A DNA stretch of 63,142 nt, counting the filler, from Candidatus Rokuibacteriota bacterium (lineage in GTDB: Bacteria; JAUVQV01; DATDCY01): assembly GCA_031406795.1 (NCBI GenBank). It is 5 parts of 5 records of this genome, joined end to end, with 100 filler letters (N's around TTAATTAATTAA, not from the genome) between each part and the next. Parts side by side here need not be neighbours in the genome. Positions count along the whole stretch, not along the records: positions 49,826 to 61,504 come from JANOHV010000161.1; 4 more parts are not named here. One strand, given 5' to 3'. A model generated the notes under the pieces. It was not told the DNA's origin, ran no database searches, and saw only the letters and a list, made by a program, of their open reading frames with translations. Shown here piece by piece: positions 1 to 63,142 of this stretch. A program made the position numbers and the translations under genes. Within the stretch, counting starts at the first letter, position 1; every line of letters begins with the position of its first letter.

Positions 1-140
1 GAGGGGCTGACGCCATTATTGCTTTGCGCTGCTCCCGACTCAGCGGGCGGTTCGAAGATTTCTGGGAGCGACGCTCAAAATGCGCCGCGTGATCAATGCG
101 GCCCCCGATGGTGCTCACTCAACAATCCTGTCGTGCACCC
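1..140 (+). mobile_element. Right end of an ISKra4-like insertion sequence
   Basis: The transposase tail is followed about 30 bp later by CAATCCTGTCGTGCACCC (ending at 140), which resembles the terminal inverted repeat of this family. The left end lies outside the window. Confidence 0.6.
3..92 (+). CDS. 3' end of a transposase, ISKra4/UPF0236-like (5'-truncated by window edge)
   Basis: Manual translation from position 3 gives GADAIIALRCSRLSGRFEDFWERRSKCAA-stop, matching my recollection of the GA.AI.ALRC..LSGRFEDFW C-terminus of ISKra4-family transposases. Not in the ORF track. Confidence 0.75.
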   Translation, partial: GADAIIALRCSRLSGRFEDFWERRSKCAA

Positions 141-239
141 ACCGCCGAGCTGCCGGGCGTCGGCAGCACGATCCGTGGTCTGAACGGATGCGGCCGTCGA
201 GGTCGACCCCGCCTCCCGCATCCGCTCACGATCCCGGCG

Positions 240-911
240 TCACCGGAGTATCAGGCCCAGAAAGTCGTACGAGACGCTGAGCATGAGCATGTCAATTTTG
301 TCCTGATCGAAGTGCGTCCGCTCGTACTGCGCCTGGAGGCTCCAGGTCCGGTGGAAGCGCCAGCTCACCCCAGCGCCATAGGTCAGGTCCATGCCGGAGT
401 CCGACAACTCCCGGCGGACCGCCGGCTCATCGGGGATATCGAAGCGGGTGCCCATCTTCTGCTTCCACAAGTTGGCGCCGAGGCGGCCAAACACCTGCAC
501 GGGGCCGACGTCGTAGCCGAACATCAGCGAGAAGCTCCACCCGGTGAAATGCATCCTGGATTCCCCGGTGCCGGAGGTGTTGTCGTGCGGATCCTGGAAG
601 TCGAAGGGCACGTGTACAGCGCCGAAGTCCCAGTAGCCCGCTTCGAGGCCGACGTTGTCGGTGATCCAGTAGCCGGCCATCCCCGCGCCCCCGAGACCGG
701 TGTCCTTGGTCGTGAACTGAAACGCGATTCCTTCCACCTCCCGCCCCTGATCCGCCGTGAGCACATTCGTCGAGCCGAACCCCCCCGTCAGGTAGACCAT
801 GTGCCTGCGCTTCTGCCAGTAGTCCCAATCGCTCTCCGCCGCCGCTGTCGTCGACCAGGCGAGCAGCAGACACGCACTGCAGAGGATTCGCACCAGCCAC
901 CTGACTGCCAT
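240..911 (-). CDS. Outer-membrane beta-barrel protein (OmpA-like transmembrane domain)
   Basis: Signal peptide ending AAA-E; alternating amphipathic strands (VGLEAGYWDFG, LTYGAGVSWRF, WSLQAQYER, LSVSYDF); GAGGGAGG RBS upstream. Confidence 0.8.
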   Translation of the reverse strand: MAVRWLVRILCSACLLLAWSTTAAAESDWDYWQKRRHMVYLTGGFGSTNVLTADQGREVEGIAFQFTTKDTGLGGAGMAGYWITDNVGLEAGYWDFGAVHVPFDFQDPHDNTSGTGESRMHFTGWSFSLMFGYDVGPVQVFGRLGANLWKQKMGTRFDIPDEPAVRRELSDSGMDLTYGAGVSWRFHRTWSLQAQYERTHFDQDKIDMLMLSVSYDFLGLILR

Positions 912-1114
912 CTTGCCTGCCCTCCCTCGTCGGTTTCAGGCCATCCTGACATCGCCGGAAACAGCGCTGAACGGTTCACAAGCACCCGGGAATCGCGGCA
1001 GGCCGCCGCGCGACCCGTCGGTTCTGCCGGCCCTGGAGAATCGATTGCGACCGGGGAAATCATCCTCCCGCCAAATCCTGCTGTCAATGCTCAAACTGAA
1101 AAGCTCCAAGAAAC

Positions 1115-1263
1115 CCTTCAGTGAAGTGCGGTAACTTTACCCGTTCGTGGTGAGCCGTAAGCTTGACGAACGGTCGAACCACGAACGGCAAAGAGTCTTC
1201 ATGCTGGCGCCCTTCGACGGGCTCAGGGCGAACGGTACTGATCGGGCCACTGTTCACTGAAGG
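1115..1263. repeat. MITE/REP-like palindromic element
   Basis: 11-bp terminal inverted repeats CCTTCAGTGAA (1115-1125) and TTCACTGAAGG (1253-1263) enclose CCGTTCGTGGT...ACCACGAACGG and CCCTTCGACGGGCTCAGGGCGAACGG. Confidence 0.7.
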
Positions 1264-1294
1264 ATTACAGGCTCCAGCGGGAAGGAAGCGGCCG

Positions 1295-2878
1295 CTAGGG
1301 AGCCATCCTGGCGAGCGCGATGTCGGGGTTCCGCTCGCTGAAATAGCGGCACTCCCATTCGCCGGCGAAGAGGATGACCAGGTTCCCGTGCACGTCGTGC
1401 GCGAGCTGGCAGCCGCCCATCAGCGGTTTCTCGACGACGGTGGCCGCGCTCTGAGGCGCGACCCAGCGGACGGTCTTCCAGGACATGAGTTCCAGTCGCG
1501 AGTCCGCCCCGTACTCCGCAAGCAGCCGGTGCTGCAGCACTTCGAACTGCAGCGGGCCGACCGCGCCGAGCAGCGGCAGGCGCTGCGCGGCGTCTTTCAG
1601 CGCGAAAGTCTGCACCACCCCCTCCTGGAGCAGATGCTCCAGGCCCGCCCGAAAGCGCTTCGACTTCGCCGCATTGGGGCAATGCAGATACGCGAAGTGC
1701 TCCGGCATGAAGCGCGGGATGCTCTGGTGGATGACCGACAAGTCTTCGGTCAGGGTGTCGCCGATGCCGAACTCCGAGTGACCGACGAGCCCGACGACAT
1801 CCCCGGCGTACGCCTCGTTGACGATCTCGCGCTCCTGCCCGAAGAGCTTGTGGGAGCTCGAGAGACGGACGCTCGTCCCGGTGCGCGGGTGAAAGACCTT
1901 CATGTCGCGCTCGAAGCGGCCGGAACAGACGCGCATGAAGGCGATCTGATCCCGGTGCCGCGGGTCCATGTTCGACTGGATCTTGAAGACGAACCCCGAG
2001 AAGCGCGGATCGTCCGGGGCGATCTCGCCTTCCAACAGCTTTCGCGGCCCGGGCGGCGGGGCGTAATCGAGAAAACCGTCGAGCAGCAGCTGCACGCCGA
2101 AGTTGTTGACCGCGCTCCCGAAGAAGACCGCGGTCATGTCGCCTCGCAGAACGGCGGCGTGATCGAAGGATTCGCCCGCCCCATCCAGCACCGACACCTC
2201 TTCGAGCACTTTTCGGTACGAGCTCTCGTCGAGGCGTTCGGCGACCTCGGCATCGGCAAGATCGAGCACGGAAACCGGGGTGCGGTAAGCACCCCCGGGC
2301 ACCCGCTCGAAGAAGGAGACCAGCTTCCGGCGGCGGTCGAACACGCCCCGGAAGTCGGGACCGGTCCCCAGCGGCCAATTCACCGGATAGACGTGCAGCT
2401 GCAGCGTCCGCTCGATCTCGTCCAGGATCGCCAGCGGCTCGTGCGACGGCCGGTCGAGCTTGTTGACGAACGTGAAGATGGGAATCTGCCGGTTGCGGCA
2501 GATCTCGAAGAGCTTGAGCGTCTGGCTCTCGATCCCTTTGGCGGCGTCGAGGACCATGACGACGGCGTCGACGGCCATCAGCACACGGTACGTGTCCTCC
2601 GAGAAATCCTTGTGACCGGGCGTGTCCAGCAGGTTGATGCAGAAGTTCCGGTACTCGAACTGGAGCACCGTGGAGCTGACTGAGATGCCGCGCTTGCGCT
2701 CGAGCTCCATCCAGTCCGAGGTCGTGTTCCGCTGGTTCTTCCGGGCGGTTACCGACCCGGCCAGGTGCACGGCCCCGCCGTAGAGCAACAGCTTCTCGGT
2801 CAGCGTGGTCTTGCCCGCGTCGGGGTGGGAAATGATCGCGAACGTCCGCCGCCGGGCAACTTCTTTCATCAAATCCAC
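1295..2878 (-). CDS. prfC: Peptide chain release factor 3
   Basis: RRRTFAIISHPDAGKTTLTEKLLLYGGA, SDWMELERKRGIS, LLDTPGHKDFSEDTYR, NKLDR, GAVGPLQFEV; 527 aa. Confidence 0.97.
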   Translation of the reverse strand: MDLMKEVARRRTFAIISHPDAGKTTLTEKLLLYGGAVHLAGSVTARKNQRNTTSDWMELERKRGISVSSTVLQFEYRNFCINLLDTPGHKDFSEDTYRVLMAVDAVVMVLDAAKGIESQTLKLFEICRNRQIPIFTFVNKLDRPSHEPLAILDEIERTLQLHVYPVNWPLGTGPDFRGVFDRRRKLVSFFERVPGGAYRTPVSVLDLADAEVAERLDESSYRKVLEEVSVLDGAGESFDHAAVLRGDMTAVFFGSAVNNFGVQLLLDGFLDYAPPPGPRKLLEGEIAPDDPRFSGFVFKIQSNMDPRHRDQIAFMRVCSGRFERDMKVFHPRTGTSVRLSSSHKLFGQEREIVNEAYAGDVVGLVGHSEFGIGDTLTEDLSVIHQSIPRFMPEHFAYLHCPNAAKSKRFRAGLEHLLQEGVVQTFALKDAAQRLPLLGAVGPLQFEVLQHRLLAEYGADSRLELMSWKTVRWVAPQSAATVVEKPLMGGCQLAHDVHGNLVILFAGEWECRYFSERNPDIALARMAP

Positions 2879-2982
2879 GCAGCACCTTCCCCTTCATCGT
2901 CTAGCGCCCGCGAAGACCGCCGTCGATCGTCGTCGCGGGAGAGACGCGGAATGTACCTCATCTGCCCTCTCCGGACAACCAA

Positions 2983-3035
2983 CAGGCTGCTGAAAACGGC
3001 CAATGGCCGTCATTGCGAACGGAGCGAAGCAATCT
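2983..3035. repeat. REP-like repeat remnant between prfC and pfa3
   Basis: CAGGCTGCTGAAAA followed by GTCATTGCGAACGGAGCGAAGCAATCT, resembling widespread GTCATTGCGAG...GAAGCAATC intergenic palindromes. Confidence 0.5.
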
Positions 3036-3040
3036 GATGA

Positions 3041-6000
3041 TCAGGCTCCGCATGGTTCATCACCCGCGACCGTCACTGCGGGACCGCGCGGGCCATAGAG
3101 TCGGCGAGCCAGCTCGGCGAGCCAGCGGCCCCGCTCGTCGTCGCGAACCACGAGGCACCCCGCCCGGGCCCCGGCGAGCAGCGAAGAGATCTCCTCGCCC
3201 GGGGAGGCAAGGCGACGCAGGGTCTCGAAGAGGGCGGCGTGCTCGGGGCTCGCCCCCGTGTGTGCGGTCCACTCCCGGACAACCGCCTCGAACCCGGGGT
3301 CGGGGGCAAGCGGCGCCTCCTCGGCGGCCGCGCGGCCGAGCCCGTTGATTGCGGCGATCACCCGCTCCTTGCGCTCCTTGTACGGCAGCGCCGCCAGTTC
3401 CACCGGCAGGATCGCCGTGCCGAACGTGATCTGCTGGCCGCCCATGCCGGCCGGGTACTCGAGCTTGGCCGCCAGCGGATCGACCGGCAGCCCGCCCGCG
3501 AAGCGGACCGGGATCACCGGCGCACCGGTGGCGATGGCCATGTCGAGAAAGGCCCCGCTCATCTTCTGCACCGGGGCGCGGCAGGTGAGCGCGCGCGTCC
3601 CCTCGACGTGGACCATCACGGACTTGCCGCCGCCGGCGATCTCGCGCGCCAGCACGCCGATGATCCGCGGCAGCTCCTCGCGGTTGCTGCGGTCGAAATA
3701 CGTGATCACTCCCGGGTCGTGCGCGCCGGGCCAGGCGAAGGCGTGCCGGATGAGGTTCCCGAGCCAGGTCGTGCGGTGCTCGATCTTGGCCAGGGTCACG
3801 GTCAGAACACCCGAGAGTGCCGAGGCGATCAGCGAGAAGAGGATCGATTCGATGCCGACCTGATGGTTGGCCAGATAGAGCACGCCCCGGCCGCGCAGCG
3901 CGGCGAAACCCGTGGGATCCTCGAGGCGCACACGGCGCACGAAACGCCCGGCGAGACCGAAATAGATATCCTCCACGGGCCAGCGCCCGATCCGGTAGTA
4001 CCCGTCCCACCAGTCGCGCACCGGCGCGAAATCGAGGATCGCCGGACCGGCGTCGCTCACGGCAATCGCGCTGGCCGTGCGCTCGACGGAAAGCGGCCAG
4101 ACGGCCAGCGGCTCGGACGGGCAGCGCGCGATCTGCCGACCGGCGGCGACTTCATGTTCCGGCGCGCCCGCACAATCGGCGCGCAGGTCCACCGTCACGA
4201 TCGACGGGTGCACCGCGGCCCGTGCCCCGACGTGCTCTTTCACGGCGATCCGGCCGAGCAGGTCGTCGCCGGCCGCATAGGCGTCTGCGAGCGTGCCCGG
4301 AAGCCAGTCGCTGGCGCGGACGTCGGCGGCGGCGAGGCGCGTCTTGCCGGCCTCCTCGCGCGAGAGCCGCAGGCCGGGAACGTAGCATCGGTCGCGCAGG
4401 AACGCGCGCCGCGCGCCCGGCGGCGCCGAACCGAGCGCACCCTTGGGGAACAGGACTTCGACCAGCTCGAGACACGCAAGCACCCGGCCGCCGGCGATCG
4501 CCTGGATCAGAAAGCGGGGAAATCGGGCCTCGCCGTCGAAGCCGGCGAAACGGGTCTCGCAGCGCACCTCGCCGGCATCGGGAAGCGGCGCGAACAACCG
4601 GAGCGAGACGATGCGGTGCGGATAGGCGACGCGGTCGGCGGGAATCTCGGGGCTCCAGTCGCAAAGGCGATCATGGGGGATGCCGTGGGTCAGCGCGTCC
4701 AGGAGCGCCTCGTGCAGCAGTCCGCGCCGCGCGCCGCCCGCCGCGGCGTCCAGCAGCGACGAGGAGGCGCCGGGGGCGAGCAGCAGGTCCCGCAGCAACT
4801 GGAAGGAGGACCCGTGAAAGAGGGTGCCGGACGCGTAAGGGTCCGGCGCCGGGGAGGCGTTCGCGGGCGGATCCCAGGCCGCATCAGGCGTGCATTCCGT
4901 TCCCGGCGCGTCCTGCCGCTCCCGTCCAGGCTGCGGGGTCCTGCCTGCCACCCCGCCGCTGGGGTGGTCGCTGCGGACCTCCATCGGCCTCGCTTCGCTC
5001 CCCCGCTGGAGACCTCCCCTCCGCGCCACCCCTTCGCCCCGATCGTCCTCCGAGGCAGTTGGCGGGACGATATTGCAGTCTGGATCAACAGCGGAAGTTC
5101 CGTATTTCGGAGCCAGAAATACCTGACCCGTGGCGACGGGCTCGAAACGGGAGAGCGCGTCGTTCGCGGTTTCGCGCCAGGCGAGCAGCGTCACGTCGAA
5201 GACACCAGCCCCCTGCGGGACGACCTCCGACTTCAGGCGCAGCGGACCGGTGACGGGGACCCAACGCAGCGCGCGGGCGTCCTCCACCGCCACGACGCGC
5301 ATCCCGGGCGCCCGGGACGCGGCAGCCCGCGCCAGGCGATCGACCATCGACATCAGCGGCAGGGCCGGCACCGTCCAGGTCGGCCGGTGGTCGTGGAGCC
5401 AGGCGTCGACGGCGGGGTCGAGCAACTCCTCGTCCCCCGCTGACACGCCCGCGGCAGGCTCTTCGAGCGCCGACAGAGCGTCGCGAACGATCCGCATCGA
5501 GAGGCCGCGGGCCTCGTAGATCTTCGTGCCGTCCACCCAGAGCGATGCGTCCGCCACCGCGATCGGGCCGCGTTCGTCGCTTCCGGTGCGCGTCAGATCG
5601 AGCAGCGTGATCACGCGCCGATTGCGCGGCAGCACCTGTCCCCGGTACTTCCAGGAGTGCCGCTCGCCGAGGGCCAGCGGTTCGAACCGCACCGCGCCGC
5701 CCGGGCATTCAGCCAGCCCCGCGTCGAGCATCGCGAACTGCAGCAGTTGGAGCATCGCCTCCAGACCGAGCGAGCCGGGCTGCACCGGGTCCTGGAAGAA
5801 GTGCGCCTTGAAGAACCAGGACGCGGGGTCGACCGCGCTCTCGGCGCGATAGCGTCCCAGCCCCGCCGGGCTGCCGGTGGGCCAGACGCCGGTCACGCGG
5901 TCGAGCATCAGCAGCGGCGCGTCGGCCATTCGCGGTCCCTCCCCGGCCCCTTCGCGACGCCCGGCGAGAGGATCGATCGACGTCGGGCGCTGCTCCTCCA

Positions 6001-9000
6001 GCGCTTCGCGTTCGCCTGCGGCGGCCGGGATGCCGACCTGCCGCGCCAGGGCCTCCGCGGGAAAGTAGCCGAAGACCGTCTCGAGTTCGTACACCCTCCG
6101 CTCGCCGATGCTGCACTCGACGTGGAAGCTCTCGATCAGCATGCCCGCCGACCGCGAGATCCGCGTCAGCACCGCGCGGGTGCGCAGCGTGCCGTCGCCG
6201 GGCAGAACCTCGGCGAGAAGGCGGCCGTCGCCGTCGAGATTGCGGAAACTCAGGTCCCGCTCCGACGTCAGCGGGCTGCCGGCCCAGGTCGCCAGCCAGC
6301 CGCAGGGCTGCAGCGCGGCCTCGAGCAGCACGGCGAACGGCATGCTGCGCGCGCCGTTGGCCGCGAAATACCAGGCGTCCGCGGGGATGTCGTATTCGAC
6401 CTCCACCGCGCTGCCCTCGCCCATGCCCCCCATGGCGCCCTCGAGGTGCGTGACGCGCGACATGAACTGGTAAGGCGGACCGGGGAGGCGCGCCAGCCGG
6501 CGCACGCCGTCGAAAGCGGCGTAGGCGGGGCCGAAGGCCGCCGACGGCCGTCCCCAGGCGCAGGCGAGCAGCGAGCGCCCGTCGAAGCGCAGCGCGCCCT
6601 CGGACGCGGCGACCCCCGCGTCGACCAGGCCCGCCAGCAGTTCGCGCTGCGAGTCGAGCGGCCACCCGGGGACGAGGCGCAGCCCCATCCGGCGGCAGTG
6701 GAAGGCCTTGAGCCCGTCCACCGTGCACAGGATGTCCGCGAAGAGCGTCGGCTCCGGACCGGCGGTCAACTCCTCGACGAAAACCTCATACACCAGTTCG
6801 CGCGACGCCGGGGTAACCTGGCCGCGACAGCGGATCCGGTACGGCTCCTCCGGCACCGGCTCGAAGCGCCAGCCGTCCCGCTCCAGCGTGAACCCCAGCG
6901 CGGCCAGGTAAACCGCCATGGCCTGCAGGCCCGCTTCGAACATCAGCGTGCCCGGCATGCAGGGGTCGTTCGTGAAGTGCCCCGCGAAAAACCAGTCCGC
7001 CGGTGCGATGCGATCCACGGCGCGCAGATACCCGCGTCCCCAGGGCCCGCCCGCGACGTCGATCCGCGTCACCTCTTCGAGCAGGAGCATCGGGCCGCCC
7101 GGAATTCCCGGAGTCCGGGTGTGCGCCGCCGCCGCCGCGAAGCCGGGGCCGAAACACTCGTCGGCGCGCCCCGCGGCGAAAGCTTCGAGCTGCTCCCGGG
7201 AGAGCCGCGTCCGGCCGGCGGACACAGGCGGCGGGTCGACCCGCGCGTCCTCGCGCCGCTCCGCGGTCAGCGGATTCCAGAGCACTCCAGCCGAGGCCGC
7301 AAGCTCTTCCTCGGTGAAGAAACCGGCCTGCCCGTCCCGCACGGTGAGGCGCGGAGTTCCCGCGACGGTGCAGCTGGAGTGGAAGAAGAAGAGGCGGACC
7401 GCCCCCTGCTGGGCGTGGCCATCGACGCCGATCACGTAGCGCAGGGTCTCGCCGACGACAGGGAGGCCGCCGTGGTACATCAGCTCGCAGCCAAGCAGCC
7501 GATAGACGCGCTCCCCGCGATTGAGGGCATCGACGCCGAGCCAGGAGACGAGCAGCAGGTCGGCCTGGCCGGCTTCGACCATGATCCCCGCGGGCATCCG
7601 GCCCTGGTGCAGGTACCAGGCCGCGGCGGCGATGTCGGTCTCGGTGACGACGGTGCCGTTGCCCAGCGAGAGGGGTTCGGCCTCCAGGCGCACGACGCGG
7701 TCGGCGAGCAGCAGCGGCGGTTCGGGCATGCGGACACGCCGGCGCAGGTTGTCCTGGTCGGCGAAGGCCGGACCGAAGACTTGGGAGATCCGGCCGCTGG
7801 CGTGAATCTGCAGCGCACTTCTGCCGAACAGAATGCCGCCCGTTGACCGTTCAGGCTGCGGGGTCCTGCCTGCCACCCCGCCGCTGGGGTGGTCGCTCAT
7901 GCCGGTGCTTGCAGCGGCGAGGAGCGTCGCGGCGGCGCGCTCGCGAAACGCCAGGAATTGCTGGTGCGCGGCCGCCTGCGTGTCGAGGACCGCGCGGTGC
8001 ACGCGCGCGGCCTGCGCGACCTGAGCCGCGATCTGCGCCCGCGCCTCCGGCGCGCGGCCGGCGGCGTCACCGCTTGCGGACGGCGCCGGCGAGGCCGCGG
8101 CCGACGCGACCGGAGCCGCGGCATCGCGGCCATCCGCGGCAGAGCGCCGCGGCGCCGGTGGCTGCGTCGCGCCAGCCGGCCGGTCGCCGGACGATCGCCA
8201 GGCCTCGAACGCGGTCACCGGTTCCCGGACGGGTGCCAGCGGCAGCGCGAATGGCGCCACGGGCAGCGGCGGCAGCACCGGCTCCAACAGGTGCGCCGGG
8301 TAGCTCGCCGCAGTTTCCGTGCTCTGCGCCGCGCCCGGTAGCGCGACCTCAGCCGTTTGCGCGGCGCGCACGCCGACGCGGACAAGCTGCCCGCCGAGCG
8401 CGGTGATCTCGAGTCGTACCCGGCGATCGCCCGGCCACGCTGCGCCGCCCGGACGGCGCCCCGCCGCGCAGGCGATGACCGCAGCCAGCACGCGCACCAG
8501 ACCGAATGCCGCATGCGCCCGGCCGAATCGGGCGGCAACTTCGACTTCCCCGAGATCGTCCGCCGCGACGCCGGCCGGCTCCTCCGACTCATCGGCCTCG
8601 GTCACCTCGTCGATGAGCGCGAGAACGCGCTCGCCGTCGCGATGCGCGTCCGTCAGGCGCTTGAGCGCGAGGACGACAGCGCCGTCCCCGTGCGGCCCGT
8701 GCAGACCGAGTTCGCGCGCCGCCGCCTCATGCACCGGGTCGCAGGAGAAATCGGCTGCGCCCGCCAACACCAGATCCAGCTCCCCGGCGCGGAGCGCGCG
8801 CAGCCCCACCTGGAGCGCCCTGACCCCGGAGAGTTCCTCGGCCGAGATCGTAAAACCGGGGCCCGTCAGGTTGAACTGGACATTCAGGCGATTTGCCGGG
8901 AGATTCGGCATCGTGCCGAGGACCCCGGCCCCGGCAAGCGGGGGCGACAGGAGATCGGCGGCGCGGCGAATCCAGACTTCGTCGGTCACGCCCGCGGCTG

Positions 9001-10732
9001 CCGCGATGTCCGGCAGGCGCCAGCGGGCCCCATACCGCGCCACAGCCGGGTCGCACCCCGTTCCGATCATCACGCCGGCACGATCGGGCTGCGGCAGGAC
9101 GATCGCGGCCAGCGCCTCCCGCGCCGCCGCCATGACCCAGGTCTGCTGCGGCAGGGCGAACGCCAGATCGTTCGGCGGGAAGCGCGTGCCGACCACCGGG
9201 AGGCAGATCGTTGTGGCGCGATGGGTCGCCGGGCCGTCCGCGGCAAAGAGCGCGGCGGCGAAATCCGCCGCCGATCTCCCCGCGCCGACCGCGGCGCCAA
9301 TCCCCACCACGGCGATCGGTACGTCAGCCGCGGGAGCCACGCGGCGGGGCGGCGCGGAGCGGAAGTCTCCGGAGGAGGAGTCAGGCGAGGCGCTTGAAAG
9401 AGCTCCGGCGGCGCATCGCCCCCCCGCGCTGCGATCGCCGGGTTCCTCGACGATCAGATGGGCGTTGGCGCCCCCGAACCCGAAGGCGCTCACGGCTCCC
9501 CGCCGCATGCCGCGGCACACCCAGGGCTCCGCCTCGCGCAGCAGCCGCAGCGGCGTGCCCGCCAGTTGCGCCAGCGGGTCGTCGGCGTGAAGGGTGGGCG
9601 GCCGCACGCCCGCGGCGATGGCGCCGATGAGTTTGAGCAGGCCCGCGATGCCCGCGGCGGTCACGGCGTGGCCGAAGTTCGACTTGAGCGAACCGACGGG
9701 GAGGTCCGCCACGCCGGCGAAAACACGCGCCGTGCTGCACACCTCGACGGCGTCCCCGACCGCCGTCCCGGTGGCGTGGCACTCGAGCAGGGAGACGTCG
9801 GCCGGCAGCAGGCCCGCCGCCGCGTAGGCCGCTCGCAGCGCGCGCTCCTGGCCCTCCTCGGCCGGCGCCAGAAGACCGCGGCCCCGTCCGTCGTTGGAGA
9901 GCCCGATGCCCCGGATCACCCCGTAGACCCGGTCGCCCGCGGCCTGCGCGTCCTCGAGGCGCTTGAGGGCGACCGCACCCGCCCCTTCGGCCGGGAGCAG
10001 ACCGTCGGCCTCGCGGTGGAACGGCCGGCTGCGCCCGCTGCGGCTGAGCGCCTGCAGCGCGGTGAAGCCGACGTGGATGAAGAGATCGTCCGCGGCGTTG
10101 ACCGCCCCGGCCAGCGCCACATCTGCCCGCCGGTCGTGCAGCAGATCGCACGCGAGTTTGATCGCATAAAGCGAAGAGGCGCAGGCGGCGTCGATCGCGA
10201 ACCCCGGCCCCAACCCGAGCGCACGCGCGACGAGCTGGACCGGCAACCCGGACAAGAAGCGGTTGCGGGCGTCGACCGGTCCGATCCCGGCGGCGGCGGC
10301 GAGCGCGGGGCCCAGCCAGATCCGCTCGGCGAACCGGGCAAACGCGGCGGACGGAAAGGAAAGATTGCCGAAGACCGCCGCGACGCGCGGCCCGCCCTCC
10401 ACGCCGGCCTCGCGCAGCGCCTCCCGCGAAACGTGCAGAAGCCAGCGCGCCAGGGGGTCGAGCCGCTGCACCTGCTCCGCCGGCAGCGCGAACCCCGCAG
10501 GATCGAATAGGGCATCGAAGCCCGCGACATAGCCGCCGCGATCAGTGCAGACGGCGTCCAGGCCGGAGTCGGCGCCGCCGAAGAGCAGTTCGCGGCGCAC
10601 CCGCCAGCGGCCCCGCGGGGCGCTGGAGACGAGATCGTCGCCCGCGAGCACCCGCTCCCAGAGCGCGCCGGGACTCAGCGCGCCGGGCAGCACGCAGGCC
10701 CGACCGACGATCGCGATCGGGGGGAAGCTCAC
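3041..10732 (-). CDS. pfa3: PUFA-synthase subunit Pfa3 (PfaBC-like): KS-CLF-four FabA-like DH/pseudo-DH-PKS-type DH-AGPAT acyltransferase
   Basis: Probable GTG start at 10732 overlaps the pfa2 stop (GTGA). KS motifs DAACASS/HATGT/GHAVTAAG; CLF with Cys replaced (AEELSG); FabA motifs GHFTNDPCMPG and AHFFQDPVQPG; PKS-DH HDHRPTWTVPALP; C-terminal LYLANHQVGIES, HVEGTR, VIPVRF. About 2563 aa. Confidence 0.92.
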   Translation of the reverse strand: MSFPPIAIVGRACVLPGALSPGALWERVLAGDDLVSSAPRGRWRVRRELLFGGADSGLDAVCTDRGGYVAGFDALFDPAGFALPAEQVQRLDPLARWLLHVSREALREAGVEGGPRVAAVFGNLSFPSAAFARFAERIWLGPALAAAAGIGPVDARNRFLSGLPVQLVARALGLGPGFAIDAACASSLYAIKLACDLLHDRRADVALAGAVNAADDLFIHVGFTALQALSRSGRSRPFHREADGLLPAEGAGAVALKRLEDAQAAGDRVYGVIRGIGLSNDGRGRGLLAPAEEGQERALRAAYAAAGLLPADVSLLECHATGTAVGDAVEVCSTARVFAGVADLPVGSLKSNFGHAVTAAGIAGLLKLIGAIAAGVRPPTLHADDPLAQLAGTPLRLLREAEPWVCRGMRRGAVSAFGFGGANAHLIVEEPGDRSAGGRCAAGALSSASPDSSSGDFRSAPPRRVAPAADVPIAVVGIGAAVGAGRSAADFAAALFAADGPATHRATTICLPVVGTRFPPNDLAFALPQQTWVMAAAREALAAIVLPQPDRAGVMIGTGCDPAVARYGARWRLPDIAAAAGVTDEVWIRRAADLLSPPLAGAGVLGTMPNLPANRLNVQFNLTGPGFTISAEELSGVRALQVGLRALRAGELDLVLAGAADFSCDPVHEAAARELGLHGPHGDGAVVLALKRLTDAHRDGERVLALIDEVTEADESEEPAGVAADDLGEVEVAARFGRAHAAFGLVRVLAAVIACAAGRRPGGAAWPGDRRVRLEITALGGQLVRVGVRAAQTAEVALPGAAQSTETAASYPAHLLEPVLPPLPVAPFALPLAPVREPVTAFEAWRSSGDRPAGATQPPAPRRSAADGRDAAAPVASAAASPAPSASGDAAGRAPEARAQIAAQVAQAARVHRAVLDTQAAAHQQFLAFRERAAATLLAAASTGMSDHPSGGVAGRTPQPERSTGGILFGRSALQIHASGRISQVFGPAFADQDNLRRRVRMPEPPLLLADRVVRLEAEPLSLGNGTVVTETDIAAAAWYLHQGRMPAGIMVEAGQADLLLVSWLGVDALNRGERVYRLLGCELMYHGGLPVVGETLRYVIGVDGHAQQGAVRLFFFHSSCTVAGTPRLTVRDGQAGFFTEEELAASAGVLWNPLTAERREDARVDPPPVSAGRTRLSREQLEAFAAGRADECFGPGFAAAAAHTRTPGIPGGPMLLLEEVTRIDVAGGPWGRGYLRAVDRIAPADWFFAGHFTNDPCMPGTLMFEAGLQAMAVYLAALGFTLERDGWRFEPVPEEPYRIRCRGQVTPASRELVYEVFVEELTAGPEPTLFADILCTVDGLKAFHCRRMGLRLVPGWPLDSQRELLAGLVDAGVAASEGALRFDGRSLLACAWGRPSAAFGPAYAAFDGVRRLARLPGPPYQFMSRVTHLEGAMGGMGEGSAVEVEYDIPADAWYFAANGARSMPFAVLLEAALQPCGWLATWAGSPLTSERDLSFRNLDGDGRLLAEVLPGDGTLRTRAVLTRISRSAGMLIESFHVECSIGERRVYELETVFGYFPAEALARQVGIPAAAGEREALEEQRPTSIDPLAGRREGAGEGPRMADAPLLMLDRVTGVWPTGSPAGLGRYRAESAVDPASWFFKAHFFQDPVQPGSLGLEAMLQLLQFAMLDAGLAECPGGAVRFEPLALGERHSWKYRGQVLPRNRRVITLLDLTRTGSDERGPIAVADASLWVDGTKIYEARGLSMRIVRDALSALEEPAAGVSAGDEELLDPAVDAWLHDHRPTWTVPALPLMSMVDRLARAAASRAPGMRVVAVEDARALRWVPVTGPLRLKSEVVPQGAGVFDVTLLAWRETANDALSRFEPVATGQVFLAPKYGTSAVDPDCNIVPPTASEDDRGEGVARRGGLQRGSEARPMEVRSDHPSGGVAGRTPQPGRERQDAPGTECTPDAAWDPPANASPAPDPYASGTLFHGSSFQLLRDLLLAPGASSSLLDAAAGGARRGLLHEALLDALTHGIPHDRLCDWSPEIPADRVAYPHRIVSLRLFAPLPDAGEVRCETRFAGFDGEARFPRFLIQAIAGGRVLACLELVEVLFPKGALGSAPPGARRAFLRDRCYVPGLRLSREEAGKTRLAAADVRASDWLPGTLADAYAAGDDLLGRIAVKEHVGARAAVHPSIVTVDLRADCAGAPEHEVAAGRQIARCPSEPLAVWPLSVERTASAIAVSDAGPAILDFAPVRDWWDGYYRIGRWPVEDIYFGLAGRFVRRVRLEDPTGFAALRGRGVLYLANHQVGIESILFSLIASALSGVLTVTLAKIEHRTTWLGNLIRHAFAWPGAHDPGVITYFDRSNREELPRIIGVLAREIAGGGKSVMVHVEGTRALTCRAPVQKMSGAFLDMAIATGAPVIPVRFAGGLPVDPLAAKLEYPAGMGGQQITFGTAILPVELAALPYKERKERVIAAINGLGRAAAEEAPLAPDPGFEAVVREWTAHTGASPEHAALFETLRRLASPGEEISSLLAGARAGCLVVRDDERGRWLAELARRLYGPRGPAVTVAGDEPCGA
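4927..4972. repeat. 46-bp hairpin-containing repeat, copy 1, inside pfa3 coding sequence
   Basis: CAGGCTGCGGGGTCCTGCCTGCCACCCCGCCGCTGGGGTGGTCGCT, identical to 7852-7897; contains the stem CCACCCC/GGGGTGG. Confidence 0.9.
7852..7897. repeat. 46-bp hairpin-containing repeat, copy 2, inside pfa3 coding sequence
   Basis: Identical to 4927-4972; both copies translate as SDHPSGGVAGRTPQP in Pfa3. Confidence 0.9.
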
Positions 10733-13700
10733 CGCAGGGACGGGGTGGGGAGGAATCCCGGCCGTCGATGCAGCTCGACCCGGCGCAGCTCCGCCACGAG
10801 CTCGCCCCCCGCCGTCACGAAGGAGATGTCGCAGACAACCCGGTCGGCGCCGAGAACCGTGCCGCGCAGGCGGCAGCAGACCTCGCCCGCATCCCAACGC
10901 GCGCGATAGGCGTGATAGGCCCCGACCGCGGTCGGGAGCGAACGCCCGCCGATGACGTGGCCGCTCCAGAGCAGCGCCAGCTGCAAACCGCCGTCGAGCA
11001 GCGCCGCGGCGGTGGTCCAGGAACCGCGCCACCCGCCGGCGAGCGCGCCGTCGAGCAGGGCGACCGCCCCCTCCGGCGAGATCCCCTCGACGGCGCGAAT
11101 CACCTGGAACTGCGGGCCGTGGAAGAGTTCGACCCCGTAGGTCGCGCGCGCGTACCGCTCCAGCCCGGCCGGGGCGGGGGGAGCGTCACCGTCGGGCAGC
11201 GATCCGGAGAACTCCGCGGCGGCGGTGTAGTGCAGCGTGCCGTCGGCGCCCCGCAGCTCCAGCTCCATCCGACCGTCCCCGTTCTCGCGGCAGACGACGG
11301 TGAAGGGGTCGCCGCCGTTGCTGTAACGGCAGAGGCGCGCGCCCTGCATCACGCGCACGTCTCTGCAGACGGTCAGCTCCAGGCCCGGCCGGGCGGCGCG
11401 CGCGGCCCGCGCGAACCACTCCAGCGCCATCACCACGGGCAGCACGGGAACGTCGTCGATCGCGTGGTCGACGAGGAACGGGTGCGACGCGGCGGTCACC
11501 ACCACTTCGAGGTCGCGACGCCGCCCCTCGACGACGCCGGACGGGGATGCCTCAATGAGAATCTCGCGGAAGCCCGGAGCGGCCCGCAGCGCCTCCTCGG
11601 CGAACGCCGCGGCCCCGGCGCCCAGCGGAATCAGCCCGGCACCGAGCGCGAGGAAGTGCGCGCGCAGGGCGGGCGTGACCATCCCGCCGTCCCAGGGGCC
11701 CCAGTCCAGCGCGAGCACGGCGCAGCCGCCGCCGCGCCGCCGCGCCTCCCGTGCCCCCGCCGCGACGAGCGTCTCGTTGGCGGCGGCGTAGTCGCACTGT
11801 CCCGGGTTGCCGCGCCGCCCGGCCACCGAACCGAAGAGCGCGATGCAGCGCAGCGGATCGTTGGCGGTGGCATCGAGAAGCGCCCGCAGGCCGCCGGTCT
11901 TGGTCTCGTGCACGAGGTCGAACTGCACGTCGGTCTTGTCGGCGATCAGTCGATCGGCCAGCCGGCCCGCGCCGTGGATCAGCGCGGTGATCGGGCCGAA
12001 AGCCGCGCGCGCCTCGGCCAGCGCCGGTATCAGCGCGGCGCCGTCCCGGATGTCGACCCCCACGTAGCGACCCTCGGCGCCCGCGGCGCGCAATGCCTCG
12101 AGGGTGGCGCGCACTTCGCGCGCCGCGAGAAGGGCGCGCGCCTGCGCGGCGACCCGCGACGGCGCGAGCGCCTTCGCGGAGGCGCGGGCGGTCTCGGCCA
12201 GGGCCCGCGTCAGCGAGACCTCGTCCCGCAATTCCGCGAGCCCGGCGGGCTCCTCGAGAAGCGGCGTCGAGCCCAGCAGGATGAATCGGCCGCGCGTTTC
12301 CCGCGCCAGGGCGATCACGCACGCGGCGGTGACGCCGCGCCCGCCGCCCGCCGCCAGGACCACGGGGTGTTCGCCGAGCGCGGCCGCCGGCTGCGCCGCC
12401 TCGCCGCCGCGTGGCAGGCTCACCAGGGTCAGGCGTTCCCCGGCGGTGGTCAGGCCGACTTCCCGTTCGCTCCCGCCCTCGTGCAACTCGGCGACGATGG
12501 CGGCGGCAAGCAGCGCGGCGGACCGGCTCCCGGCCGCAAGGTCGATGGTCTTCACCGAAGCCCGGGGCCACTCCAGCGCCGCGGTCTTCGCGATGCCGGC
12601 GATCCCGGCCAGCCAGGCGCGCTCTCCGCCGGAGCGGCCGAAGTCGCCCCCTGAATCGTGCACGGTGACGAACACGCCGCCGCGCCGGGCGAATGCGCCG
12701 GCCACCGCGCGCGCGGCCCGAAAGACCTTTCGCACGGCGATCCCGGCGGCATTGGCGTCGCCGTCTCCCCCGAGGCCGGCCAGAACGATGACGGCCTCGG
12801 CCTCGGGTGGCGGCTCCTCGACCGGTATGGCGCGCGTCCCGAGCCGGGCGGCAAGTTCCCGGGCGACGCCGCCGCCGTCGCCGACGATGTGGATCAGCCG
12901 GCATGCGGCGAGGCCGGCGAGGCCGAGCCCGGGAGCGGGTGTCGCGACAGTCTCCACGGTGAAGCGCTCCAGGCGGGGTTCAGCCGGATCCCCCGGGCAC
13001 GTCGAGGCGGCGGCGGGACCGGATGGGGCGAGGAGTGCGGGCGCGGGTCCCCCGGGACAGCTCTCGCGCTGCCGCAGGTGATCGAGGATGTCGCCGAGCG
13101 TGCGCAGTTCGCCCACCGCGGCGGGAGCGACTTGCGCCCCGCCCGGGAGTCGCTCCTCCAGCGCCGAGAGGATCTCGATCCGCTTGATCGAGTCGATGCC
13201 GAGGTCCGCCTCCAGCCCCATGCCCAACGTCAGCAGTTCCGCCGGGTAGCCGGTCTTCTCCGCGACCACCCCGAGCAGCAGCGCCGCCAGGTCGAGCGTC
13301 TCGGGCGGCGCGGCGCCCCCGGAGCCGACGCCCTCGAGGCGGGCGACGATGTCGCCGAGCGTCCGCATTTCGCTCAGCGCCGCCGGCTCGAGCTGGGCCA
13401 GTGCGGGGAGGCGCTCTTCCAGCGCCGCGAGGATTTCGACCCGCTTGACCGAATCGATGCCGAGGTCCGCCTCCAACGCCATCTCCGACCGCAGCAGATC
13501 GACCGGGTAGCCGGTCTTCTCGGCCACCACGACGAGGAGCACGGCAAGGATTCCTGCGACGTTCCTCGCGGACGGATCGGCCGCGGCGGCCGTCTCCGGG
13601 ATCGCACACGGTACCGTGGGAGCGGGCGCAGATGCTCCGGGACACCGCGGCCCGGACGAGGATGGATCGCTCCACGCGTGCAGAACCGGTTTCAGTTCGG

Positions 13701-16700
13701 CCGGCAACCCGAAATCCGCCGCAGGCAGCCCGGCGGCCTGCGCCAGCGAGGCGCAGGAGCGCTCCACCGACTGCAGGAAAGCCAGATGGGTCCGGGTCGT
13801 CGTCTCCTGCCAGGCCAGGTGCGCCTCGGCGGTCTCACGCTGCAATTCTCGATACGCCGCGAGCCAGGTTCCCTCGTCGCCCCGCGACGCGGCTGCCGCC
13901 CCCCCCCCAGCAGCCGGAACGGCAAGCTCGGCGTTCGGCGGCGGCAGGGCCGCAGCGCCGCCCGCGGGCGGATACGGCTTGCCGTAGTTCGTCCCGCAGA
14001 TATCGATGGCGGCCGCGGGGCGGCGCAGTTCCCGCGGGTCCGGCTGGGGCAGAAAGGACTCCCAGAGCGGCGCCAGGTCCAGCTCGTGTCCCGCCGCGTA
14101 GAGAAGCGCGAGGCCGCGGTGAAACGCCGTGGCGGCGTCGCTGCCGCGCGCGTCGAGATTGATCGCGCGATGGGGCCGGCCGGCCAGGATCTTCCCGACG
14201 AGTCCCGTCAGCACCGCCCCGGGTCCGAGTTCGACGAAAGTCCGCGCGCCGAGCGCATACATCGCCTCGATCTGCTCGACGAACCGCACCGGCCGGGCGA
14301 ATTGCGCCGCGAGCAGCCGGCGCATCGAAGCCGGGTCTGCGGGATACGGCGCGGCCTCCGCATTGGAGAAGACGGGGACCGAAGCGGGCCCGAAGGGGAC
14401 CGACGCCAGGTACTGCTCGAAGTCGCCTGCCGCGTCCGCCACCAGCGGCGAATGGAAGGCCGTGGCGACGGGCAGCCGCAGCGACGGCAGCCCCTCGGCC
14501 CGCAGGTGCGTCTCGAACCGGCCGACCGCGTCCGCCGGGCCGGAGATCACGACCTGATCGGGGGCATTGTGGTTGGCAAACGTGACTTCGGGGTGCCCGG
14601 CGAGCAGCGCACGCACCTGCTCGGCGGAGGCCCGCACCGCCGTCATCGCCCCCGGCGTGCGCGCGGCGCCCGCCATCAGCTCGCCTCGGCGCCGGGCCAC
14701 GTCGAGCATCGCCGGCGCGGTGAAGACCCCCGCCGCGTGCAGGGCGACGACTTCGCCGAAGGAGTGCCCGCCGACGCACCCCGGCCGCACTCCCGCGGCG
14801 GAAAGCAGTTTCAACTGCGCCAGGGCCGCGGCGGCGAGGCCCGGCTGGGCCCACTGCGTGAGCCGCAGCCGCTCCTCCTGACGCGAACGCTCCTCGTCGG
14901 TGAACGCCGGCGGCGGGAACACCACCTGCTGCAGCCGCACCGGCCCGGCGATCGGTAGGTCGGCGGCCAGGTCCCACGCGGCCAGGGCCTCCGGCCAGAG
15001 CAGCGCGAGCCCGGTGCCCATCCCGACGTATTGGCTCCCCTGTCCCGCGAACAGGTAGGCCGGATCGCCCGCGGCTGGCCCGACGCCGATGTGGATGCCG
15101 GGCAGATCGATCGGCGCGTCGGGCGCCCGCTCCAGCGCCTCCGCCGCGGCCGCGAGCTTCGCCCTCAGGTCCTCCTCGTCGGCGGCGACGATCGCCAGAC
15201 GCACCCGCGGCACGCCGGCGAGCCCCTGCTGCGTCGCGCGGGCGAGCCAGGGGAGAAAACCGGCGCCGCCGACCTCGAGTTCGCGCAGCTCGCGCGCCAG
15301 ATCCCCGCACGACGCGGCCCCGAAGAGCACCAGCTCGGACGGGGCGACGCGGCGGCGCAGCGCCCGTGGCGCGGGCCCCCGGTACTCCTCGAGCGTCACG
15401 TGGAAGTTGCTGCCGCCGAACCCGAAGGAACTGACGGAGGCGCGCCGCGGGTGATCGCCGCCGCGGACCCAGGGGCGCGCCGCCGTGTTGAGGCAGAACG
15501 GGCTCTCGTCAATGGCGAGTTTCGGGTTCGGGCGGCTGACCTTGATCGTCGGCGGCAGCGCTCCGTGCTGCAGCGCCAGCACCGCCTTGAAGAGGCCCGC
15601 GGCTCCCGCCGCAGCCTTGGTGTGCCCGATCTGCGACTTGACCGAACCGAGCGAACACCACTGCCGGTCGGTCCGTCCCGACTCGTCGAAGACGGCGCGC
15701 AGCGCCTCGAACTCCGCCAGGTCCCCGGCCGTGGTGCCGGTCCCGTGCGCCTCGACCAGTTCGACCGTCTCGGGTCCGTAGCCGGCGGCCGCGTAGGCCC
15801 GCCGCAGGGCCAGCGCCTGCCCCTCGGCGCGCGGGGCGTAGACGCTCTTGGCGCGGCCGTCGGAGGAGCTGCCCAGGCCGCGCAGCACGGCGTAGATGCG
15901 GTCGCCGGCGGCCTCGGCGTCGTCCAGCCGCTTCAGAGCGACCATCGCCAGCCCCTCGCCGAGCAGCGTGCCGTCGGCCTCGTCGGAGAAGGGCCGGCAG
16001 TCGCCGGTGCGCGAGAGCGCGGGCGTCTTGCTGAAGCACAGGTACATGAAGATGTCGTTGAGCGTGTCGACCCCGCCGGTGATCACCAGGTCGGCCTGCC
16101 CGAGCGTCAGCTCGTTCACCGCCATCGACACCGCGGAGAAGGTGCTCGCGCACGCGGCGTCGGTGACGCAGTTGGTACCGCCGAGATCGAAGCGATTGGC
16201 GATGCGCCCGGCCACCACGTTGCCGAGCAGGCCGGGGAACGTGCTCTCCTGCCAGGGGACATAGCTAGCCGCGATCCGGTCGCAGATTCCGGCGACCTGC
16301 GACTCGGGGAGGCCGGCCTCGCGAAGCGCCTTGATCCAGACCGGGCGCTGCAACCGGCTGGCCATCGTGCTGAGCAGCTCCTGCCCCGAAGTGACGCCGA
16401 GGATCACGCCGATGCGCTCGCGCGGGAGCGCGGCGAACTGCCCGCGCGCGGCATCCTCGAGCACGCGCTGCGCCACGATCAGCGCGAGCAGCTGCACGGT
16501 GTCGGTCGCCGGGACGATGCTCGGCGGGACGCCGAAGCCGAGGGTATCGAAGGGCACCGGGTCGAGGAAGGCGCCGCGGCGCGCGTAGGTCTTGTCCGGC
16601 GCAGCCGGGTCCGGGTCGTAGTAGTCGTCGATGAGCCAGTGGCTCGGCGGGACGTCGCGGATCAGATCGCGGCCGGCGAGGATGTCGCGCCAGAACCCGG

Positions 16701-16779
16701 TCTCGTCGACGGAGCCCGGGAACAGCGCGCTGACGCCCACGATCGCGATCGGGACGCGGCGGTCGCGACGCTCGCTCAT
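10729..16779 (-). CDS. pfa2: PUFA-synthase subunit Pfa2 (PfaA-like): KS-MAT-ACPx2-KR-DH
   Basis: Probable ATG at 16779 (MSERRDRRVPIAIVG). KS TDAACAS/EAHGTGT/GHTKAAAG; MAT GHSFGE/AFHS; two ACPs LEADLGIDS(V/I)KR(V/I)EIL; KR GGGRGVT/YAAAN; DH HPFLVDHAIDDVPVLP/LLDGGLQ. About 2016 aa. Confidence 0.94.
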   Translation of the reverse strand: MSERRDRRVPIAIVGVSALFPGSVDETGFWRDILAGRDLIRDVPPSHWLIDDYYDPDPAAPDKTYARRGAFLDPVPFDTLGFGVPPSIVPATDTVQLLALIVAQRVLEDAARGQFAALPRERIGVILGVTSGQELLSTMASRLQRPVWIKALREAGLPESQVAGICDRIAASYVPWQESTFPGLLGNVVAGRIANRFDLGGTNCVTDAACASTFSAVSMAVNELTLGQADLVITGGVDTLNDIFMYLCFSKTPALSRTGDCRPFSDEADGTLLGEGLAMVALKRLDDAEAAGDRIYAVLRGLGSSSDGRAKSVYAPRAEGQALALRRAYAAAGYGPETVELVEAHGTGTTAGDLAEFEALRAVFDESGRTDRQWCSLGSVKSQIGHTKAAAGAAGLFKAVLALQHGALPPTIKVSRPNPKLAIDESPFCLNTAARPWVRGGDHPRRASVSSFGFGGSNFHVTLEEYRGPAPRALRRRVAPSELVLFGAASCGDLARELRELEVGGAGFLPWLARATQQGLAGVPRVRLAIVAADEEDLRAKLAAAAEALERAPDAPIDLPGIHIGVGPAAGDPAYLFAGQGSQYVGMGTGLALLWPEALAAWDLAADLPIAGPVRLQQVVFPPPAFTDEERSRQEERLRLTQWAQPGLAAAALAQLKLLSAAGVRPGCVGGHSFGEVVALHAAGVFTAPAMLDVARRRGELMAGAARTPGAMTAVRASAEQVRALLAGHPEVTFANHNAPDQVVISGPADAVGRFETHLRAEGLPSLRLPVATAFHSPLVADAAGDFEQYLASVPFGPASVPVFSNAEAAPYPADPASMRRLLAAQFARPVRFVEQIEAMYALGARTFVELGPGAVLTGLVGKILAGRPHRAINLDARGSDAATAFHRGLALLYAAGHELDLAPLWESFLPQPDPRELRRPAAAIDICGTNYGKPYPPAGGAAALPPPNAELAVPAAGGGAAAASRGDEGTWLAAYRELQRETAEAHLAWQETTTRTHLAFLQSVERSCASLAQAAGLPAADFGLPAELKPVLHAWSDPSSSGPRCPGASAPAPTVPCAIPETAAAADPSARNVAGILAVLLVVVAEKTGYPVDLLRSEMALEADLGIDSVKRVEILAALEERLPALAQLEPAALSEMRTLGDIVARLEGVGSGGAAPPETLDLAALLLGVVAEKTGYPAELLTLGMGLEADLGIDSIKRIEILSALEERLPGGAQVAPAAVGELRTLGDILDHLRQRESCPGGPAPALLAPSGPAAASTCPGDPAEPRLERFTVETVATPAPGLGLAGLAACRLIHIVGDGGGVARELAARLGTRAIPVEEPPPEAEAVIVLAGLGGDGDANAAGIAVRKVFRAARAVAGAFARRGGVFVTVHDSGGDFGRSGGERAWLAGIAGIAKTAALEWPRASVKTIDLAAGSRSAALLAAAIVAELHEGGSEREVGLTTAGERLTLVSLPRGGEAAQPAAALGEHPVVLAAGGGRGVTAACVIALARETRGRFILLGSTPLLEEPAGLAELRDEVSLTRALAETARASAKALAPSRVAAQARALLAAREVRATLEALRAAGAEGRYVGVDIRDGAALIPALAEARAAFGPITALIHGAGRLADRLIADKTDVQFDLVHETKTGGLRALLDATANDPLRCIALFGSVAGRRGNPGQCDYAAANETLVAAGAREARRRGGGCAVLALDWGPWDGGMVTPALRAHFLALGAGLIPLGAGAAAFAEEALRAAPGFREILIEASPSGVVEGRRRDLEVVVTAASHPFLVDHAIDDVPVLPVVMALEWFARAARAARPGLELTVCRDVRVMQGARLCRYSNGGDPFTVVCRENGDGRMELELRGADGTLHYTAAAEFSGSLPDGDAPPAPAGLERYARATYGVELFHGPQFQVIRAVEGISPEGAVALLDGALAGGWRGSWTTAAALLDGGLQLALLWSGHVIGGRSLPTAVGAYHAYRARWDAGEVCCRLRGTVLGADRVVCDISFVTAGGELVAELRRVELHRRPGFLPTPSLR

Positions 16780-16811
16780 GGGGCACCCCCGCCAGTGGAC
16801 CGGTTCATCGC

Positions 16812-18428
16812 TCAGGCCAGCGGCCGCGGCGCCACGTCGAAAGCGCCTAGGGGAACGGGGACGCCGCAGGCGCGCAGCTGCTGGGCGCGCGCGACCGCGA
16901 TGGCGCCCTCGAGCAGGTTGCGCCCGATCTGGGCCACGGTGCGCCGCGAGGGATCCTCGAGGAACGAGCCGCGCACCCAGTCGTTGAACGCGCCCATCGC
17001 CGGCCCGCACCAGATCTGATAGTCGGCGCGGCGCGCCGGGTCCTCGGCGATGGCCCAACGGCTGGACTGGCCGAGATACCAGCGGAAACACAAGGCCATC
17101 CGGTGCTTCGGGTCGCGGCCCGCGCGCTCGTTCTGGCGCGGGTCGCGCCCCGCCCAGTAACGTTCGGTCTGCTCGATCACCGCCTCGAGCGGCAGCAGGA
17201 AGATCTCCTTCTCCAGGCGCGCGCGCTCGGCCGGGGGAATCTCCTCGATGCGGGCGCAGGATTTATAGAGTTCCCGCAGGCGCCTGGCGCGCGCGGCGAA
17301 GAGCGTGCCGCGCCGCAGGACCTGGACCTGCGCGCCGAGTTCGAACATGTCGGCCGCCGGCGCCATGGCGACATCGGCCACCCCCGCCTGCGCGAGCAGC
17401 GCTCGTCCCGACGCGCCGAGCCCGGACTCCACGGCGGCCTGATTCACTGACCCGGTCAGCACGTAGGCCGCCCCGAGCGCGAACGCCGCGGCGACCGCGG
17501 AGGGGGTGCCGAGCCCGCCGGCGGCGCCGAGGCGCACCTGGCGGCCGTGGCCATGGGTCATCGCAAGCTCGGCAGCCGCGCGGGCGATGCTCGGGAAGAT
17601 CGCTGTCAAGGGCCGGTTGTCCGTGTGTCCGCCGGAATCGGCCTCGACCGTCAGGTCCTCCGCCAGCGGCACGCGCCGCGCAAGCTCCGCCTCTTCCCGC
17701 GTGAGGCGCCCGGCCGCGACGAGCGCGTCGAGCAGCTCCTGCGGGGCCGGCGCGAGAAAGAGGCGCGCCGTCTCGGGACGCGAGATCTTGGCGAAGACGT
17801 GATTCTTCCGCTGCACGCGCCCGGCGGCATCGGCGGTGAGCCCCGAGCAGGCGTACTGCACGACGGGGAGCGTGAGCTTCATGAACGCCGAGGCGGAGAC
17901 GCGGCGCACGCGCCGCCGCAGGTAGACCGCGACGGTCGCGTCCTCGAGCGCCGATTCCTGCGGGGAGTGGATGAGGTTCGACCCCCACGGGCCATCCGGC
18001 CCCAGTTCGCGCGCGAGTTGTGCGACCGCATCTTCGATGTGCGCCGGGTCGAGCCCGGCCGCCCCGAAGAACCCGATGAAGCCGGCGCGCGCCGCCTCGA
18101 CTACCATCGCGACGGTCGTGAGACCGTTCGCCATCTCCCCGACCACGTACGGAAAGCGCAGTCCGTGCGTCTCGCAGAAGGATCGATCCCCCAGCCACTC
18201 GGGGTAGAGGGCGGGGAGCAGCGCGGTTACGGTCGCGTCGATTTCCGCCGCGGGGTCCTCGACCGCGTCTGCGAAGAGGACGCCCGGCCGGTTCCGCCGG
18301 CTATCGAGTACGACGGCAACGGGCTCGCGGGGACTCCCCGCGGCCTTCACGAACGCCGCGGGGGCGAATGCGGCGGGAGCGGTGCGCACCGCGGTGCCCG
18401 CCAGCGGGAGCGTCCCGGTGAAGATCAT
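16812..18428 (-). CDS. pfaD: PfaD-family FMN-dependent enoyl-ACP reductase (Pfa1)
   Basis: LGDRSFCETHGLRFPYVVGEMANG, NLIHSPQE, SASAFM, AKISRPE, TVEADSGGHTDNRP, DMFELG, DYQIWCGPAMGAFN. Confidence 0.95.
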   Translation of the reverse strand: MIFTGTLPLAGTAVRTAPAAFAPAAFVKAAGSPREPVAVVLDSRRNRPGVLFADAVEDPAAEIDATVTALLPALYPEWLGDRSFCETHGLRFPYVVGEMANGLTTVAMVVEAARAGFIGFFGAAGLDPAHIEDAVAQLARELGPDGPWGSNLIHSPQESALEDATVAVYLRRRVRRVSASAFMKLTLPVVQYACSGLTADAAGRVQRKNHVFAKISRPETARLFLAPAPQELLDALVAAGRLTREEAELARRVPLAEDLTVEADSGGHTDNRPLTAIFPSIARAAAELAMTHGHGRQVRLGAAGGLGTPSAVAAAFALGAAYVLTGSVNQAAVESGLGASGRALLAQAGVADVAMAPAADMFELGAQVQVLRRGTLFAARARRLRELYKSCARIEEIPPAERARLEKEIFLLPLEAVIEQTERYWAGRDPRQNERAGRDPKHRMALCFRWYLGQSSRWAIAEDPARRADYQIWCGPAMGAFNDWVRGSFLEDPSRRTVAQIGRNLLEGAIAVARAQQLRACGVPVPLGAFDVAPRPLA

Positions 18429-18946
18429 GTCTGCAACGTCTCAGTCCTGCCGCCACGCACCCGCATCTCCACCTCGAACCTGCAATTCCTCGCCTCATAC
18501 TCGCCGGGATTGGAATTTTCCGCCGATACCACAAGCTTGTCAAGGAGCTGCAAATCGCAGCAACGGCCGACGGGCGTTGCAGGCGTTCCACCCGCAGGAA
18601 TCATGCTCGCCACGTGGAGGGTCCTCCGGGGTGTCGCTCGCGGCGCCCCTCGCTTTCTTCTCCGGTAGGGTGGCGTCGCAGAAATGGATAGTTCACTCCA
18701 TATGAATGCTGGGACGCATGCGATAAATTTTTCAACCAACCGAGACGATCTCCTTTCAGGGGAGCGCACCGGGTGGTGCTTCGCGCACCGCGATGCGAGT
18801 CCAGCGCGGGAGAATGAATGGTTTTTCATGCGGACTTCGTCCGCATGCAACCGCAGCCGAGTGAAGGGGGGGTGCAGCCTGGCAATCGCGGGATGGGCGC
18901 GGGTAGTGGTCGCATGGTTTCCTGACGTCAACGAAGGAGGAACGAA

Positions 18947-20474
18947 ATGACTTCACCGAAAAGAATTCTTGGCTTTGTCGTGCTGGCGGCGGTACTCGTC
19001 GCGACGACATTGTCCGTCCCGAGTTTTGCGGCGCCGCTGCCGGGAGGGACGCTCAATCCCCTGTCGATCGCCAAGTTCGTCGACCCACTGCCCATCCCGG
19101 GCGTCATGCCCCAGACACCTGATCCCGCCCTGTCCGGACAGGGCATCGACTACTACGAGATCGGCCTGCGGCAGTTCAAGCAGCAGGTGCTCTCCTCCAA
19201 GACCACCAAGAACAAGGCTCTCCCCAAGACGACGGTCTGGGGGTACGGGTCCCTGACCAACCCGGCGACGTTCAGCTACCCGTCGCTTTCGATCGAGGCC
19301 GCGTACAACAAGCCGCTGCGGGTCAAGTGGGTGAACCAACTGGTCGTCAACCCGGATGCCTGCGCGGCATCGGCGACCCCGGCTACCGACCCGGCCTGCA
19401 ATTTCCTTCCCCATCTGCTCCCGGTGGACCAGACGCTGCACTGGGCGAATCCAGCCATGGACGGACCCGGCTGTTTCGATATGATGACGCCGCCCATGCC
19501 GATGCCCGATTGCCGGGGCATCAGCCAACTCCCCTACACCGGCCCCGTGCCGTCGGTCCCGCACCTGCACGGCGCGCACGTGGAAGACCACAGCGACGGC
19601 TATCCTTCGGCCTGGTTCCTGCCGGCGGCGAACAACATCGATCCGACGTATGCGACCGTGGGCTCGACCTTCAATCAGAGCCAGATCCCGGGCGCGTTCG
19701 ACATCCCCGGCGAGGCGCTCTATCAGTATCGCAACGACCAGCGCGCCACGACGCTCTGGTTCCACGACCACACGCTCGGCATGACCCGCACGAATGTCTA
19801 CGCGGGGCCGGCGGGGTTCTATCTCGTGCGCGGCGGAGCCGACGATCTCCCGCCGGCCGCACTTCCCAGCGGCAAGTACGAGATCCCGCTGGTCATCCAG
19901 GACCGGTCGTTCAACGCGAACGGCTCGCTCTTCTACCCGGACACCCGGGCCTTCTTCGACGGCTACCTCGGGCCGTACACCGGGGACGCGCTCTTCCCGA
20001 GCGACGTCGCGCCGCTGCATAACCCGGAGTTCTTCGGCAACACGATGGTCGTCAACGGGAAGACCTGGCCCTTCCTGAACGTCGAGCCGCGCAAATACCG
20101 CTTCCGCATTCTCAACGGCTCCGACTCGCGGTTCCTCGTGCTCGCGCTCAACAACATGAACGTCAAAGTCACCCAGATCGGCTCGGAGGGCGGGTTCCTG
20201 CCGGCTCCGGTGCCGCTCCCGCAGCTGCTCGTCGGCCCGGCTGAGCGGGCGGACGTCATCATCGACTTCTCGAAAATGAAAGTCGGCTCCACGATCACGA
20301 TGAGGAACCTCGGCCCCGACTCCCCCTTCGGCGGCTTCCCGATCGCCCCGATCGACCGTGCCGACCCCTCGACGACGGGCCTGGTGATGCAGTTCAAGGT
20401 CGTGCGGCTGAACTCGGTCGACACGCCCGCGCTGGCCACGCTCGCGTTCCCGGCGATCGCCCCGATCAGCGAGG
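18947..20474 (+). CDS. Multicopper oxidase (CotA/bilirubin-oxidase-like), 3'-truncated at contig end
   Basis: Signal peptide; copper motifs PHLHGAH and LWFHDHTLG; YRFRILNGSDSRF; AERADVIIDFS; AAGGAGG RBS. Confidence 0.9.
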
Positions 20475-20574
20475 NNNNNNNNNNNNNNNNNNNNNNNNNN
20501 NNNNNNNNNNNNNNNNNNTTAATTAATTAANNNNNNNNNNNNNNNNNNNNNNNNNNNNNNNNNNNNNNNNNNNN
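20475..20574. other. Artificial contig-joining spacer
   Basis: N44-TTAATTAATTAA-N44, with stops in all six frames. Confidence 0.98.
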
Positions 20575-20673
20575 AACATCGCCGAGGACGTGATCTACAT
20601 GGTCGACGGCAACATCGTGCGCCACAAGCCGGAGGAGTACCAGGCGTCGGAGAGCTGCGGGGGAGAGGGCTAG
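20575..20673 (+). CDS. phoU: Phosphate-uptake regulator PhoU, C-terminal fragment
   Basis: Translates as NIAEDVIYMVDGNIVRHKPEEYQASESCGGEG-stop, the typical PhoU C-terminus; directly upstream of ppx. Confidence 0.8.
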   Translation, partial: NIAEDVIYMVDGNIVRHKPEEYQASESCGGEG

Positions 20674-20678
20674 GCGGG

Positions 20679-22190
20679 GTGATGCGCGCCGCGCGTCGTG
20701 CGCCGAGGTGCCAGCCGCGGGTCTTCGCGGCCGTCGACCTCGGTTCGAACAGCTTCCACCTCGTCGTGGCGCGGCTGCGCCACGGGGAGCTCGAGATCAT
20801 CGACCGGCTCCAGGAGATGGTGCGGTTCGCGGGCGGGCTCGACGACGAGGGGCGCCTGACCGCGGAAGCTACGGAGCGGGCGCTCGCCTGCCTCGCGCGC
20901 TTCGGCCAGCGGCTGCGGGGGGTCTGCGCCGACAGCGTGCGCGCGGTCGGGACGAGCACGCTGCGGCGGGCGCGCAACCGCGGCGAGTTCCTCGCGCGCG
21001 CCGAGCAGTCGCTTGGAGCGCGGATCGAGATCGTCTCCGGGCGCGAGGAGGCCCGGCTCATCCACCTCGGCGTCGCCCACGGGATCGCCGGCGACGGGCC
21101 GCACCTGGTGGTCGACATCGGGGGCGGCAGCACGGAGCTGATCGTCGGGGAGGGGCAGGAGCCGCGCCGCATGGAGAGTCTGCACATGGGGTGCGTCGGC
21201 ATCAGCCGGCGCCACTTCGCGGACGGGCGCATCACCGCCCGGCGGCTGGCGGAGGCGGTGACCGCGGCCCGGCTCGAGCTTGAGCCGGTGGAGTCCCAGT
21301 TTCTCGGCCGGCTGCGCGCGGTCTACGGGTCATCGGGGACGATCGGCACCATCGGCGCCGTGGCCCGCGAGGCCGGCTGGGCGGCGGACGCAATCACGCC
21401 GGCCGCACTCGCGAAGCTCCGGGGGGCGCTCCTCGCCGCCGGAAGCGTGCGGCGCCTGCGTTTGCCCGGCCTGAGCACGGAGCGCGCCCCGGTCTTCCCC
21501 GGCGGCGTCGCCATCCTGATCGCGGTCTTCGAGGCGCTAGGGATCGAGGCGATGCGGGTCTCGGAAAGCGCCCTGCGCGAAGGGGTGCTCTTCGACCTGG
21601 TCGGCCGCATCCGCCACACCGACATCCGCGGGCGCACCGTCGCCGCTCTCGCGCTGCGCCACGCCGTCGACGGGGCGCAGGCGGCGCGCGTCGAGCGCAC
21701 CGCGCACGCGCTCTTCGGCCAGGTCGCCGGCGCCTGGGGCCTCGGCGACGACGATGCGGCGCTGCTCGCCTGGGCGGCCCGGCTGCACGAAGTCGGCCTC
21801 GCCATTTCGCACAGCCAGTACCACAAACACGGGGACTACCTCGTCCGCAACGCGGACCTGCTGGGCTTCTCGAACACGGAACAGCAGCTCCTCGCGGTAC
21901 TCGTGCGCGCGCACCGGCGCAAGTTCCCGGCCGCCGAGTTCGAGGTGTTCCCGAAGGCCGACGCGGAGAAGGCGCGCCGGCTGGCGCTGTTGCTGCGCCT
22001 CGCGGTGCTGCTGCACCGCTCACGGACCCCGGCGGCGCTCCCCTCGATCGCCGTCGCAGCAGCCGGAAAAGGCCTCACCCTCGCGTTCCCCCGGGGGTGG
22101 CTTGCCGCCCACCCGCTGACTGCCGCCGACCTCGCGCAGGAGAAGGAGTATCTCGTTCGCGCCGGCCTCGCCCTCCGGACCGTCGCCTGA
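20679..22190 (+). CDS. ppx: Exopolyphosphatase Ppx/GppA
   Basis: AAVDLGSNSFHL, SGREEARLI, VDIGGGSTE, SESALREG, HD-like region ARLHEVG...YHKHGDY. Confidence 0.93.
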   Translation: MMRAARRAPRCQPRVFAAVDLGSNSFHLVVARLRHGELEIIDRLQEMVRFAGGLDDEGRLTAEATERALACLARFGQRLRGVCADSVRAVGTSTLRRARNRGEFLARAEQSLGARIEIVSGREEARLIHLGVAHGIAGDGPHLVVDIGGGSTELIVGEGQEPRRMESLHMGCVGISRRHFADGRITARRLAEAVTAARLELEPVESQFLGRLRAVYGSSGTIGTIGAVAREAGWAADAITPAALAKLRGALLAAGSVRRLRLPGLSTERAPVFPGGVAILIAVFEALGIEAMRVSESALREGVLFDLVGRIRHTDIRGRTVAALALRHAVDGAQAARVERTAHALFGQVAGAWGLGDDDAALLAWAARLHEVGLAISHSQYHKHGDYLVRNADLLGFSNTEQQLLAVLVRAHRRKFPAAEFEVFPKADAEKARRLALLLRLAVLLHRSRTPAALPSIAVAAAGKGLTLAFPRGWLAAHPLTAADLAQEKEYLVRAGLALRTVA

Positions 22191-22213
22191 CCCCCGTCCC
22201 GCGCCATGCACCA

Positions 22214-22248
22214 GCCGCCTCGCGTGGTTTCGCGATGGCGGTTTTATT
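22214..22248 (+). terminator. Probable intrinsic terminator after ppx
   Basis: GCCGCCTCGCG-tggttt-CGCGAtGGCGG stem followed by TTTTATT. Confidence 0.5.
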
Positions 22249-22249
22249 C

Positions 22250-22277
22250 TTGACACCCCCTCGCGGGTATTGATAAT
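22250..22277 (+). promoter_or_regulatory. Sigma70-type promoter for purA
   Basis: TTGACA (22250-22255), 16-bp spacer, GATAAT (22272-22277). Confidence 0.6.
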
Positions 22278-22425
22278 CGGGGACGAAGATTTTCGCTGGA
22301 GTTTACCGCAGTCCGGGGGCAAGGGCGGGTGAGATGAGCGGACGGCTTGCGCGCGCCCGGGCCGGGATCCCGACACGGTTCGAGAGAACATGGTTGCAGC
22401 TGCAACCAACCAAGGAGAACGTGAG

Positions 22426-23718
22426 ATGCCGACGCTGATCGTGGTAGGCGCCCAGTGGGGCGATGAAGGCAAGGGGAAGATCGTCGACCTGCTGACCGAC
22501 CGCGCCGACCTGGTGGTGCGCTACGCCGGCGGCAACAACGCCGGGCACACGATCATCGTCGGCGGAGAAAAATTCGTGCTGCACCTGATCCCCTCCGGCA
22601 TCCTGCACGCCAAGAAGCGCTGCTTCCTCGGCGGGGGCATGGTGCTCGACCCCGAGGCCTTCCTCGCCGAAGTCGAGAAACTGATCGCGCGCGGCATCAA
22701 GATCGGCACGCGGCTGAAGATCGCCCCCGAGACGCACCTGATCATGCCCTACCACAAGACGATCGACCTCGAGAGCGAGAAACTGCGCGGCAAGCGCAAG
22801 ATCGGCACGACCGGCCGCGGCATCGGGCCGGCCTACGTCGACAAGATCGCGCGCATCGGCATCCGCGTCGCCGACCTGCTCGACACTGAGGTCTTCCGCG
22901 ACAAGCTGGCGCACAACATCGCCGAGAAGAACTACCTCTACCGGGAGATCTACGGGATCGGCGCGCTCAAGGCCGCGCCGATCTTCAAGCTCTACTCCGA
23001 GTTCGGGCGTCTGATCGCGCCGTTCGTCGCCGACGTCTCGCGCATCGCCGACGAGGCCGGCCGCGCCGGGCAGAGCGTGCTGTTCGAGGGCGCGCAGGGG
23101 ACGATGCTCGACGTCGACCACGGCACCTACCCGTTCGTGACGTCGTCTTCGGCCGTCTCGGGCGGCGCCTGCACCGGCGCCGGCGTCGGGCCGACCGCCA
23201 TCGACGCGGTGATCGGGGTGATCAAGGCCTACACCACGCGCGTCGGCGAAGGGCCCTTCGCGACCGAACTGCTGGACAAGACCGGTGAGCGGCTGCGCGA
23301 CGGCGGCAGCGAGTACGGCGCCACGACCGGGCGGCCGCGCCGCTGCGGCTGGTTCGATGGCGTGGTCGCGCGCTACTCGCGGCGGATCAACGGTCTGACC
23401 GGGCTGGCCCTGACGAAGCTCGACGTGCTCGACGGCTTCCCCGAGATCAAGATCTGCACCGCTTACAAGTACAAGGGCAAGACCATCAAGGAGATGCCCT
23501 ACGGCCTGAACGAGTGGCGCGAGGCCAAGCCGGTCTACCGCACCGTGAAGGGGTGGACCAGGCCGACGGCGGGGACGCGCTGCCTGTCCGACCTTCCGGT
23601 TCAGGCGCGCGACTACGTGAAAATGCTCGAAGATCTCGTGGAGTGCCCGTTCAAGATCGTCTCCACGGGCGCCGGGCGCGAGGAGACGATCGAGCTGGGC
23701 GACCCCTACAAGCGTTGA
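22426..23718 (+). CDS. purA: Adenylosuccinate synthetase
   Basis: GAQWGDEGKGKIVD, GGNNAGHT, IGTTGRGIGPAY, EGAQG...DHGTYPFVTSS, TTGRPRRCGW; AAGGAG RBS before ATG 22426. Confidence 0.98.
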   Translation: MPTLIVVGAQWGDEGKGKIVDLLTDRADLVVRYAGGNNAGHTIIVGGEKFVLHLIPSGILHAKKRCFLGGGMVLDPEAFLAEVEKLIARGIKIGTRLKIAPETHLIMPYHKTIDLESEKLRGKRKIGTTGRGIGPAYVDKIARIGIRVADLLDTEVFRDKLAHNIAEKNYLYREIYGIGALKAAPIFKLYSEFGRLIAPFVADVSRIADEAGRAGQSVLFEGAQGTMLDVDHGTYPFVTSSSAVSGGACTGAGVGPTAIDAVIGVIKAYTTRVGEGPFATELLDKTGERLRDGGSEYGATTGRPRRCGWFDGVVARYSRRINGLTGLALTKLDVLDGFPEIKICTAYKYKGKTIKEMPYGLNEWREAKPVYRTVKGWTRPTAGTRCLSDLPVQARDYVKMLEDLVECPFKIVSTGAGREETIELGDPYKR

Positions 23719-23724
23719 GGAAAA

Positions 23725-23753
23725 TTGACACCCGGCCCGACTTTGGCTATATT
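23725..23753 (+). promoter_or_regulatory. Sigma70 promoter of the tRNA pair
   Basis: TTGACA-17 bp-TATATT, ending 13 bp before tRNA-Lys. Confidence 0.8.
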
Positions 23754-23766
23754 CTGCAGTCTGTGC

Positions 23767-23841
23767 GGGCCGCTAGCTCAGTGGTAGAGCATCTGCCTTT
23801 TAAGCAGAGGGTCGTTGGTTCGATCCCAACGCGGCTCACCA
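23767..23841 (+). tRNA. tRNA-Lys (anticodon TTT)
   Basis: GGGCCGC acceptor stem, TAGCTCAGTGGTAGAGC D arm, CTGC-CTTTTAA-GCAG anticodon arm, GGTTCGATCCC T arm, encoded CCA. Confidence 0.97.
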
Positions 23842-23848
23842 GGAACGG

Positions 23849-23926
23849 GTCCCCATCGTCTAGTCCGGCCCAGGACACCGCCCTTTCACGGCGGTAACGG
23901 GGGTTCAAATCCCCCTGGGGACGCCA
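23849..23926 (+). tRNA. tRNA-Glu (anticodon TTC)
   Basis: GTCCCCA/TGGGGAC acceptor stem, CCGCC-CTTTCAC-GGCGG anticodon arm, GGTTCAAATCC T arm, encoded CCA. Confidence 0.97.
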
Positions 23927-23934
23927 TACACTCG

Positions 23935-24167
23935 GCGGGCGAAATCGGCCTGCGACTGCGTTGCACTCCTCGCGTCTTCCTGCGGCGGGCACAAGCCCGC
24001 CTCGGAATCCACTTCGTCGCGCGCCTTGTCTCGGCTCGATTTCGCGCCGCCTCCCTGACCGTTCCCCGGCATCCGCTCGTCGCGCGCGCCTCGATCTGCT
24101 GTGCCCTTGCGTCGCTCCCACCCCGTTCCTGCGGGCGAAATCGGCCTGCGACCGCGTTGCACTCCTC
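23935..24167. repeat. Pair of 37-bp direct repeats (one mismatch) with a partial inverted copy; MITE-like debris
   Basis: GCGGGCGAAATCGGCCTGCGAC(T/C)GCGTTGCACTCCTC at 23935-23971 and 24131-24167; GGCTCGATTTCGCGCCGC near 24033-24050 is partly complementary to it. Confidence 0.75.
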
Positions 24168-24305
24168 CTCGAGAGCGGGCAGGGGCTCCACCGTGCCGAG
24201 GATGGTCTTCAGGTCCTCCGCCGGGTGTTATAGCTCGGTCCTGAGTCCATGGCTTTGACGCAGGTCGAGACGGATGTCCGCCCGTCGGGGCAGCTCGGCC
24301 GGATG

Positions 24306-24671
24306 TCAGGTCTCCGGCGGCGGGCAGAAGGCCCCTGCCGACAGACCGGCCGGCTGGCAGTGGAAAACCCGGTTGAACCTCGAGCGAAAATGGCCCTGCG
24401 CGATATGGGTCGCCAATTCCACCAGTTGAGCGTTGCTGAAGTGCTGCTGCAGTTGGGCGAACAATCCGTCGCTGACGCTCGCCGGGGTGGCCGCCATGCC
24501 GACCGCCAGATCGAGCACGAGATTTTCGGTGGGACCGAACACGCCGCTCTCGCGATGACGGGAAAGGTTCGCCAGATGCAGGCTCGGCACCTGGGCGGCG
24601 ATCCGCCACATCTCCGACACGCGGCCCAGACGCCGCCGCGCGACCCCGAACAGCACCCGGCTAGGGATCAC
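24306..24671 (-). pseudogene. Carboxymuconolactone-decarboxylase/AhpD-like gene, apparently internally deleted
   Basis: The C-terminal half LVLDLAVGMAATPASVSDGLFAQLQQHFSNAQLVELATHIA...RSRFNR is CMD-like, but the central CxxC-bearing helices are absent and the start is weak. Confidence 0.55.
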
Positions 24672-24702
24672 GGGAATTTCCCCCGACGGCGCTTCGGCTG
24701 TC

Positions 24703-24711
24703 TGCTAGAAT
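24703..24711 (+). promoter_or_regulatory. Extended -10 element, possible leaderless promoter of the selenoprotein gene
   Basis: TGCTAGAAT ends 6 nt before ATG 24718; no Shine-Dalgarno is visible. Confidence 0.5.
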
Positions 24712-24717
24712 GCCGCC

Positions 24718-24912
24718 ATGGATCAGCCGGTGAAGAAGCAGGCGCCGCGATGCGCTGCCTGTGGCGGCCGGCTCGAACTCGGCTACGGCTGACGCGGGAT
24801 GAGCCTCCGCTGCCGTGATTGCAGCCGGGAAGAGACGATCGGCGCGCACCTCGAGGAGATCGACGAGCAGACCTGGGAGCGGATCGCCGCCCGGCGCTGC
24901 GACCGGGCGTGA
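24718..24912 (+). CDS. Small dual-CXXC candidate selenoprotein (UGA at codon 25)
   Basis: Read-through translation: MDQPVKKQAPRCAACGGRLELGYG-U-RGMSLRCRDCSREETIGAHLEEIDEQTWERIAARRCDRA (64 aa). TGA at 24790-24792; downstream hairpin GCTGC-CGTGATT-GCAGC at 24809-24825. Confidence 0.8.
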
Positions 24913-24924
24913 GTCAACCCAGCA

Positions 24925-25069
24925 GGGAGTGCGGGGGGTCTTCATGAGCGGCTACGCGGCCGACATCCTCGCCGATCCGAAGAACGCCGGGCCGGGCGTC
25001 GTCATCCTCTCCAAGCCGTTACTGCCGCGGGAGCTGCTGCGGCGGGTGCGTGAGGCGCTCGACGCCTGA
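24925..25069 (+). pseudogene. Orphan C-terminal fragment of a response-regulator receiver domain
   Basis: GVRGVFMSGYAADIL...ILSKPLLPRELLRRVREALDA covers only the beta4-alpha5 part of a REC domain; there is no phospho-acceptor region. Confidence 0.6.
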
Positions 25070-25076
25070 ACCACCG

Positions 25077-27305
25077 TCACCCGAGCACTTCGCGGAGAGC
25101 CGCGCTCAGACCGGCGACCTGGTAAGGTTTGGCGATGACGCCGCAAAAACCGTAGGCCAGGTGATTGCCCATCACCGGGTCGTTCGAGTAGCCGCTGGAG
25201 ACGATCGCCCTGACCTGCGGATCCAGCGCGCGCAGCAACTCCAGCGCCTTCACCCCGCCGATTCCGCCGGGGATGGTCAAATCGAGGATGACCACGTCGA
25301 ACGGAGCTCCTGAGTCGATCCCGCGGCGGTAGGCGTCCACCGCCGCGCCCCCGTCGGCGGCGGCCTCGACCGAGTAACCCAGGGTCCGAAGCATGCGCGC
25401 GAGCACCTCACGCACGAGCGGCTCGTCGTCCATGACGAGCACCCTGCCCTCCCCGGGAACGATTCCCGATGCTCCCGTCTGGTTGTCCCTGCCGGCCGGA
25501 ACGGCCGGCAGATGGATCGTGAATGTCGTGCCCGCGCCCGCTTTGGATGCGACGCGGATGTGCCCGCCGTGATTCCGGATCACCGAGTAGGCGACCGCGA
25601 GCCCGAGACCCGTGCCCGTCTCCTTTGTCGTGAAATAGGGGTCGAAAATCCTGGAGAGAGCTTCCTCGGGTATCCCCGTCCCGCTGTCGGCGACCGTGAT
25701 TCGCGCATAACTTCCCGGTTGCACCACGGCTCCCGAGCCGGACGCGATGACGACGTTGGACGCGCTCATGCGGATCGTCCCGCCCTCGGGCATGGCCTGG
25801 CAGGCGTTGATGGCGAGGTTGTGGAAAACCTGGCCGATCTGCCCCTCGTCGCCACGGATCGCCCAGAGCCCGTCGGGGACCGTGCAGTCGGCCCGGCAGT
25901 TCGTCCCGTGCAGCCCGAATTGGATGGCGCGCGCGGCGACCGCGCCAATGTCGATTTCCCGCAGGATCGGCGCCCCGCCGCGGGAGAAGGTCAGCAGCTG
26001 CTGGGTCAGCTCGCGTGCCTGCATGGTCGCCTGCTCGGCCTGCTCGAGGTCGCGGGCGGGGGTCTCCCCGGGAGGAAGCTCCATGCGGGCAAGGGAGATG
26101 CTACCCAGAATGACGGCGAGCAGGTTGTTGAAGTCGTGCGCGATCCCGCCCGCCAGGATGCCGACGGACTCGAGCTTCTGCTTGTTGAGTTGCTCCTGCT
26201 CGATGCGCGCCTGGTCCGTGACGTCCTCGATCGCCAGGACGACACGCCCCGGGCGACCGGGGTGCTCGCCGATCGGGGTGGCGCTGACACTCAGCAACAC
26301 CGTGCGGCCGTCGGCGGTCTCGATCTTCAGGCGGGCGCCGCGCACCAGATCGCCGCCGGCCACGACCCGCGCGAGGGGCGGCGCCGCCTCGGGCAGCGCG
26401 CGTCCCTGCCGGTCCGTGGCGCTCTCGATCCCCCGCCGGTCCAGCCCGAGGATCCTCCCCGCCGCGGCATTGGCGAAGGTGACCTGCCCGTCGGCGTCGA
26501 GCGTCAGAATCCCCGCCGGGCTGGCTTCCATCAGATTGCCGATAAAATCACGCTCCAGCCGCAGCGCTTCCTCGGCGCGCCTGCGCTCGAAAATCTCCTC
26601 GGAAAGCGTGCGGTTCACCCGCTCCAGCTCGGCGGTCCGCTCGCGGACGGCCTGCTCGAGGGCCGCCTGGTGCGCCTCCAGCGCGCGCTCGATCTCCCGG
26701 CGAACCGCCACCTCCCGCCGCACCTCGGCGATGGTATTCCTGAGACGGCGCACCATCAGCGCCAGGATCCCGGCGGCGGCGACGAAGTTCGTGGAGATCA
26801 GGAACCAGTAGCGCTCGGGCGTGTTGCTGACCTGCGGTGTCGGCAACAGCCCGTTCTTCTGCAGCCCGAGAAAGGCAAGTCCGAGCAGCGTGCTCGCCGC
26901 CGCCATCATGAAAGCCGCGCGGCCGCCGAGGATGAAGCCGATGCTGATGATGAGGATCACGTGGGTTGAATAGCCCGGGGCCTGCACGCCGCCCGCGGTG
27001 GAGTTGACGTAGCTGAGCGCCGCCCAGGCGAAGACGCCGAACGCGATCGCGGTGACGCGGATGTAGCCGCGCCGCAGCGCCAGGGCGTGCAGCGAGAGCG
27101 TGCCCAGCAGCCCGCCCTCGATCAACGCGATCCGCCACCACGGGTCTCCCGAGAGAATCATCGGCGGAACCGCGAGGAGATTGGCGAGCAACCCGAAGAC
27201 AATGCCATAGTGGACCATGGCGGCGGCGGTGCTCTTGTCATCGTCGCCCGGGAAGACGGGCGGGGACAACAGGTCTTTCAAACGAGCCCGAACGCCGCTG
27301 CCCAT
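25077..27305 (-). CDS. Membrane-bound hybrid sensor histidine kinase (TM-PAS-HisKA-HATPase-REC)
   Basis: About six TM helices; PAS; AGGIAHDFNNLL H-box; NLAINACQAM, DSGTGI, FTTKETGTGLGL; receiver VMDDE...ILDLTIPG...AKPY. Confidence 0.93.
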   Translation of the reverse strand: MGSGVRARLKDLLSPPVFPGDDDKSTAAAMVHYGIVFGLLANLLAVPPMILSGDPWWRIALIEGGLLGTLSLHALALRRGYIRVTAIAFGVFAWAALSYVNSTAGGVQAPGYSTHVILIISIGFILGGRAAFMMAAASTLLGLAFLGLQKNGLLPTPQVSNTPERYWFLISTNFVAAAGILALMVRRLRNTIAEVRREVAVRREIERALEAHQAALEQAVRERTAELERVNRTLSEEIFERRRAEEALRLERDFIGNLMEASPAGILTLDADGQVTFANAAAGRILGLDRRGIESATDRQGRALPEAAPPLARVVAGGDLVRGARLKIETADGRTVLLSVSATPIGEHPGRPGRVVLAIEDVTDQARIEQEQLNKQKLESVGILAGGIAHDFNNLLAVILGSISLARMELPPGETPARDLEQAEQATMQARELTQQLLTFSRGGAPILREIDIGAVAARAIQFGLHGTNCRADCTVPDGLWAIRGDEGQIGQVFHNLAINACQAMPEGGTIRMSASNVVIASGSGAVVQPGSYARITVADSGTGIPEEALSRIFDPYFTTKETGTGLGLAVAYSVIRNHGGHIRVASKAGAGTTFTIHLPAVPAGRDNQTGASGIVPGEGRVLVMDDEPLVREVLARMLRTLGYSVEAAADGGAAVDAYRRGIDSGAPFDVVILDLTIPGGIGGVKALELLRALDPQVRAIVSSGYSNDPVMGNHLAYGFCGVIAKPYQVAGLSAALREVLG

Positions 27306-27440
27306 GTCTGTGTGCCGCCCCCCGGAGAAGGCGATGGTATCTCGAATGCGACGCGGCATGCAACACCGGGCGCCCCACGCGGGAGAAACCCGGCGTGCAG
27401 GGCTTCACGCCGGGGGGCGGCGCGGGTAGAGTGTCCCGTC

Positions 27441-28568
27441 ATGACGGCACATCTCGAATATCTCGCACCGGCTCCGCAAGCCCGGCCCCAGCCGCTGCGG
27501 GGTCTGCTGCCCCGCGAAATCCAGGCCCGCTTCGCCGCGAGCGGCATCGACGAGGGGGAGGCGCGCCGGATATTCGCCGCGGCCGTCAACCGTTTCGCGG
27601 ACGACCTTTCGGCGGTGCGCGGTCTGCGCCGTTCGGTGCGCGAGGCCGTGCTGCGCGACGCTCTCCTCGACGCTCCGCTGGTTCTCGAGCGGCGCGAGGC
27701 GGCGGACGGCTTCGTGAAATATCTGCTGGCACTGCGCGACGGCTTGCGCGTCGAGGCCGTGCGCATTCCGCTCGAACTGCCCCGCGCCTCGGTCTGCATC
27801 TCTTCAATGGTCGGCTGTCTGCTGCGCTGCACCTTCTGCGCGACCGGTGGCCTCGGCTATGGGCGCTCGCTCGCGGCGGACGAGATGGTCGGCCAGTTCC
27901 TGCGCGTGCGCGCCGAGAGCCCGCGCCCCGTGACCAGCGCGGTCTTCATGGGGATGGGCGAGCCGCTGCTGAACTACGACGCCGTCATGCGCGCCGCGTA
28001 CATCCTCTCGCAACCCGGCGGCGGCGGCATCTCGTCGAAGGCGATCAGCATCGGCACCGCCGGCGTGGTGCCGGCCATCCGGCGCTACACCGCCGAGGGC
28101 CACCCGTTCCGACTCTTCATTTCGCTGACCGCGGCATCGAGCGCGAAACGCCGACGCTTCCTGCCCCACGAGGCGACCTGGCCGGTCGAAGAACTGGCGG
28201 AGGCGATCCGCGAGCGCGCCGCGGCAACGCGGGGGCGGGTGAACGTGGCCTGGGTGATGATCGGCGGCGTCAACACCGGCGACGAGGACGCCGCCGACCT
28301 GGCCCGCCTTCTGCGCGGCGTGCCGCTGATCATCAATCTCATCGACGTGCAGGACCCGGCCGGGCGCTACCACCCGCCCGGGGAAGCCGAGCGCAAGGCC
28401 TTCCGCAACGCCCTCACGGCGCGCCTCGGCCAGCCGACCGTCTGGCGCTACAGCGGCGGCGCGCAGATCGGGGCCGCCTGCGGGATGCTGGCCGGGCGGC
28501 CGGCCAGCGGCGAGGAAACCCTGGCGACGCCCCGCCGCGATCCCCCGGCTACCGCAGCCGCTTGTTGA
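27441..28568 (+). CDS. RlmN/Cfr-family radical SAM methyltransferase (divergent)
   Basis: CISSMVGCLLRCTFCATG (CxxxCxxC plus the upstream catalytic Cys), VFMGMGEPLLN, C-terminal IGAACGML. Confidence 0.85.
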   Translation: MTAHLEYLAPAPQARPQPLRGLLPREIQARFAASGIDEGEARRIFAAAVNRFADDLSAVRGLRRSVREAVLRDALLDAPLVLERREAADGFVKYLLALRDGLRVEAVRIPLELPRASVCISSMVGCLLRCTFCATGGLGYGRSLAADEMVGQFLRVRAESPRPVTSAVFMGMGEPLLNYDAVMRAAYILSQPGGGGISSKAISIGTAGVVPAIRRYTAEGHPFRLFISLTAASSAKRRRFLPHEATWPVEELAEAIRERAAATRGRVNVAWVMIGGVNTGDEDAADLARLLRGVPLIINLIDVQDPAGRYHPPGEAERKAFRNALTARLGQPTVWRYSGGAQIGAACGMLAGRPASGEETLATPRRDPPATAAAC

Positions 28569-29079
28569 ATTCCTCCGACGAAAGGAACGCCTCGACCACG
28601 TCGGCCCGGCTCCTGCCGTTCTGAAGATCCTGCGCGTGGGAGTTCAGGCCGGAGGCCTCCGGCTCGCGGCCGAGCAGCCCGATGTAGCACTGTCGAACGA
28701 AGAACTCGTCGGAAGTCATGAACTCCTGAACCAGCATCGTCGGATTCGCGTCCCTGCCGAGCCGCTCTCTCCAGAGGCGCAGATCGCCAGGCGACGGCTG
28801 ACGGTTCAGGAAGCCCTGGTAGAGAAGGCGAATGAAGCGCTCCTCACCATACCGCTGGCGATCTCGATCTCGGCCGCGATCGCGATCGCGATCGCGATCG
28901 CGGTCGCGGTCGCGGTCACGGTCGCGGCCGCGGTCGCGGTCTCCCGGCGGGTCCCGTCTCGCCGCCCCGCCGGGGCCGAACCACGGCGCCGCCGCACCGG
29001 CGCTCGCTGCGGTGGTCAAAATCACGCCCAGCAGCAGGGCCGCCGGCAACGACGCCATCGTATTCCATCGGGCATTCAT
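28549..29079 (-). CDS. Secreted protein with an Arg-Asp repeat and DUF4214-like helical repeats
   Basis: Signal peptide; (DR)n tract; two FIRLLYQGFLNRQP / FVRQCYIGLLGREP...SRADVVEAFLSSEEF repeats; AAGGAGG RBS. Confidence 0.7.
   Translation of the reverse strand: MNARWNTMASLPAALLLGVILTTAASAGAAAPWFGPGGAARRDPPGDRDRGRDRDRDRDRDRDRDRDRGRDRDRQRYGEERFIRLLYQGFLNRQPSPGDLRLWRERLGRDANPTMLVQEFMTSDEFFVRQCYIGLLGREPEASGLNSHAQDLQNGRSRADVVEAFLSSEEFNKRLR
28858..28941. repeat. Hexanucleotide tandem repeat encoding (Asp-Arg)n
   Basis: About 14 imperfect GATCGC/GGTCGC units. Confidence 0.85.
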
Positions 29080-29248
29080 CGGCTTGCCTCCTTGTGGCAG
29101 ACGATCGGGTTGGTACTCCCTTCAGCGCCTCCCCGGGGGGGATCGCCCTGCTCCCTTTGTATTCTCCGGCCCGGGCCGGGCACTGTCAAGCGGGCGAGGC
29201 TTCCCGTGGGCGCCGGATCTTTGCGAGTGCCGTGAGTCCGGCGGCCGC

Positions 29249-30250
29249 TCAGAACTCCCGGAGCAGGCCGAGCGAATCCATCTCCTCGCGGTTGAGGAGG
29301 GAGTCGATGCCGCGGATCGACGGGTCCCGGGGCGCTGCCGCGCCGGGAGCAGCGGCCGTCGACGGCGCGGATTTCGGCGCTGCCGGCACGGGATCCGGAG
29401 CGCAGGCGGTCGCCTGCGCCGGCGGCAGGGCCGCGGACTTGAGCCCCAGATCAGCGACCACGCCCTCGACCACGGACGCGTCGATGTGGTCCTTGCGGAT
29501 GAGATAGGCTTCGAAGAGACAGTTGTCGCAGATGACATTGATCAGGCGGGGAATGCCCCGCGCGTACCGGTGGATCAACTGGAGCGCCTCGGGGCGAAAG
29601 AGTTCGCGGTCGGCGCCGCCGGCGACCTGGAGCCGGTGGCGGATGTACGCGGCGGTCGAGTCGAGCCCCATCGCGCTCAGCCGATACCGCAGCGCAACCC
29701 GTTGCTGCAGCGGTTCGTCGAGCGCGAGCGTCTGGTCGAGGCTCTGCAGCCCGAAGAAAATGAAGGTCACCAGCTTGTGCGCCGGCAACTCGAGATTCAG
29801 CAGCCCGCGGAACTCCTCCATCAGCTCGCGCGATTGCAGCATCTGGGCCTCGTCGATGAGCACCACCGCCTTGCGCCCCTCCTCCCGGATCGCGAGAAGC
29901 CGGTGGTAGATCGCGGCGAGGGTTTCGATCTTCCCCTCCGGAATGGTTTCGACGCCCAGCTGGGCCGCGATCTTGCGCAGCAGCCACTCCGAGGTGACCG
30001 CAGAGTGAACGATGACCAGCAGCGCGGACTCGAACTCCTTCTCGTCCAGATCGTCGAGCAGATGGCGGGCCAGGGTCGTTTTCCCGGCGCCGATGTCGCC
30101 GACGAGTACCGCGAGGCCGACATTCGAACTCGCCGCGTGCTTGAGCCGCAGCAGCGCCTGGTTGTGCTGGCTGCTGTTGAAGTAGTAGCGCGCGTCGGGA
30201 GCGTTGGAGAACGGCTGCTCGCGCAGCTTGAAGAAATCCTCGTAGCTCAT
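29249..30250 (-). CDS. ExeA/GspA-family AAA ATPase
   Basis: MSYEDFFKLREQPFSNAPD, Walker A GDIGAGKTT, Walker B VLIDEAQ, GIPRLINVICDNCL. Confidence 0.9.
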   Translation of the reverse strand: MSYEDFFKLREQPFSNAPDARYYFNSSQHNQALLRLKHAASSNVGLAVLVGDIGAGKTTLARHLLDDLDEKEFESALLVIVHSAVTSEWLLRKIAAQLGVETIPEGKIETLAAIYHRLLAIREEGRKAVVLIDEAQMLQSRELMEEFRGLLNLELPAHKLVTFIFFGLQSLDQTLALDEPLQQRVALRYRLSAMGLDSTAAYIRHRLQVAGGADRELFRPEALQLIHRYARGIPRLINVICDNCLFEAYLIRKDHIDASVVEGVVADLGLKSAALPPAQATACAPDPVPAAPKSAPSTAAAPGAAAPRDPSIRGIDSLLNREEMDSLGLLREF

Positions 30251-30302
30251 GGGGGAATGATACACCCGCGAACCCGGAGGAGGGAAGACCCGACTGCGGA
30301 CC

Positions 30303-33300
30303 CTAGAGGTAAGAGACCTTGGATTTCTTGCGCGGGGGAGGGTCTGCTACGGGGGGCGGCGCGGGCGCGCCGACGCGGGCGCTCACGTCGCGATAGCTGG
30401 GATCGATGGCCTGGAGGCGCCGCAGCACCTCGAGCGCCTCGGCCGACCGCCCGGCCTGCCCGTGCAGTGCGGCGAGATCATAGAGGAACCCCTTCTGGTC
30501 CTCGCTGCCTTCGGCCGCGAGCGTGATGCCGGTGCGCAACCTGAGGGCGGACTCGTCGAAACGGCCCATCTCGCGCAGGCACAGGGCGATCATGCTGACG
30601 GCGTCCAGGCGTCGCACCGGACTCTTCTCGGCGAGCGTGAGCTCGGCGATGGCCTCGTCCATGAGCCCCATCTCCTTGTAGGCGATGCCGAGATTGTAGT
30701 GCGTCTCGAAGTCCTCGTCGCCGAGCTGCTCCTTCACCGAACGCTGGAACTCCTGGAAGATCTCCGCCAGACTCTCTTCGCCCGACGATGGCGAGGCGGC
30801 CGGCTCCGGGACGGATTCGGTTTCCAGCTCATGCCGCAGGTCGGTGAGGAAATCGGAATAGTCCGGAGCCCCGGCCTCGGTGCGCGGCTCGGGGCTTACC
30901 CCGCCGAAGGCCTCGTCGAGAGCTTCATCGAGGTTGGCGATTTCGGTGTTTTCGTGGACGACCGGCGACGGGGTGCGCAGCTCCTCGAGCTTGCGCAGCT
31001 GCATGGTCACGACCGGATGCCCGGGGGCGATACGCAGCAGCTTGGAGTAGAGGAACTCGGCCTCGTCGACCAATCCCTGCTGAAAATAGAAGTCGGCCTC
31101 CGCAAGGAATTCCTCGAACTCGCCCATACCGGTGCTGGCCGCGGCCACGCCCCCCCCCGGAGCGATCGACGGCACGGAGATCGCCGTCGGGGCGGGTGGC
31201 GGCTCCGGGCGGGGCGCACCGAGACCGGCCGGTTCCTCGCTGAAATCGTCGAGGGTGAACTCCTCGAGAGCGGGGTGAACGGACACGTACGCCTCTGGAG
31301 CGGCTGCCGGAGGCGCCGGGGCGGTCTCGTGTTCGGCCAGATCCTCGACGTCCCAGAATTGCGGAGCGGCATCCTCGAATGACACCTCTTCGGCGGCGAG
31401 GGCGCCTTCCAAAACCAGCATGGGTTCAGGCGGGGGCTCCGGCAGGGGTTCGGGCCCCGGTTCGGGCAGGGCTTCAGGTGCGGGTTCGGGCTCCGGCTCG
31501 GGTTCCAGTTCTGCCACGGGCTCGAGTTCCGGTACGGGTTCGGGTTCCGGTACTGGTTCGGGTTCCGGCTCGGGTTCCGGTTCCGGCAGTGTCTCGAAGG
31601 CGGGTTCCGATTCCGGCACCTTCTCCGGCACCGGTTCACCCGCGGGCTCCTCGGTCTCCTGCTCGAACAGCTCGAGGGTGATCTCCTCTTCGACAACGGC
31701 CGGCACGATCGGCGGCGGCGCCGCGGCGGCCTCCACCTCGACGATGAGATCGGCCAGCCCGCGCGCCGCCGCCGCGCTTCGCGGATCCGCGTCAAGCGCC
31801 CCCTTGTAGGCGGCGCGAGCCTCCGCGAACTGCCCGGCGCTTCGATGCAGGCTGGCCAGCCGCAGCAGGGCGTCCCGAACCCCGTGGCTCAGACCCAACT
31901 GGCGACGAGCCTCGACGAGCGCCTGCCAGGCCTCGATGTCCCCCGAATTTCTGCCCAGGTGCTCCTCGAGAAATTCCGTGGCTTTCTCCGGGGCCCCCTG
32001 CCGACTGATCGCCAGCGCTTCCGCGACGCTTGTCGGCTCGAGCAACCGGGCGTCGGGCTCCTCGCCCTCGACCTCAATGAGCAGTTCCTCTTCCTCCCCG
32101 ACACCGGCGCCGGCGCCGCCCACCGCGGCAAGATCGTCCTCCTCCAGATTGATTTCGACGACATCCTCCTCCCCGGCAGGCGGCGGGGGGGGCGGGACCG
32201 GGCGCGGAGGGGCCGGAGCCACCGACGGGGGCGCCGCGGGTTTCGGCGCCGGCGTGAGAGTCTGCAGCTGCTCCAGGCGCCGGATCGCCGCCGCGTCTCC
32301 GGGGTTGATCTCGAGAAATTTTTCGATCGCCCCCGCGGCGTTGCGCAGGAGCTTCTTCTTTTCGTACACCGTGGCGAGTTGGAGATAGGCCTTCGCGATC
32401 GAACCCTTTTCGCCCCGCTTCTGGGCGACCTCCAGGATGCGCTGGAAGATCCTGTCATCCTCGGGGGAGGCCTCCGCCATCTCGCGCAGCAGCGCTTCGG
32501 CCTGCTCGAGCCGGTTCTCGGCCAGATGGGCGCTGACGCAACGGCTGATGGCCGCGGTCCCCTTCTCGACTTCGCCGGCCTTGATGTATCCCCGGCCGAG
32601 CGCCAGGTTGACCGGGACCGAGTTCGGCTCGCGCTCCTGGGCCGCTTCGAGCACCTTGATGCCATCCTGCGGGTGGTTGACCCGGGTAAGCGCCTCGGCG
32701 TAGAGAACCAGCAGGCCGGTGTCGTGCGAGCCCTTGGCAACCGGCGTCTCCAGCAGGCCAACCACGACCGACCAGTCCTGACGCTGGGCGTAAATGTCGG
32801 CCAGCCGCCGCCTCGCCTCGCTGTTGCCCGGTGAGAGCTTGAACGCCCGGACGTACAGCCGGACGGCGGTGTCCATGTCCTTCTTGTCGGCGTAACCCTG
32901 GGCGGCGCGGACGTATTCCTCGGCCGCCTTCTCGGGGAATTTCTGTTTTTCGAACATGCCCGCCAGCTTCACGCGGACCGGGAGATTATCGGGGTCGAGA
33001 TCGGCGATCTTGCGGAAGATCTCCAGCGCGTTGGCGACTTCGCCCCTCTTGTCGTAGTAGCCGGCCACGTGCAGATACTGCGCCCGCCCTTCGGCGGCCA
33101 GCTTCTGGCTCGCGTAGAGATCGCCGAGCTTGATGCGCACCGCGATCGACTCGGGATCGAGGTTGATCACCTTCTGGCAGATGGCGATGGCGCGGAGCGC
33201 GAAGCCGTCCTTCTCGTAAAGCGCGGCGACCTCGAGGTACTCGGCGATGGCTTCCTTTTTCTTGCCCTGCTTGATCAGCAGGTCGCCGAGCGTGTTGTGC

Positions 33301-33422
33301 ACGGAGGCGTCGCGCGGGGCGAGCTTGATGATCGCCTTGTACGTCTCGACGGCCTTGTCGATCTTGCCGGCCTGGACCTGCTTGAGCGCCTCGCGGAGGA
33401 GGGCCTTCTTATCGACAGCCAT
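30303..33422 (-). CDS. Large TPR protein with an acidic Pro-Glu linker (SgmX-like architecture)
   Basis: Many N-terminal TPRs; (PE)n tract near 31420-31640; C-terminal TPRs with [17 protein letters not shown]; ends KKSKVSYL. Confidence 0.8.
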
Positions 33423-33517
33423 ACCTTCCCACGCCCCCGCCGAGGGGGGCTGTCTGCGAGGCACCTTGTACCTCACGTTGTCGGGGATACCTAACAATCA
33501 GCCGAATAATTAATATG

Positions 33518-33814
33518 TTAGGACCCCGCCGGCCGCATGTCAACGAAACCGGCCATCCCCCCGAGCCGGGGGCTCAGATCGGCCAGGCCTGGAACGCCGG
33601 CCGCCGCGCGGCTCCCGGCGTTCCAGGCCACCGAGCGGTAGCGGCCCGCCTCCAGCGCCCGAGCCGCCCGCTCCTCGGCGCGGCTGACCTCACCGGGGAG
33701 AAAGCGCACGCCCCAGACGGCGGAGCAGCCGGCGGCGATCGCCGCTTCGACGCTCCCCGGCGTGGGCCGGTGCGGAAGAAGATCCGCCAGACCGGTCATC
33801 GGCGGCGCGCCCGC
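33518..33814 (-). CDS. Probable lipoate-protein ligase family C-terminal fragment (5'-truncated)
   Basis: MTGLADLL...GEVSRAEERAARALEAGRYRSVAWN resembles the LplA/LipM C-terminal helix. Only a short fragment is visible. Confidence 0.5.
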   Translation of the reverse strand, partial: AGAPPMTGLADLLPHRPTPGSVEAAIAAGCSAVWGVRFLPGEVSRAEERAARALEAGRYRSVAWNAGSRAAAGVPGLADLSPRLGGMAGFVDMRPAGS

Positions 33815-33914
33815 NNNNNNNNNNNNNNNNNNNNNNNNNNNNNNNNNNNNNNNNNNNNTTAATTAATTAANNNNNNNNNNNNNNNNNNNNNNNNNNNNNN
33901 NNNNNNNNNNNNNN
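33815..33914. other. Artificial contig-joining spacer
   Basis: N44-TTAATTAATTAA-N44. Confidence 0.98.
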
Positions 33915-33916
33915 TC

Positions 33917-34015
33917 TCCGGGACCGACGCACTGGCGCCGCGGGTGATCGGAGTGCCGTTTCACGACGGCTTGTCTGAGGCTGAGCTCGACCGCGTGGTG
34001 GCCTGTCTGCCATGA
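33917..34015 (+). CDS. DegT/DnrJ sugar aminotransferase C-terminal fragment
   Basis: SGTDALAPRVIGVPFHDGLSEAELDRVVACLP-stop; the stop overlaps the next ATG (ATGA). Confidence 0.65.
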   Translation, partial: SGTDALAPRVIGVPFHDGLSEAELDRVVACLP

Positions 34016-35223
34016 GCAACCCGCCGCTCCTCTCCTACATTGTTCTTTCCTACAACTACGCAGACTACATCGGCACGACGATCCGCAGCATCCTCGGCCA
34101 AACGGTGCAGGATTTTGAGATCGTGGTAGTGGATGATGCATCGCGGGATGCCTCGGTCGATGTCGTCCGCTCCTTCTCCGACCCACGCATCCGGCTGCTG
34201 ATCAATGACCACAACCTCGGCGGCGCCGGCAGCTACAACCGAGCCGTCGCCGCTGCGCGCGGCGACTGGCTGGTCAATCTGGACGCCGACGACTGGATCG
34301 CGCCACAGAAGGCGGAGCGCCAGTTGGCGGCCGCTGCTGCCGACCCGGGTCTCGATATCATCGGCACCTACGTGCACTTCGTGGACGCGCACGGCGCGCC
34401 CCATCCGCAAGCCGCGGGACTGGAGCCGCTCGTCAACGCGCCGCATGAACTCGGCCTCGCGGACAGCTGGGTCGGCACGAATTCACTCAGTCGCTCTTCC
34501 ACCATGGTCCGGCGAGCGACGCATCTGCGCATCGGCCTCGACGATCCGACCATGGTGCGCGCACCGGACTACGAGTTGTGGACCCGCGCCTTGCGTGAGG
34601 GTTGCCGCTTCCACGTGATCCCGGAACAACTGACGTTCTGCCGACTGATGTCCAGAGGCGTCACCCACGGCGACCCGGTTGGCACACTCCTCGAACTGAG
34701 TTACGCGATGCTGCGAAACCTGGTTCCACTCTGCGAGGCCGGCGCGCTGAACCAGACGCTGGCGCGCATCATCGCGTGGACGGCCCGGCATCCGCAGTTG
34801 AGCGCATTGCGGCCGGTAGAGGCGTATCGTCTGCTCGGCATGCTGATGACTTCGCCCAGCTTCGAGAACTTCGCCAGTTTCCGTGCTGCCCTTGCGGCCG
34901 CAGATGGTGACCCCGCCCTCGCGCGGACTGGCCGCCGTTGTCTCATCCTCAGCGGCGACGAATCGTCCTCGGAGGGGCACATCAGCAAGCTGGAGCGCGA
35001 CATTATGTCCTTTGTCGAGGCGCGTGATTTCTGGCACCGGCAGTGCGAACTCAGCGGCCAGGAGGCAAGCGACCTCCGGCTGCAGATCGCCAATCTCGAG
35101 CGTCACGTTGCGAACATTGCCGAGTCGCGTGACTTCTGGCGCGGCCAAACCGAGGGGACGGTTCTATGCAGACTCGCCCGGCTGACAAGCAGGGGATTCT
35201 CGCTCTTCTTCCGTTCCTCGTAA
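34012..35223 (+). CDS. GT2 glycosyltransferase with C-terminal coiled coil
   Basis: LSYIVLSYN, VVDDASRD, NLDADD, APDYELW; duplicated C-terminal LER....ARDFW motif. Confidence 0.88.
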   Translation: MSNPPLLSYIVLSYNYADYIGTTIRSILGQTVQDFEIVVVDDASRDASVDVVRSFSDPRIRLLINDHNLGGAGSYNRAVAAARGDWLVNLDADDWIAPQKAERQLAAAAADPGLDIIGTYVHFVDAHGAPHPQAAGLEPLVNAPHELGLADSWVGTNSLSRSSTMVRRATHLRIGLDDPTMVRAPDYELWTRALREGCRFHVIPEQLTFCRLMSRGVTHGDPVGTLLELSYAMLRNLVPLCEAGALNQTLARIIAWTARHPQLSALRPVEAYRLLGMLMTSPSFENFASFRAALAAADGDPALARTGRRCLILSGDESSSEGHISKLERDIMSFVEARDFWHRQCELSGQEASDLRLQIANLERHVANIAESRDFWRGQTEGTVLCRLARLTSRGFSLFFRSS

Positions 35224-36338
35224 CGGGGGCCTTGTCGCTCGCCGTGTTGCGCGCGATGCTTGCGCGCGGGCTGGACATCTGCGTCGGGTTCTACCTCCCC
35301 GGCGGGAGCGGTTACACTCCCGATCCAGCGGAAGACCTGAAGTCCGAGGGACGGCTGATCGACCTGTCGGCCTGCCACGGCGAGGTCGGCATCGCCGCCC
35401 TGGACAAGATCGTACGCGAGCGGTGCATCGGCCTCGTGCTCCAGATCGGTTCCCCCTGGGCCTACCGGCAGCTGCCGTACCTGAAAGCGCGGCACGCGGG
35501 GTTGCGCGTGGTGGACACGCTTTACAACAAGATCGGCCACACGCTCAACTACTTCCTCTACGAAGCCTGTTTCGACGGCGTTATCGTCGAGAGCGAGGAT
35601 ATGCTGCAGTATATCCAAGCCTGCTCTGCCAAGAGTGATCCCCGGGTACGCAAGGTCGAAAGCGGCATCGACGTCGAGCGGTTCGCGCACCCGCCAGCCG
35701 CGCTGCGCGACGGCGCCGGACTCGTCGTCGGTTACTTCGGACGCATGTCGCCGGAGAAGAATCCGCTCGGTTTCGTCGAATTGGCCGAGCGGTTGCACGC
35801 CGTCCTGCCGGCGCTCTCCTTCTGCATGTTCGGGGAGGGGAACATGACGGAGGATGTTCGCGCGCGCATCACGGCGGGCAGCGCAGCAGGCGTCATCCAT
35901 TTCGGAGGCTATGTGGACCACCCGACCACCGCGCTCGCTCAGATGGACGTGCTGGTGGTTCCCTCCAAGCTGGATGGGCGCCCGAATGTCGTGATGGAGG
36001 CGAGCGCCTGTGGAGTGCCCGTCATCGGCGCCCCGGTTGGCGGGATCCCCGAGCTGATCGAACCCGGATCCAACGGGCTGATCCTCGCACCCGAAGACCA
36101 TTCTCGGATCGCCGGGGTGCTCGCGGACTGGCTGAAAGACGCCGAATCCTTCAGCAGCCTCCGCAGGAGTTGTCGCGCTACCGCCGAGAGGCGGTTCGAC
36201 CATCGGCGCATGCTGGACGCCTATGAGTCTGTGTTCAGGGAGTTTCTTTCCAGGCCTGCGCCGCAACGCGCGGAAAAACACGCGGACGCGGACAAACCGG
36301 GGGATCGCGAAGCGCGGCCCCCGTCGACAACAAGATGA
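35166..36338 (+). CDS. GT4 glycosyltransferase
   Basis: GYFGRMSPEKN, VVPSKLDGRPNVVMEASACGVPVI, GGIPELI. Confidence 0.9.
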   Translation: MQTRPADKQGILALLPFLVTGALSLAVLRAMLARGLDICVGFYLPGGSGYTPDPAEDLKSEGRLIDLSACHGEVGIAALDKIVRERCIGLVLQIGSPWAYRQLPYLKARHAGLRVVDTLYNKIGHTLNYFLYEACFDGVIVESEDMLQYIQACSAKSDPRVRKVESGIDVERFAHPPAALRDGAGLVVGYFGRMSPEKNPLGFVELAERLHAVLPALSFCMFGEGNMTEDVRARITAGSAAGVIHFGGYVDHPTTALAQMDVLVVPSKLDGRPNVVMEASACGVPVIGAPVGGIPELIEPGSNGLILAPEDHSRIAGVLADWLKDAESFSSLRRSCRATAERRFDHRRMLDAYESVFREFLSRPAPQRAEKHADADKPGDREARPPSTTR

Positions 36339-36553
36339 TGGCACGGGAACAGGCAGGACTTTGAATCTCTGTCAGAATCTCTCCCGGTAAGCGATCGCGG
36401 ACATGATCATCGCCGCCAGAAAGACTTCTTTCTTGTGTTAGGCTGCATTCACCAGGAGGACCTGCCGATCATGAGCCTTGAGGAAGGACATCCATCGGCG
36501 CCTCAGCCCCTGGCCGCACCGCCTCTTGCCGTCTGGTAGAATATCTGCCAATA

Positions 36554-38041
36554 ATGATGCTCAAAGGAATCGTGAAATTCATTCTCCCCGCCGGAGTCTA
36601 TCGGCGGATAGCAGCCATCTGTTATGCTCAGGAGCACTTGGGCGCCCTGTCTGCGCAGACCGAAGCGCTCCGGCAGTTGCTCCAGCAACAGAAGGAACTG
36701 GCCGACTCGATCGCTAGAGAGGTCCGCCAACAAGCGGAGTGGATCTCGTCCAGCGACAAGAAGCTGCAGCACCAGGCGGAATGGAATGCGGCCAACGACA
36801 AGGAGTTGCAGCGACACGCGGATCGGATTGAATCTTGCGACAGGAGCTTGCGGCTACTGCGGGATGCCATCCGTCCAGAGCTTGCATCAATCGTAAGAAA
36901 GGTCACCGACACGGGAGACAAACTCTCGCTGACCTGGGACATCCTCCGCTACAACCTTTTGAAGGGCAAGGCGGAAGCGCTTCTGGAATTCGAATCTGGC
37001 TTGGCCTACACCATCGCTGCGGGCGAGGTTAATGAATGGTTTGACAATTATGACGCGGCGTTCTGCGATCCGACCGCTATCGCGGCATGGATTGAGAGTC
37101 GAAAGGGGAATTACGCCGAAGGGATTCCCGCCATTATGGATCGAGTGACGGACGAATTGCCGAAACTCTCTGATTTCTATCAACTGCTTGAAGGCGACGA
37201 CACCTCCCGAGATCTGCTGCTCCGGTTGATCGCCTGGCGGCTGATTGGCTTTACAAAAATCAAGCTACTGCCGGATGCCCAGGTGCGCGCCGAACAGGAA
37301 TTCTACGCGCATCTTGACGAAATCGAGGTTGCCGGGGTACCCACGCTCAGGCAAGCACAGTTCGAACTTAAATGCTTCGACCTCTCCCGTTATGGGTTTG
37401 ATCTGCGGTGTTATGCCATCCCGCTTTCTCTGATCATGGATTTCGTGCGGCGTCAGTATGAAAATGGCGATGTCGGGGTGCGCGCCGCTGACGTGGTGCT
37501 GGACTGCGGCGCGTGCTGGGGAGACACTTCGCTGATGTTTGCTCACCAGTGCGGGAAGACGGGACGCGTTTACGCATTCGAGTTTGTAGCATCGAATCTG
37601 GACGTCTTCCACCGCAATCTTGCCTTGAATCCCCTTTTCGCGCCGCGAATCACTCTGGTGCCTCATGCGGTTTCGGATCGTTCAGGGGAAAGGGTATCCT
37701 GCGCGGACAAGGGAACTTCGAGCTCCATCTCGCTGCAGCAGGGGGGCGCTGTAAACACGGAATTTCCTGAATCCATTTCGATCGATGACTTCGTCCGGTC
37801 GCACGGACTGACGAAGGTCGATTTCATCAAGATGGACATCGAGGGTTCCGAAATGGCAGCACTCGCCGGCGCGGCAGAAACCATACGGCGTTTTCGGCCG
37901 CGTTTGGCGATTTCGGTTTATCACAAGCCGGACGACATCTGGCAGATCCCGTTGTATCTGAAGACCGTGAACCCCGAGTATCGCTTTTCGCTCAAACATT
38001 GCAGTCGCAGTTCGCTGGAGACCATTCTCTTCGCATCGTAG
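36554..38041 (+). CDS. FkbM-family methyltransferase with N-terminal coiled coil
   Basis: VLDCGACWGD, VYAFEF, VDFIKMDIEGSE, PRLAISVYH; N-terminal 14-aa QAEW repeats. Confidence 0.88.
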   Translation: MMLKGIVKFILPAGVYRRIAAICYAQEHLGALSAQTEALRQLLQQQKELADSIAREVRQQAEWISSSDKKLQHQAEWNAANDKELQRHADRIESCDRSLRLLRDAIRPELASIVRKVTDTGDKLSLTWDILRYNLLKGKAEALLEFESGLAYTIAAGEVNEWFDNYDAAFCDPTAIAAWIESRKGNYAEGIPAIMDRVTDELPKLSDFYQLLEGDDTSRDLLLRLIAWRLIGFTKIKLLPDAQVRAEQEFYAHLDEIEVAGVPTLRQAQFELKCFDLSRYGFDLRCYAIPLSLIMDFVRRQYENGDVGVRAADVVLDCGACWGDTSLMFAHQCGKTGRVYAFEFVASNLDVFHRNLALNPLFAPRITLVPHAVSDRSGERVSCADKGTSSSISLQQGGAVNTEFPESISIDDFVRSHGLTKVDFIKMDIEGSEMAALAGAAETIRRFRPRLAISVYHKPDDIWQIPLYLKTVNPEYRFSLKHCSRSSLETILFAS

Positions 38042-38106
38042 TACTTCAGCTGCCTTCCCGGCACCTTGTGCAATCATCGCTTTCGCGACAGGACGATTGA
38101 GGTAAC

Positions 38107-39030
38107 TCAGCAGGCAATTCTCATCCAGAAAGAACAGCCGTTCTTTTGCAGATTTCTCAACTTGTCGGTATCCCAGACGTTATCCAGTGTACCGGCCAGT
38201 TCCTGGTCACAAATGACAAAATGGTTTGGAAGAACGATTTCAAGCTTCTGGCCCTCTGCCAGCAGATAACATGCCAGACCGTACTGTTCCGAATAGTATC
38301 TTTCGGCCCACTCTGCCGGATAATCATACGGCAGGCAGATATCATGGATCTGGATCAAGACTCCTTTTCTCAATCGTGGCAAAACATCGAGGAACGTCAC
38401 CGTAGCATCGGAATTCATGAACATTCTGTGCGAATTGTCAATAAACAGAATGTCATCCGCACCCAACGCATCGAAAACCGAAAGACCCACGTTTTCGAGC
38501 TTCTCTCTGATAACGACATCGCAGAGCGCGTCAATTTCTGCGCGTGGTTGCGGATCAATCGACGTTATTACTGTCTTCAATCGATGGTCCCGGATTGCTC
38601 TTCTGGCAAATTTTGTGGAATTCCCCGAGCCGACTTCAAGGTAATGGGCGGGATTGTGCATTGCCAAAAAATGATAGAGAACCATGCTGTCAAGAATTGG
38701 CAGCCAGCCGTTTTCCCATCCGGGATCTGTACTGCCCGCAGGGGGTTCGACAGCTATAGCTTCAAAACAATCTCTATATCTTGAAAGCTCTTGAAGAATG
38801 CGTTTATACATATCTCGTCTCTTGTTTATTATTTTGTAAAGAAAGATATTGGGAGCTTCCTGACTATATCTGCGTTTGGATTCAAAAGGGTAATCAAGAT
38901 AGACGGGGAATTTGTGTTCTGAAGGATTGTCGGACCGTTGAGCAGGTTCCGGACATCTTGTCTTGACCAAGTTCTGAAGCAAGCTTCTTATCATTGGTTG
39001 CATCACTCCACATGTATTGATGATATCCAC
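38107..39030 (-). CDS. Class I SAM methyltransferase (Methyltransf_24-like), low GC
   Basis: YLEVGSGNST, SIDPQPR, ILFIDNSH, IHDICLPYDYP, YSEQY. The start codon is uncertain. Confidence 0.82.
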   Translation of the reverse strand: MDIINTCGVMQPMIRSLLQNLVKTRCPEPAQRSDNPSEHKFPVYLDYPFESKRRYSQEAPNIFLYKIINKRRDMYKRILQELSRYRDCFEAIAVEPPAGSTDPGWENGWLPILDSMVLYHFLAMHNPAHYLEVGSGNSTKFARRAIRDHRLKTVITSIDPQPRAEIDALCDVVIREKLENVGLSVFDALGADDILFIDNSHRMFMNSDATVTFLDVLPRLRKGVLIQIHDICLPYDYPAEWAERYYSEQYGLACYLLAEGQKLEIVLPNHFVICDQELAGTLDNVWDTDKLRNLQKNGCSFWMRIAC

Positions 39031-39673
39031 GTCAGTTGATCGGCGTCGAGTGAAGTACGTTTCTTTGATATCTACCTGCTGGTGGAGACAAAAGTCAAGA
39101 TACGGTAGATCAGGAGTTCCCCCAATGTAGACAGACTTGCACCCCCTTGGCGGAGGTTCTCACTTCAACGACTCACCTGTTCTCCATCATGCTTTCAGGG
39201 ACCAACGGGCTCTTCGGCACTCGCTGACCGCGCATCAGATGACGCATATCCGCTTGTCCTCAGCGGCAAACTGCGCTGAACGGCCATGGTTGTCTTTTTT
39301 CTCTGCTCTCTGGGGCACTTCCCCCGTTCTGTTGCCCATTGACTTCCATTCTCGGCAGCGTTTAATATTGAATCTGAAGGTCAGAACACGATTTCATACC
39401 GAGGGGTCCAGCAGGGTGGCAGGATGGGGTTAAGCGGTGTGTGTTTTTCGGTGCGATGAAGGCAAGTCCTGTCTCGTAACGATCGTGGGCTCGCGCATGT
39501 CGCACCATGGATGACCTCTCGGAGATTTGCGGGTACTTCGATAGGGAGGAATTCGCACGCACGCTCCTGACCATCGGTGCTCTGGACGTCGAGGATTTGC
39601 CGGCAAACGCCGGCTGCTCCAACCGTATCCGCTCCGTCCGGCAGCTTCCTGAGCCGGTGCGTGGCGGGGCTAC

Positions 39674-40669
39674 GTGATGGTCCTCCGGGGAATGTCGCAG
39701 GAACAAGCCCGGTCGGAACGCGAGACCCCGGCCGAGAGCACGGCTCGCCAATGTGCGGCCTTGCCACGGCACAGTTGCCTAGTCTGTTGCTCCTCTAAGG
39801 TGGTCAAGTCGCGACGCTTTCCCGCCCCGTCCATGCGGCATTGCCTACGCTGCGACGCGGATTTTTTCGCCGGCGAGCTCCCCGGCCCAGACTTATACTC
39901 GCCAGCCTACTTCGCGGGGGACGAGTACTACTCGTACGTCGAAGACGAGGCGGTCCACCGCCTGAACGCGGATCGCAAGATCGAGCGACTGCTCCGGCAC
40001 GGGGTTGCGCCCCGCGTCGTCGTCGAGATCGGGTGTGCCTACGGCTTCTTCCTGCGACGAGTGGCCGAGCGCTTTCCACACACAATGTGCATTGGCATCG
40101 ACGTAAACCCGGAAGTAATCGCAGCGGCGCGCTGCCACGGCGGCGAAATATTGTTTTTCCACGCCGGTGAGCGCGACGCGTTCTTCGCCGCGACGCGCAA
40201 CGCACCAGTGGACTGGCTCGTTGCATGGGACACGTTCGAGCACCTGCCCGATGCCGAGGTGTTCCTTCAGTACGTGCGCAAGATTGCCAACCCGAAGTCG
40301 CTTTGCGCGTTGACGACCATCGACGCGGGCGGTTTGGTCGGGCGTCTGCGCGGCACGCGTTGGCGTCAATTCCACCCGCCCACACACGTGCTCTACCCGA
40401 CCCGACGAACACTGGCCTATCTCGCGCGCGTGGTGGGCTGGAAGGTCCTGGCCCACGAGACGTTCGGGTACTATCGACCGGCGCGGCACTATCTCGCGGT
40501 GGGGAGCCGCATCCTCCCGCGCTCGCTGCGGGCGTGCTACCAGCGACTGCTGATGAAACCGCCGTTCGGCAGGGGTATTTACCTTAACTTATATGACATC
40601 GACCTGTTCGCATTCCGGTGCACCGACGAAGCGCCGTCGTGTCGGGGAGCCGAGGAAGTCAGCCAATGA
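39674..40669 (+). CDS. Class I SAM methyltransferase with N-terminal CxxC...CxxC
   Basis: CLVC/CLRC, VEIGCAYGFF, WDTFEHLPD, PPTHVLY. The start is uncertain; the stop overlaps the next ATG. Confidence 0.8.
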   Translation: MMVLRGMSQEQARSERETPAESTARQCAALPRHSCLVCCSSKVVKSRRFPAPSMRHCLRCDADFFAGELPGPDLYSPAYFAGDEYYSYVEDEAVHRLNADRKIERLLRHGVAPRVVVEIGCAYGFFLRRVAERFPHTMCIGIDVNPEVIAAARCHGGEILFFHAGERDAFFAATRNAPVDWLVAWDTFEHLPDAEVFLQYVRKIANPKSLCALTTIDAGGLVGRLRGTRWRQFHPPTHVLYPTRRTLAYLARVVGWKVLAHETFGYYRPARHYLAVGSRILPRSLRACYQRLLMKPPFGRGIYLNLYDIDLFAFRCTDEAPSCRGAEEVSQ

Positions 40670-41616
40670 AGACGCTGAGCATCGTCTGCCCCGTATTCAA
40701 TGAGGAGGAGGTCATCGCGGCGTTTTATCGAACGCTCGCTGCTGAGCTCGACGCCATCCGGCAGCGTTACCGGGCAGAGGTGATCTTCGTCGTGGATCGC
40801 TCCATGGACCAAACCCTCGAGATCCTGCGGGGGATCGCCGCCAGCGACCCGCGCGTGCGGGTACTGGCGCTGTCGAGCCGCTTCGGGCACCAGATGTCGC
40901 TCGTGGCAGGCATGGACCATGCCGAGGGAGACGCCGTCGTGATGCTGGACTCCGACCTGCAGCATCCTCCCGAGCTCATCCCGAAGATGCTCGAGAAGTT
41001 CGAGGAGGGGTACGACATCGTATTCACGGTCCGCGAGGATGCCCCCGATAGTGGGCTCCTCAAGCGTTGGTCGTCGCGGATGTTCTACCGCCTCGTGAAC
41101 AAGCTCACTACCGTGCCGGTGCAGGAGAGCGCGGCCGACTTCCGGCTCGTTTCGCGGCGGGTGGCGCGCGTGTTCCAGACGCAGATCCGCGAGCGCAACC
41201 AGTTCCTCCGCGGCCTCTACGGCTGGGTCGGATTCAGGTCCATCGGGTTGCGCTTCGCTGGCCAGCCCCGCGGCGGTGGCCGCAGCAAGTACTCCGTGCC
41301 CCGACTCGTGCGGTTCGCGACGGAGGGCGTCATCTCGTTCAGTAAGCGCCCGCTCTCAGCGGCGATCTACCTGGGGTTCGCTTTCGCGTTCCTCGGCCTG
41401 CTCCTCGCCATCGTGGCTGTCTTCCAGTTCTTCTATTATGCCTCTCTCCCCTCGGGCTGGACCACGCTCGTCATCTTGATCTCGGTGTTCAGCGGCGTGC
41501 AACTCGTCTTTCTTGGTGTCATCGGCGAGTACGTGGGGTTCATCTTCGACGAAGTGAAGAACCGGCCTCTCTACATCGTTGAGGAGGCGATCGGGTTCCC
41601 CCGCTCGCAGCCGTAA
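40666..41616 (+). CDS. GtrB/ArnC-like polyprenol-phosphate glycosyltransferase (GT2)
   Basis: LSIVCPVFNEE, LSSRFGHQ, LDSDLQHPPE, DFRLVSR, two C-terminal TM helices, GEYVG...VKNRPLYIV. Confidence 0.92.
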   Translation: MKTLSIVCPVFNEEEVIAAFYRTLAAELDAIRQRYRAEVIFVVDRSMDQTLEILRGIAASDPRVRVLALSSRFGHQMSLVAGMDHAEGDAVVMLDSDLQHPPELIPKMLEKFEEGYDIVFTVREDAPDSGLLKRWSSRMFYRLVNKLTTVPVQESAADFRLVSRRVARVFQTQIRERNQFLRGLYGWVGFRSIGLRFAGQPRGGGRSKYSVPRLVRFATEGVISFSKRPLSAAIYLGFAFAFLGLLLAIVAVFQFFYYASLPSGWTTLVILISVFSGVQLVFLGVIGEYVGFIFDEVKNRPLYIVEEAIGFPRSQP

Positions 41617-41622
41617 CAACCT

Positions 41623-43134
41623 ATGCAAGACCGCGTGTTCGCTCTCGAAAGCCGACACATCTCGTGGGCCGCCGCGGGAATCATGCTTGCATCGCTTATG
41701 CCGCAATTCTTCTACTTCTCGCCCGACGACATCTGCTTTGCAGTCATGCCAGACCCCAACCGCGCAATCGGGCAGGTCTACATGAGCGGCGGGCGGTATC
41801 TGAGCGCCCTTCTTTTCGAAGCGCTACGGGTTTGCCACCTCAACGCGATGCGCGATTACCCGGTGCTGGCTGCGCTCTACGCCATCGCGTTCGGCTACTT
41901 CGCGAAATCGGCCGCGTCCTTCGTATGGCCCGAAAACCGCAGCCCGGTCGTCCCGGTCATGGGCGCCGCCCTCTTCTGCTTTCACGGTTTCCAGCTTGAT
42001 CTCAACTCTTTCAAGCTCCAGTACGGTGTGAGCGCACTCATGTACGCACTGATGGCTGCGTATCTGGCTGTCATGTCACGAGCGGGCTACCCGCGGCGGA
42101 AGTATGCCTATGGCCTTGCGCTGCTCGTGCTGCTCAACTTCACGTATCAACCCGCCACGATGGCGTTGGCGTGGCTCACCCTCGCAAGGGCGTTGGTCGA
42201 ATTGGCGGGCTGCCGCGAGACGGGCGCCTCGTACCGCGCGCGGGTTCGTGGCGTCTTCGCCCGCCTCACACTCGCGGCGACGATTGTGGTCACTGCCGCA
42301 GGCCTGTACATCGTCGCGTCGGGCCTTCTCTCGCGGGCGGTGGGCATACCGCTCGTGAAAACGTATGCGCAATTCAGTTGGCCTGTCTTTCGCGGCCACT
42401 TCGCACAACACCTTTCGGCCATCGGCGAGTTGCTGAGGCCGGCGCCGGACGGTCTCCAGTATGGGCTCCTGAACGGGGGCGTGCTGCCCGTGCTCTGGGC
42501 GGCGTTGGCCCTCGCTTGTATCTACGCACTGTCCCGTTTGGCGGGTACCCTCGCTGCCGCGGTCGTCGCCGCGGTCGTCGTCCTCCTGCTGGTTTTCGCG
42601 CAAAACCCACAGAACCTGGCCGTCGCCTACTACTGGCCTTCACCGCGAAGTTCGTTCTACGCAAGCCTCATCACGCCCGTCCTCGCGGCAGCTGCCGCTG
42701 CGGCGGCGGCCGCCGCAAGCGCTGGGCGGAGGCGCGTCATAGTCGTCGTCGGTATCGCACTGCTGCTCGAAATCGCCGTAATGGCGCGGCTGATGGCGGA
42801 CCGCTATGAACTCTTTCGCCGCGACCTCGTGGTCGCTGCACAAATCAACGCACAGATCGCCGTCGACCCTCGCCTCTCCGGAGCCAAGGGTATCCGCTTC
42901 CCGGCCGCGCTGGGGCAGCCTTACACTCGCTTCTACGCCGGTCTCCCGTTTTCAGGCTTCGGGGCGGGGGGGTCCCTCTTCGCGTCCCCGTGGGCCCGAT
43001 CCGCGTTGCTTCAATACGCCGGCGGCGCCGACCTGTTGTTCACGGGCGATGCGACATGCCAGGCGGATGAGCCGAGGCACCTCCGACCGATGTCGCTCCG
43101 CCGCGAGGGAGACGACATCGTGGTTTGTTTTTGA
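41623..43134 (+). CDS. Polytopic membrane protein, probable GtrII/GtrC-like GT-C transferase
   Basis: About 11 hydrophobic segments; early SPDD and GRY motifs; TYQP; directly follows the gtrB-like gene. Confidence 0.6.
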   Translation: MQDRVFALESRHISWAAAGIMLASLMPQFFYFSPDDICFAVMPDPNRAIGQVYMSGGRYLSALLFEALRVCHLNAMRDYPVLAALYAIAFGYFAKSAASFVWPENRSPVVPVMGAALFCFHGFQLDLNSFKLQYGVSALMYALMAAYLAVMSRAGYPRRKYAYGLALLVLLNFTYQPATMALAWLTLARALVELAGCRETGASYRARVRGVFARLTLAATIVVTAAGLYIVASGLLSRAVGIPLVKTYAQFSWPVFRGHFAQHLSAIGELLRPAPDGLQYGLLNGGVLPVLWAALALACIYALSRLAGTLAAAVVAAVVVLLLVFAQNPQNLAVAYYWPSPRSSFYASLITPVLAAAAAAAAAAASAGRRRVIVVVGIALLLEIAVMARLMADRYELFRRDLVVAAQINAQIAVDPRLSGAKGIRFPAALGQPYTRFYAGLPFSGFGAGGSLFASPWARSALLQYAGGADLLFTGDATCQADEPRHLRPMSLRREGDDIVVCF

Positions 43135-43500
43135 AAGTGCCGACGCGTTGTTTCCGGATCAGAATCGCTCGCGAACATCATAAAAACTCTCCAAAATCGT
43201 CTCGGGTAGCGTCGAATAGTACATGCCGAAGCTCGGAATAAGACATCCAAGTCCGCGCCGGAGGATTGGCTGCATTTTGCAGGGCAACTCCTGGTCGGGG
43301 AGACGGGGCACCTGCCGGGACAGCCGCAGGCTGAAGGCGCAGGAGGCAAGAAATCAGGCGACTGGGAGGATCTCGCCGGACGTCGAAGCCTTGTCTTGAT
43401 CTTGTCTTTCGCATATCATAATTATCAGGAACAAGTAGGTTTCGAATCGTGCCGCAATGGACCCCGATACTTGCAGGTCCGTCAGCCAGGGAGGCTGTTG

Positions 43501-44499
43501 ATGTCACTGAACGGGAAGAAAGTCCTGCTGACCGGGGCGGACGGCTTCATCGGCAGCCATCTCGCGGAAGCGCTCGTCGCCAGCGGCTGCAAGCTCAAGG
43601 CCTTCGTCTTCTACAACTCCTTCAACAGCTGGGGCTGGCTTGATACGCTCCCGCGGGCCGTGCTGGACGAGATCGAAGTCTTCGCGGGCGACATCCGGGA
43701 TCCCAATGGCGTCGAGGTGTCGATGCGGGGGTGCGACCTCGTGTTCCATCTGGCCGCACTGATCGCCATTCCATTCTCGTATCATTCGCCGGATTCCTAC
43801 GTCGACACGAATATCCGGGGGACCCTCAATGTCCTTCAGGCCGCCCGCAGGCACAACGTCAGCCGGGTTCTGGTAACCTCGACCTCGGAGGTGTACGGGA
43901 CCGCGCAGTACGCCCCGATCGACGAGAAGCATCCCTGTCAGGGGCAGTCGCCGTACAGCGCGACGAAGATCGGTGCGGACCGGCTCGCCGAGTCCTTTTA
44001 CCGCTCCTTCGACACCCCGGTGGTGACGGTCCGTCCCTTCAATACCTACGGTCCCCGCCAATCGGCGCGGGCCGTGATTCCCACGATCATCACCCAATTG
44101 CTCTGCGGGGAGACGACCATCCGTCTGGGCAGTCTGAGCCCCACGCGCGACTTCAACTACGTGAAGGACACGGTCCAGGGCTTCCTGGAGCTGGCCGACG
44201 CGCCGAACGTGATCGGCGAGGAAGTGAACATCGCCACGGGGAGGGAGCACTCGGTCGGGGATGTTGCCTCGATCCTGATCTCGGAACTCAACCCCGAGGC
44301 CCGGATCGTCGAGGAGGCGGCGCGTCTGCGCCCGGAGAAATCGGAAGTCTTCCGCCTCATCGGGGACAACGCAAAGCTCACCCGTCTGACCCGGTGGCAG
44401 CCACGCTATGATCTGGCGGCAGGCCTCAAGGATACCGTGGCCTGGTTCCGGGAACCGGGCAACCTCGCGAAGTACAAGGCCTGGCTCTACAACGTCTAG
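43501..44499 (+). CDS. NAD-dependent nucleotide-sugar 4,6-dehydratase (LegB-like)
   Basis: TGADGFIGSHL, YNSFNSWGWLD, HLAALIAIPFSY, STSEVYG, YSATK, RPFNTYGPRQSARA. Confidence 0.9.
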   Translation: MSLNGKKVLLTGADGFIGSHLAEALVASGCKLKAFVFYNSFNSWGWLDTLPRAVLDEIEVFAGDIRDPNGVEVSMRGCDLVFHLAALIAIPFSYHSPDSYVDTNIRGTLNVLQAARRHNVSRVLVTSTSEVYGTAQYAPIDEKHPCQGQSPYSATKIGADRLAESFYRSFDTPVVTVRPFNTYGPRQSARAVIPTIITQLLCGETTIRLGSLSPTRDFNYVKDTVQGFLELADAPNVIGEEVNIATGREHSVGDVASILISELNPEARIVEEAARLRPEKSEVFRLIGDNAKLTRLTRWQPRYDLAAGLKDTVAWFREPGNLAKYKAWLYNV

Positions 44500-44507
44500 G
44501 GGGACCG

Positions 44508-45224
44508 ATGCGCGCTGTGATTCTCGCCGGTGGCAAGGGGACGCGCCTGCTCCCGTACACCACGCTTATCCCGAAGCCGCTCGTGCCGCTCGGCGGGCAG
44601 TATTCCATCCTCGAGATCATTCTCATGCAGCTCGCCGGTGCCGGCTTCACGAGGGTCACCCTGGCGGTGAACCACCTCGCGGACCTCATCATGGCCTACT
44701 TCGGCGATGGTTCCCGTTGGGGGATTCGCCTGGACTACTCGCTCGAAGACCGGCCGCTCTCGACAATCGGTCCGCTGACCCTGATCGACGATTTGCCCGA
44801 GCGGTTCCTCGTCATGAACGGTGACATCCTCTGCGACCTGGACTACGCCGCATTCTTCAACGCTCACGCGGCCAGCGATGCAATGGCCTCGGTCTCGGCC
44901 TACCGGCGGGAGGTGAAAATCGATTTCGGCGTGCTCACGTACGACAACGCCCATCGCCTGACCGGCTTTCAGGAAAAGCCCTCCTATCCGTTTGACGTCA
45001 GCATGGGGATCTACTGCCTCAATCGCAGCGTCGTCGAAGGACTGCCGCGCGGCGAGGCCTACGGATTCGACAACCTGATGCTCGACGCAATCAGGAATGG
45101 CAGCCCGATCGCGATCCAGCCGTTCTTCGGCTACTGGCTGGACATCGGCCGCCCCGACGATTACCAGTACGCGAACGACAACTTCGAAGAACTCGCAAGA
45201 CGTCTCGGCATCGGCTCGAAATGA
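44508..45224 (+). CDS. Sugar-phosphate nucleotidyltransferase
   Basis: AVILAGGKGTRLLPYT..PKPLVP, VMNGDIL, EKP, WLDIGRPDDY. Confidence 0.92.
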   Translation: MRAVILAGGKGTRLLPYTTLIPKPLVPLGGQYSILEIILMQLAGAGFTRVTLAVNHLADLIMAYFGDGSRWGIRLDYSLEDRPLSTIGPLTLIDDLPERFLVMNGDILCDLDYAAFFNAHAASDAMASVSAYRREVKIDFGVLTYDNAHRLTGFQEKPSYPFDVSMGIYCLNRSVVEGLPRGEAYGFDNLMLDAIRNGSPIAIQPFFGYWLDIGRPDDYQYANDNFEELARRLGIGSK

Positions 45225-46111
45225 GCGTGCTCGTCACGGGCGCCTCGGGGTCATTCGGCCGTTTCGTGTGCGCGCGACTCGAGGCCGACGCTCAAGGGCC
45301 CGTCTGGCGCGTTGACCGCTTCCCGGGCGCGGCGGGTCGCCATCGCACGTGCGACCTCACCGGGGAGGATGACGTGCGGCGCCTGCTCGCCGACATCCGT
45401 CCTTCTTTGATTCTTCACCTGGCCGGGACTTTCAGCAACAACTTCGCTCAGGACCTGGCCGCCAACGCCCTGGGTGCGAAGCACATCCTCGACGCGACAG
45501 TCCGGGAAGAAATCAAAGCTCGCGTCGTCCTCATCGGGAGTGCGGCCGAGTACGGACTCGTCTCGCCCGAGGAGAATCCGATCCGGGAGGATCGCGTGCT
45601 CAGGCCCGTTTCGGTCTATGGCGTCACGAAATCCTTTCAGACGCAAATCGCCTGTTATTATGCCCATGCCCGGCAGGCGGACGTCGTCGTCGCGCGCCTG
45701 TTCAACCTCTTCGCACCCGGCCTCTCCGAGCGTCTGTTCGTCGGGCGCGTGCAGCGCCAGATCGCTCAGGTCCTCCGCGGCGAGACGCGGGAGATCGCGG
45801 TCGGCAACCTCGAGGCGCAACGGGACTATGTGGACGTCGAGAACGCGGCGGCGCACGTGCGGCTGATTGCCGAGCGGGGTCGCGCGGGGGAGGTCTACCA
45901 TGTCGCCAGCGGGGTCCCGATGACCATGCGCGCTCTGCTCGGGAAGATGCTCGCCGAGGCGGGGCTCGACTTCTCGGTGGTCAGGGAGAATCAGATCCCC
46001 GGCGGGCGCACCGGGTACGACGTACCCCTCATCTACGCCGACATGACAAGGACCCTGGCTTTGGCGCAGGAGTGCCCAGAGAGCTATCCGGTCAACTGCG
46101 CACCCTGCTGA
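45221..46111 (+). CDS. NAD-dependent epimerase/reductase (Rmd-like)
   Basis: VTGASGSFG, GSAAEYG, YGVTK, VGNLEAQRDYVDV. Confidence 0.8.
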   Translation: MSVLVTGASGSFGRFVCARLEADAQGPVWRVDRFPGAAGRHRTCDLTGEDDVRRLLADIRPSLILHLAGTFSNNFAQDLAANALGAKHILDATVREEIKARVVLIGSAAEYGLVSPEENPIREDRVLRPVSVYGVTKSFQTQIACYYAHARQADVVVARLFNLFAPGLSERLFVGRVQRQIAQVLRGETREIAVGNLEAQRDYVDVENAAAHVRLIAERGRAGEVYHVASGVPMTMRALLGKMLAEAGLDFSVVRENQIPGGRTGYDVPLIYADMTRTLALAQECPESYPVNCAPC

Positions 46112-46125
46112 GGACGCGCCACGGA

Positions 46126-48552
46126 ATGGACCCTGAGGAGTTGTCAGCTTCGAGGGAGCGTGAATGCGGTCCGATACACGCGGAACGAGGCCGGACCATC
46201 CGCCTGCTCCGGGGCGCTCTCCTTGTCGCGGGCATCATCACCGGAGGCAAGGATCGACGGACCCAGCTCCGCCAACTCTGGCTTGGTATCCGGATCGCCC
46301 TCCATCCTGATGCTCTCAGGACATGGCGACGGCACTTCGACGCCGGCTGGTACCTCGCCAGGAACCCGGATGTGCTGGCGGCCGGGCAGCCAGCGGCCCT
46401 CCACTACCTACTGAAGGGCTTCCTCGAAGGCCGGGTGGTCTCCCAGGAAGACGGCAGCCGGGGGTATCTCAGAGACTATCCGGATGTGGCCGCGGCAGGG
46501 GTCAACCCGCTGGCGCACTATGCGCTCGCAGGGAGAGGAGAGGGCCGGGCCTGGCCCCATCCGGTACCCCCGACGCCTCCTGCCGCCAGCTGCGAGGGCT
46601 CACCGCAGCCCGCCGCGGATCGCGCCGAGATCAGACTCAACACCGTGTGGCCGGCCGAGCTGCCGCTCGTATCGGTCGTCATCCCGTGCTTCAATTATGG
46701 CGGGCAGCTTCGAGAGTCGCTCGAGACGGTCTTGCTCCAGACATGGGAAGACGTCGAGGTGATCGTCGTCGAGGGCGGCTCCACCGATCCCGCGAGCCTC
46801 GCGGCAGTCCGCGGGCTGGAGGCGGCGGCCCCTCCGCGGACATCATTCCTCTACCGCAGCGAGCGCCACCTCGCAGGAGGCAACCGCAACTTCGGCATCG
46901 GCCACGCCCGAGGGCGCTATGTCTGCTGCCTGGACGCGGACGACCTCCTGGAATTCATTTACCTGGAAGTCGCGATCTTCCTCGCCGAACGCTTCGGGTA
47001 TGATCTGGTTTACCCCTCGGTGCGGTGTTTCGGCGCCTCCGACGAGGTCTGGCCGATTGCGAATGCGCGATTCCCTGAAATCGCGCGCGAGAATGCGGTC
47101 TCCACGGTGGCGCTGTTCAAGAGGAGCGCCTGGGCCGAAGTCGGCGGGTATCGGGACTGGGGCCTCGGGGACCAGCATGTGCCCGAAGACTGGGAGTTCT
47201 GGACGCGTGTCCTTGGTCACGGATGCCGGGTCATGGGCATCCGGGCTCCGCTGTTGAATTACCGGGTCCACGCGGCCGGTCTGACGCAAACCTCCACCTC
47301 CAGCGCCAAGTTCCAGGCGGAGCAGATCCTCGAGGCGAACCGGTCGCTCATCGAGCATGGACGTCCCGCGCGGGCCATCGCCGCGAGCCTCGAGATTCAG
47401 GACGGTTTCTGTAACATCCTGGCGCCCCGCAGGTTCTCTGCGCGCACGGACGCCGTTCTCTTCGCCCTTCCGTTCATCACGGTCGGCGGTGCGGAGCAAC
47501 TCCTGACGACTCTGGGGAAAGAGCTTGTAGACCGCGGGCGGCGTCTCATCATAACGACCAGCGATGCGCTGCCGGGTACCATGCCGAGCGTGCCGGAGAT
47601 CTTTCGAATGATCACGCCGCACGTCTACGATCTCGTTGAACTGTTCTCGAACGGTGAACACCGGAACGAGTTCGTGCGTTACCTCGTCGAGCGCTACCAG
47701 GTGAACACCCTGCTGCTCGTCGGCAGCAGATTCGTCTACAGCCTGCTGCCGGCGCTCCGGGCCCACCGCCCGCGCATGGCGGTGGTCGATCAACTCTTCA
47801 ACGACGTCGGCCACCTGGAGGCCAACCGCTACTACCGGGAAGAGATCGACCTCACCATCGTCCCCTCGGAGGCGCTCAGGGACGTTCTCGTGTCCGGGCA
47901 CGGCGAGGACCCGACGCGGGTGGTGACCATACCGCACGGCATCGCCCTCCCCGAGTCCGTGGCGGCGGCGATGGCGAACCTGCCGGCCGATTGGCTGCCG
48001 GAAGTCCCGATCGTGGCGTTCTTTGGAAGAATGTCGGAAGAGAAGGGACCGCAGTTGTTCGTGCGCATCGCGCGCGAACTCTCTCGCGACGCTGCAGTGA
48101 ACTTCATGATGACGGGGGAGGGTCCTCTCTGGGACGAAGTCCGTTCGCTGATCCGCGATGCCGGCCTGGAAGACCGTTTCTTCACGCCGGGCTTCGTAGC
48201 GGACGTGCGGCCACTGATGCGCAGGGCGGACCTCGTAGTCATCCCCTCCCTGGTCGACGGATTGCCACTGGTGGCGCTGGAGTCGCTCGCTTGGGGCAAG
48301 CCGGTCGTCGCCTCGGCGGTCGGGAGCCTGCCGGCGGTCGTCCGGGACGGGGAGACAGGTTTCCTCTGTTCCCCGGGGAATGTCGCGGCCTTCTCTCAGC
48401 GGATCAGTGAACTGCTTGCCGACCCCGCACTCCGGTGTCGGCTCGGCGAAACCGGCCGAAGGCTGATCCGAAGCGAGTACGGCAGCGACCGGATGACGGC
48501 GAGCTACCTGCGAGCATTCGACGTAGCGCTCGACACCGCATCGCGTCGCTGA
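46126..48552 (+). CDS. Bifunctional GT2-GT4 glycosyltransferase with N-terminal Y...PDV...HY...G..EGR repeats
   Basis: FDAGWYLARNPDV and YLRDYPDV repeats; VSVVIPCFN/CLDADD/EDWEFW; FFGRMSEEKG/DGLPLVALE. Confidence 0.87.
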   Translation: MDPEELSASRERECGPIHAERGRTIRLLRGALLVAGIITGGKDRRTQLRQLWLGIRIALHPDALRTWRRHFDAGWYLARNPDVLAAGQPAALHYLLKGFLEGRVVSQEDGSRGYLRDYPDVAAAGVNPLAHYALAGRGEGRAWPHPVPPTPPAASCEGSPQPAADRAEIRLNTVWPAELPLVSVVIPCFNYGGQLRESLETVLLQTWEDVEVIVVEGGSTDPASLAAVRGLEAAAPPRTSFLYRSERHLAGGNRNFGIGHARGRYVCCLDADDLLEFIYLEVAIFLAERFGYDLVYPSVRCFGASDEVWPIANARFPEIARENAVSTVALFKRSAWAEVGGYRDWGLGDQHVPEDWEFWTRVLGHGCRVMGIRAPLLNYRVHAAGLTQTSTSSAKFQAEQILEANRSLIEHGRPARAIAASLEIQDGFCNILAPRRFSARTDAVLFALPFITVGGAEQLLTTLGKELVDRGRRLIITTSDALPGTMPSVPEIFRMITPHVYDLVELFSNGEHRNEFVRYLVERYQVNTLLLVGSRFVYSLLPALRAHRPRMAVVDQLFNDVGHLEANRYYREEIDLTIVPSEALRDVLVSGHGEDPTRVVTIPHGIALPESVAAAMANLPADWLPEVPIVAFFGRMSEEKGPQLFVRIARELSRDAAVNFMMTGEGPLWDEVRSLIRDAGLEDRFFTPGFVADVRPLMRRADLVVIPSLVDGLPLVALESLAWGKPVVASAVGSLPAVVRDGETGFLCSPGNVAAFSQRISELLADPALRCRLGETGRRLIRSEYGSDRMTASYLRAFDVALDTASRR

Positions 48553-48577
48553 GCGCCGAGGGCACAGCCGACCGGCG

Positions 48578-49597
48578 TCAGACCCGGGATTCGGGTGAGG
48601 CCTGGAAGGACCGATACGTGCGCGCGATCCCCTCGCGCAAGCCGGTCTGGTGATGCCACCCCAGGGAATGGAGTTTCGAGACATCGAGCAGCTTGCGGGG
48701 CGTGCCGTCGGGCTTTGTGGCGTCCCAGCGCACTTCGCCGCGATAACCGACGGTCTCCGCGACCAATTCAGTCAGCTCGCGGATAGTGATGTCCTCCCCC
48801 GTGCCGATGTTCACGATGCCGCGGCCGTCGTAGGTGTTCATCAGATGGATACAGGCATCGGCGCAGTCTTCGCTGTACAGGAACTCGCGGCGCGGCGAAC
48901 CCGTGCCCCATGCGGTCACCACGGTCCCGTCGGCCGCGATCCCCTCCCGCGAGAGGTCAAGAGACTTGGGGCCGACCGCCGCCGCGCCCGGCGCAGCCAG
49001 CGTCCCCTCCATCAACAGCTTCGCGAGGTGAAAGCGCCGGATCAAAGCCGGCAGGACGTGCGAGTTGAGCGGGTCGTAGGTGTCGTGCGGCCCATAGAGG
49101 TTCGTCGGCATCACCGAGATGAAATCGGTGCCGTACTGCCGGTTGAAGGCCTCGCAGAGTTTGATCCCGGCGATCTTGGCCACGGCATAGGCCTCGTTGG
49201 TGGGCTCGAGTTCACCGGTGAGGAGGTGCTCCTCGCGCATCGGCTGCGGGGCGAACTTGGGATAGATGCAGGAGGAGCCGAGGAAAAGGAGCTTGCGGAC
49301 CCGGTGCGTCATGGCCGCATGGACGATATTCACCTCAACCAGGAGGTTGTTGTAGATGAAATCCGCTGGATACGTGCTGTTCGCGTGGATCCCGCCAACC
49401 TTCGCGGCAGCGAGAAAGACATACTCCGGGCGTTCGACAGCGAAGAAGCCGCGCACCGCCGCCTGGTTTTCGAGCTCGAGTTCCGCGTGGGTGCGCAGCA
49501 CGAAGTTGCGATAGCCGAGAGCCTCCAGACGCCGGAGTATCGCGGAGCCGACGAGGCCGCGGTGGCCGGCGACATAGATCTTTGCGCTCTTGTCCAT
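48578..49597 (-). CDS. fcl: GDP-L-fucose synthase
   Basis: [68 protein letters not shown]. Confidence 0.96.
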
Positions 49598-49725
49598 CAC
49601 TCCGCCAGTCTGGAGGGCGGCCGGGCCGCCCGCACGTCCCGGATGGTCATTGCCACCGTCATTGTTTCATTGGCCGTGATTCTAGTCGGGAAGCCTGACT
49701 GAATGCAAACGGGCGCCTGCTCGGG

Positions 49726-49825
49726 NNNNNNNNNNNNNNNNNNNNNNNNNNNNNNNNNNNNNNNNNNNNTTAATTAATTAANNNNNNNNNNNNNNNNNNN
49801 NNNNNNNNNNNNNNNNNNNNNNNNN
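49726..49825. other. Artificial contig-joining spacer
   Basis: N44-TTAATTAATTAA-N44. Confidence 0.98.
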
Positions 49826-49827
49826 CC

Positions 49828-50235
49828 GAGCCGGGCAACAACGGCAATTTTGGATTCCGGGAGAGTGCGAGCTTCTATGTTTACACTCCGTCAACGAATA
49901 CCAACGAGGGCAATCCGACCGGCACCGACCAGTGGGGTGTCGACGAAACCGGCGTTACGCTGCAGAACAACTACCACCAATTCCCCTGCTCAAAGTGCCA
50001 CGTTCCGCACGCCTCGCGGTTGCCCCGTCTGATGAAGACCAACTGCCTCGACACGAAGAAGAACACCTGGGACAACACGTACCAGCTGAGCGCGGCAACC
50101 GGGAACAACCTGAACAGGAGTATTTCCAACTGGACGAGCGCCCAGAACTGTCACCGCTTGGGCGGTGAAGACCCCGCCGATGTCGGGGACAGCGCCGGAA
50201 CGGGCGCTGGCTGGAACAACGTAACCCCGTGGTAG
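49828..50235 (+). CDS. C-terminal 135 aa of a c-type cytochrome, probably a large Geobacter-type multiheme protein (5'-truncated)
   Basis: The frame is open from the contig start: ...NNYHQFPCSKCHVPHASRLPRLMKTNCLD-...-AQNCHRLGG...GWNNVTPW-stop. CXXCH at 49987-50001. Confidence 0.8.
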   Translation, partial: EPGNNGNFGFRESASFYVYTPSTNTNEGNPTGTDQWGVDETGVTLQNNYHQFPCSKCHVPHASRLPRLMKTNCLDTKKNTWDNTYQLSAATGNNLNRSISNWTSAQNCHRLGGEDPADVGDSAGTGAGWNNVTPW

Positions 50236-50263
50236 CACGAGCGGTATTACAGGGCGGGAGGAG

Positions 50264-52636
50264 ATGAACATGAGCGGGATGAAATGGTTCAGGCAGGTGG
50301 CGGCTGCCGGCGTCTTCCTGCTCGGTACCGCGGGTGTCGGGTCGGCGAAGCCGATTCTGCAGGAGGATTTCAGCACCCAGGTCCCGGGCATGAAGGGCGG
50401 GGAGATTGTTCCCCATGACAAGGGATTTGCGTATCAGGGACCCGGGGGCCACAACCTCACCAAGGGATCGTACATCGAGTACGATCTCAAGGATGTGGCC
50501 TTCAGCCCATCGGCCGGAACGATCGAGTTCGATCTTACCCGTGCTGAAGTCAGCCAGGCGGAGGCGCTCGTTTCATTCGCAGACGAGGGCGGCGAAAGAG
50601 CTTTCGCCCTCTACATCGATTGGGAGCGTCTGACCGAAGAGATTCTTCTCCGACCGATGACTCCCGGGTTCTCCTATTGGCTGACACCGGAGAAGGATGA
50701 ATTCGGCAACAATGCCCCGAAGCCATGGGCGGTCGTCAACAGGAATATCGGCAAGGGGACAACCGTCCACGTCGTCATGACCTGGGACGCTAACGGCATT
50801 GATCTCTACGTTGACGGGAAGAGTCTCGCAGGAAAACCGAGCAACGGGCCCAAGTTGATTGAGAAGTTGAAGACTGCCAGGAAATTCATTGTCGGGGCAG
50901 ACATATCGCGAAAGATTCCCGGGGGCGCCTGGTCGCAGACCAGGTCACTCGTGAGCAATGTGCAGCTTCATGACAAGAAGCTCGTAACCTCCGAGTTCGC
51001 CCAGACCATCGTCCCGAAGGGTCTGAACGTTTACGGCGTCAACCACGATGCCGCGACCGTTGCCGGGTTTTCAGGGAAGCTCGTCGCTGGGAATACGGTC
51101 AACGTTGTACTCCACGGCACACCCGGTGCCGCCGGCACCTTCGATCTCGTGCACTACCCCGATGTCGGCTCCAAGATCGACGTCGACTGGAGGGGATGGG
51201 GCGTCTATCTCGAGGAGAAGGCGTTCTTTGAGGAGGGCGAAGTCAATCTGCGCGACGTCGAGGCGTACGAGGTCTACGTAGCACAGGCTCCGTTCGATTA
51301 TGCCGCCCCGGGGATGGAGCCGGTCGCCAAGCTCGAGGTCAGGGAGCAGCGGTACATTTTCGAGGCCCCCGAGGTCGACAAGCCCTCCTACATTGCGGTT
51401 GTCGCGCTGATGCGCGACGGGACCAGGCTGCCGGTGATCGCGCCGATCGCCAATCAGCCGCTGACCGAATCCGAGCCCGGCGTCTACACGGGCTCATACC
51501 GGGTCGGGTGGAAGGACCGCTATCCGCGCGCCATCGCGATCGGTCGTCTTGCCGTTGGAACGAATGCCGCTTCGCTGCTCGCCTCGGGCACGTTTGCCCT
51601 CGACCCTTCGGTCACGCTTGCCGTTGCCACCGACCCCAGCGAGCTCAAGGCGGATGAGAAGTCGGCTGCCCAGGTCACGGTCACCGTCACCGACGTCAAC
51701 GGAAATGCCGTTACCGATCACGAAGTGAAATTCCTGCTCTTCACCACGTCTCAGTACACCGGCGTGGTCGGGGGTGGCGCCTTCGCGGATCAGGTTGGCG
51801 CCACGGTTACGGAAGAGCGCTTCGGCAAGACCGACATTTTCGGCAAGGTGACCGCGACCTACGTCGCGGGCTTCGCGGCGAAGACCGCGGTCATCGTCGC
51901 GCGCGACATGCTCACCAACAACACCGGGTCCGGGTGGGTGAAGACCTACATCACGGCGACGGCCCAGCTCGAACTCGAGCCGGTCATCGAGAATGCCGCG
52001 ATGGCCCAGGGGTACGAGATCACCGTGACCTCGAGCGACGAGTGGCTGACCGCCGACGGGAAGAGCACCGCCCGGATCAGCGCTCGCGTGACGCTCGGCG
52101 GGGAGGCAGTCCCGGGGCACACGGTCGCCTTCAGCGTCGCGTCCGGCACCGGCTCCGTCCGGGTCGTCGAGGGCACGACTGACAAAAACGGTGAGGCCCG
52201 CGCGGTGTACACGGCCGGCAAGAAGATCGGCATGGTGCTGATCACGGCGACCGACACCACCGCCGGCATCAGCGGGTCCGTCCAGATCGAGCTGCGCAGC
52301 GACGCGCCAGCCAAGATCGCGATCAAGCTCGAACCGAAGAAGCTCCCGGCGGACGGGCGCAGCCGGGCCGCCCTGACGGTTACGGTGACCGACATCAACG
52401 ACAACCCGAACGACGGCGTCGAAGTCGAGTACGCCATCGTGGAGGGGAGCGGCAGCATTCGCGACGAAAAGGGCCTGACGGATCGCAGCGGCGAGGACGA
52501 GACGCAGTACACCGCCGGCAGGACGCCGGGCCGCGTCTCCATCGAGATCACCGTACGCTCCACGGTCCCGACACCGGAGGAGCTCGCTCAGGTGAACGAG
52601 ATGGCACTCGCGGTCACGGATTTCAAGTTCTTCTAG
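50264..52636 (+). CDS. Secreted surface protein: LamG-like domain plus three bacterial Ig-like (Big_1/invasin) domains
   Basis: Signal peptide; GTIEF...HVVMTWDANGIDLYVDGK; repeats LKADEKSAAQVTVTVTDVNGN, LTADGKSTARISARVT and LPADGRSRAALTVTVTDINDNP. GGAGGAG RBS; the start may be 50270. Confidence 0.8.
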   Translation: MNMSGMKWFRQVAAAGVFLLGTAGVGSAKPILQEDFSTQVPGMKGGEIVPHDKGFAYQGPGGHNLTKGSYIEYDLKDVAFSPSAGTIEFDLTRAEVSQAEALVSFADEGGERAFALYIDWERLTEEILLRPMTPGFSYWLTPEKDEFGNNAPKPWAVVNRNIGKGTTVHVVMTWDANGIDLYVDGKSLAGKPSNGPKLIEKLKTARKFIVGADISRKIPGGAWSQTRSLVSNVQLHDKKLVTSEFAQTIVPKGLNVYGVNHDAATVAGFSGKLVAGNTVNVVLHGTPGAAGTFDLVHYPDVGSKIDVDWRGWGVYLEEKAFFEEGEVNLRDVEAYEVYVAQAPFDYAAPGMEPVAKLEVREQRYIFEAPEVDKPSYIAVVALMRDGTRLPVIAPIANQPLTESEPGVYTGSYRVGWKDRYPRAIAIGRLAVGTNAASLLASGTFALDPSVTLAVATDPSELKADEKSAAQVTVTVTDVNGNAVTDHEVKFLLFTTSQYTGVVGGGAFADQVGATVTEERFGKTDIFGKVTATYVAGFAAKTAVIVARDMLTNNTGSGWVKTYITATAQLELEPVIENAAMAQGYEITVTSSDEWLTADGKSTARISARVTLGGEAVPGHTVAFSVASGTGSVRVVEGTTDKNGEARAVYTAGKKIGMVLITATDTTAGISGSVQIELRSDAPAKIAIKLEPKKLPADGRSRAALTVTVTDINDNPNDGVEVEYAIVEGSGSIRDEKGLTDRSGEDETQYTAGRTPGRVSIEITVRSTVPTPEELAQVNEMALAVTDFKFF

Positions 52637-52696
52637 GGCACGCGGCACGGCACAAGACGTTCGAAGCGACGTGAATATCATCGAAAGGGGGCGGAC

Positions 52697-52759
52697 ATGA
52701 AGAAAGTCAAGTACACGAAGCCGATGGTGGTGAAGGGGTCCAGCGTCCATCCCTGCTGA
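52697..52759 (+). CDS. 20-aa peptide MKKVKYTKPMVVKGSSVHPC, candidate RiPP precursor
   Basis: AAAGGGGG RBS ending 5 nt before the ATG; GC3-rich codons; YxxP leader-type motif; terminal His-Pro-Cys; followed by a strong terminator. Below the ORF-track length cut-off. Confidence 0.75.
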   Translation: MKKVKYTKPMVVKGSSVHPC

Positions 52760-52779
52760 TTCCCTGGTCACGGGTGTCG

Positions 52780-52819
52780 CGGGCCGGCTGGTTGTCAACC
52801 TGCCGGCCCGTCTTTTTTT
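52780..52819 (+). terminator. Rho-independent terminator
   Basis: CGGGCCGGC-tGGTTGtCAACCt-GCCGGCCCG followed by TCTTTTTTT. Confidence 0.88.
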
Positions 52820-52881
52820 GACGTCGAATTGCAGTTGACGCGAGTCAATCGAGGATCTCCCCGAAGCGCCGGTGCGGTATC

Positions 52882-53937
52882 ATGCCAGCCGGGAATGAGA
52901 GGGTGCGGATGAAGCGTGGCGAAGACGGCGGGGCCGTCTCGAACCGGGGAGTTGTTGAGGCGCTTCGTTCGATTCGTCTGACCCTCCTGTTGCTTTTCAC
53001 GGTGGCCGCGCTCTCGGCTGCGGCGACGATTGCCGGGCCGCGCCTGGAGAAAACCGCTCCCGTGGTCCGTGCCGCTGGACGGTTCCTCGGCCTCGCCGAC
53101 CCGTGGCACAGCCCGCTTTTTCTGCTCCTTGTCGGACTGCTGGTGGCGAATGTCACTTTGTGTTCCTGGCATCGGTATCGCCGCCTGGTGCGCAACCCTG
53201 CGGCAAAGCGCGGCGCGATAGCCGCGCTGGATGCCGCGGTCCATTTTTCCCTGGTCGTGATCGTTTTCGGCGGGGTCGGCAAGGGGCTTTGGGGAGTCGT
53301 GGGCACGGGCTATCTTTTTCCGGGAACTGCTGCGACCACCATGTATGTCGAGGGCACCGACAGCGACCTCCCTCTCGGGTTTTCGGTTCTGCTGAAGGAG
53401 AAGCGTGAAACCTTCTACCCGCTCCGGATAAAGGTCGGGGTGCGCGACGCGGCAACCGGCGAAAAGATTGCACTTCTCGAAGTTGTCGAGGGGCGAAGCG
53501 TCTCTCTGCCCGGCGGACGGCTCACGCTGTCAGTGCGGGAGGTGCGGCCCGATTCAACTGCCGCGGTGCTGCTCCTGCGCACGCAGGAAGGGGAAGCACC
53601 GGTGACCCTGCCGTTGGTCGCGGGGGGAGATCCGATGACTGCCGGGGCTTTCCTGCTCGCGGCGGTTGCCTGGCGCCGTGACGTCAAGGACGTTCGGGGC
53701 CGGGTTGAAATGAGCGAGGGAGAGCAGGTGGTTGGAGAGGGGTGGCTTGAAGTCAACGGGGCGCTCTCGCACAAGGGAACCACGCTCTTTCTGACCTCGT
53801 GGGGCGCCGACGAGTTCGGCAATCAATTTCTCGGGGTGCAGTACCGGCGAGACCCCGCCGCTCCCGTATTCTGGGCAGGCGCCATCCTCTTCGCGCTGGC
53901 TCTCCCCCCCTTCGTGTTGCTGAGGCGTCGCCGCTGA
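52882..53937 (+). CDS. resB: ResB/CcsB-like cytochrome c biogenesis (System II) protein
   Basis: LRSIRLTLLLL TM1; LGLADPWHSPLF...NVTLCS TM2; conserved His in AVHFSLVVIVFGG; periplasmic beta domain; GVQYRRDPAAPVFWAG last TM. The start may be 52909. Confidence 0.78.
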   Translation: MPAGNERVRMKRGEDGGAVSNRGVVEALRSIRLTLLLLFTVAALSAAATIAGPRLEKTAPVVRAAGRFLGLADPWHSPLFLLLVGLLVANVTLCSWHRYRRLVRNPAAKRGAIAALDAAVHFSLVVIVFGGVGKGLWGVVGTGYLFPGTAATTMYVEGTDSDLPLGFSVLLKEKRETFYPLRIKVGVRDAATGEKIALLEVVEGRSVSLPGGRLTLSVREVRPDSTAAVLLLRTQEGEAPVTLPLVAGGDPMTAGAFLLAAVAWRRDVKDVRGRVEMSEGEQVVGEGWLEVNGALSHKGTTLFLTSWGADEFGNQFLGVQYRRDPAAPVFWAGAILFALALPPFVLLRRRR

Positions 53938-53960
53938 CATCTGGAAGGTTGCCGATCTGT

Positions 53961-54089
53961 TATCACTGCAGCAGGTGATTTTGGCTTTACTCGGTCATTC
54001 CCGCGAATGCGGGAATCCAGGAACCGTGAAAATGCCCTGGATTCCCGATTAGTACCTCGGGAATGGCGGGAAGGTCTGCTGTAGTGTTA
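53961..54089. repeat. MITE-like element with a GTCATTCCCGCG..GCGGGAATCCAG palindrome
   Basis: Imperfect 14-bp terminal inverted repeats TATCACTGCAGCAG / CTGCTGTAGTGTTA enclose the ATTCCCGCGAATGCGGGAAT and TTCCCGA..TCGGGAA hairpins; lies between convergent genes. Confidence 0.7.
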
Positions 54090-55808
54090 TGGCTCAAGCA
54101 TGATAGGGCCGGGCAATCGCTCCAGCCGCTCACGCGCCTGCTGGAGGCCGGGCTTGAGTTCGAGCGCCCTGCGATACGCACCGGCAGCCTCCGGGATCCT
54201 CCCCTGGAGAGCCAGCACGTCCCCGAAGTTCGCATGGATTTCCGCCATTGCGGGGGCGATCTCCAGGGCGCGCCTCAGGTACGTCTCGGCTTCCGCGTAC
54301 CGCCCGAGCGCCGTGAGATCGACGCCGAGATTGTTCAGGGGCTGAGGGTTCCCCGGCTCCTGGCGCGCCGCGGCGCGGTATTCCAGCAGGGCCTGCTCCA
54401 GACGTCCCTGCCCCGAGAGCGCGAGCCCGAGGCTGTTGCGCGCGCCGGGGTAACGGGGGCGAAGCGCGAGCACGCGGCCGTAATGCGCCTCGGCCTTCGC
54501 GAAATCACCTCGGAGCCTCAGGATGTCCCCCAGGATCTGGTGCGCAAGGTAATTGTCGGCTGTCACCGCGAGCGTGTGCTCGAAGAGCGATGTGCCGCTG
54601 CGCCAGTGGGCGAGCTGACGGGACGTCGCCAGGGGGGCGGCCACGACCACGAACGCAGCCGCACACCCGATGACCGGCCGGAGCCTCGGGAAGAGCCGAA
54701 CCACGTCCCGCGCCCCCCACGCCGCCGCGAGGAAGATGCCGATCAGCGGCAGATAGGTGTACCGATCCGCGCGCGCTTGGGAGCCGACTTGCAAAAGGCC
54801 GATCACCGGCAGCAGGGTCGCCAGGTACCAGAGCCACCCCGTTGCCAGATACGGACACTGTCGCGCCAGGCGCACGACCACCGCCGAAACGGCTCCTACG
54901 ACGGCCAGCGCGGCTGCCGCGTCCGCCAGCGTCAGGGCGTGCACGGGATACGGATAGAAGACCGCCAGGCCGGCGGGCCAGATCGTCTTGCCGAGATAGA
55001 CGACATAGGACGAGATGGCGTTCACGAGGCTCGCAGAGAGCATGGCCTTCCGGAACGGCGCGGCGACCCTGTCGAAGTCCTCGAAAGCGAAGGCGCCGCT
55101 CTGGGTCTTCAGGGTCAGGTACCCCGCCGCCAGCGCAAGCGCGAGCAGGGGGAGTTTCTCCCGGAGCAGGTAGGCCATGTCCCGCAGTCGCCGCCCGCGG
55201 AGTCGCCCGAGCGGCCAGTAGTCGAGCAGCAGGCAGGCGAAGGGAAAGGTGACCACCATCGGCTTGGACATCAGGCCGAGCCCGAAAAGCGCGACCACGG
55301 CCAGCATCCTGCCGCGGCGGGGTTGCCGGACGTAGGCGAGATAGGCCGCCATGGCCGCCATCCAGAAGAAGGCGGCGAGGACGTCCTTGCGTTCGGCGAC
55401 CCAGGCCACCGATTCCACGTGCAGGGGGTGCAGCAGGAAAAGGAAGGCAGTGAATGCACTTGGCCAGACCGCACCGGTCATGCCGGCGAGGGTGAGGAAG
55501 AGGATGGTTCCGGAGGCCACGTGGAGCAGGACGCTCGTCAGGTGATGGCCGCCGGCCCAGCCGCCCCAGATCTGGGCGTCCAGCTGGTGCGACCACCAGG
55601 TGACCGGATGCCAGTTGCCGCCGTCGGTGGCGGTGAGCGACCAGCGAAAGCTCCCGACGGAGACGCCGTCCACTGCCTGCCGGTTGCCCGTGACGTAGAC
55701 GTGGTCGTCATAGGGAAGAAACTCGTGACCGGTGACGGGAACGAAGACCAGCAGCGCGGCAGCAGCAAGGATCACCGCGAGACCCGTTCGCACGCTCGCG
55801 CCGCTCAC
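54087..55808 (-). CDS. TMTC-like GT-C membrane glycosyltransferase with C-terminal TPRs
   Basis: YDDHVYV, NWHPVTWWSHQLD, HPLHVESVAWVAERKD, ADRYTYLP, TPRs; probable GTG start at 55808. Confidence 0.85.
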   Translation of the reverse strand: MSGASVRTGLAVILAAAALLVFVPVTGHEFLPYDDHVYVTGNRQAVDGVSVGSFRWSLTATDGGNWHPVTWWSHQLDAQIWGGWAGGHHLTSVLLHVASGTILFLTLAGMTGAVWPSAFTAFLFLLHPLHVESVAWVAERKDVLAAFFWMAAMAAYLAYVRQPRRGRMLAVVALFGLGLMSKPMVVTFPFACLLLDYWPLGRLRGRRLRDMAYLLREKLPLLALALAAGYLTLKTQSGAFAFEDFDRVAAPFRKAMLSASLVNAISSYVVYLGKTIWPAGLAVFYPYPVHALTLADAAAALAVVGAVSAVVVRLARQCPYLATGWLWYLATLLPVIGLLQVGSQARADRYTYLPLIGIFLAAAWGARDVVRLFPRLRPVIGCAAAFVVVAAPLATSRQLAHWRSGTSLFEHTLAVTADNYLAHQILGDILRLRGDFAKAEAHYGRVLALRPRYPGARNSLGLALSGQGRLEQALLEYRAAARQEPGNPQPLNNLGVDLTALGRYAEAETYLRRALEIAPAMAEIHANFGDVLALQGRIPEAAGAYRRALELKPGLQQARERLERLPGPIMLEP

Positions 55809-55852
55809 CCCGTCGTCTCCACAAGGGATTCTTCTCACATGGTCGGGAATTG

Positions 55853-58132
55853 TCAAGGCTCGGCGAGATCCGCGCCGAGGGCCGCCAATTCCGCGGCGAT
55901 GACGTCCTTGCCGGATGCGGCGTACGCCGCCGTGAGAGCGGCCCGGGCCTCGGGAAAGCGTCCGAACTGGCGCAACGCCTTGCCGTGAAGATACCAGGCG
56001 AAGTGACCGGGCGGGGTCCCGTCGGCCCAACGCCCGAGGCCGCCGAGGATGTGCTCCTCCCACAGCAGCGGCTCGGCGCGTATGCTCATCGCGCCGAGGT
56101 AGGCCTGCGCGGCTTCCTCGAAGCGGCCGGCATCGAAGAGCGCGGCGGCAAGGCCGATCTTCAGGTCGCGGGCCTCGGGAAGCAGCGACGATGCCTGCAG
56201 CAGCCTGGCCGCGGCAACCGGTCCTCTTCCGAATTCCAGCGCCGCGAGTCCCAGATAGTACTCCGCGTCCGCTGCGTCGAAATAGCGGCCGATCCTGGCG
56301 GCGAAGGGCGCCTCGCCGGTCAGAACGGCCAGAGCGGCCAGCACCTGCGGGTCGCCGGGGCTCCGGGAGAGAGCGTCCCGGAGCAAGCCGACTGCGCCCG
56401 TCTCGTCCCCGCGGCGAGCGGCGATCAGGGCCAGCCAGTAGACGGGGTCGGCCACGCGCTGGCGCCTGCGCAGGAGGCGGGCGCCCCCGGCCTCCAGTCC
56501 CGACAACAGTGCTTCCGCCTCATCGAGGCGCTTGGCGTCGAGCAACAGCAACGCGCGGTCGAGGCGAGCGGTCGGGCTGTCCGGCCGGGTCTGCCGCACC
56601 AGCGCCTCGGCACGGGCAGCGAGCCATGTTCCCTGAACGGGCAGGCGTTCCGGCCGGGAGCCGCCGTGAAATGCCCAGGGCGCCAGCGCCAGGGCCCCGG
56701 CATGAGCCTCGGCGGCCTCGGGGAGCCGGCCCTGATCGCGCAGTTCGAGTGTGCGCTCGACGGCTGCAGGGAGAGAGCTTGCCGCGGCCATCGTCTCCTC
56801 GTCGTCCCGGGTGAGACCGTTGCCCAGCGACAGAGCGACAACCAGCAGGGCGACGATCATCGACCATTTCAGCCGGGCGTGGTGCCTCAGGATCCCCTGG
56901 AGGCCGATGGCGGCAAAGAAGCAGAGAAAGGGCCAGAGGGAGAGACGTTGCCGCTCTGAAGCGTAGGTGGCGGCCATGGTGAAGAGCTGCAGGCCGAAGC
57001 CCGCATAAGCGATCAGGCCGGTTCGCCAGCAGTTTCGCCAGAGAAGGAGACCGGCAAGGGCCAGCGCAGCCACCGGCGCCGCCGGCACCGGCGTCGGCAG
57101 CCTCGCGGTGATCATCCGGTCGGCAAGCCACGCCACCCGCAGGTCGTGCCAGCGGTGGGAGTGAAAGGCGAAAAACACCTTGCGAACCACCGCCCCCGCC
57201 CAGATACCAGGATTGTCGGATGCGAAGGCCAGCGCTTTGGCGGCCCACCAGGAATTCGTCTCGCCTCTGGTGAGTTCCCGTCCCTCACTTCTGCCGGCCG
57301 CGAGGCGATAGAGGGCGTGCTGGTAGTCGCTCTGTTCGGGAAAATCGTCCGTCAGGGCGACGACGAGCTCCGGGTATTCCGCCCTCACCCCCTCGGAGAG
57401 CGGGTTGTTGCCGTCGTAGAAGACCGTCCCCGGGTTCATCGTCGAAATCGAGGGGGGGGCCGGTGCGAGCGCGAGAGTAAACGCCGCCCACACGAAGGCG
57501 AAGGCGGCGAGGAAGGCGCCGGAGACGCGGAGGGCGTCTTTCCTGCCGGGGGCGAGCCCGACGGCGGCGGGGAGAACGGCGAGCAGCGGCCAGAATCCCG
57601 GCCTCGTCAGAACGCACAGCGCGAGCGCGACCCCGGCAGCGGCGAAGGACGGCGTGCCGCTGTTTCCCGCGAAGAGCAGCAGAAGCGCGATCCAGAGGAC
57701 CATGAGCGCCTCCGGCTCGAACACGTAGGCATGCGCGATGAGACCCGGATACAGGGCGAGCGCCGCCGCCCCGAACAAAGCCGCGAGTGCGCTCGTGTGC
57801 CGGCGCAGCGCCAGGTAGAGCGCGCCGGTCGCGACCGCAACGCAGGCGCACTGGATTCGCACGAGCGCAAGGAAGGGGTCGGAGGCGTGGGTGTTGAGCC
57901 AGACGCAGAGACGCAAGTAGAGGGGGCTGAAATCAAGGGCGCGCTCGGCACCGAGCTTTCCCGCGGCGAATTGTTCGGCGGCCAGCGGGTACTTGGAGAA
58001 ATTCCCCAGGCTCTCCCGCAAGCCGGACAAGAGAAAATGATACAGCAGAAACGTGAACGCCGTGAGAACGGCCGCGATCAGCAGTTCGCCGTGGGATCGG
58101 CGTTGACCCTCGCCGTGGTCAACCGTGTTCAA
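55853..58132 (-). CDS. ArnT/PMT-like GT-C membrane glycosyltransferase with TPR-like C-terminus
   Basis: Multiple TM helices; DFSPLY, EPEAL, LTRP, FYDGNNP motifs; helical repeat tail; TTG start. Confidence 0.65.
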   Translation of the reverse strand: MNTVDHGEGQRRSHGELLIAAVLTAFTFLLYHFLLSGLRESLGNFSKYPLAAEQFAAGKLGAERALDFSPLYLRLCVWLNTHASDPFLALVRIQCACVAVATGALYLALRRHTSALAALFGAAALALYPGLIAHAYVFEPEALMVLWIALLLLFAGNSGTPSFAAAGVALALCVLTRPGFWPLLAVLPAAVGLAPGRKDALRVSGAFLAAFAFVWAAFTLALAPAPPSISTMNPGTVFYDGNNPLSEGVRAEYPELVVALTDDFPEQSDYQHALYRLAAGRSEGRELTRGETNSWWAAKALAFASDNPGIWAGAVVRKVFFAFHSHRWHDLRVAWLADRMITARLPTPVPAAPVAALALAGLLLWRNCWRTGLIAYAGFGLQLFTMAATYASERQRLSLWPFLCFFAAIGLQGILRHHARLKWSMIVALLVVALSLGNGLTRDDEETMAAASSLPAAVERTLELRDQGRLPEAAEAHAGALALAPWAFHGGSRPERLPVQGTWLAARAEALVRQTRPDSPTARLDRALLLLDAKRLDEAEALLSGLEAGGARLLRRRQRVADPVYWLALIAARRGDETGAVGLLRDALSRSPGDPQVLAALAVLTGEAPFAARIGRYFDAADAEYYLGLAALEFGRGPVAAARLLQASSLLPEARDLKIGLAAALFDAGRFEEAAQAYLGAMSIRAEPLLWEEHILGGLGRWADGTPPGHFAWYLHGKALRQFGRFPEARAALTAAYAASGKDVIAAELAALGADLAEP

Positions 58133-58384
58133 GGGCTCAAGAAAGAATCACGAGAGCCGGCCTACAGAACCCACCATTTTGTCAACATAGGAACGAACCA
58201 GGGTGATGTCAAGAATCAAATCTCTGCCCCAAATCCGCGCGTCACGCGCGGATGAGTGTCCCACGTGATCCTTGATCTGAACCAATCCAGCCGTGCGTAA
58301 GCAACACACCGGTTTTCAAGAGGTTAATTGTTCGCTGTGCTACTGCTACAATTCACCGATGGGCGCTGTAATTCAATTCGCGCG

Positions 58385-60118
58385 ATGAGGGCTCGCCGGA
58401 CCCCAGTGCGTGAGGGATCGGAGCAATCTGCCGCGACGAGCCACCGTGCGCGAGCGGCGGGGGCCGTGATCGCGCTGACGCTGGTCCTCATTGCCGTGGC
58501 GGCGTTTCTGCCCGTGCGGCTCAACGGTTTCATCCTTTTCGACGACCCGGCGTACATCACCCGCAATGAGCACGTGGCCGGGGGGGTGACGGCCGCGGGT
58601 CTGGTCTGGGCGTTCACCAGCGCCGCCTCGGATAACTGGCACCCGCTGACGTGGCTGTCCCACATGCTCGACGTCTCGCTGTTCGGCATGAGCCCCGCGG
58701 CCCACCACCTCACGAGCTTGCTGCTGCACGCGCTCAGCGGCGCCTTGCTCTTCCTCGTCCTCGCCGGCATGACCGGCCGGCTCTGGCGCAGCGCCGCAGT
58801 GGCCGCCCTCTTTGCGGTGCACCCGCTCCACGTCGAATCGGTGGCCTGGGCCGCGGAGCGGAAGGATGTGCTGAGCGGCCTCTTCTGGGTGCTCACGATG
58901 GGCAGCTACCTGCGCTATGCCCGCCGTCCCGGTGCGGGACGGTACGCCGCCGTTGTCGCGTCCTTCGCCCTCGGCTTGCTGACGAAGCAGATGCTGGTCA
59001 CGCTGCCGGTGGTGCTCCTGCTTCTCGATTGGTGGCCGCTGGGAAGATTCGCTCCGGGCCGCCAGGGCGCCCCGTTCCCCGGCAGCCGCACCCCGGGCCG
59101 CCTGATCGTCGAAAAGATCCCGCTGCTTGCGCTCTCGGGTGCGGCCGGTGCCGCGGTCTTTCTTGTGCAACGGCAGTCGGGCGCCGTGAAGAACTTCGAT
59201 CTCATCCCGTTGGTCCCTCGGGTGTTCAACGCGATCGTCTCCTACGCCGGCTACCTGGGCAAGATGGCGTGGCCCTTCGACCTGTCGCTGCTCTATCCGC
59301 ACCCCGGGCCAGGACTCTCTCTCGTCGCCGTCTTTATCTCGCTGGGCGCGCTGCTGGCCGTGTCCCTCGCCGCGCGTGCCACGGCGCAGGAGCGTCCCTG
59401 GCTGGTCGTCGGCTGGCTCTGGTACCTCGTGACGCTGCTGCCGGTGAGCGGCATCGTCCAGGTGGGCTGGCAGTCGATGGCGGACCGTTACACGTATCTC
59501 CCGCTGATCGGCATTTTTCTGATGCTCGCCTGGGAGGCCGGCGAGCGAGCCGCCACCAGACGCGCCAGGCAGGTCCTGTCAGCGGGGGTGCTGCTGCTGC
59601 TCGCCGGTCTTGGCGCGCTGACCTGGAGGCAGACCTTGTTCTGGCACGACAGCGTCAGCGTCTTCGCGCGCGCGGTGGCGGTGACCTCCGACAACGTGAT
59701 GGCGGAGTATCTTCTGGGCAAGGCTCAGCGGATTGCGGGAAACCCCGCCGAGGCGATCTCTCATCTGCGGGAGGCGATCCGGATCAATCCCCGCTTTCCG
59801 CCCAGCTTCGCCGAAATAGCGCCGCTGCTCTTCGAACGCGGCGACGCCGAAGGGGCGATCCGCGCCTACGAGCGGTACCTGCAGCTGGAACCGGAGAGCG
59901 CGTCGATTCACAACAATCTCGGCTATGCGCTGGCTCGGCTGGGGCGGCCCGAGCGGGCGCTCAAGCACTTCGATGCCGCGCTGCGGATCGATCCGCTCTA
60001 CGCACGGGCGCGGGTGAACGCTGCGGAGTCGCTCGCCGCCCTCGGCCGTGACGCGGAGGCCGCGGAGCAGATGCGCCTGGCCCTGGAGACCGACCGCACG
60101 CTTCGCCGCCTCCCTTGA
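58385..60118 (+). CDS. TMTC-like GT-C membrane glycosyltransferase with C-terminal TPRs
   Basis: FDDPAYI, NWHPLTWLSHMLD, HPLHVESVAWAAERKD, ADRYTYLP, TPRs. Confidence 0.87.
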   Translation: MRARRTPVREGSEQSAATSHRARAAGAVIALTLVLIAVAAFLPVRLNGFILFDDPAYITRNEHVAGGVTAAGLVWAFTSAASDNWHPLTWLSHMLDVSLFGMSPAAHHLTSLLLHALSGALLFLVLAGMTGRLWRSAAVAALFAVHPLHVESVAWAAERKDVLSGLFWVLTMGSYLRYARRPGAGRYAAVVASFALGLLTKQMLVTLPVVLLLLDWWPLGRFAPGRQGAPFPGSRTPGRLIVEKIPLLALSGAAGAAVFLVQRQSGAVKNFDLIPLVPRVFNAIVSYAGYLGKMAWPFDLSLLYPHPGPGLSLVAVFISLGALLAVSLAARATAQERPWLVVGWLWYLVTLLPVSGIVQVGWQSMADRYTYLPLIGIFLMLAWEAGERAATRRARQVLSAGVLLLLAGLGALTWRQTLFWHDSVSVFARAVAVTSDNVMAEYLLGKAQRIAGNPAEAISHLREAIRINPRFPPSFAEIAPLLFERGDAEGAIRAYERYLQLEPESASIHNNLGYALARLGRPERALKHFDAALRIDPLYARARVNAAESLAALGRDAEAAEQMRLALETDRTLRRLP

Positions 60119-60228
60119 CTTTGGTCGCCGGTACCCCGAAAATCCTCCCGCCGGGCGGTCCGGAAGGACTGCCGGGGGGGCGCCGTCTCGAGGGGGAGAA
60201 GGACATTCCTGGGGGAGTCAGGGGGCGC

Positions 60229-61504
60229 ATGCGTCCGGCTGCACGAGACGGAAAGCGCGCTGGGTCTCCCGGTGCCCTGTCTGCGGCAGGACGGGGGACC
60301 GGTCGCTCCCTCCTGATGTGTCTGCTGCTCATGTGCCTGACCTGGGCCGCTTTCTCCCCGTCGCTTCAGAACGGCTTTGTGGCGCTGGACGACAACGAAT
60401 ACCTTGTTCAGAATCCCGCCGTCCAAAAGGGGCTCACGACCCGGAGTGTCGCGTGGGCCTTCACGACCTTTCACTCGGCGAACTGGCATCCGCTGACGTG
60501 GCTGTCGCACCTGCTCGATGTGGAGCTGTTCGGGCTGGTACCCGCCGGTCACCACGCCATGAGCCTGGCGCTTCATGCGGCGAACGCCTCCCTGCTGTTT
60601 CTCCTGGTGCGCGACCTGACCGGCATGTTTTGGGGTGGCGCATTCGTTGCGGCGCTTTTTGCGGTCCATCCGCTGCATGTCGAGTCCGTCGCCTGGGCTG
60701 CGGAGCGCAAGGATCTGCTCTCGATGTTCTTTGCGCTGACCGCGACGATCGCCTATCTCCGGCAGCTCCGGCGTCGAGGGCCGCACCGGGCGTGGCTTGT
60801 CCCGCTGCTCTTCGCGTGCTCGCTGCTGGCCAAGCAGATGATGATAACGCTGCCGTTGTTGCTGCTGCTCCTAGACTGGTGGGCGCTGGGACGATGGCGC
60901 CCGGGCGGCACGGCCCCGGGACGCGACCGGTCGTGGCGGGATTGCCTCCCGGCGGTGGCGCTGTGGCGGGAGAAGGCGGCTCTTGTTCTGCTGACGCTCG
61001 GAGCGGCAGCGATCACCTACCGCGTTCACGAGATCGGGGGTGCGCTCGCCGAGCGCCTCCCGCTGGCGCAGCGGCTTGCCAACGCTCTGTGCGCGTACCG
61101 CGGTTATCTGGTGAAGATGTTCTGGCCGAGCGACCTTGCGCCCTTCTATCCCTACCCGGTCATGACGCCCGCCTTTGCTCTCGACGCCGCGCTCTCTCTG
61201 GTGCTCTTGGCCGGTTTGACCATGTTCGTCGTGCGCGGCGCCCGCGCCCGCCCCTCTCTGGCCGTCGGCTGGTTCTGGTACCTGGGCAGCCTCGTTCCGG
61301 TCATCGGTATTGTCCAGATCGGCGCCCAGGCGATGGCCGATCGCTATACCTACTGGGCCCTGACGGGGCTGTTCCTCGCGCTGGCCACCGGACTTGCGAC
61401 GGCGTGGCCCAGGTTCCCCCGGCTGCGGCTGGCCTCGGTCGTACTGGCGATCGGCGTCACGCTGCTGCTCGCTGGTCTGTCCCGCCGGCAGGTGCGTCAC
61501 TGGA
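60229..61504 (+). CDS. TMTC-like GT-C membrane glycosyltransferase (3'-truncated)
   Basis: LDDNEYL, NWHPLTWLSHLLD, HPLHVESVAWAAERKD, ADRYTY; runs into the spacer. Confidence 0.85.
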
Positions 61505-61604
61505 NNNNNNNNNNNNNNNNNNNNNNNNNNNNNNNNNNNNNNNNNNNNTTAATTAATTAANNNNNNNNNNNNNNNNNNNNNNNNNNNNNNNNNNNNNNNN
61601 NNNN
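61505..61604. other. Artificial contig-joining spacer
   Basis: N44-TTAATTAATTAA-N44. Confidence 0.98.
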
Positions 61605-62361
61605 CCGGGAAACGCCAGCCGGCCGTGCCCGGCGACCACTGGTAGCCGGAGGCAAACCACGCCATCGCCGCGCCCATGACCAGCAGGATCACGGCGGCGG
61701 GCGTCCGCCCGCCGGACCCGCCGTTTTTTCCTGCGCGCAGCCACAGCAGCAGTGCGAGGCCGATCGTCGCGGGCGCGCTGACAAAACCATAGCCGGTGAA
61801 GAGCGCGAGCGTCCCGCCGAGGCCGACTCCCACCGTCCGGGCGACGGATCTTTCCGCGCTCCAGGCCCAGGCGAGGAGAAGGACGAGCAGGAGCGGAAGG
61901 ATCTTGGCGCCGACGAAGATCGTGAACGTCAGCGTCTCCCAATGGAGCGGGCTGAGCAGGAGGAGCGGGAAAGCCGCGTCGGTCCAGGCCAGGCGGCCGC
62001 GCAGGCGGACGGACAGCGTGAGCGCCACCAAGGTCGCGAGGACCAACACCACGACCCCGGCCCAGGCCTCGGCGCGGACGTCCCAGCCGGTGGCGCCATA
62101 GAGATACCAGTTGAGCACCCCGCCGAGACCCATTCGCGGCGGGCCGTGCTGCTGGAGAAAGGCGGCCCAGGGACCCCGGCCATCGAGGAGCGGCCAGAGC
62201 GCGTCCCACTGGTCGTTGTAGAGGACGTCCACGGCGTTGTCGTGGACGAACCCGGCGAGCCGGATGAGGCACACGGCGAAAATGCCGCAGACCAGGGCCG
62301 CCGCCCACGGCCGGGCGGAGGCGCGGGGCGCGGGGTTATCCTCAGCGGTTGGAATTTTCAT
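61605..62361 (-). CDS. Polytopic membrane protein, possible GT-C fold (3'-truncated)
   Basis: Several TM helices; an early periplasmic loop with DVLYNDQWD and QHGPPR. Confidence 0.6.
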
Positions 62362-62438
62362 TCGCTGCAGGCCAGATACCCCGCGGCTCCGGTCTCCGTG
62401 GACGCGGCCACAGGAGAATAAGCCTGCTTCGGTTCGGA

Positions 62439-62490
62439 TGTAGCAGCGGTGGTGACACCGCTGGCCAGCCGTCTGACGACGGCTGCTACA
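62439..62490. repeat. REP-like double hairpin
   Basis: TGTAGCAGC...GCTGCTACA termini enclose CAGCGGTG-gtga-CACCGCTG and CAGCCGTC-tgac-GACGGCTG. Confidence 0.7.
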
Positions 62491-62559
62491 TTATGTAGAA
62501 TGGGTGGACGCACTGGCAAAGTGGTTACGGCAAAATGCGGGGGGCGGCCGGCGCGGTCG

Positions 62560-63142
62560 TCACGCGGCGGGGTTGCGCCAGCGGAGGAAGGTCAGGAGCA
62601 AAATCTGGCAGTCGAGCCAGAGCGACCAGTTCTCGATGTAGAAAATATCGTAGCGAATGCGCTCGGCGAGGTCGGTGTCGCCGCGCAGGCCGTTGATCTG
62701 GGCCCAGCCGGTCATGCCGGGGTTCACGAGGTGGCGCGGCAGGTAGTGCGGAATCACCGCGGAGAGCTGCTCGACATGGTGCGGGCGCTCGGGGCGCGGG
62801 CCGACGAGGCTCATGTCGCCGCGCAGGACGTTCCAATATTGGGGCAGCTCGTCGAGGTTCCAGCGGCGCAGGAAGGCGCCGATGCGCAGGAGGCGTGGGT
62901 CGCCCGCCTTGGTGCTCTGGTTGTCGGCGTCGCTTACGTCGGCGTCGGGCCGCATGGAGCGGAGCTTGTAGAGTGTGAACTCGCGGTGCCCGGCGCCCAC
63001 GCGCGTCTGGCGGAAGAACACGGGGCCGCCGGGCGACTCGGCCTTGATCAGGGCGGCGAGGATGGCGAGCACCGGGGCGGACACGGCCAGACCGACGAGC
63101 GCGCCGATGAGGTCGATCAGGCGCTTGGCGGCGCGGTTGAAC
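62560..63142 (-). CDS. Undecaprenyl-phosphate sugar-1-phosphate transferase (WcaJ/WbaP family), 5'-truncated
   Basis: KRLIDL, GPVFFRQTRVG, LDELPQYWNVLRGDMSLVGPRPERP, PGMTGWAQING, DIFYIENWSLWLD. Confidence 0.92.
   Translation of the reverse strand, partial: FNRAAKRLIDLIGALVGLAVSAPVLAILAALIKAESPGGPVFFRQTRVGAGHREFTLYKLRSMRPDADVSDADNQSTKAGDPRLLRIGAFLRRWNLDELPQYWNVLRGDMSLVGPRPERPHHVEQLSAVIPHYLPRHLVNPGMTGWAQINGLRGDTDLAERIRYDIFYIENWSLWLDCQILLLTFLRWRNPAA

Follow-up and report, generated by a model that had tools for sequence, protein, structure and literature searches.

Short peptides ending in His-Pro-Cys as the probable precursor of the GeoRSP radical SAM/SPASM system

Several described systems are close to the peptide gene analysed here. 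PqqA, the precursor for PQQ, and MftA, the precursor for mycofactocin, are likewise short and RRE-dependent, end in a very small invariant core and are matured by a SPASM enzyme, and pqqA often occurs in multiple copies. Lasso peptides share the YxxP leader and require an acidic (Asp/Glu) ring acceptor and a longer core. For the GeoRSP system, curated models exist for a PqqD chaperone (TIGR04302), a radical SAM/SPASM enzyme (TIGR04303) and a SPASM protein (TIGR04304), with none for a substrate, and since no substrate was known the system could not be assayed. In the His-containing triceptides, the SPASM enzymes HaaB, YhhB and ScaB form His(i)-to-C-beta(i+2) links within an aromatic(i)-X-X(i+2) layout, and in the thio(seleno)oxazole RiPPs SbtA/SbtM (TIGR04081/TIGR04082) the radical SAM enzyme SbtM oxidises Cys or Sec in a small peptide, according to PMC11002830.

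We analysed a 63,142-nucleotide stretch of DNA (the window) from a Candidatus Rokuibacteriota genome (GCA_031406795.1, here G000), made of several contigs joined by N spacers, with the peptide gene on contig C43 (window 49826-61504). The features discussed below, the last of them outside the window, are as follows.

52684..52691, + strand: Shine-Dalgarno sequence AAAGGGGG, read directly, with a 5-base spacer before the ATG
52697..52759, + strand: gene for a 20-residue candidate precursor peptide, with a Lys-rich leader containing YxxP and an invariant C-terminal His-Pro-Cys
52779..52819, + strand: intrinsic terminator, stem 52779-52811, then seven T (52813-52819)
49828..50235, + strand: 3' end of a multi-heme c-type cytochrome gene, truncated at the contig start and containing one CxxCH
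50264..52636, + strand: 790-residue exported LamG and Big_1/invasin-domain protein (Pfam Big_1 E 3e-25, LamG E 4e-7)
52882..53937, + strand: ResB-like cytochrome c maturation protein (Pfam ResB E 1.8e-12), downstream of the terminator
G000:C84:1310-2281: TIGR04303 radical SAM/SPASM enzyme (455.3 bits, cut-off 400)

The 20-codon ORF, its ribosome-binding site and its terminator are real. The original prediction had described this arrangement with a host-like GC3, and the sequence bears it out: the ORF runs from the ATG at 52697 through 20 codons to a TGA at 52757-52759, its GC3 is 0.90 against a genome GC of 67%, and a 66-base stretch downstream of it folds at -33 kcal/mol (z -4.19, equalled by none of 200 shuffles). 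A small hairpin lies at 52763-52774, just past the TGA. The peptide-gene terminator was absent from the output of a simple terminator scanner; among the matches listed, the 80 bases past the stop codon give z < -2 in 95 of 123 homologues. A purine-rich ribosome-binding site is visible before the homologues by inspection rather than by an independent count, and a tally of 118/125 among those listed is circular and carries no weight. The ORF is not a product of chance, because a paralogue exists on contig C116 and the homologues keep their amino acids while the codons and all three stops vary.

That paralogue was recovered by a six-frame phmmer search of the genome at E 7e-6, with the next match at E 3.9, and adjoins 4Fe-4S, carboxypeptidase-regulatory-like, U32 and permease genes. 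A degenerate pattern fixing His-Pro-Cys, run on genome contigs, found at least 128 loci holding 137 distinct motif matches. From the matches listed we kept 125 peptides in 115 loci and dropped 12; 11 of the 12 look like chance, and L074 is a true member removed by the ribosome-binding-site filter, with the enzyme nearby too. The original prediction had hinged on conserved homologues, and more than 125 were found besides the paralogue, in Geobacteraceae, Nitrospirota and other groups. Most named records among the matches listed belong to Geobacteraceae, Desulfuromonadaceae, Nitrospirota and other Deltaproteobacteria, and genomes carry several copies each. Across the 125 peptides listed, length is 19-20 residues in 114, Gly stands at -8 in 120 and Val at -4 in 118; codons differ even at fixed residues, and the stops divide into 79 TGA, 32 TAA and 14 TAG.

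Since this first pattern had fixed His-Pro-Cys, we ran a second one on metagenome contigs that fixed the first 13 codons only and left the C-terminus free. Of its matches, 74 of 75 (69 of 70 distinct) end Val-His-Pro-Cys-stop. The exception, L276, is a 19-residue ORF with a Trp/Phe-rich end, either chance or another RRE substrate. The core had been proposed as SSVHPC; the invariant part is Val-His-Pro-Cys, and the two Ser positions vary. The Tyr and Pro of YxxP were fixed by the search patterns, yet they also occur in the first homologues, which were found without a pattern. Some copies depart from the common form: L254 (G452:C4:153744-153797), a second copy, has lost the Pro of YxxP and kept Val-His-Pro-Cys-stop, and a second Cys at position -5 occurs in 17 of the 125 copies listed. 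Five copies of this Cys(-5) variant sit on one Nitrospirae contig (L041 8365-12465 and L043), interleaved with carboxypeptidase-regulatory-like genes. Four candidate occurrences were set aside: weak matches in G029, inside a 692-residue frame, in G180 (E 0.009), which resembles the C-terminal half and has neither YxxP nor stop, and in G458 (E 0.047), after viewing, and a single viral pattern match due to chance, with in-frame stops and no start.

The peptides form an uncatalogued family ending in His-Pro-Cys. No Pfam or NCBIfam model matches the peptide of the window, no precursor model in NCBIfam 20.0 matches it, and for 47 of the 70 aligned members the best Pfam and NCBIfam values were E 0.13 and 0.22, in one member each. 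The geopeptide model TIGR04229 is similar in length (22 positions), yet matches neither G000 copy; its best score in the genome was 11.2 bits, at unrelated places, against a threshold of 30 bits. A lasso precursor was likewise rejected, as one of the 47 members matches NF033528 at E 0.22, no acidic ring residue is conserved and, unlike in lasso peptides, the core is far too short. An exact look-up of ten members among about 15 billion proteins found none, which a length floor in that collection could explain. We found no description of the family or of its link to GeoRSP in the open literature, a scope that excludes subscription papers. The terms 'VHPC', 'GeoRSP' and TIGR04302/04303 are absent from one supplement file each of PMC10288494 and PMC12710340, whose large datasets may be incomplete there.

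A search of the genome bin for RRE and SPASM proteins, as the original prediction had advised, found a GeoRSP cassette on contig C84, where the gene row reads beta-helix, PqqD, radical SAM/SPASM, SPASM protein, with the three GeoRSP genes in their usual order. The adjoining PqqD protein has TIGR04302 as its best family at 86.5 bits, under the cut-off of 100, and the adjoining SPASM protein has TIGR04304 at 60.2 bits, under its cut-off of 300. This system extends well past Geobacter, and some cassettes (L080, L083, L119) lack the SPASM gene. Conserved in 42 enzyme sequences are the radical SAM triad, seven cysteines of the SPASM type and a further stretch, His-Asn-x-Lys-Cys. The closest solved structure to the enzyme is PqqE (E 1.4e-15), the mycofactocin profile scores it at 167 bits, and the GeoRSP PqqD protein resembles lasso-type RREs (PDB 9x90, E 1e-4; TbiB1, E 0.02). 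Both G000 peptide copies lie on contigs other than that of the cassette. In G001, a YedE apparently fused to a beta-helix protein (743 residues, L218:10484-12715) stands directly before PqqD, and its G000 counterparts fall at the ends of contigs C31 and C84.

Peptide and enzyme occur together across genomes. In 543 genomes, whose members include non-independent kin so that no weight is given to Fisher P values, both are present in 32, the peptide alone in 3, the enzyme alone in 4 and neither in 504; a radical SAM partner, on whose presence in carrier genomes the prediction had depended, is found in these 32. The total combines 41 relatives, searched with the single peptide as query (6, 0, 1 and 34 in the same order), with 301 genomes from the phylum of G041 (16, 1, 3 and 281) and 201 from the phylum of G042 (10, 2, 0 and 189), in both of which a 70-row peptide profile and TIGR04303 were applied to the same genomes. 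The set centres G000, G041 (holding L107, a Geobacter record) and G042 (holding L110, a Nitrospirae record) are positive by construction, and completeness is unreported for the two large sets. The enzyme is present in 6 of 6 genomes of the phylum of G000 and the peptide in 5 of 6; among the 35 other genomes of the relatives set, G012 alone has the peptide and G012 alone has the enzyme. The enzyme-only genomes are G001 (78% complete), G167 (peptide cut by a contig end) and the drafts G197 and G302, and the peptide occurs without the enzyme, at E 1e-70, in G327, G365 and G508, draft assemblies of unreported completeness. Position beside the enzyme is stronger evidence than co-occurrence: eight double-positive genomes, 7 of the 16 and 1 of the 10, have the start of the peptide 33-143 bases past the enzyme match. 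The enzyme is present in 8 of the 69 long-flank loci among the matches listed, and PqqD at the edge of a ninth. The link between PqqD and radical SAM/SPASM cassettes and tiny peptides, noted for Geobacter in the original prediction, is supported by the cassette in the same genome, by co-occurrence in several phyla and by frequent adjacency.

G000 also has a second RRE/radical SAM cassette (C262:2043-4550, L017), with a PqqD-like protein, a radical SAM/SPASM enzyme, a 56-residue Cys-containing peptide with a YxKP leader and a 308-residue gene; no NCBIfam family exceeds its cut-off there and the 56-residue peptide has no model. The presence of this RRE/radical SAM pair would allow the His-Pro-Cys peptide to be modified by such a partner instead, an option we rate as the most remote of those considered, because the C262 cassette has its own adjoining YxKP-leader peptide and both co-occurrence and adjacency across genomes point to TIGR04303. 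The peptide is very probably an RRE-bound precursor for GeoRSP, acting in trans and modified at His-Pro-Cys. The initial reading as a RiPP precursor is supported by the cassette, the co-occurrence, the side-by-side genes and the RRE motif in the leader; its assignment of YxxP as a PqqD/RRE recognition sequence agrees with PMC12710340, where YxxP or W/Y/LxxP is the sequence recognised by lasso and PqqD RREs.

On contig C43 the genes run from the cytochrome tail through the LamG/Big_1 gene, 60 bases upstream of the peptide gene, to the peptide, its terminator, the resB-like gene and opposite-strand membrane and TPR genes. The same LamG/Big_1 gene precedes the peptide in the relatives G002, G003 and G005; in two of them, G002 and G005, the peptide is likewise followed by resB. 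The cytochrome piece is 42% identical to the C-terminus of a cytochrome of at least 2492 residues and 36 CxxCH motifs that has the same position in L088. We found no sigma-70-like site between the LamG/Big_1 gene and the peptide gene; this suggests that the peptide is the last cistron of, and probably closes, a giant multi-heme cytochrome operon, as it often does in other genomes. The terminator had been thought to give an excess of precursor over downstream enzymes. A resB-like gene rather than maturases comes next, which makes closing the cytochrome operon a likelier role for the terminator than fixing a ratio of precursor to enzyme. The window holds no maturase, as was correctly stated, an absence made uninformative by its being joined from contigs.

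Other observations concern the wider genome. The start of C43 (window 49826-50097) is 93% identical to the end of C251 (G000:C251:4307-4578), which encodes a cytochrome of at least 1526 residues with 16 CxxCH motifs, a paralogue or strain variant of the C43 cytochrome gene. Giant cytochromes with 70 and 26 CxxCH motifs lie on G000:C156:1-16571, and 48 ORFs in the genome have at least three such motifs. Elsewhere in the window, contig C34 carries PfaA/PfaBC/PfaD-like iterative polyketide or polyunsaturated fatty acid synthase genes (3041-18428, - strand), whose 2663-residue protein has an acyltransferase domain at its end, and two short repeats (1108-1267 and 4915-5039) recur at 82-97% identity across many of the genome's contigs.

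A short ORF with a conserved Pro-containing C-terminal motif and a terminator soon after its stop might also be a cis-acting leader or ribosome-arrest peptide that governs read-through of the terminator, and in 62 of the 79 copies among the matches listed a gene on the same strand comes next. However, the following gene is on the opposite strand in 16 of these 79, downstream genes are highly varied, and such a role would leave the N-terminal YxxP and the tie to an RRE and radical SAM enzyme unexplained. We regard it as very improbable.

The neighbour table across homologues, which the original prediction had proposed, shows multi-heme cytochrome, ResB-like and radical SAM/SPASM genes recurring near the peptide. 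Among the matches listed, the 69 long-flank loci (in which L041 and L043 are one contig) include multi-heme cytochromes in 34, PhnD-like binding proteins in 20, OpuAC-like proteins in 17, TPR proteins and ResB in 15 each, YedE and an SO_0444-like permease in 13 each, and NikR/CbiM/CbiQ in 5, these metal-uptake genes adjoining the peptide in four Nitrospirota contigs. NosD-like beta-helix and carboxypeptidase-regulatory-like proteins recur beside the peptide in the same loci. TIGR01904, a model of CxxxxCH/CxxCH cytochromes, matches 20 of the 20 genomes with peptide or enzyme in the 301-genome set against 13 of the 281 others. From coordinates, no more than about 5 kb separates the enzyme from a YedE-type gene (TIGR04112) in 17 of 19 enzyme-bearing genomes; YedE is common in that set (134/301), the full-length copies of these 19 genomes score 293-420 bits, below most others, and the selenium link of TIGR04112 is by model name only. 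Peptide, enzyme and associated genes could all be co-inherited as one island.

Such surroundings raise the prospect that the peptide stays unmodified and is a small accessory protein to the cytochrome island, binding metal or heme or acting as a partner of a cytochrome. It would then be co-inherited with GeoRSP, and the true GeoRSP substrate would be, say, heme or a protein. The direct upstream neighbour in the 79 copies listed is a multi-heme gene in 21, a giant non-heme protein in 10 and the GeoRSP enzyme in only 4, and the best non-self profiles of the enzyme (homologue L082) are heme-pathway ones (NirJ2 202 bits, AhbD 182), both of which would suit this explanation. The peptide nevertheless has no export signal and does have an RRE-type YxxP leader; the RRE of the cassette is left with no other candidate substrate, and those 13 genomes have CxxxxCH cytochromes with neither peptide nor enzyme. 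A more specific role, in which the peptide would supply an axial His from outside to under-liganded hemes, was rejected: spare His outnumber Cys-His motifs in 29 of 29 large cytochromes counted, at 1.06-1.83 per motif, so that these proteins need no outside His ligand. Overall, we consider an unmodified accessory protein improbable.

If the peptide is instead the GeoRSP precursor, the PqqD-type protein, as the RRE, would bind the leader at YxxP and the following hydrophobic strand and present the C-terminal His-Pro-Cys to the radical SAM/SPASM enzyme; the leader would comprise about residues 1-13, with His-Pro-Cys as the reactive core. By analogy with the triceptides, whose layout with His and whose SPASM enzyme His-Pro-Cys and GeoRSP share, we tentatively place first a His(i)-to-Cys(i+2) cross-link giving a three-residue ring. 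The bond itself is a prediction; unlike in triceptides, the motif is single, at the extreme C-terminus and with a Cys partner, and the best 25 profiles for the enzyme include no triceptide-forming family. A possible but somewhat less favoured chemistry, again by analogy, would act on the terminal Cys, by oxidative decarboxylation or by an oxidation that yields an enethiol or thio-oxazole-like group; decarboxylation is supported by the stop directly after Cys and by the MftC/AhbD/BlsE-type decarboxylases among the profiles and structures related to the enzyme. Some other change to the core seems unlikely. Unlike SbtM, the GeoRSP enzyme scores only 82 bits against the cut-off of 350, and the Cys/Sec interchange seen in SbtA has no counterpart, as no Sec variant was found and 74 of the 75 leader-pattern matches have Cys and then a stop. 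Selenocysteine read-through of the TGA was rejected, with all three stops in use and no His-Pro-stop variant in those 75. According to PMC10288494, StsB is closest to MftC yet makes sactionines, and full-length similarity is no guide to radical SAM chemistry.

After modification, general proteases would release a small product; no dedicated protease is among the recurrent neighbours annotated. We give an even chance to this product being a small sulfur- and imidazole-bearing metal ligand or redox cofactor for the extracellular multi-heme cytochrome apparatus, a role consistent with the neighbours, with the copy number and with how little the core varies. The linked YedE-type transporter and solute-binding proteins might move it, and its supply might scale with the additional peptide genes that close cytochrome operons. 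The product's role is the weakest step of this proposal, and it may be a signal. Unlike PqqA and MftA, the peptide has a His-Pro-Cys core and neighbours that are envelope, transport and cytochrome genes, and the recurrent neighbours annotated (20 proteins per scan) include no conspicuous PqqB/PqqC- or MftE-like genes. A bolder and doubtful version would make the His-Pro-Cys tail the source of a new peptide-derived cofactor in the manner of PQQ and mycofactocin, a sulfur-rich Ni/Cu ligand or redox mediator, perhaps with extra sulfur supplied through YedE, that is exported and loaded onto giant extracellular cytochrome assemblies. It draws on the nesting of the system in genomes with CxxxxCH cytochromes, the adjacent YedE core and the NikR-CbiM-CbiQ genes beside the peptide.

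In summary, a 20-residue candidate substrate with an invariant His-Pro-Cys end makes GeoRSP testable and may well reveal radical SAM chemistry that is new for a C-terminal Cys. The peptide is tightly associated with giant multi-heme cytochromes in Geobacteraceae, in Nitrospirota and in uncultured phyla, which suggests that extracellular electron transfer involves a small molecule so far overlooked.
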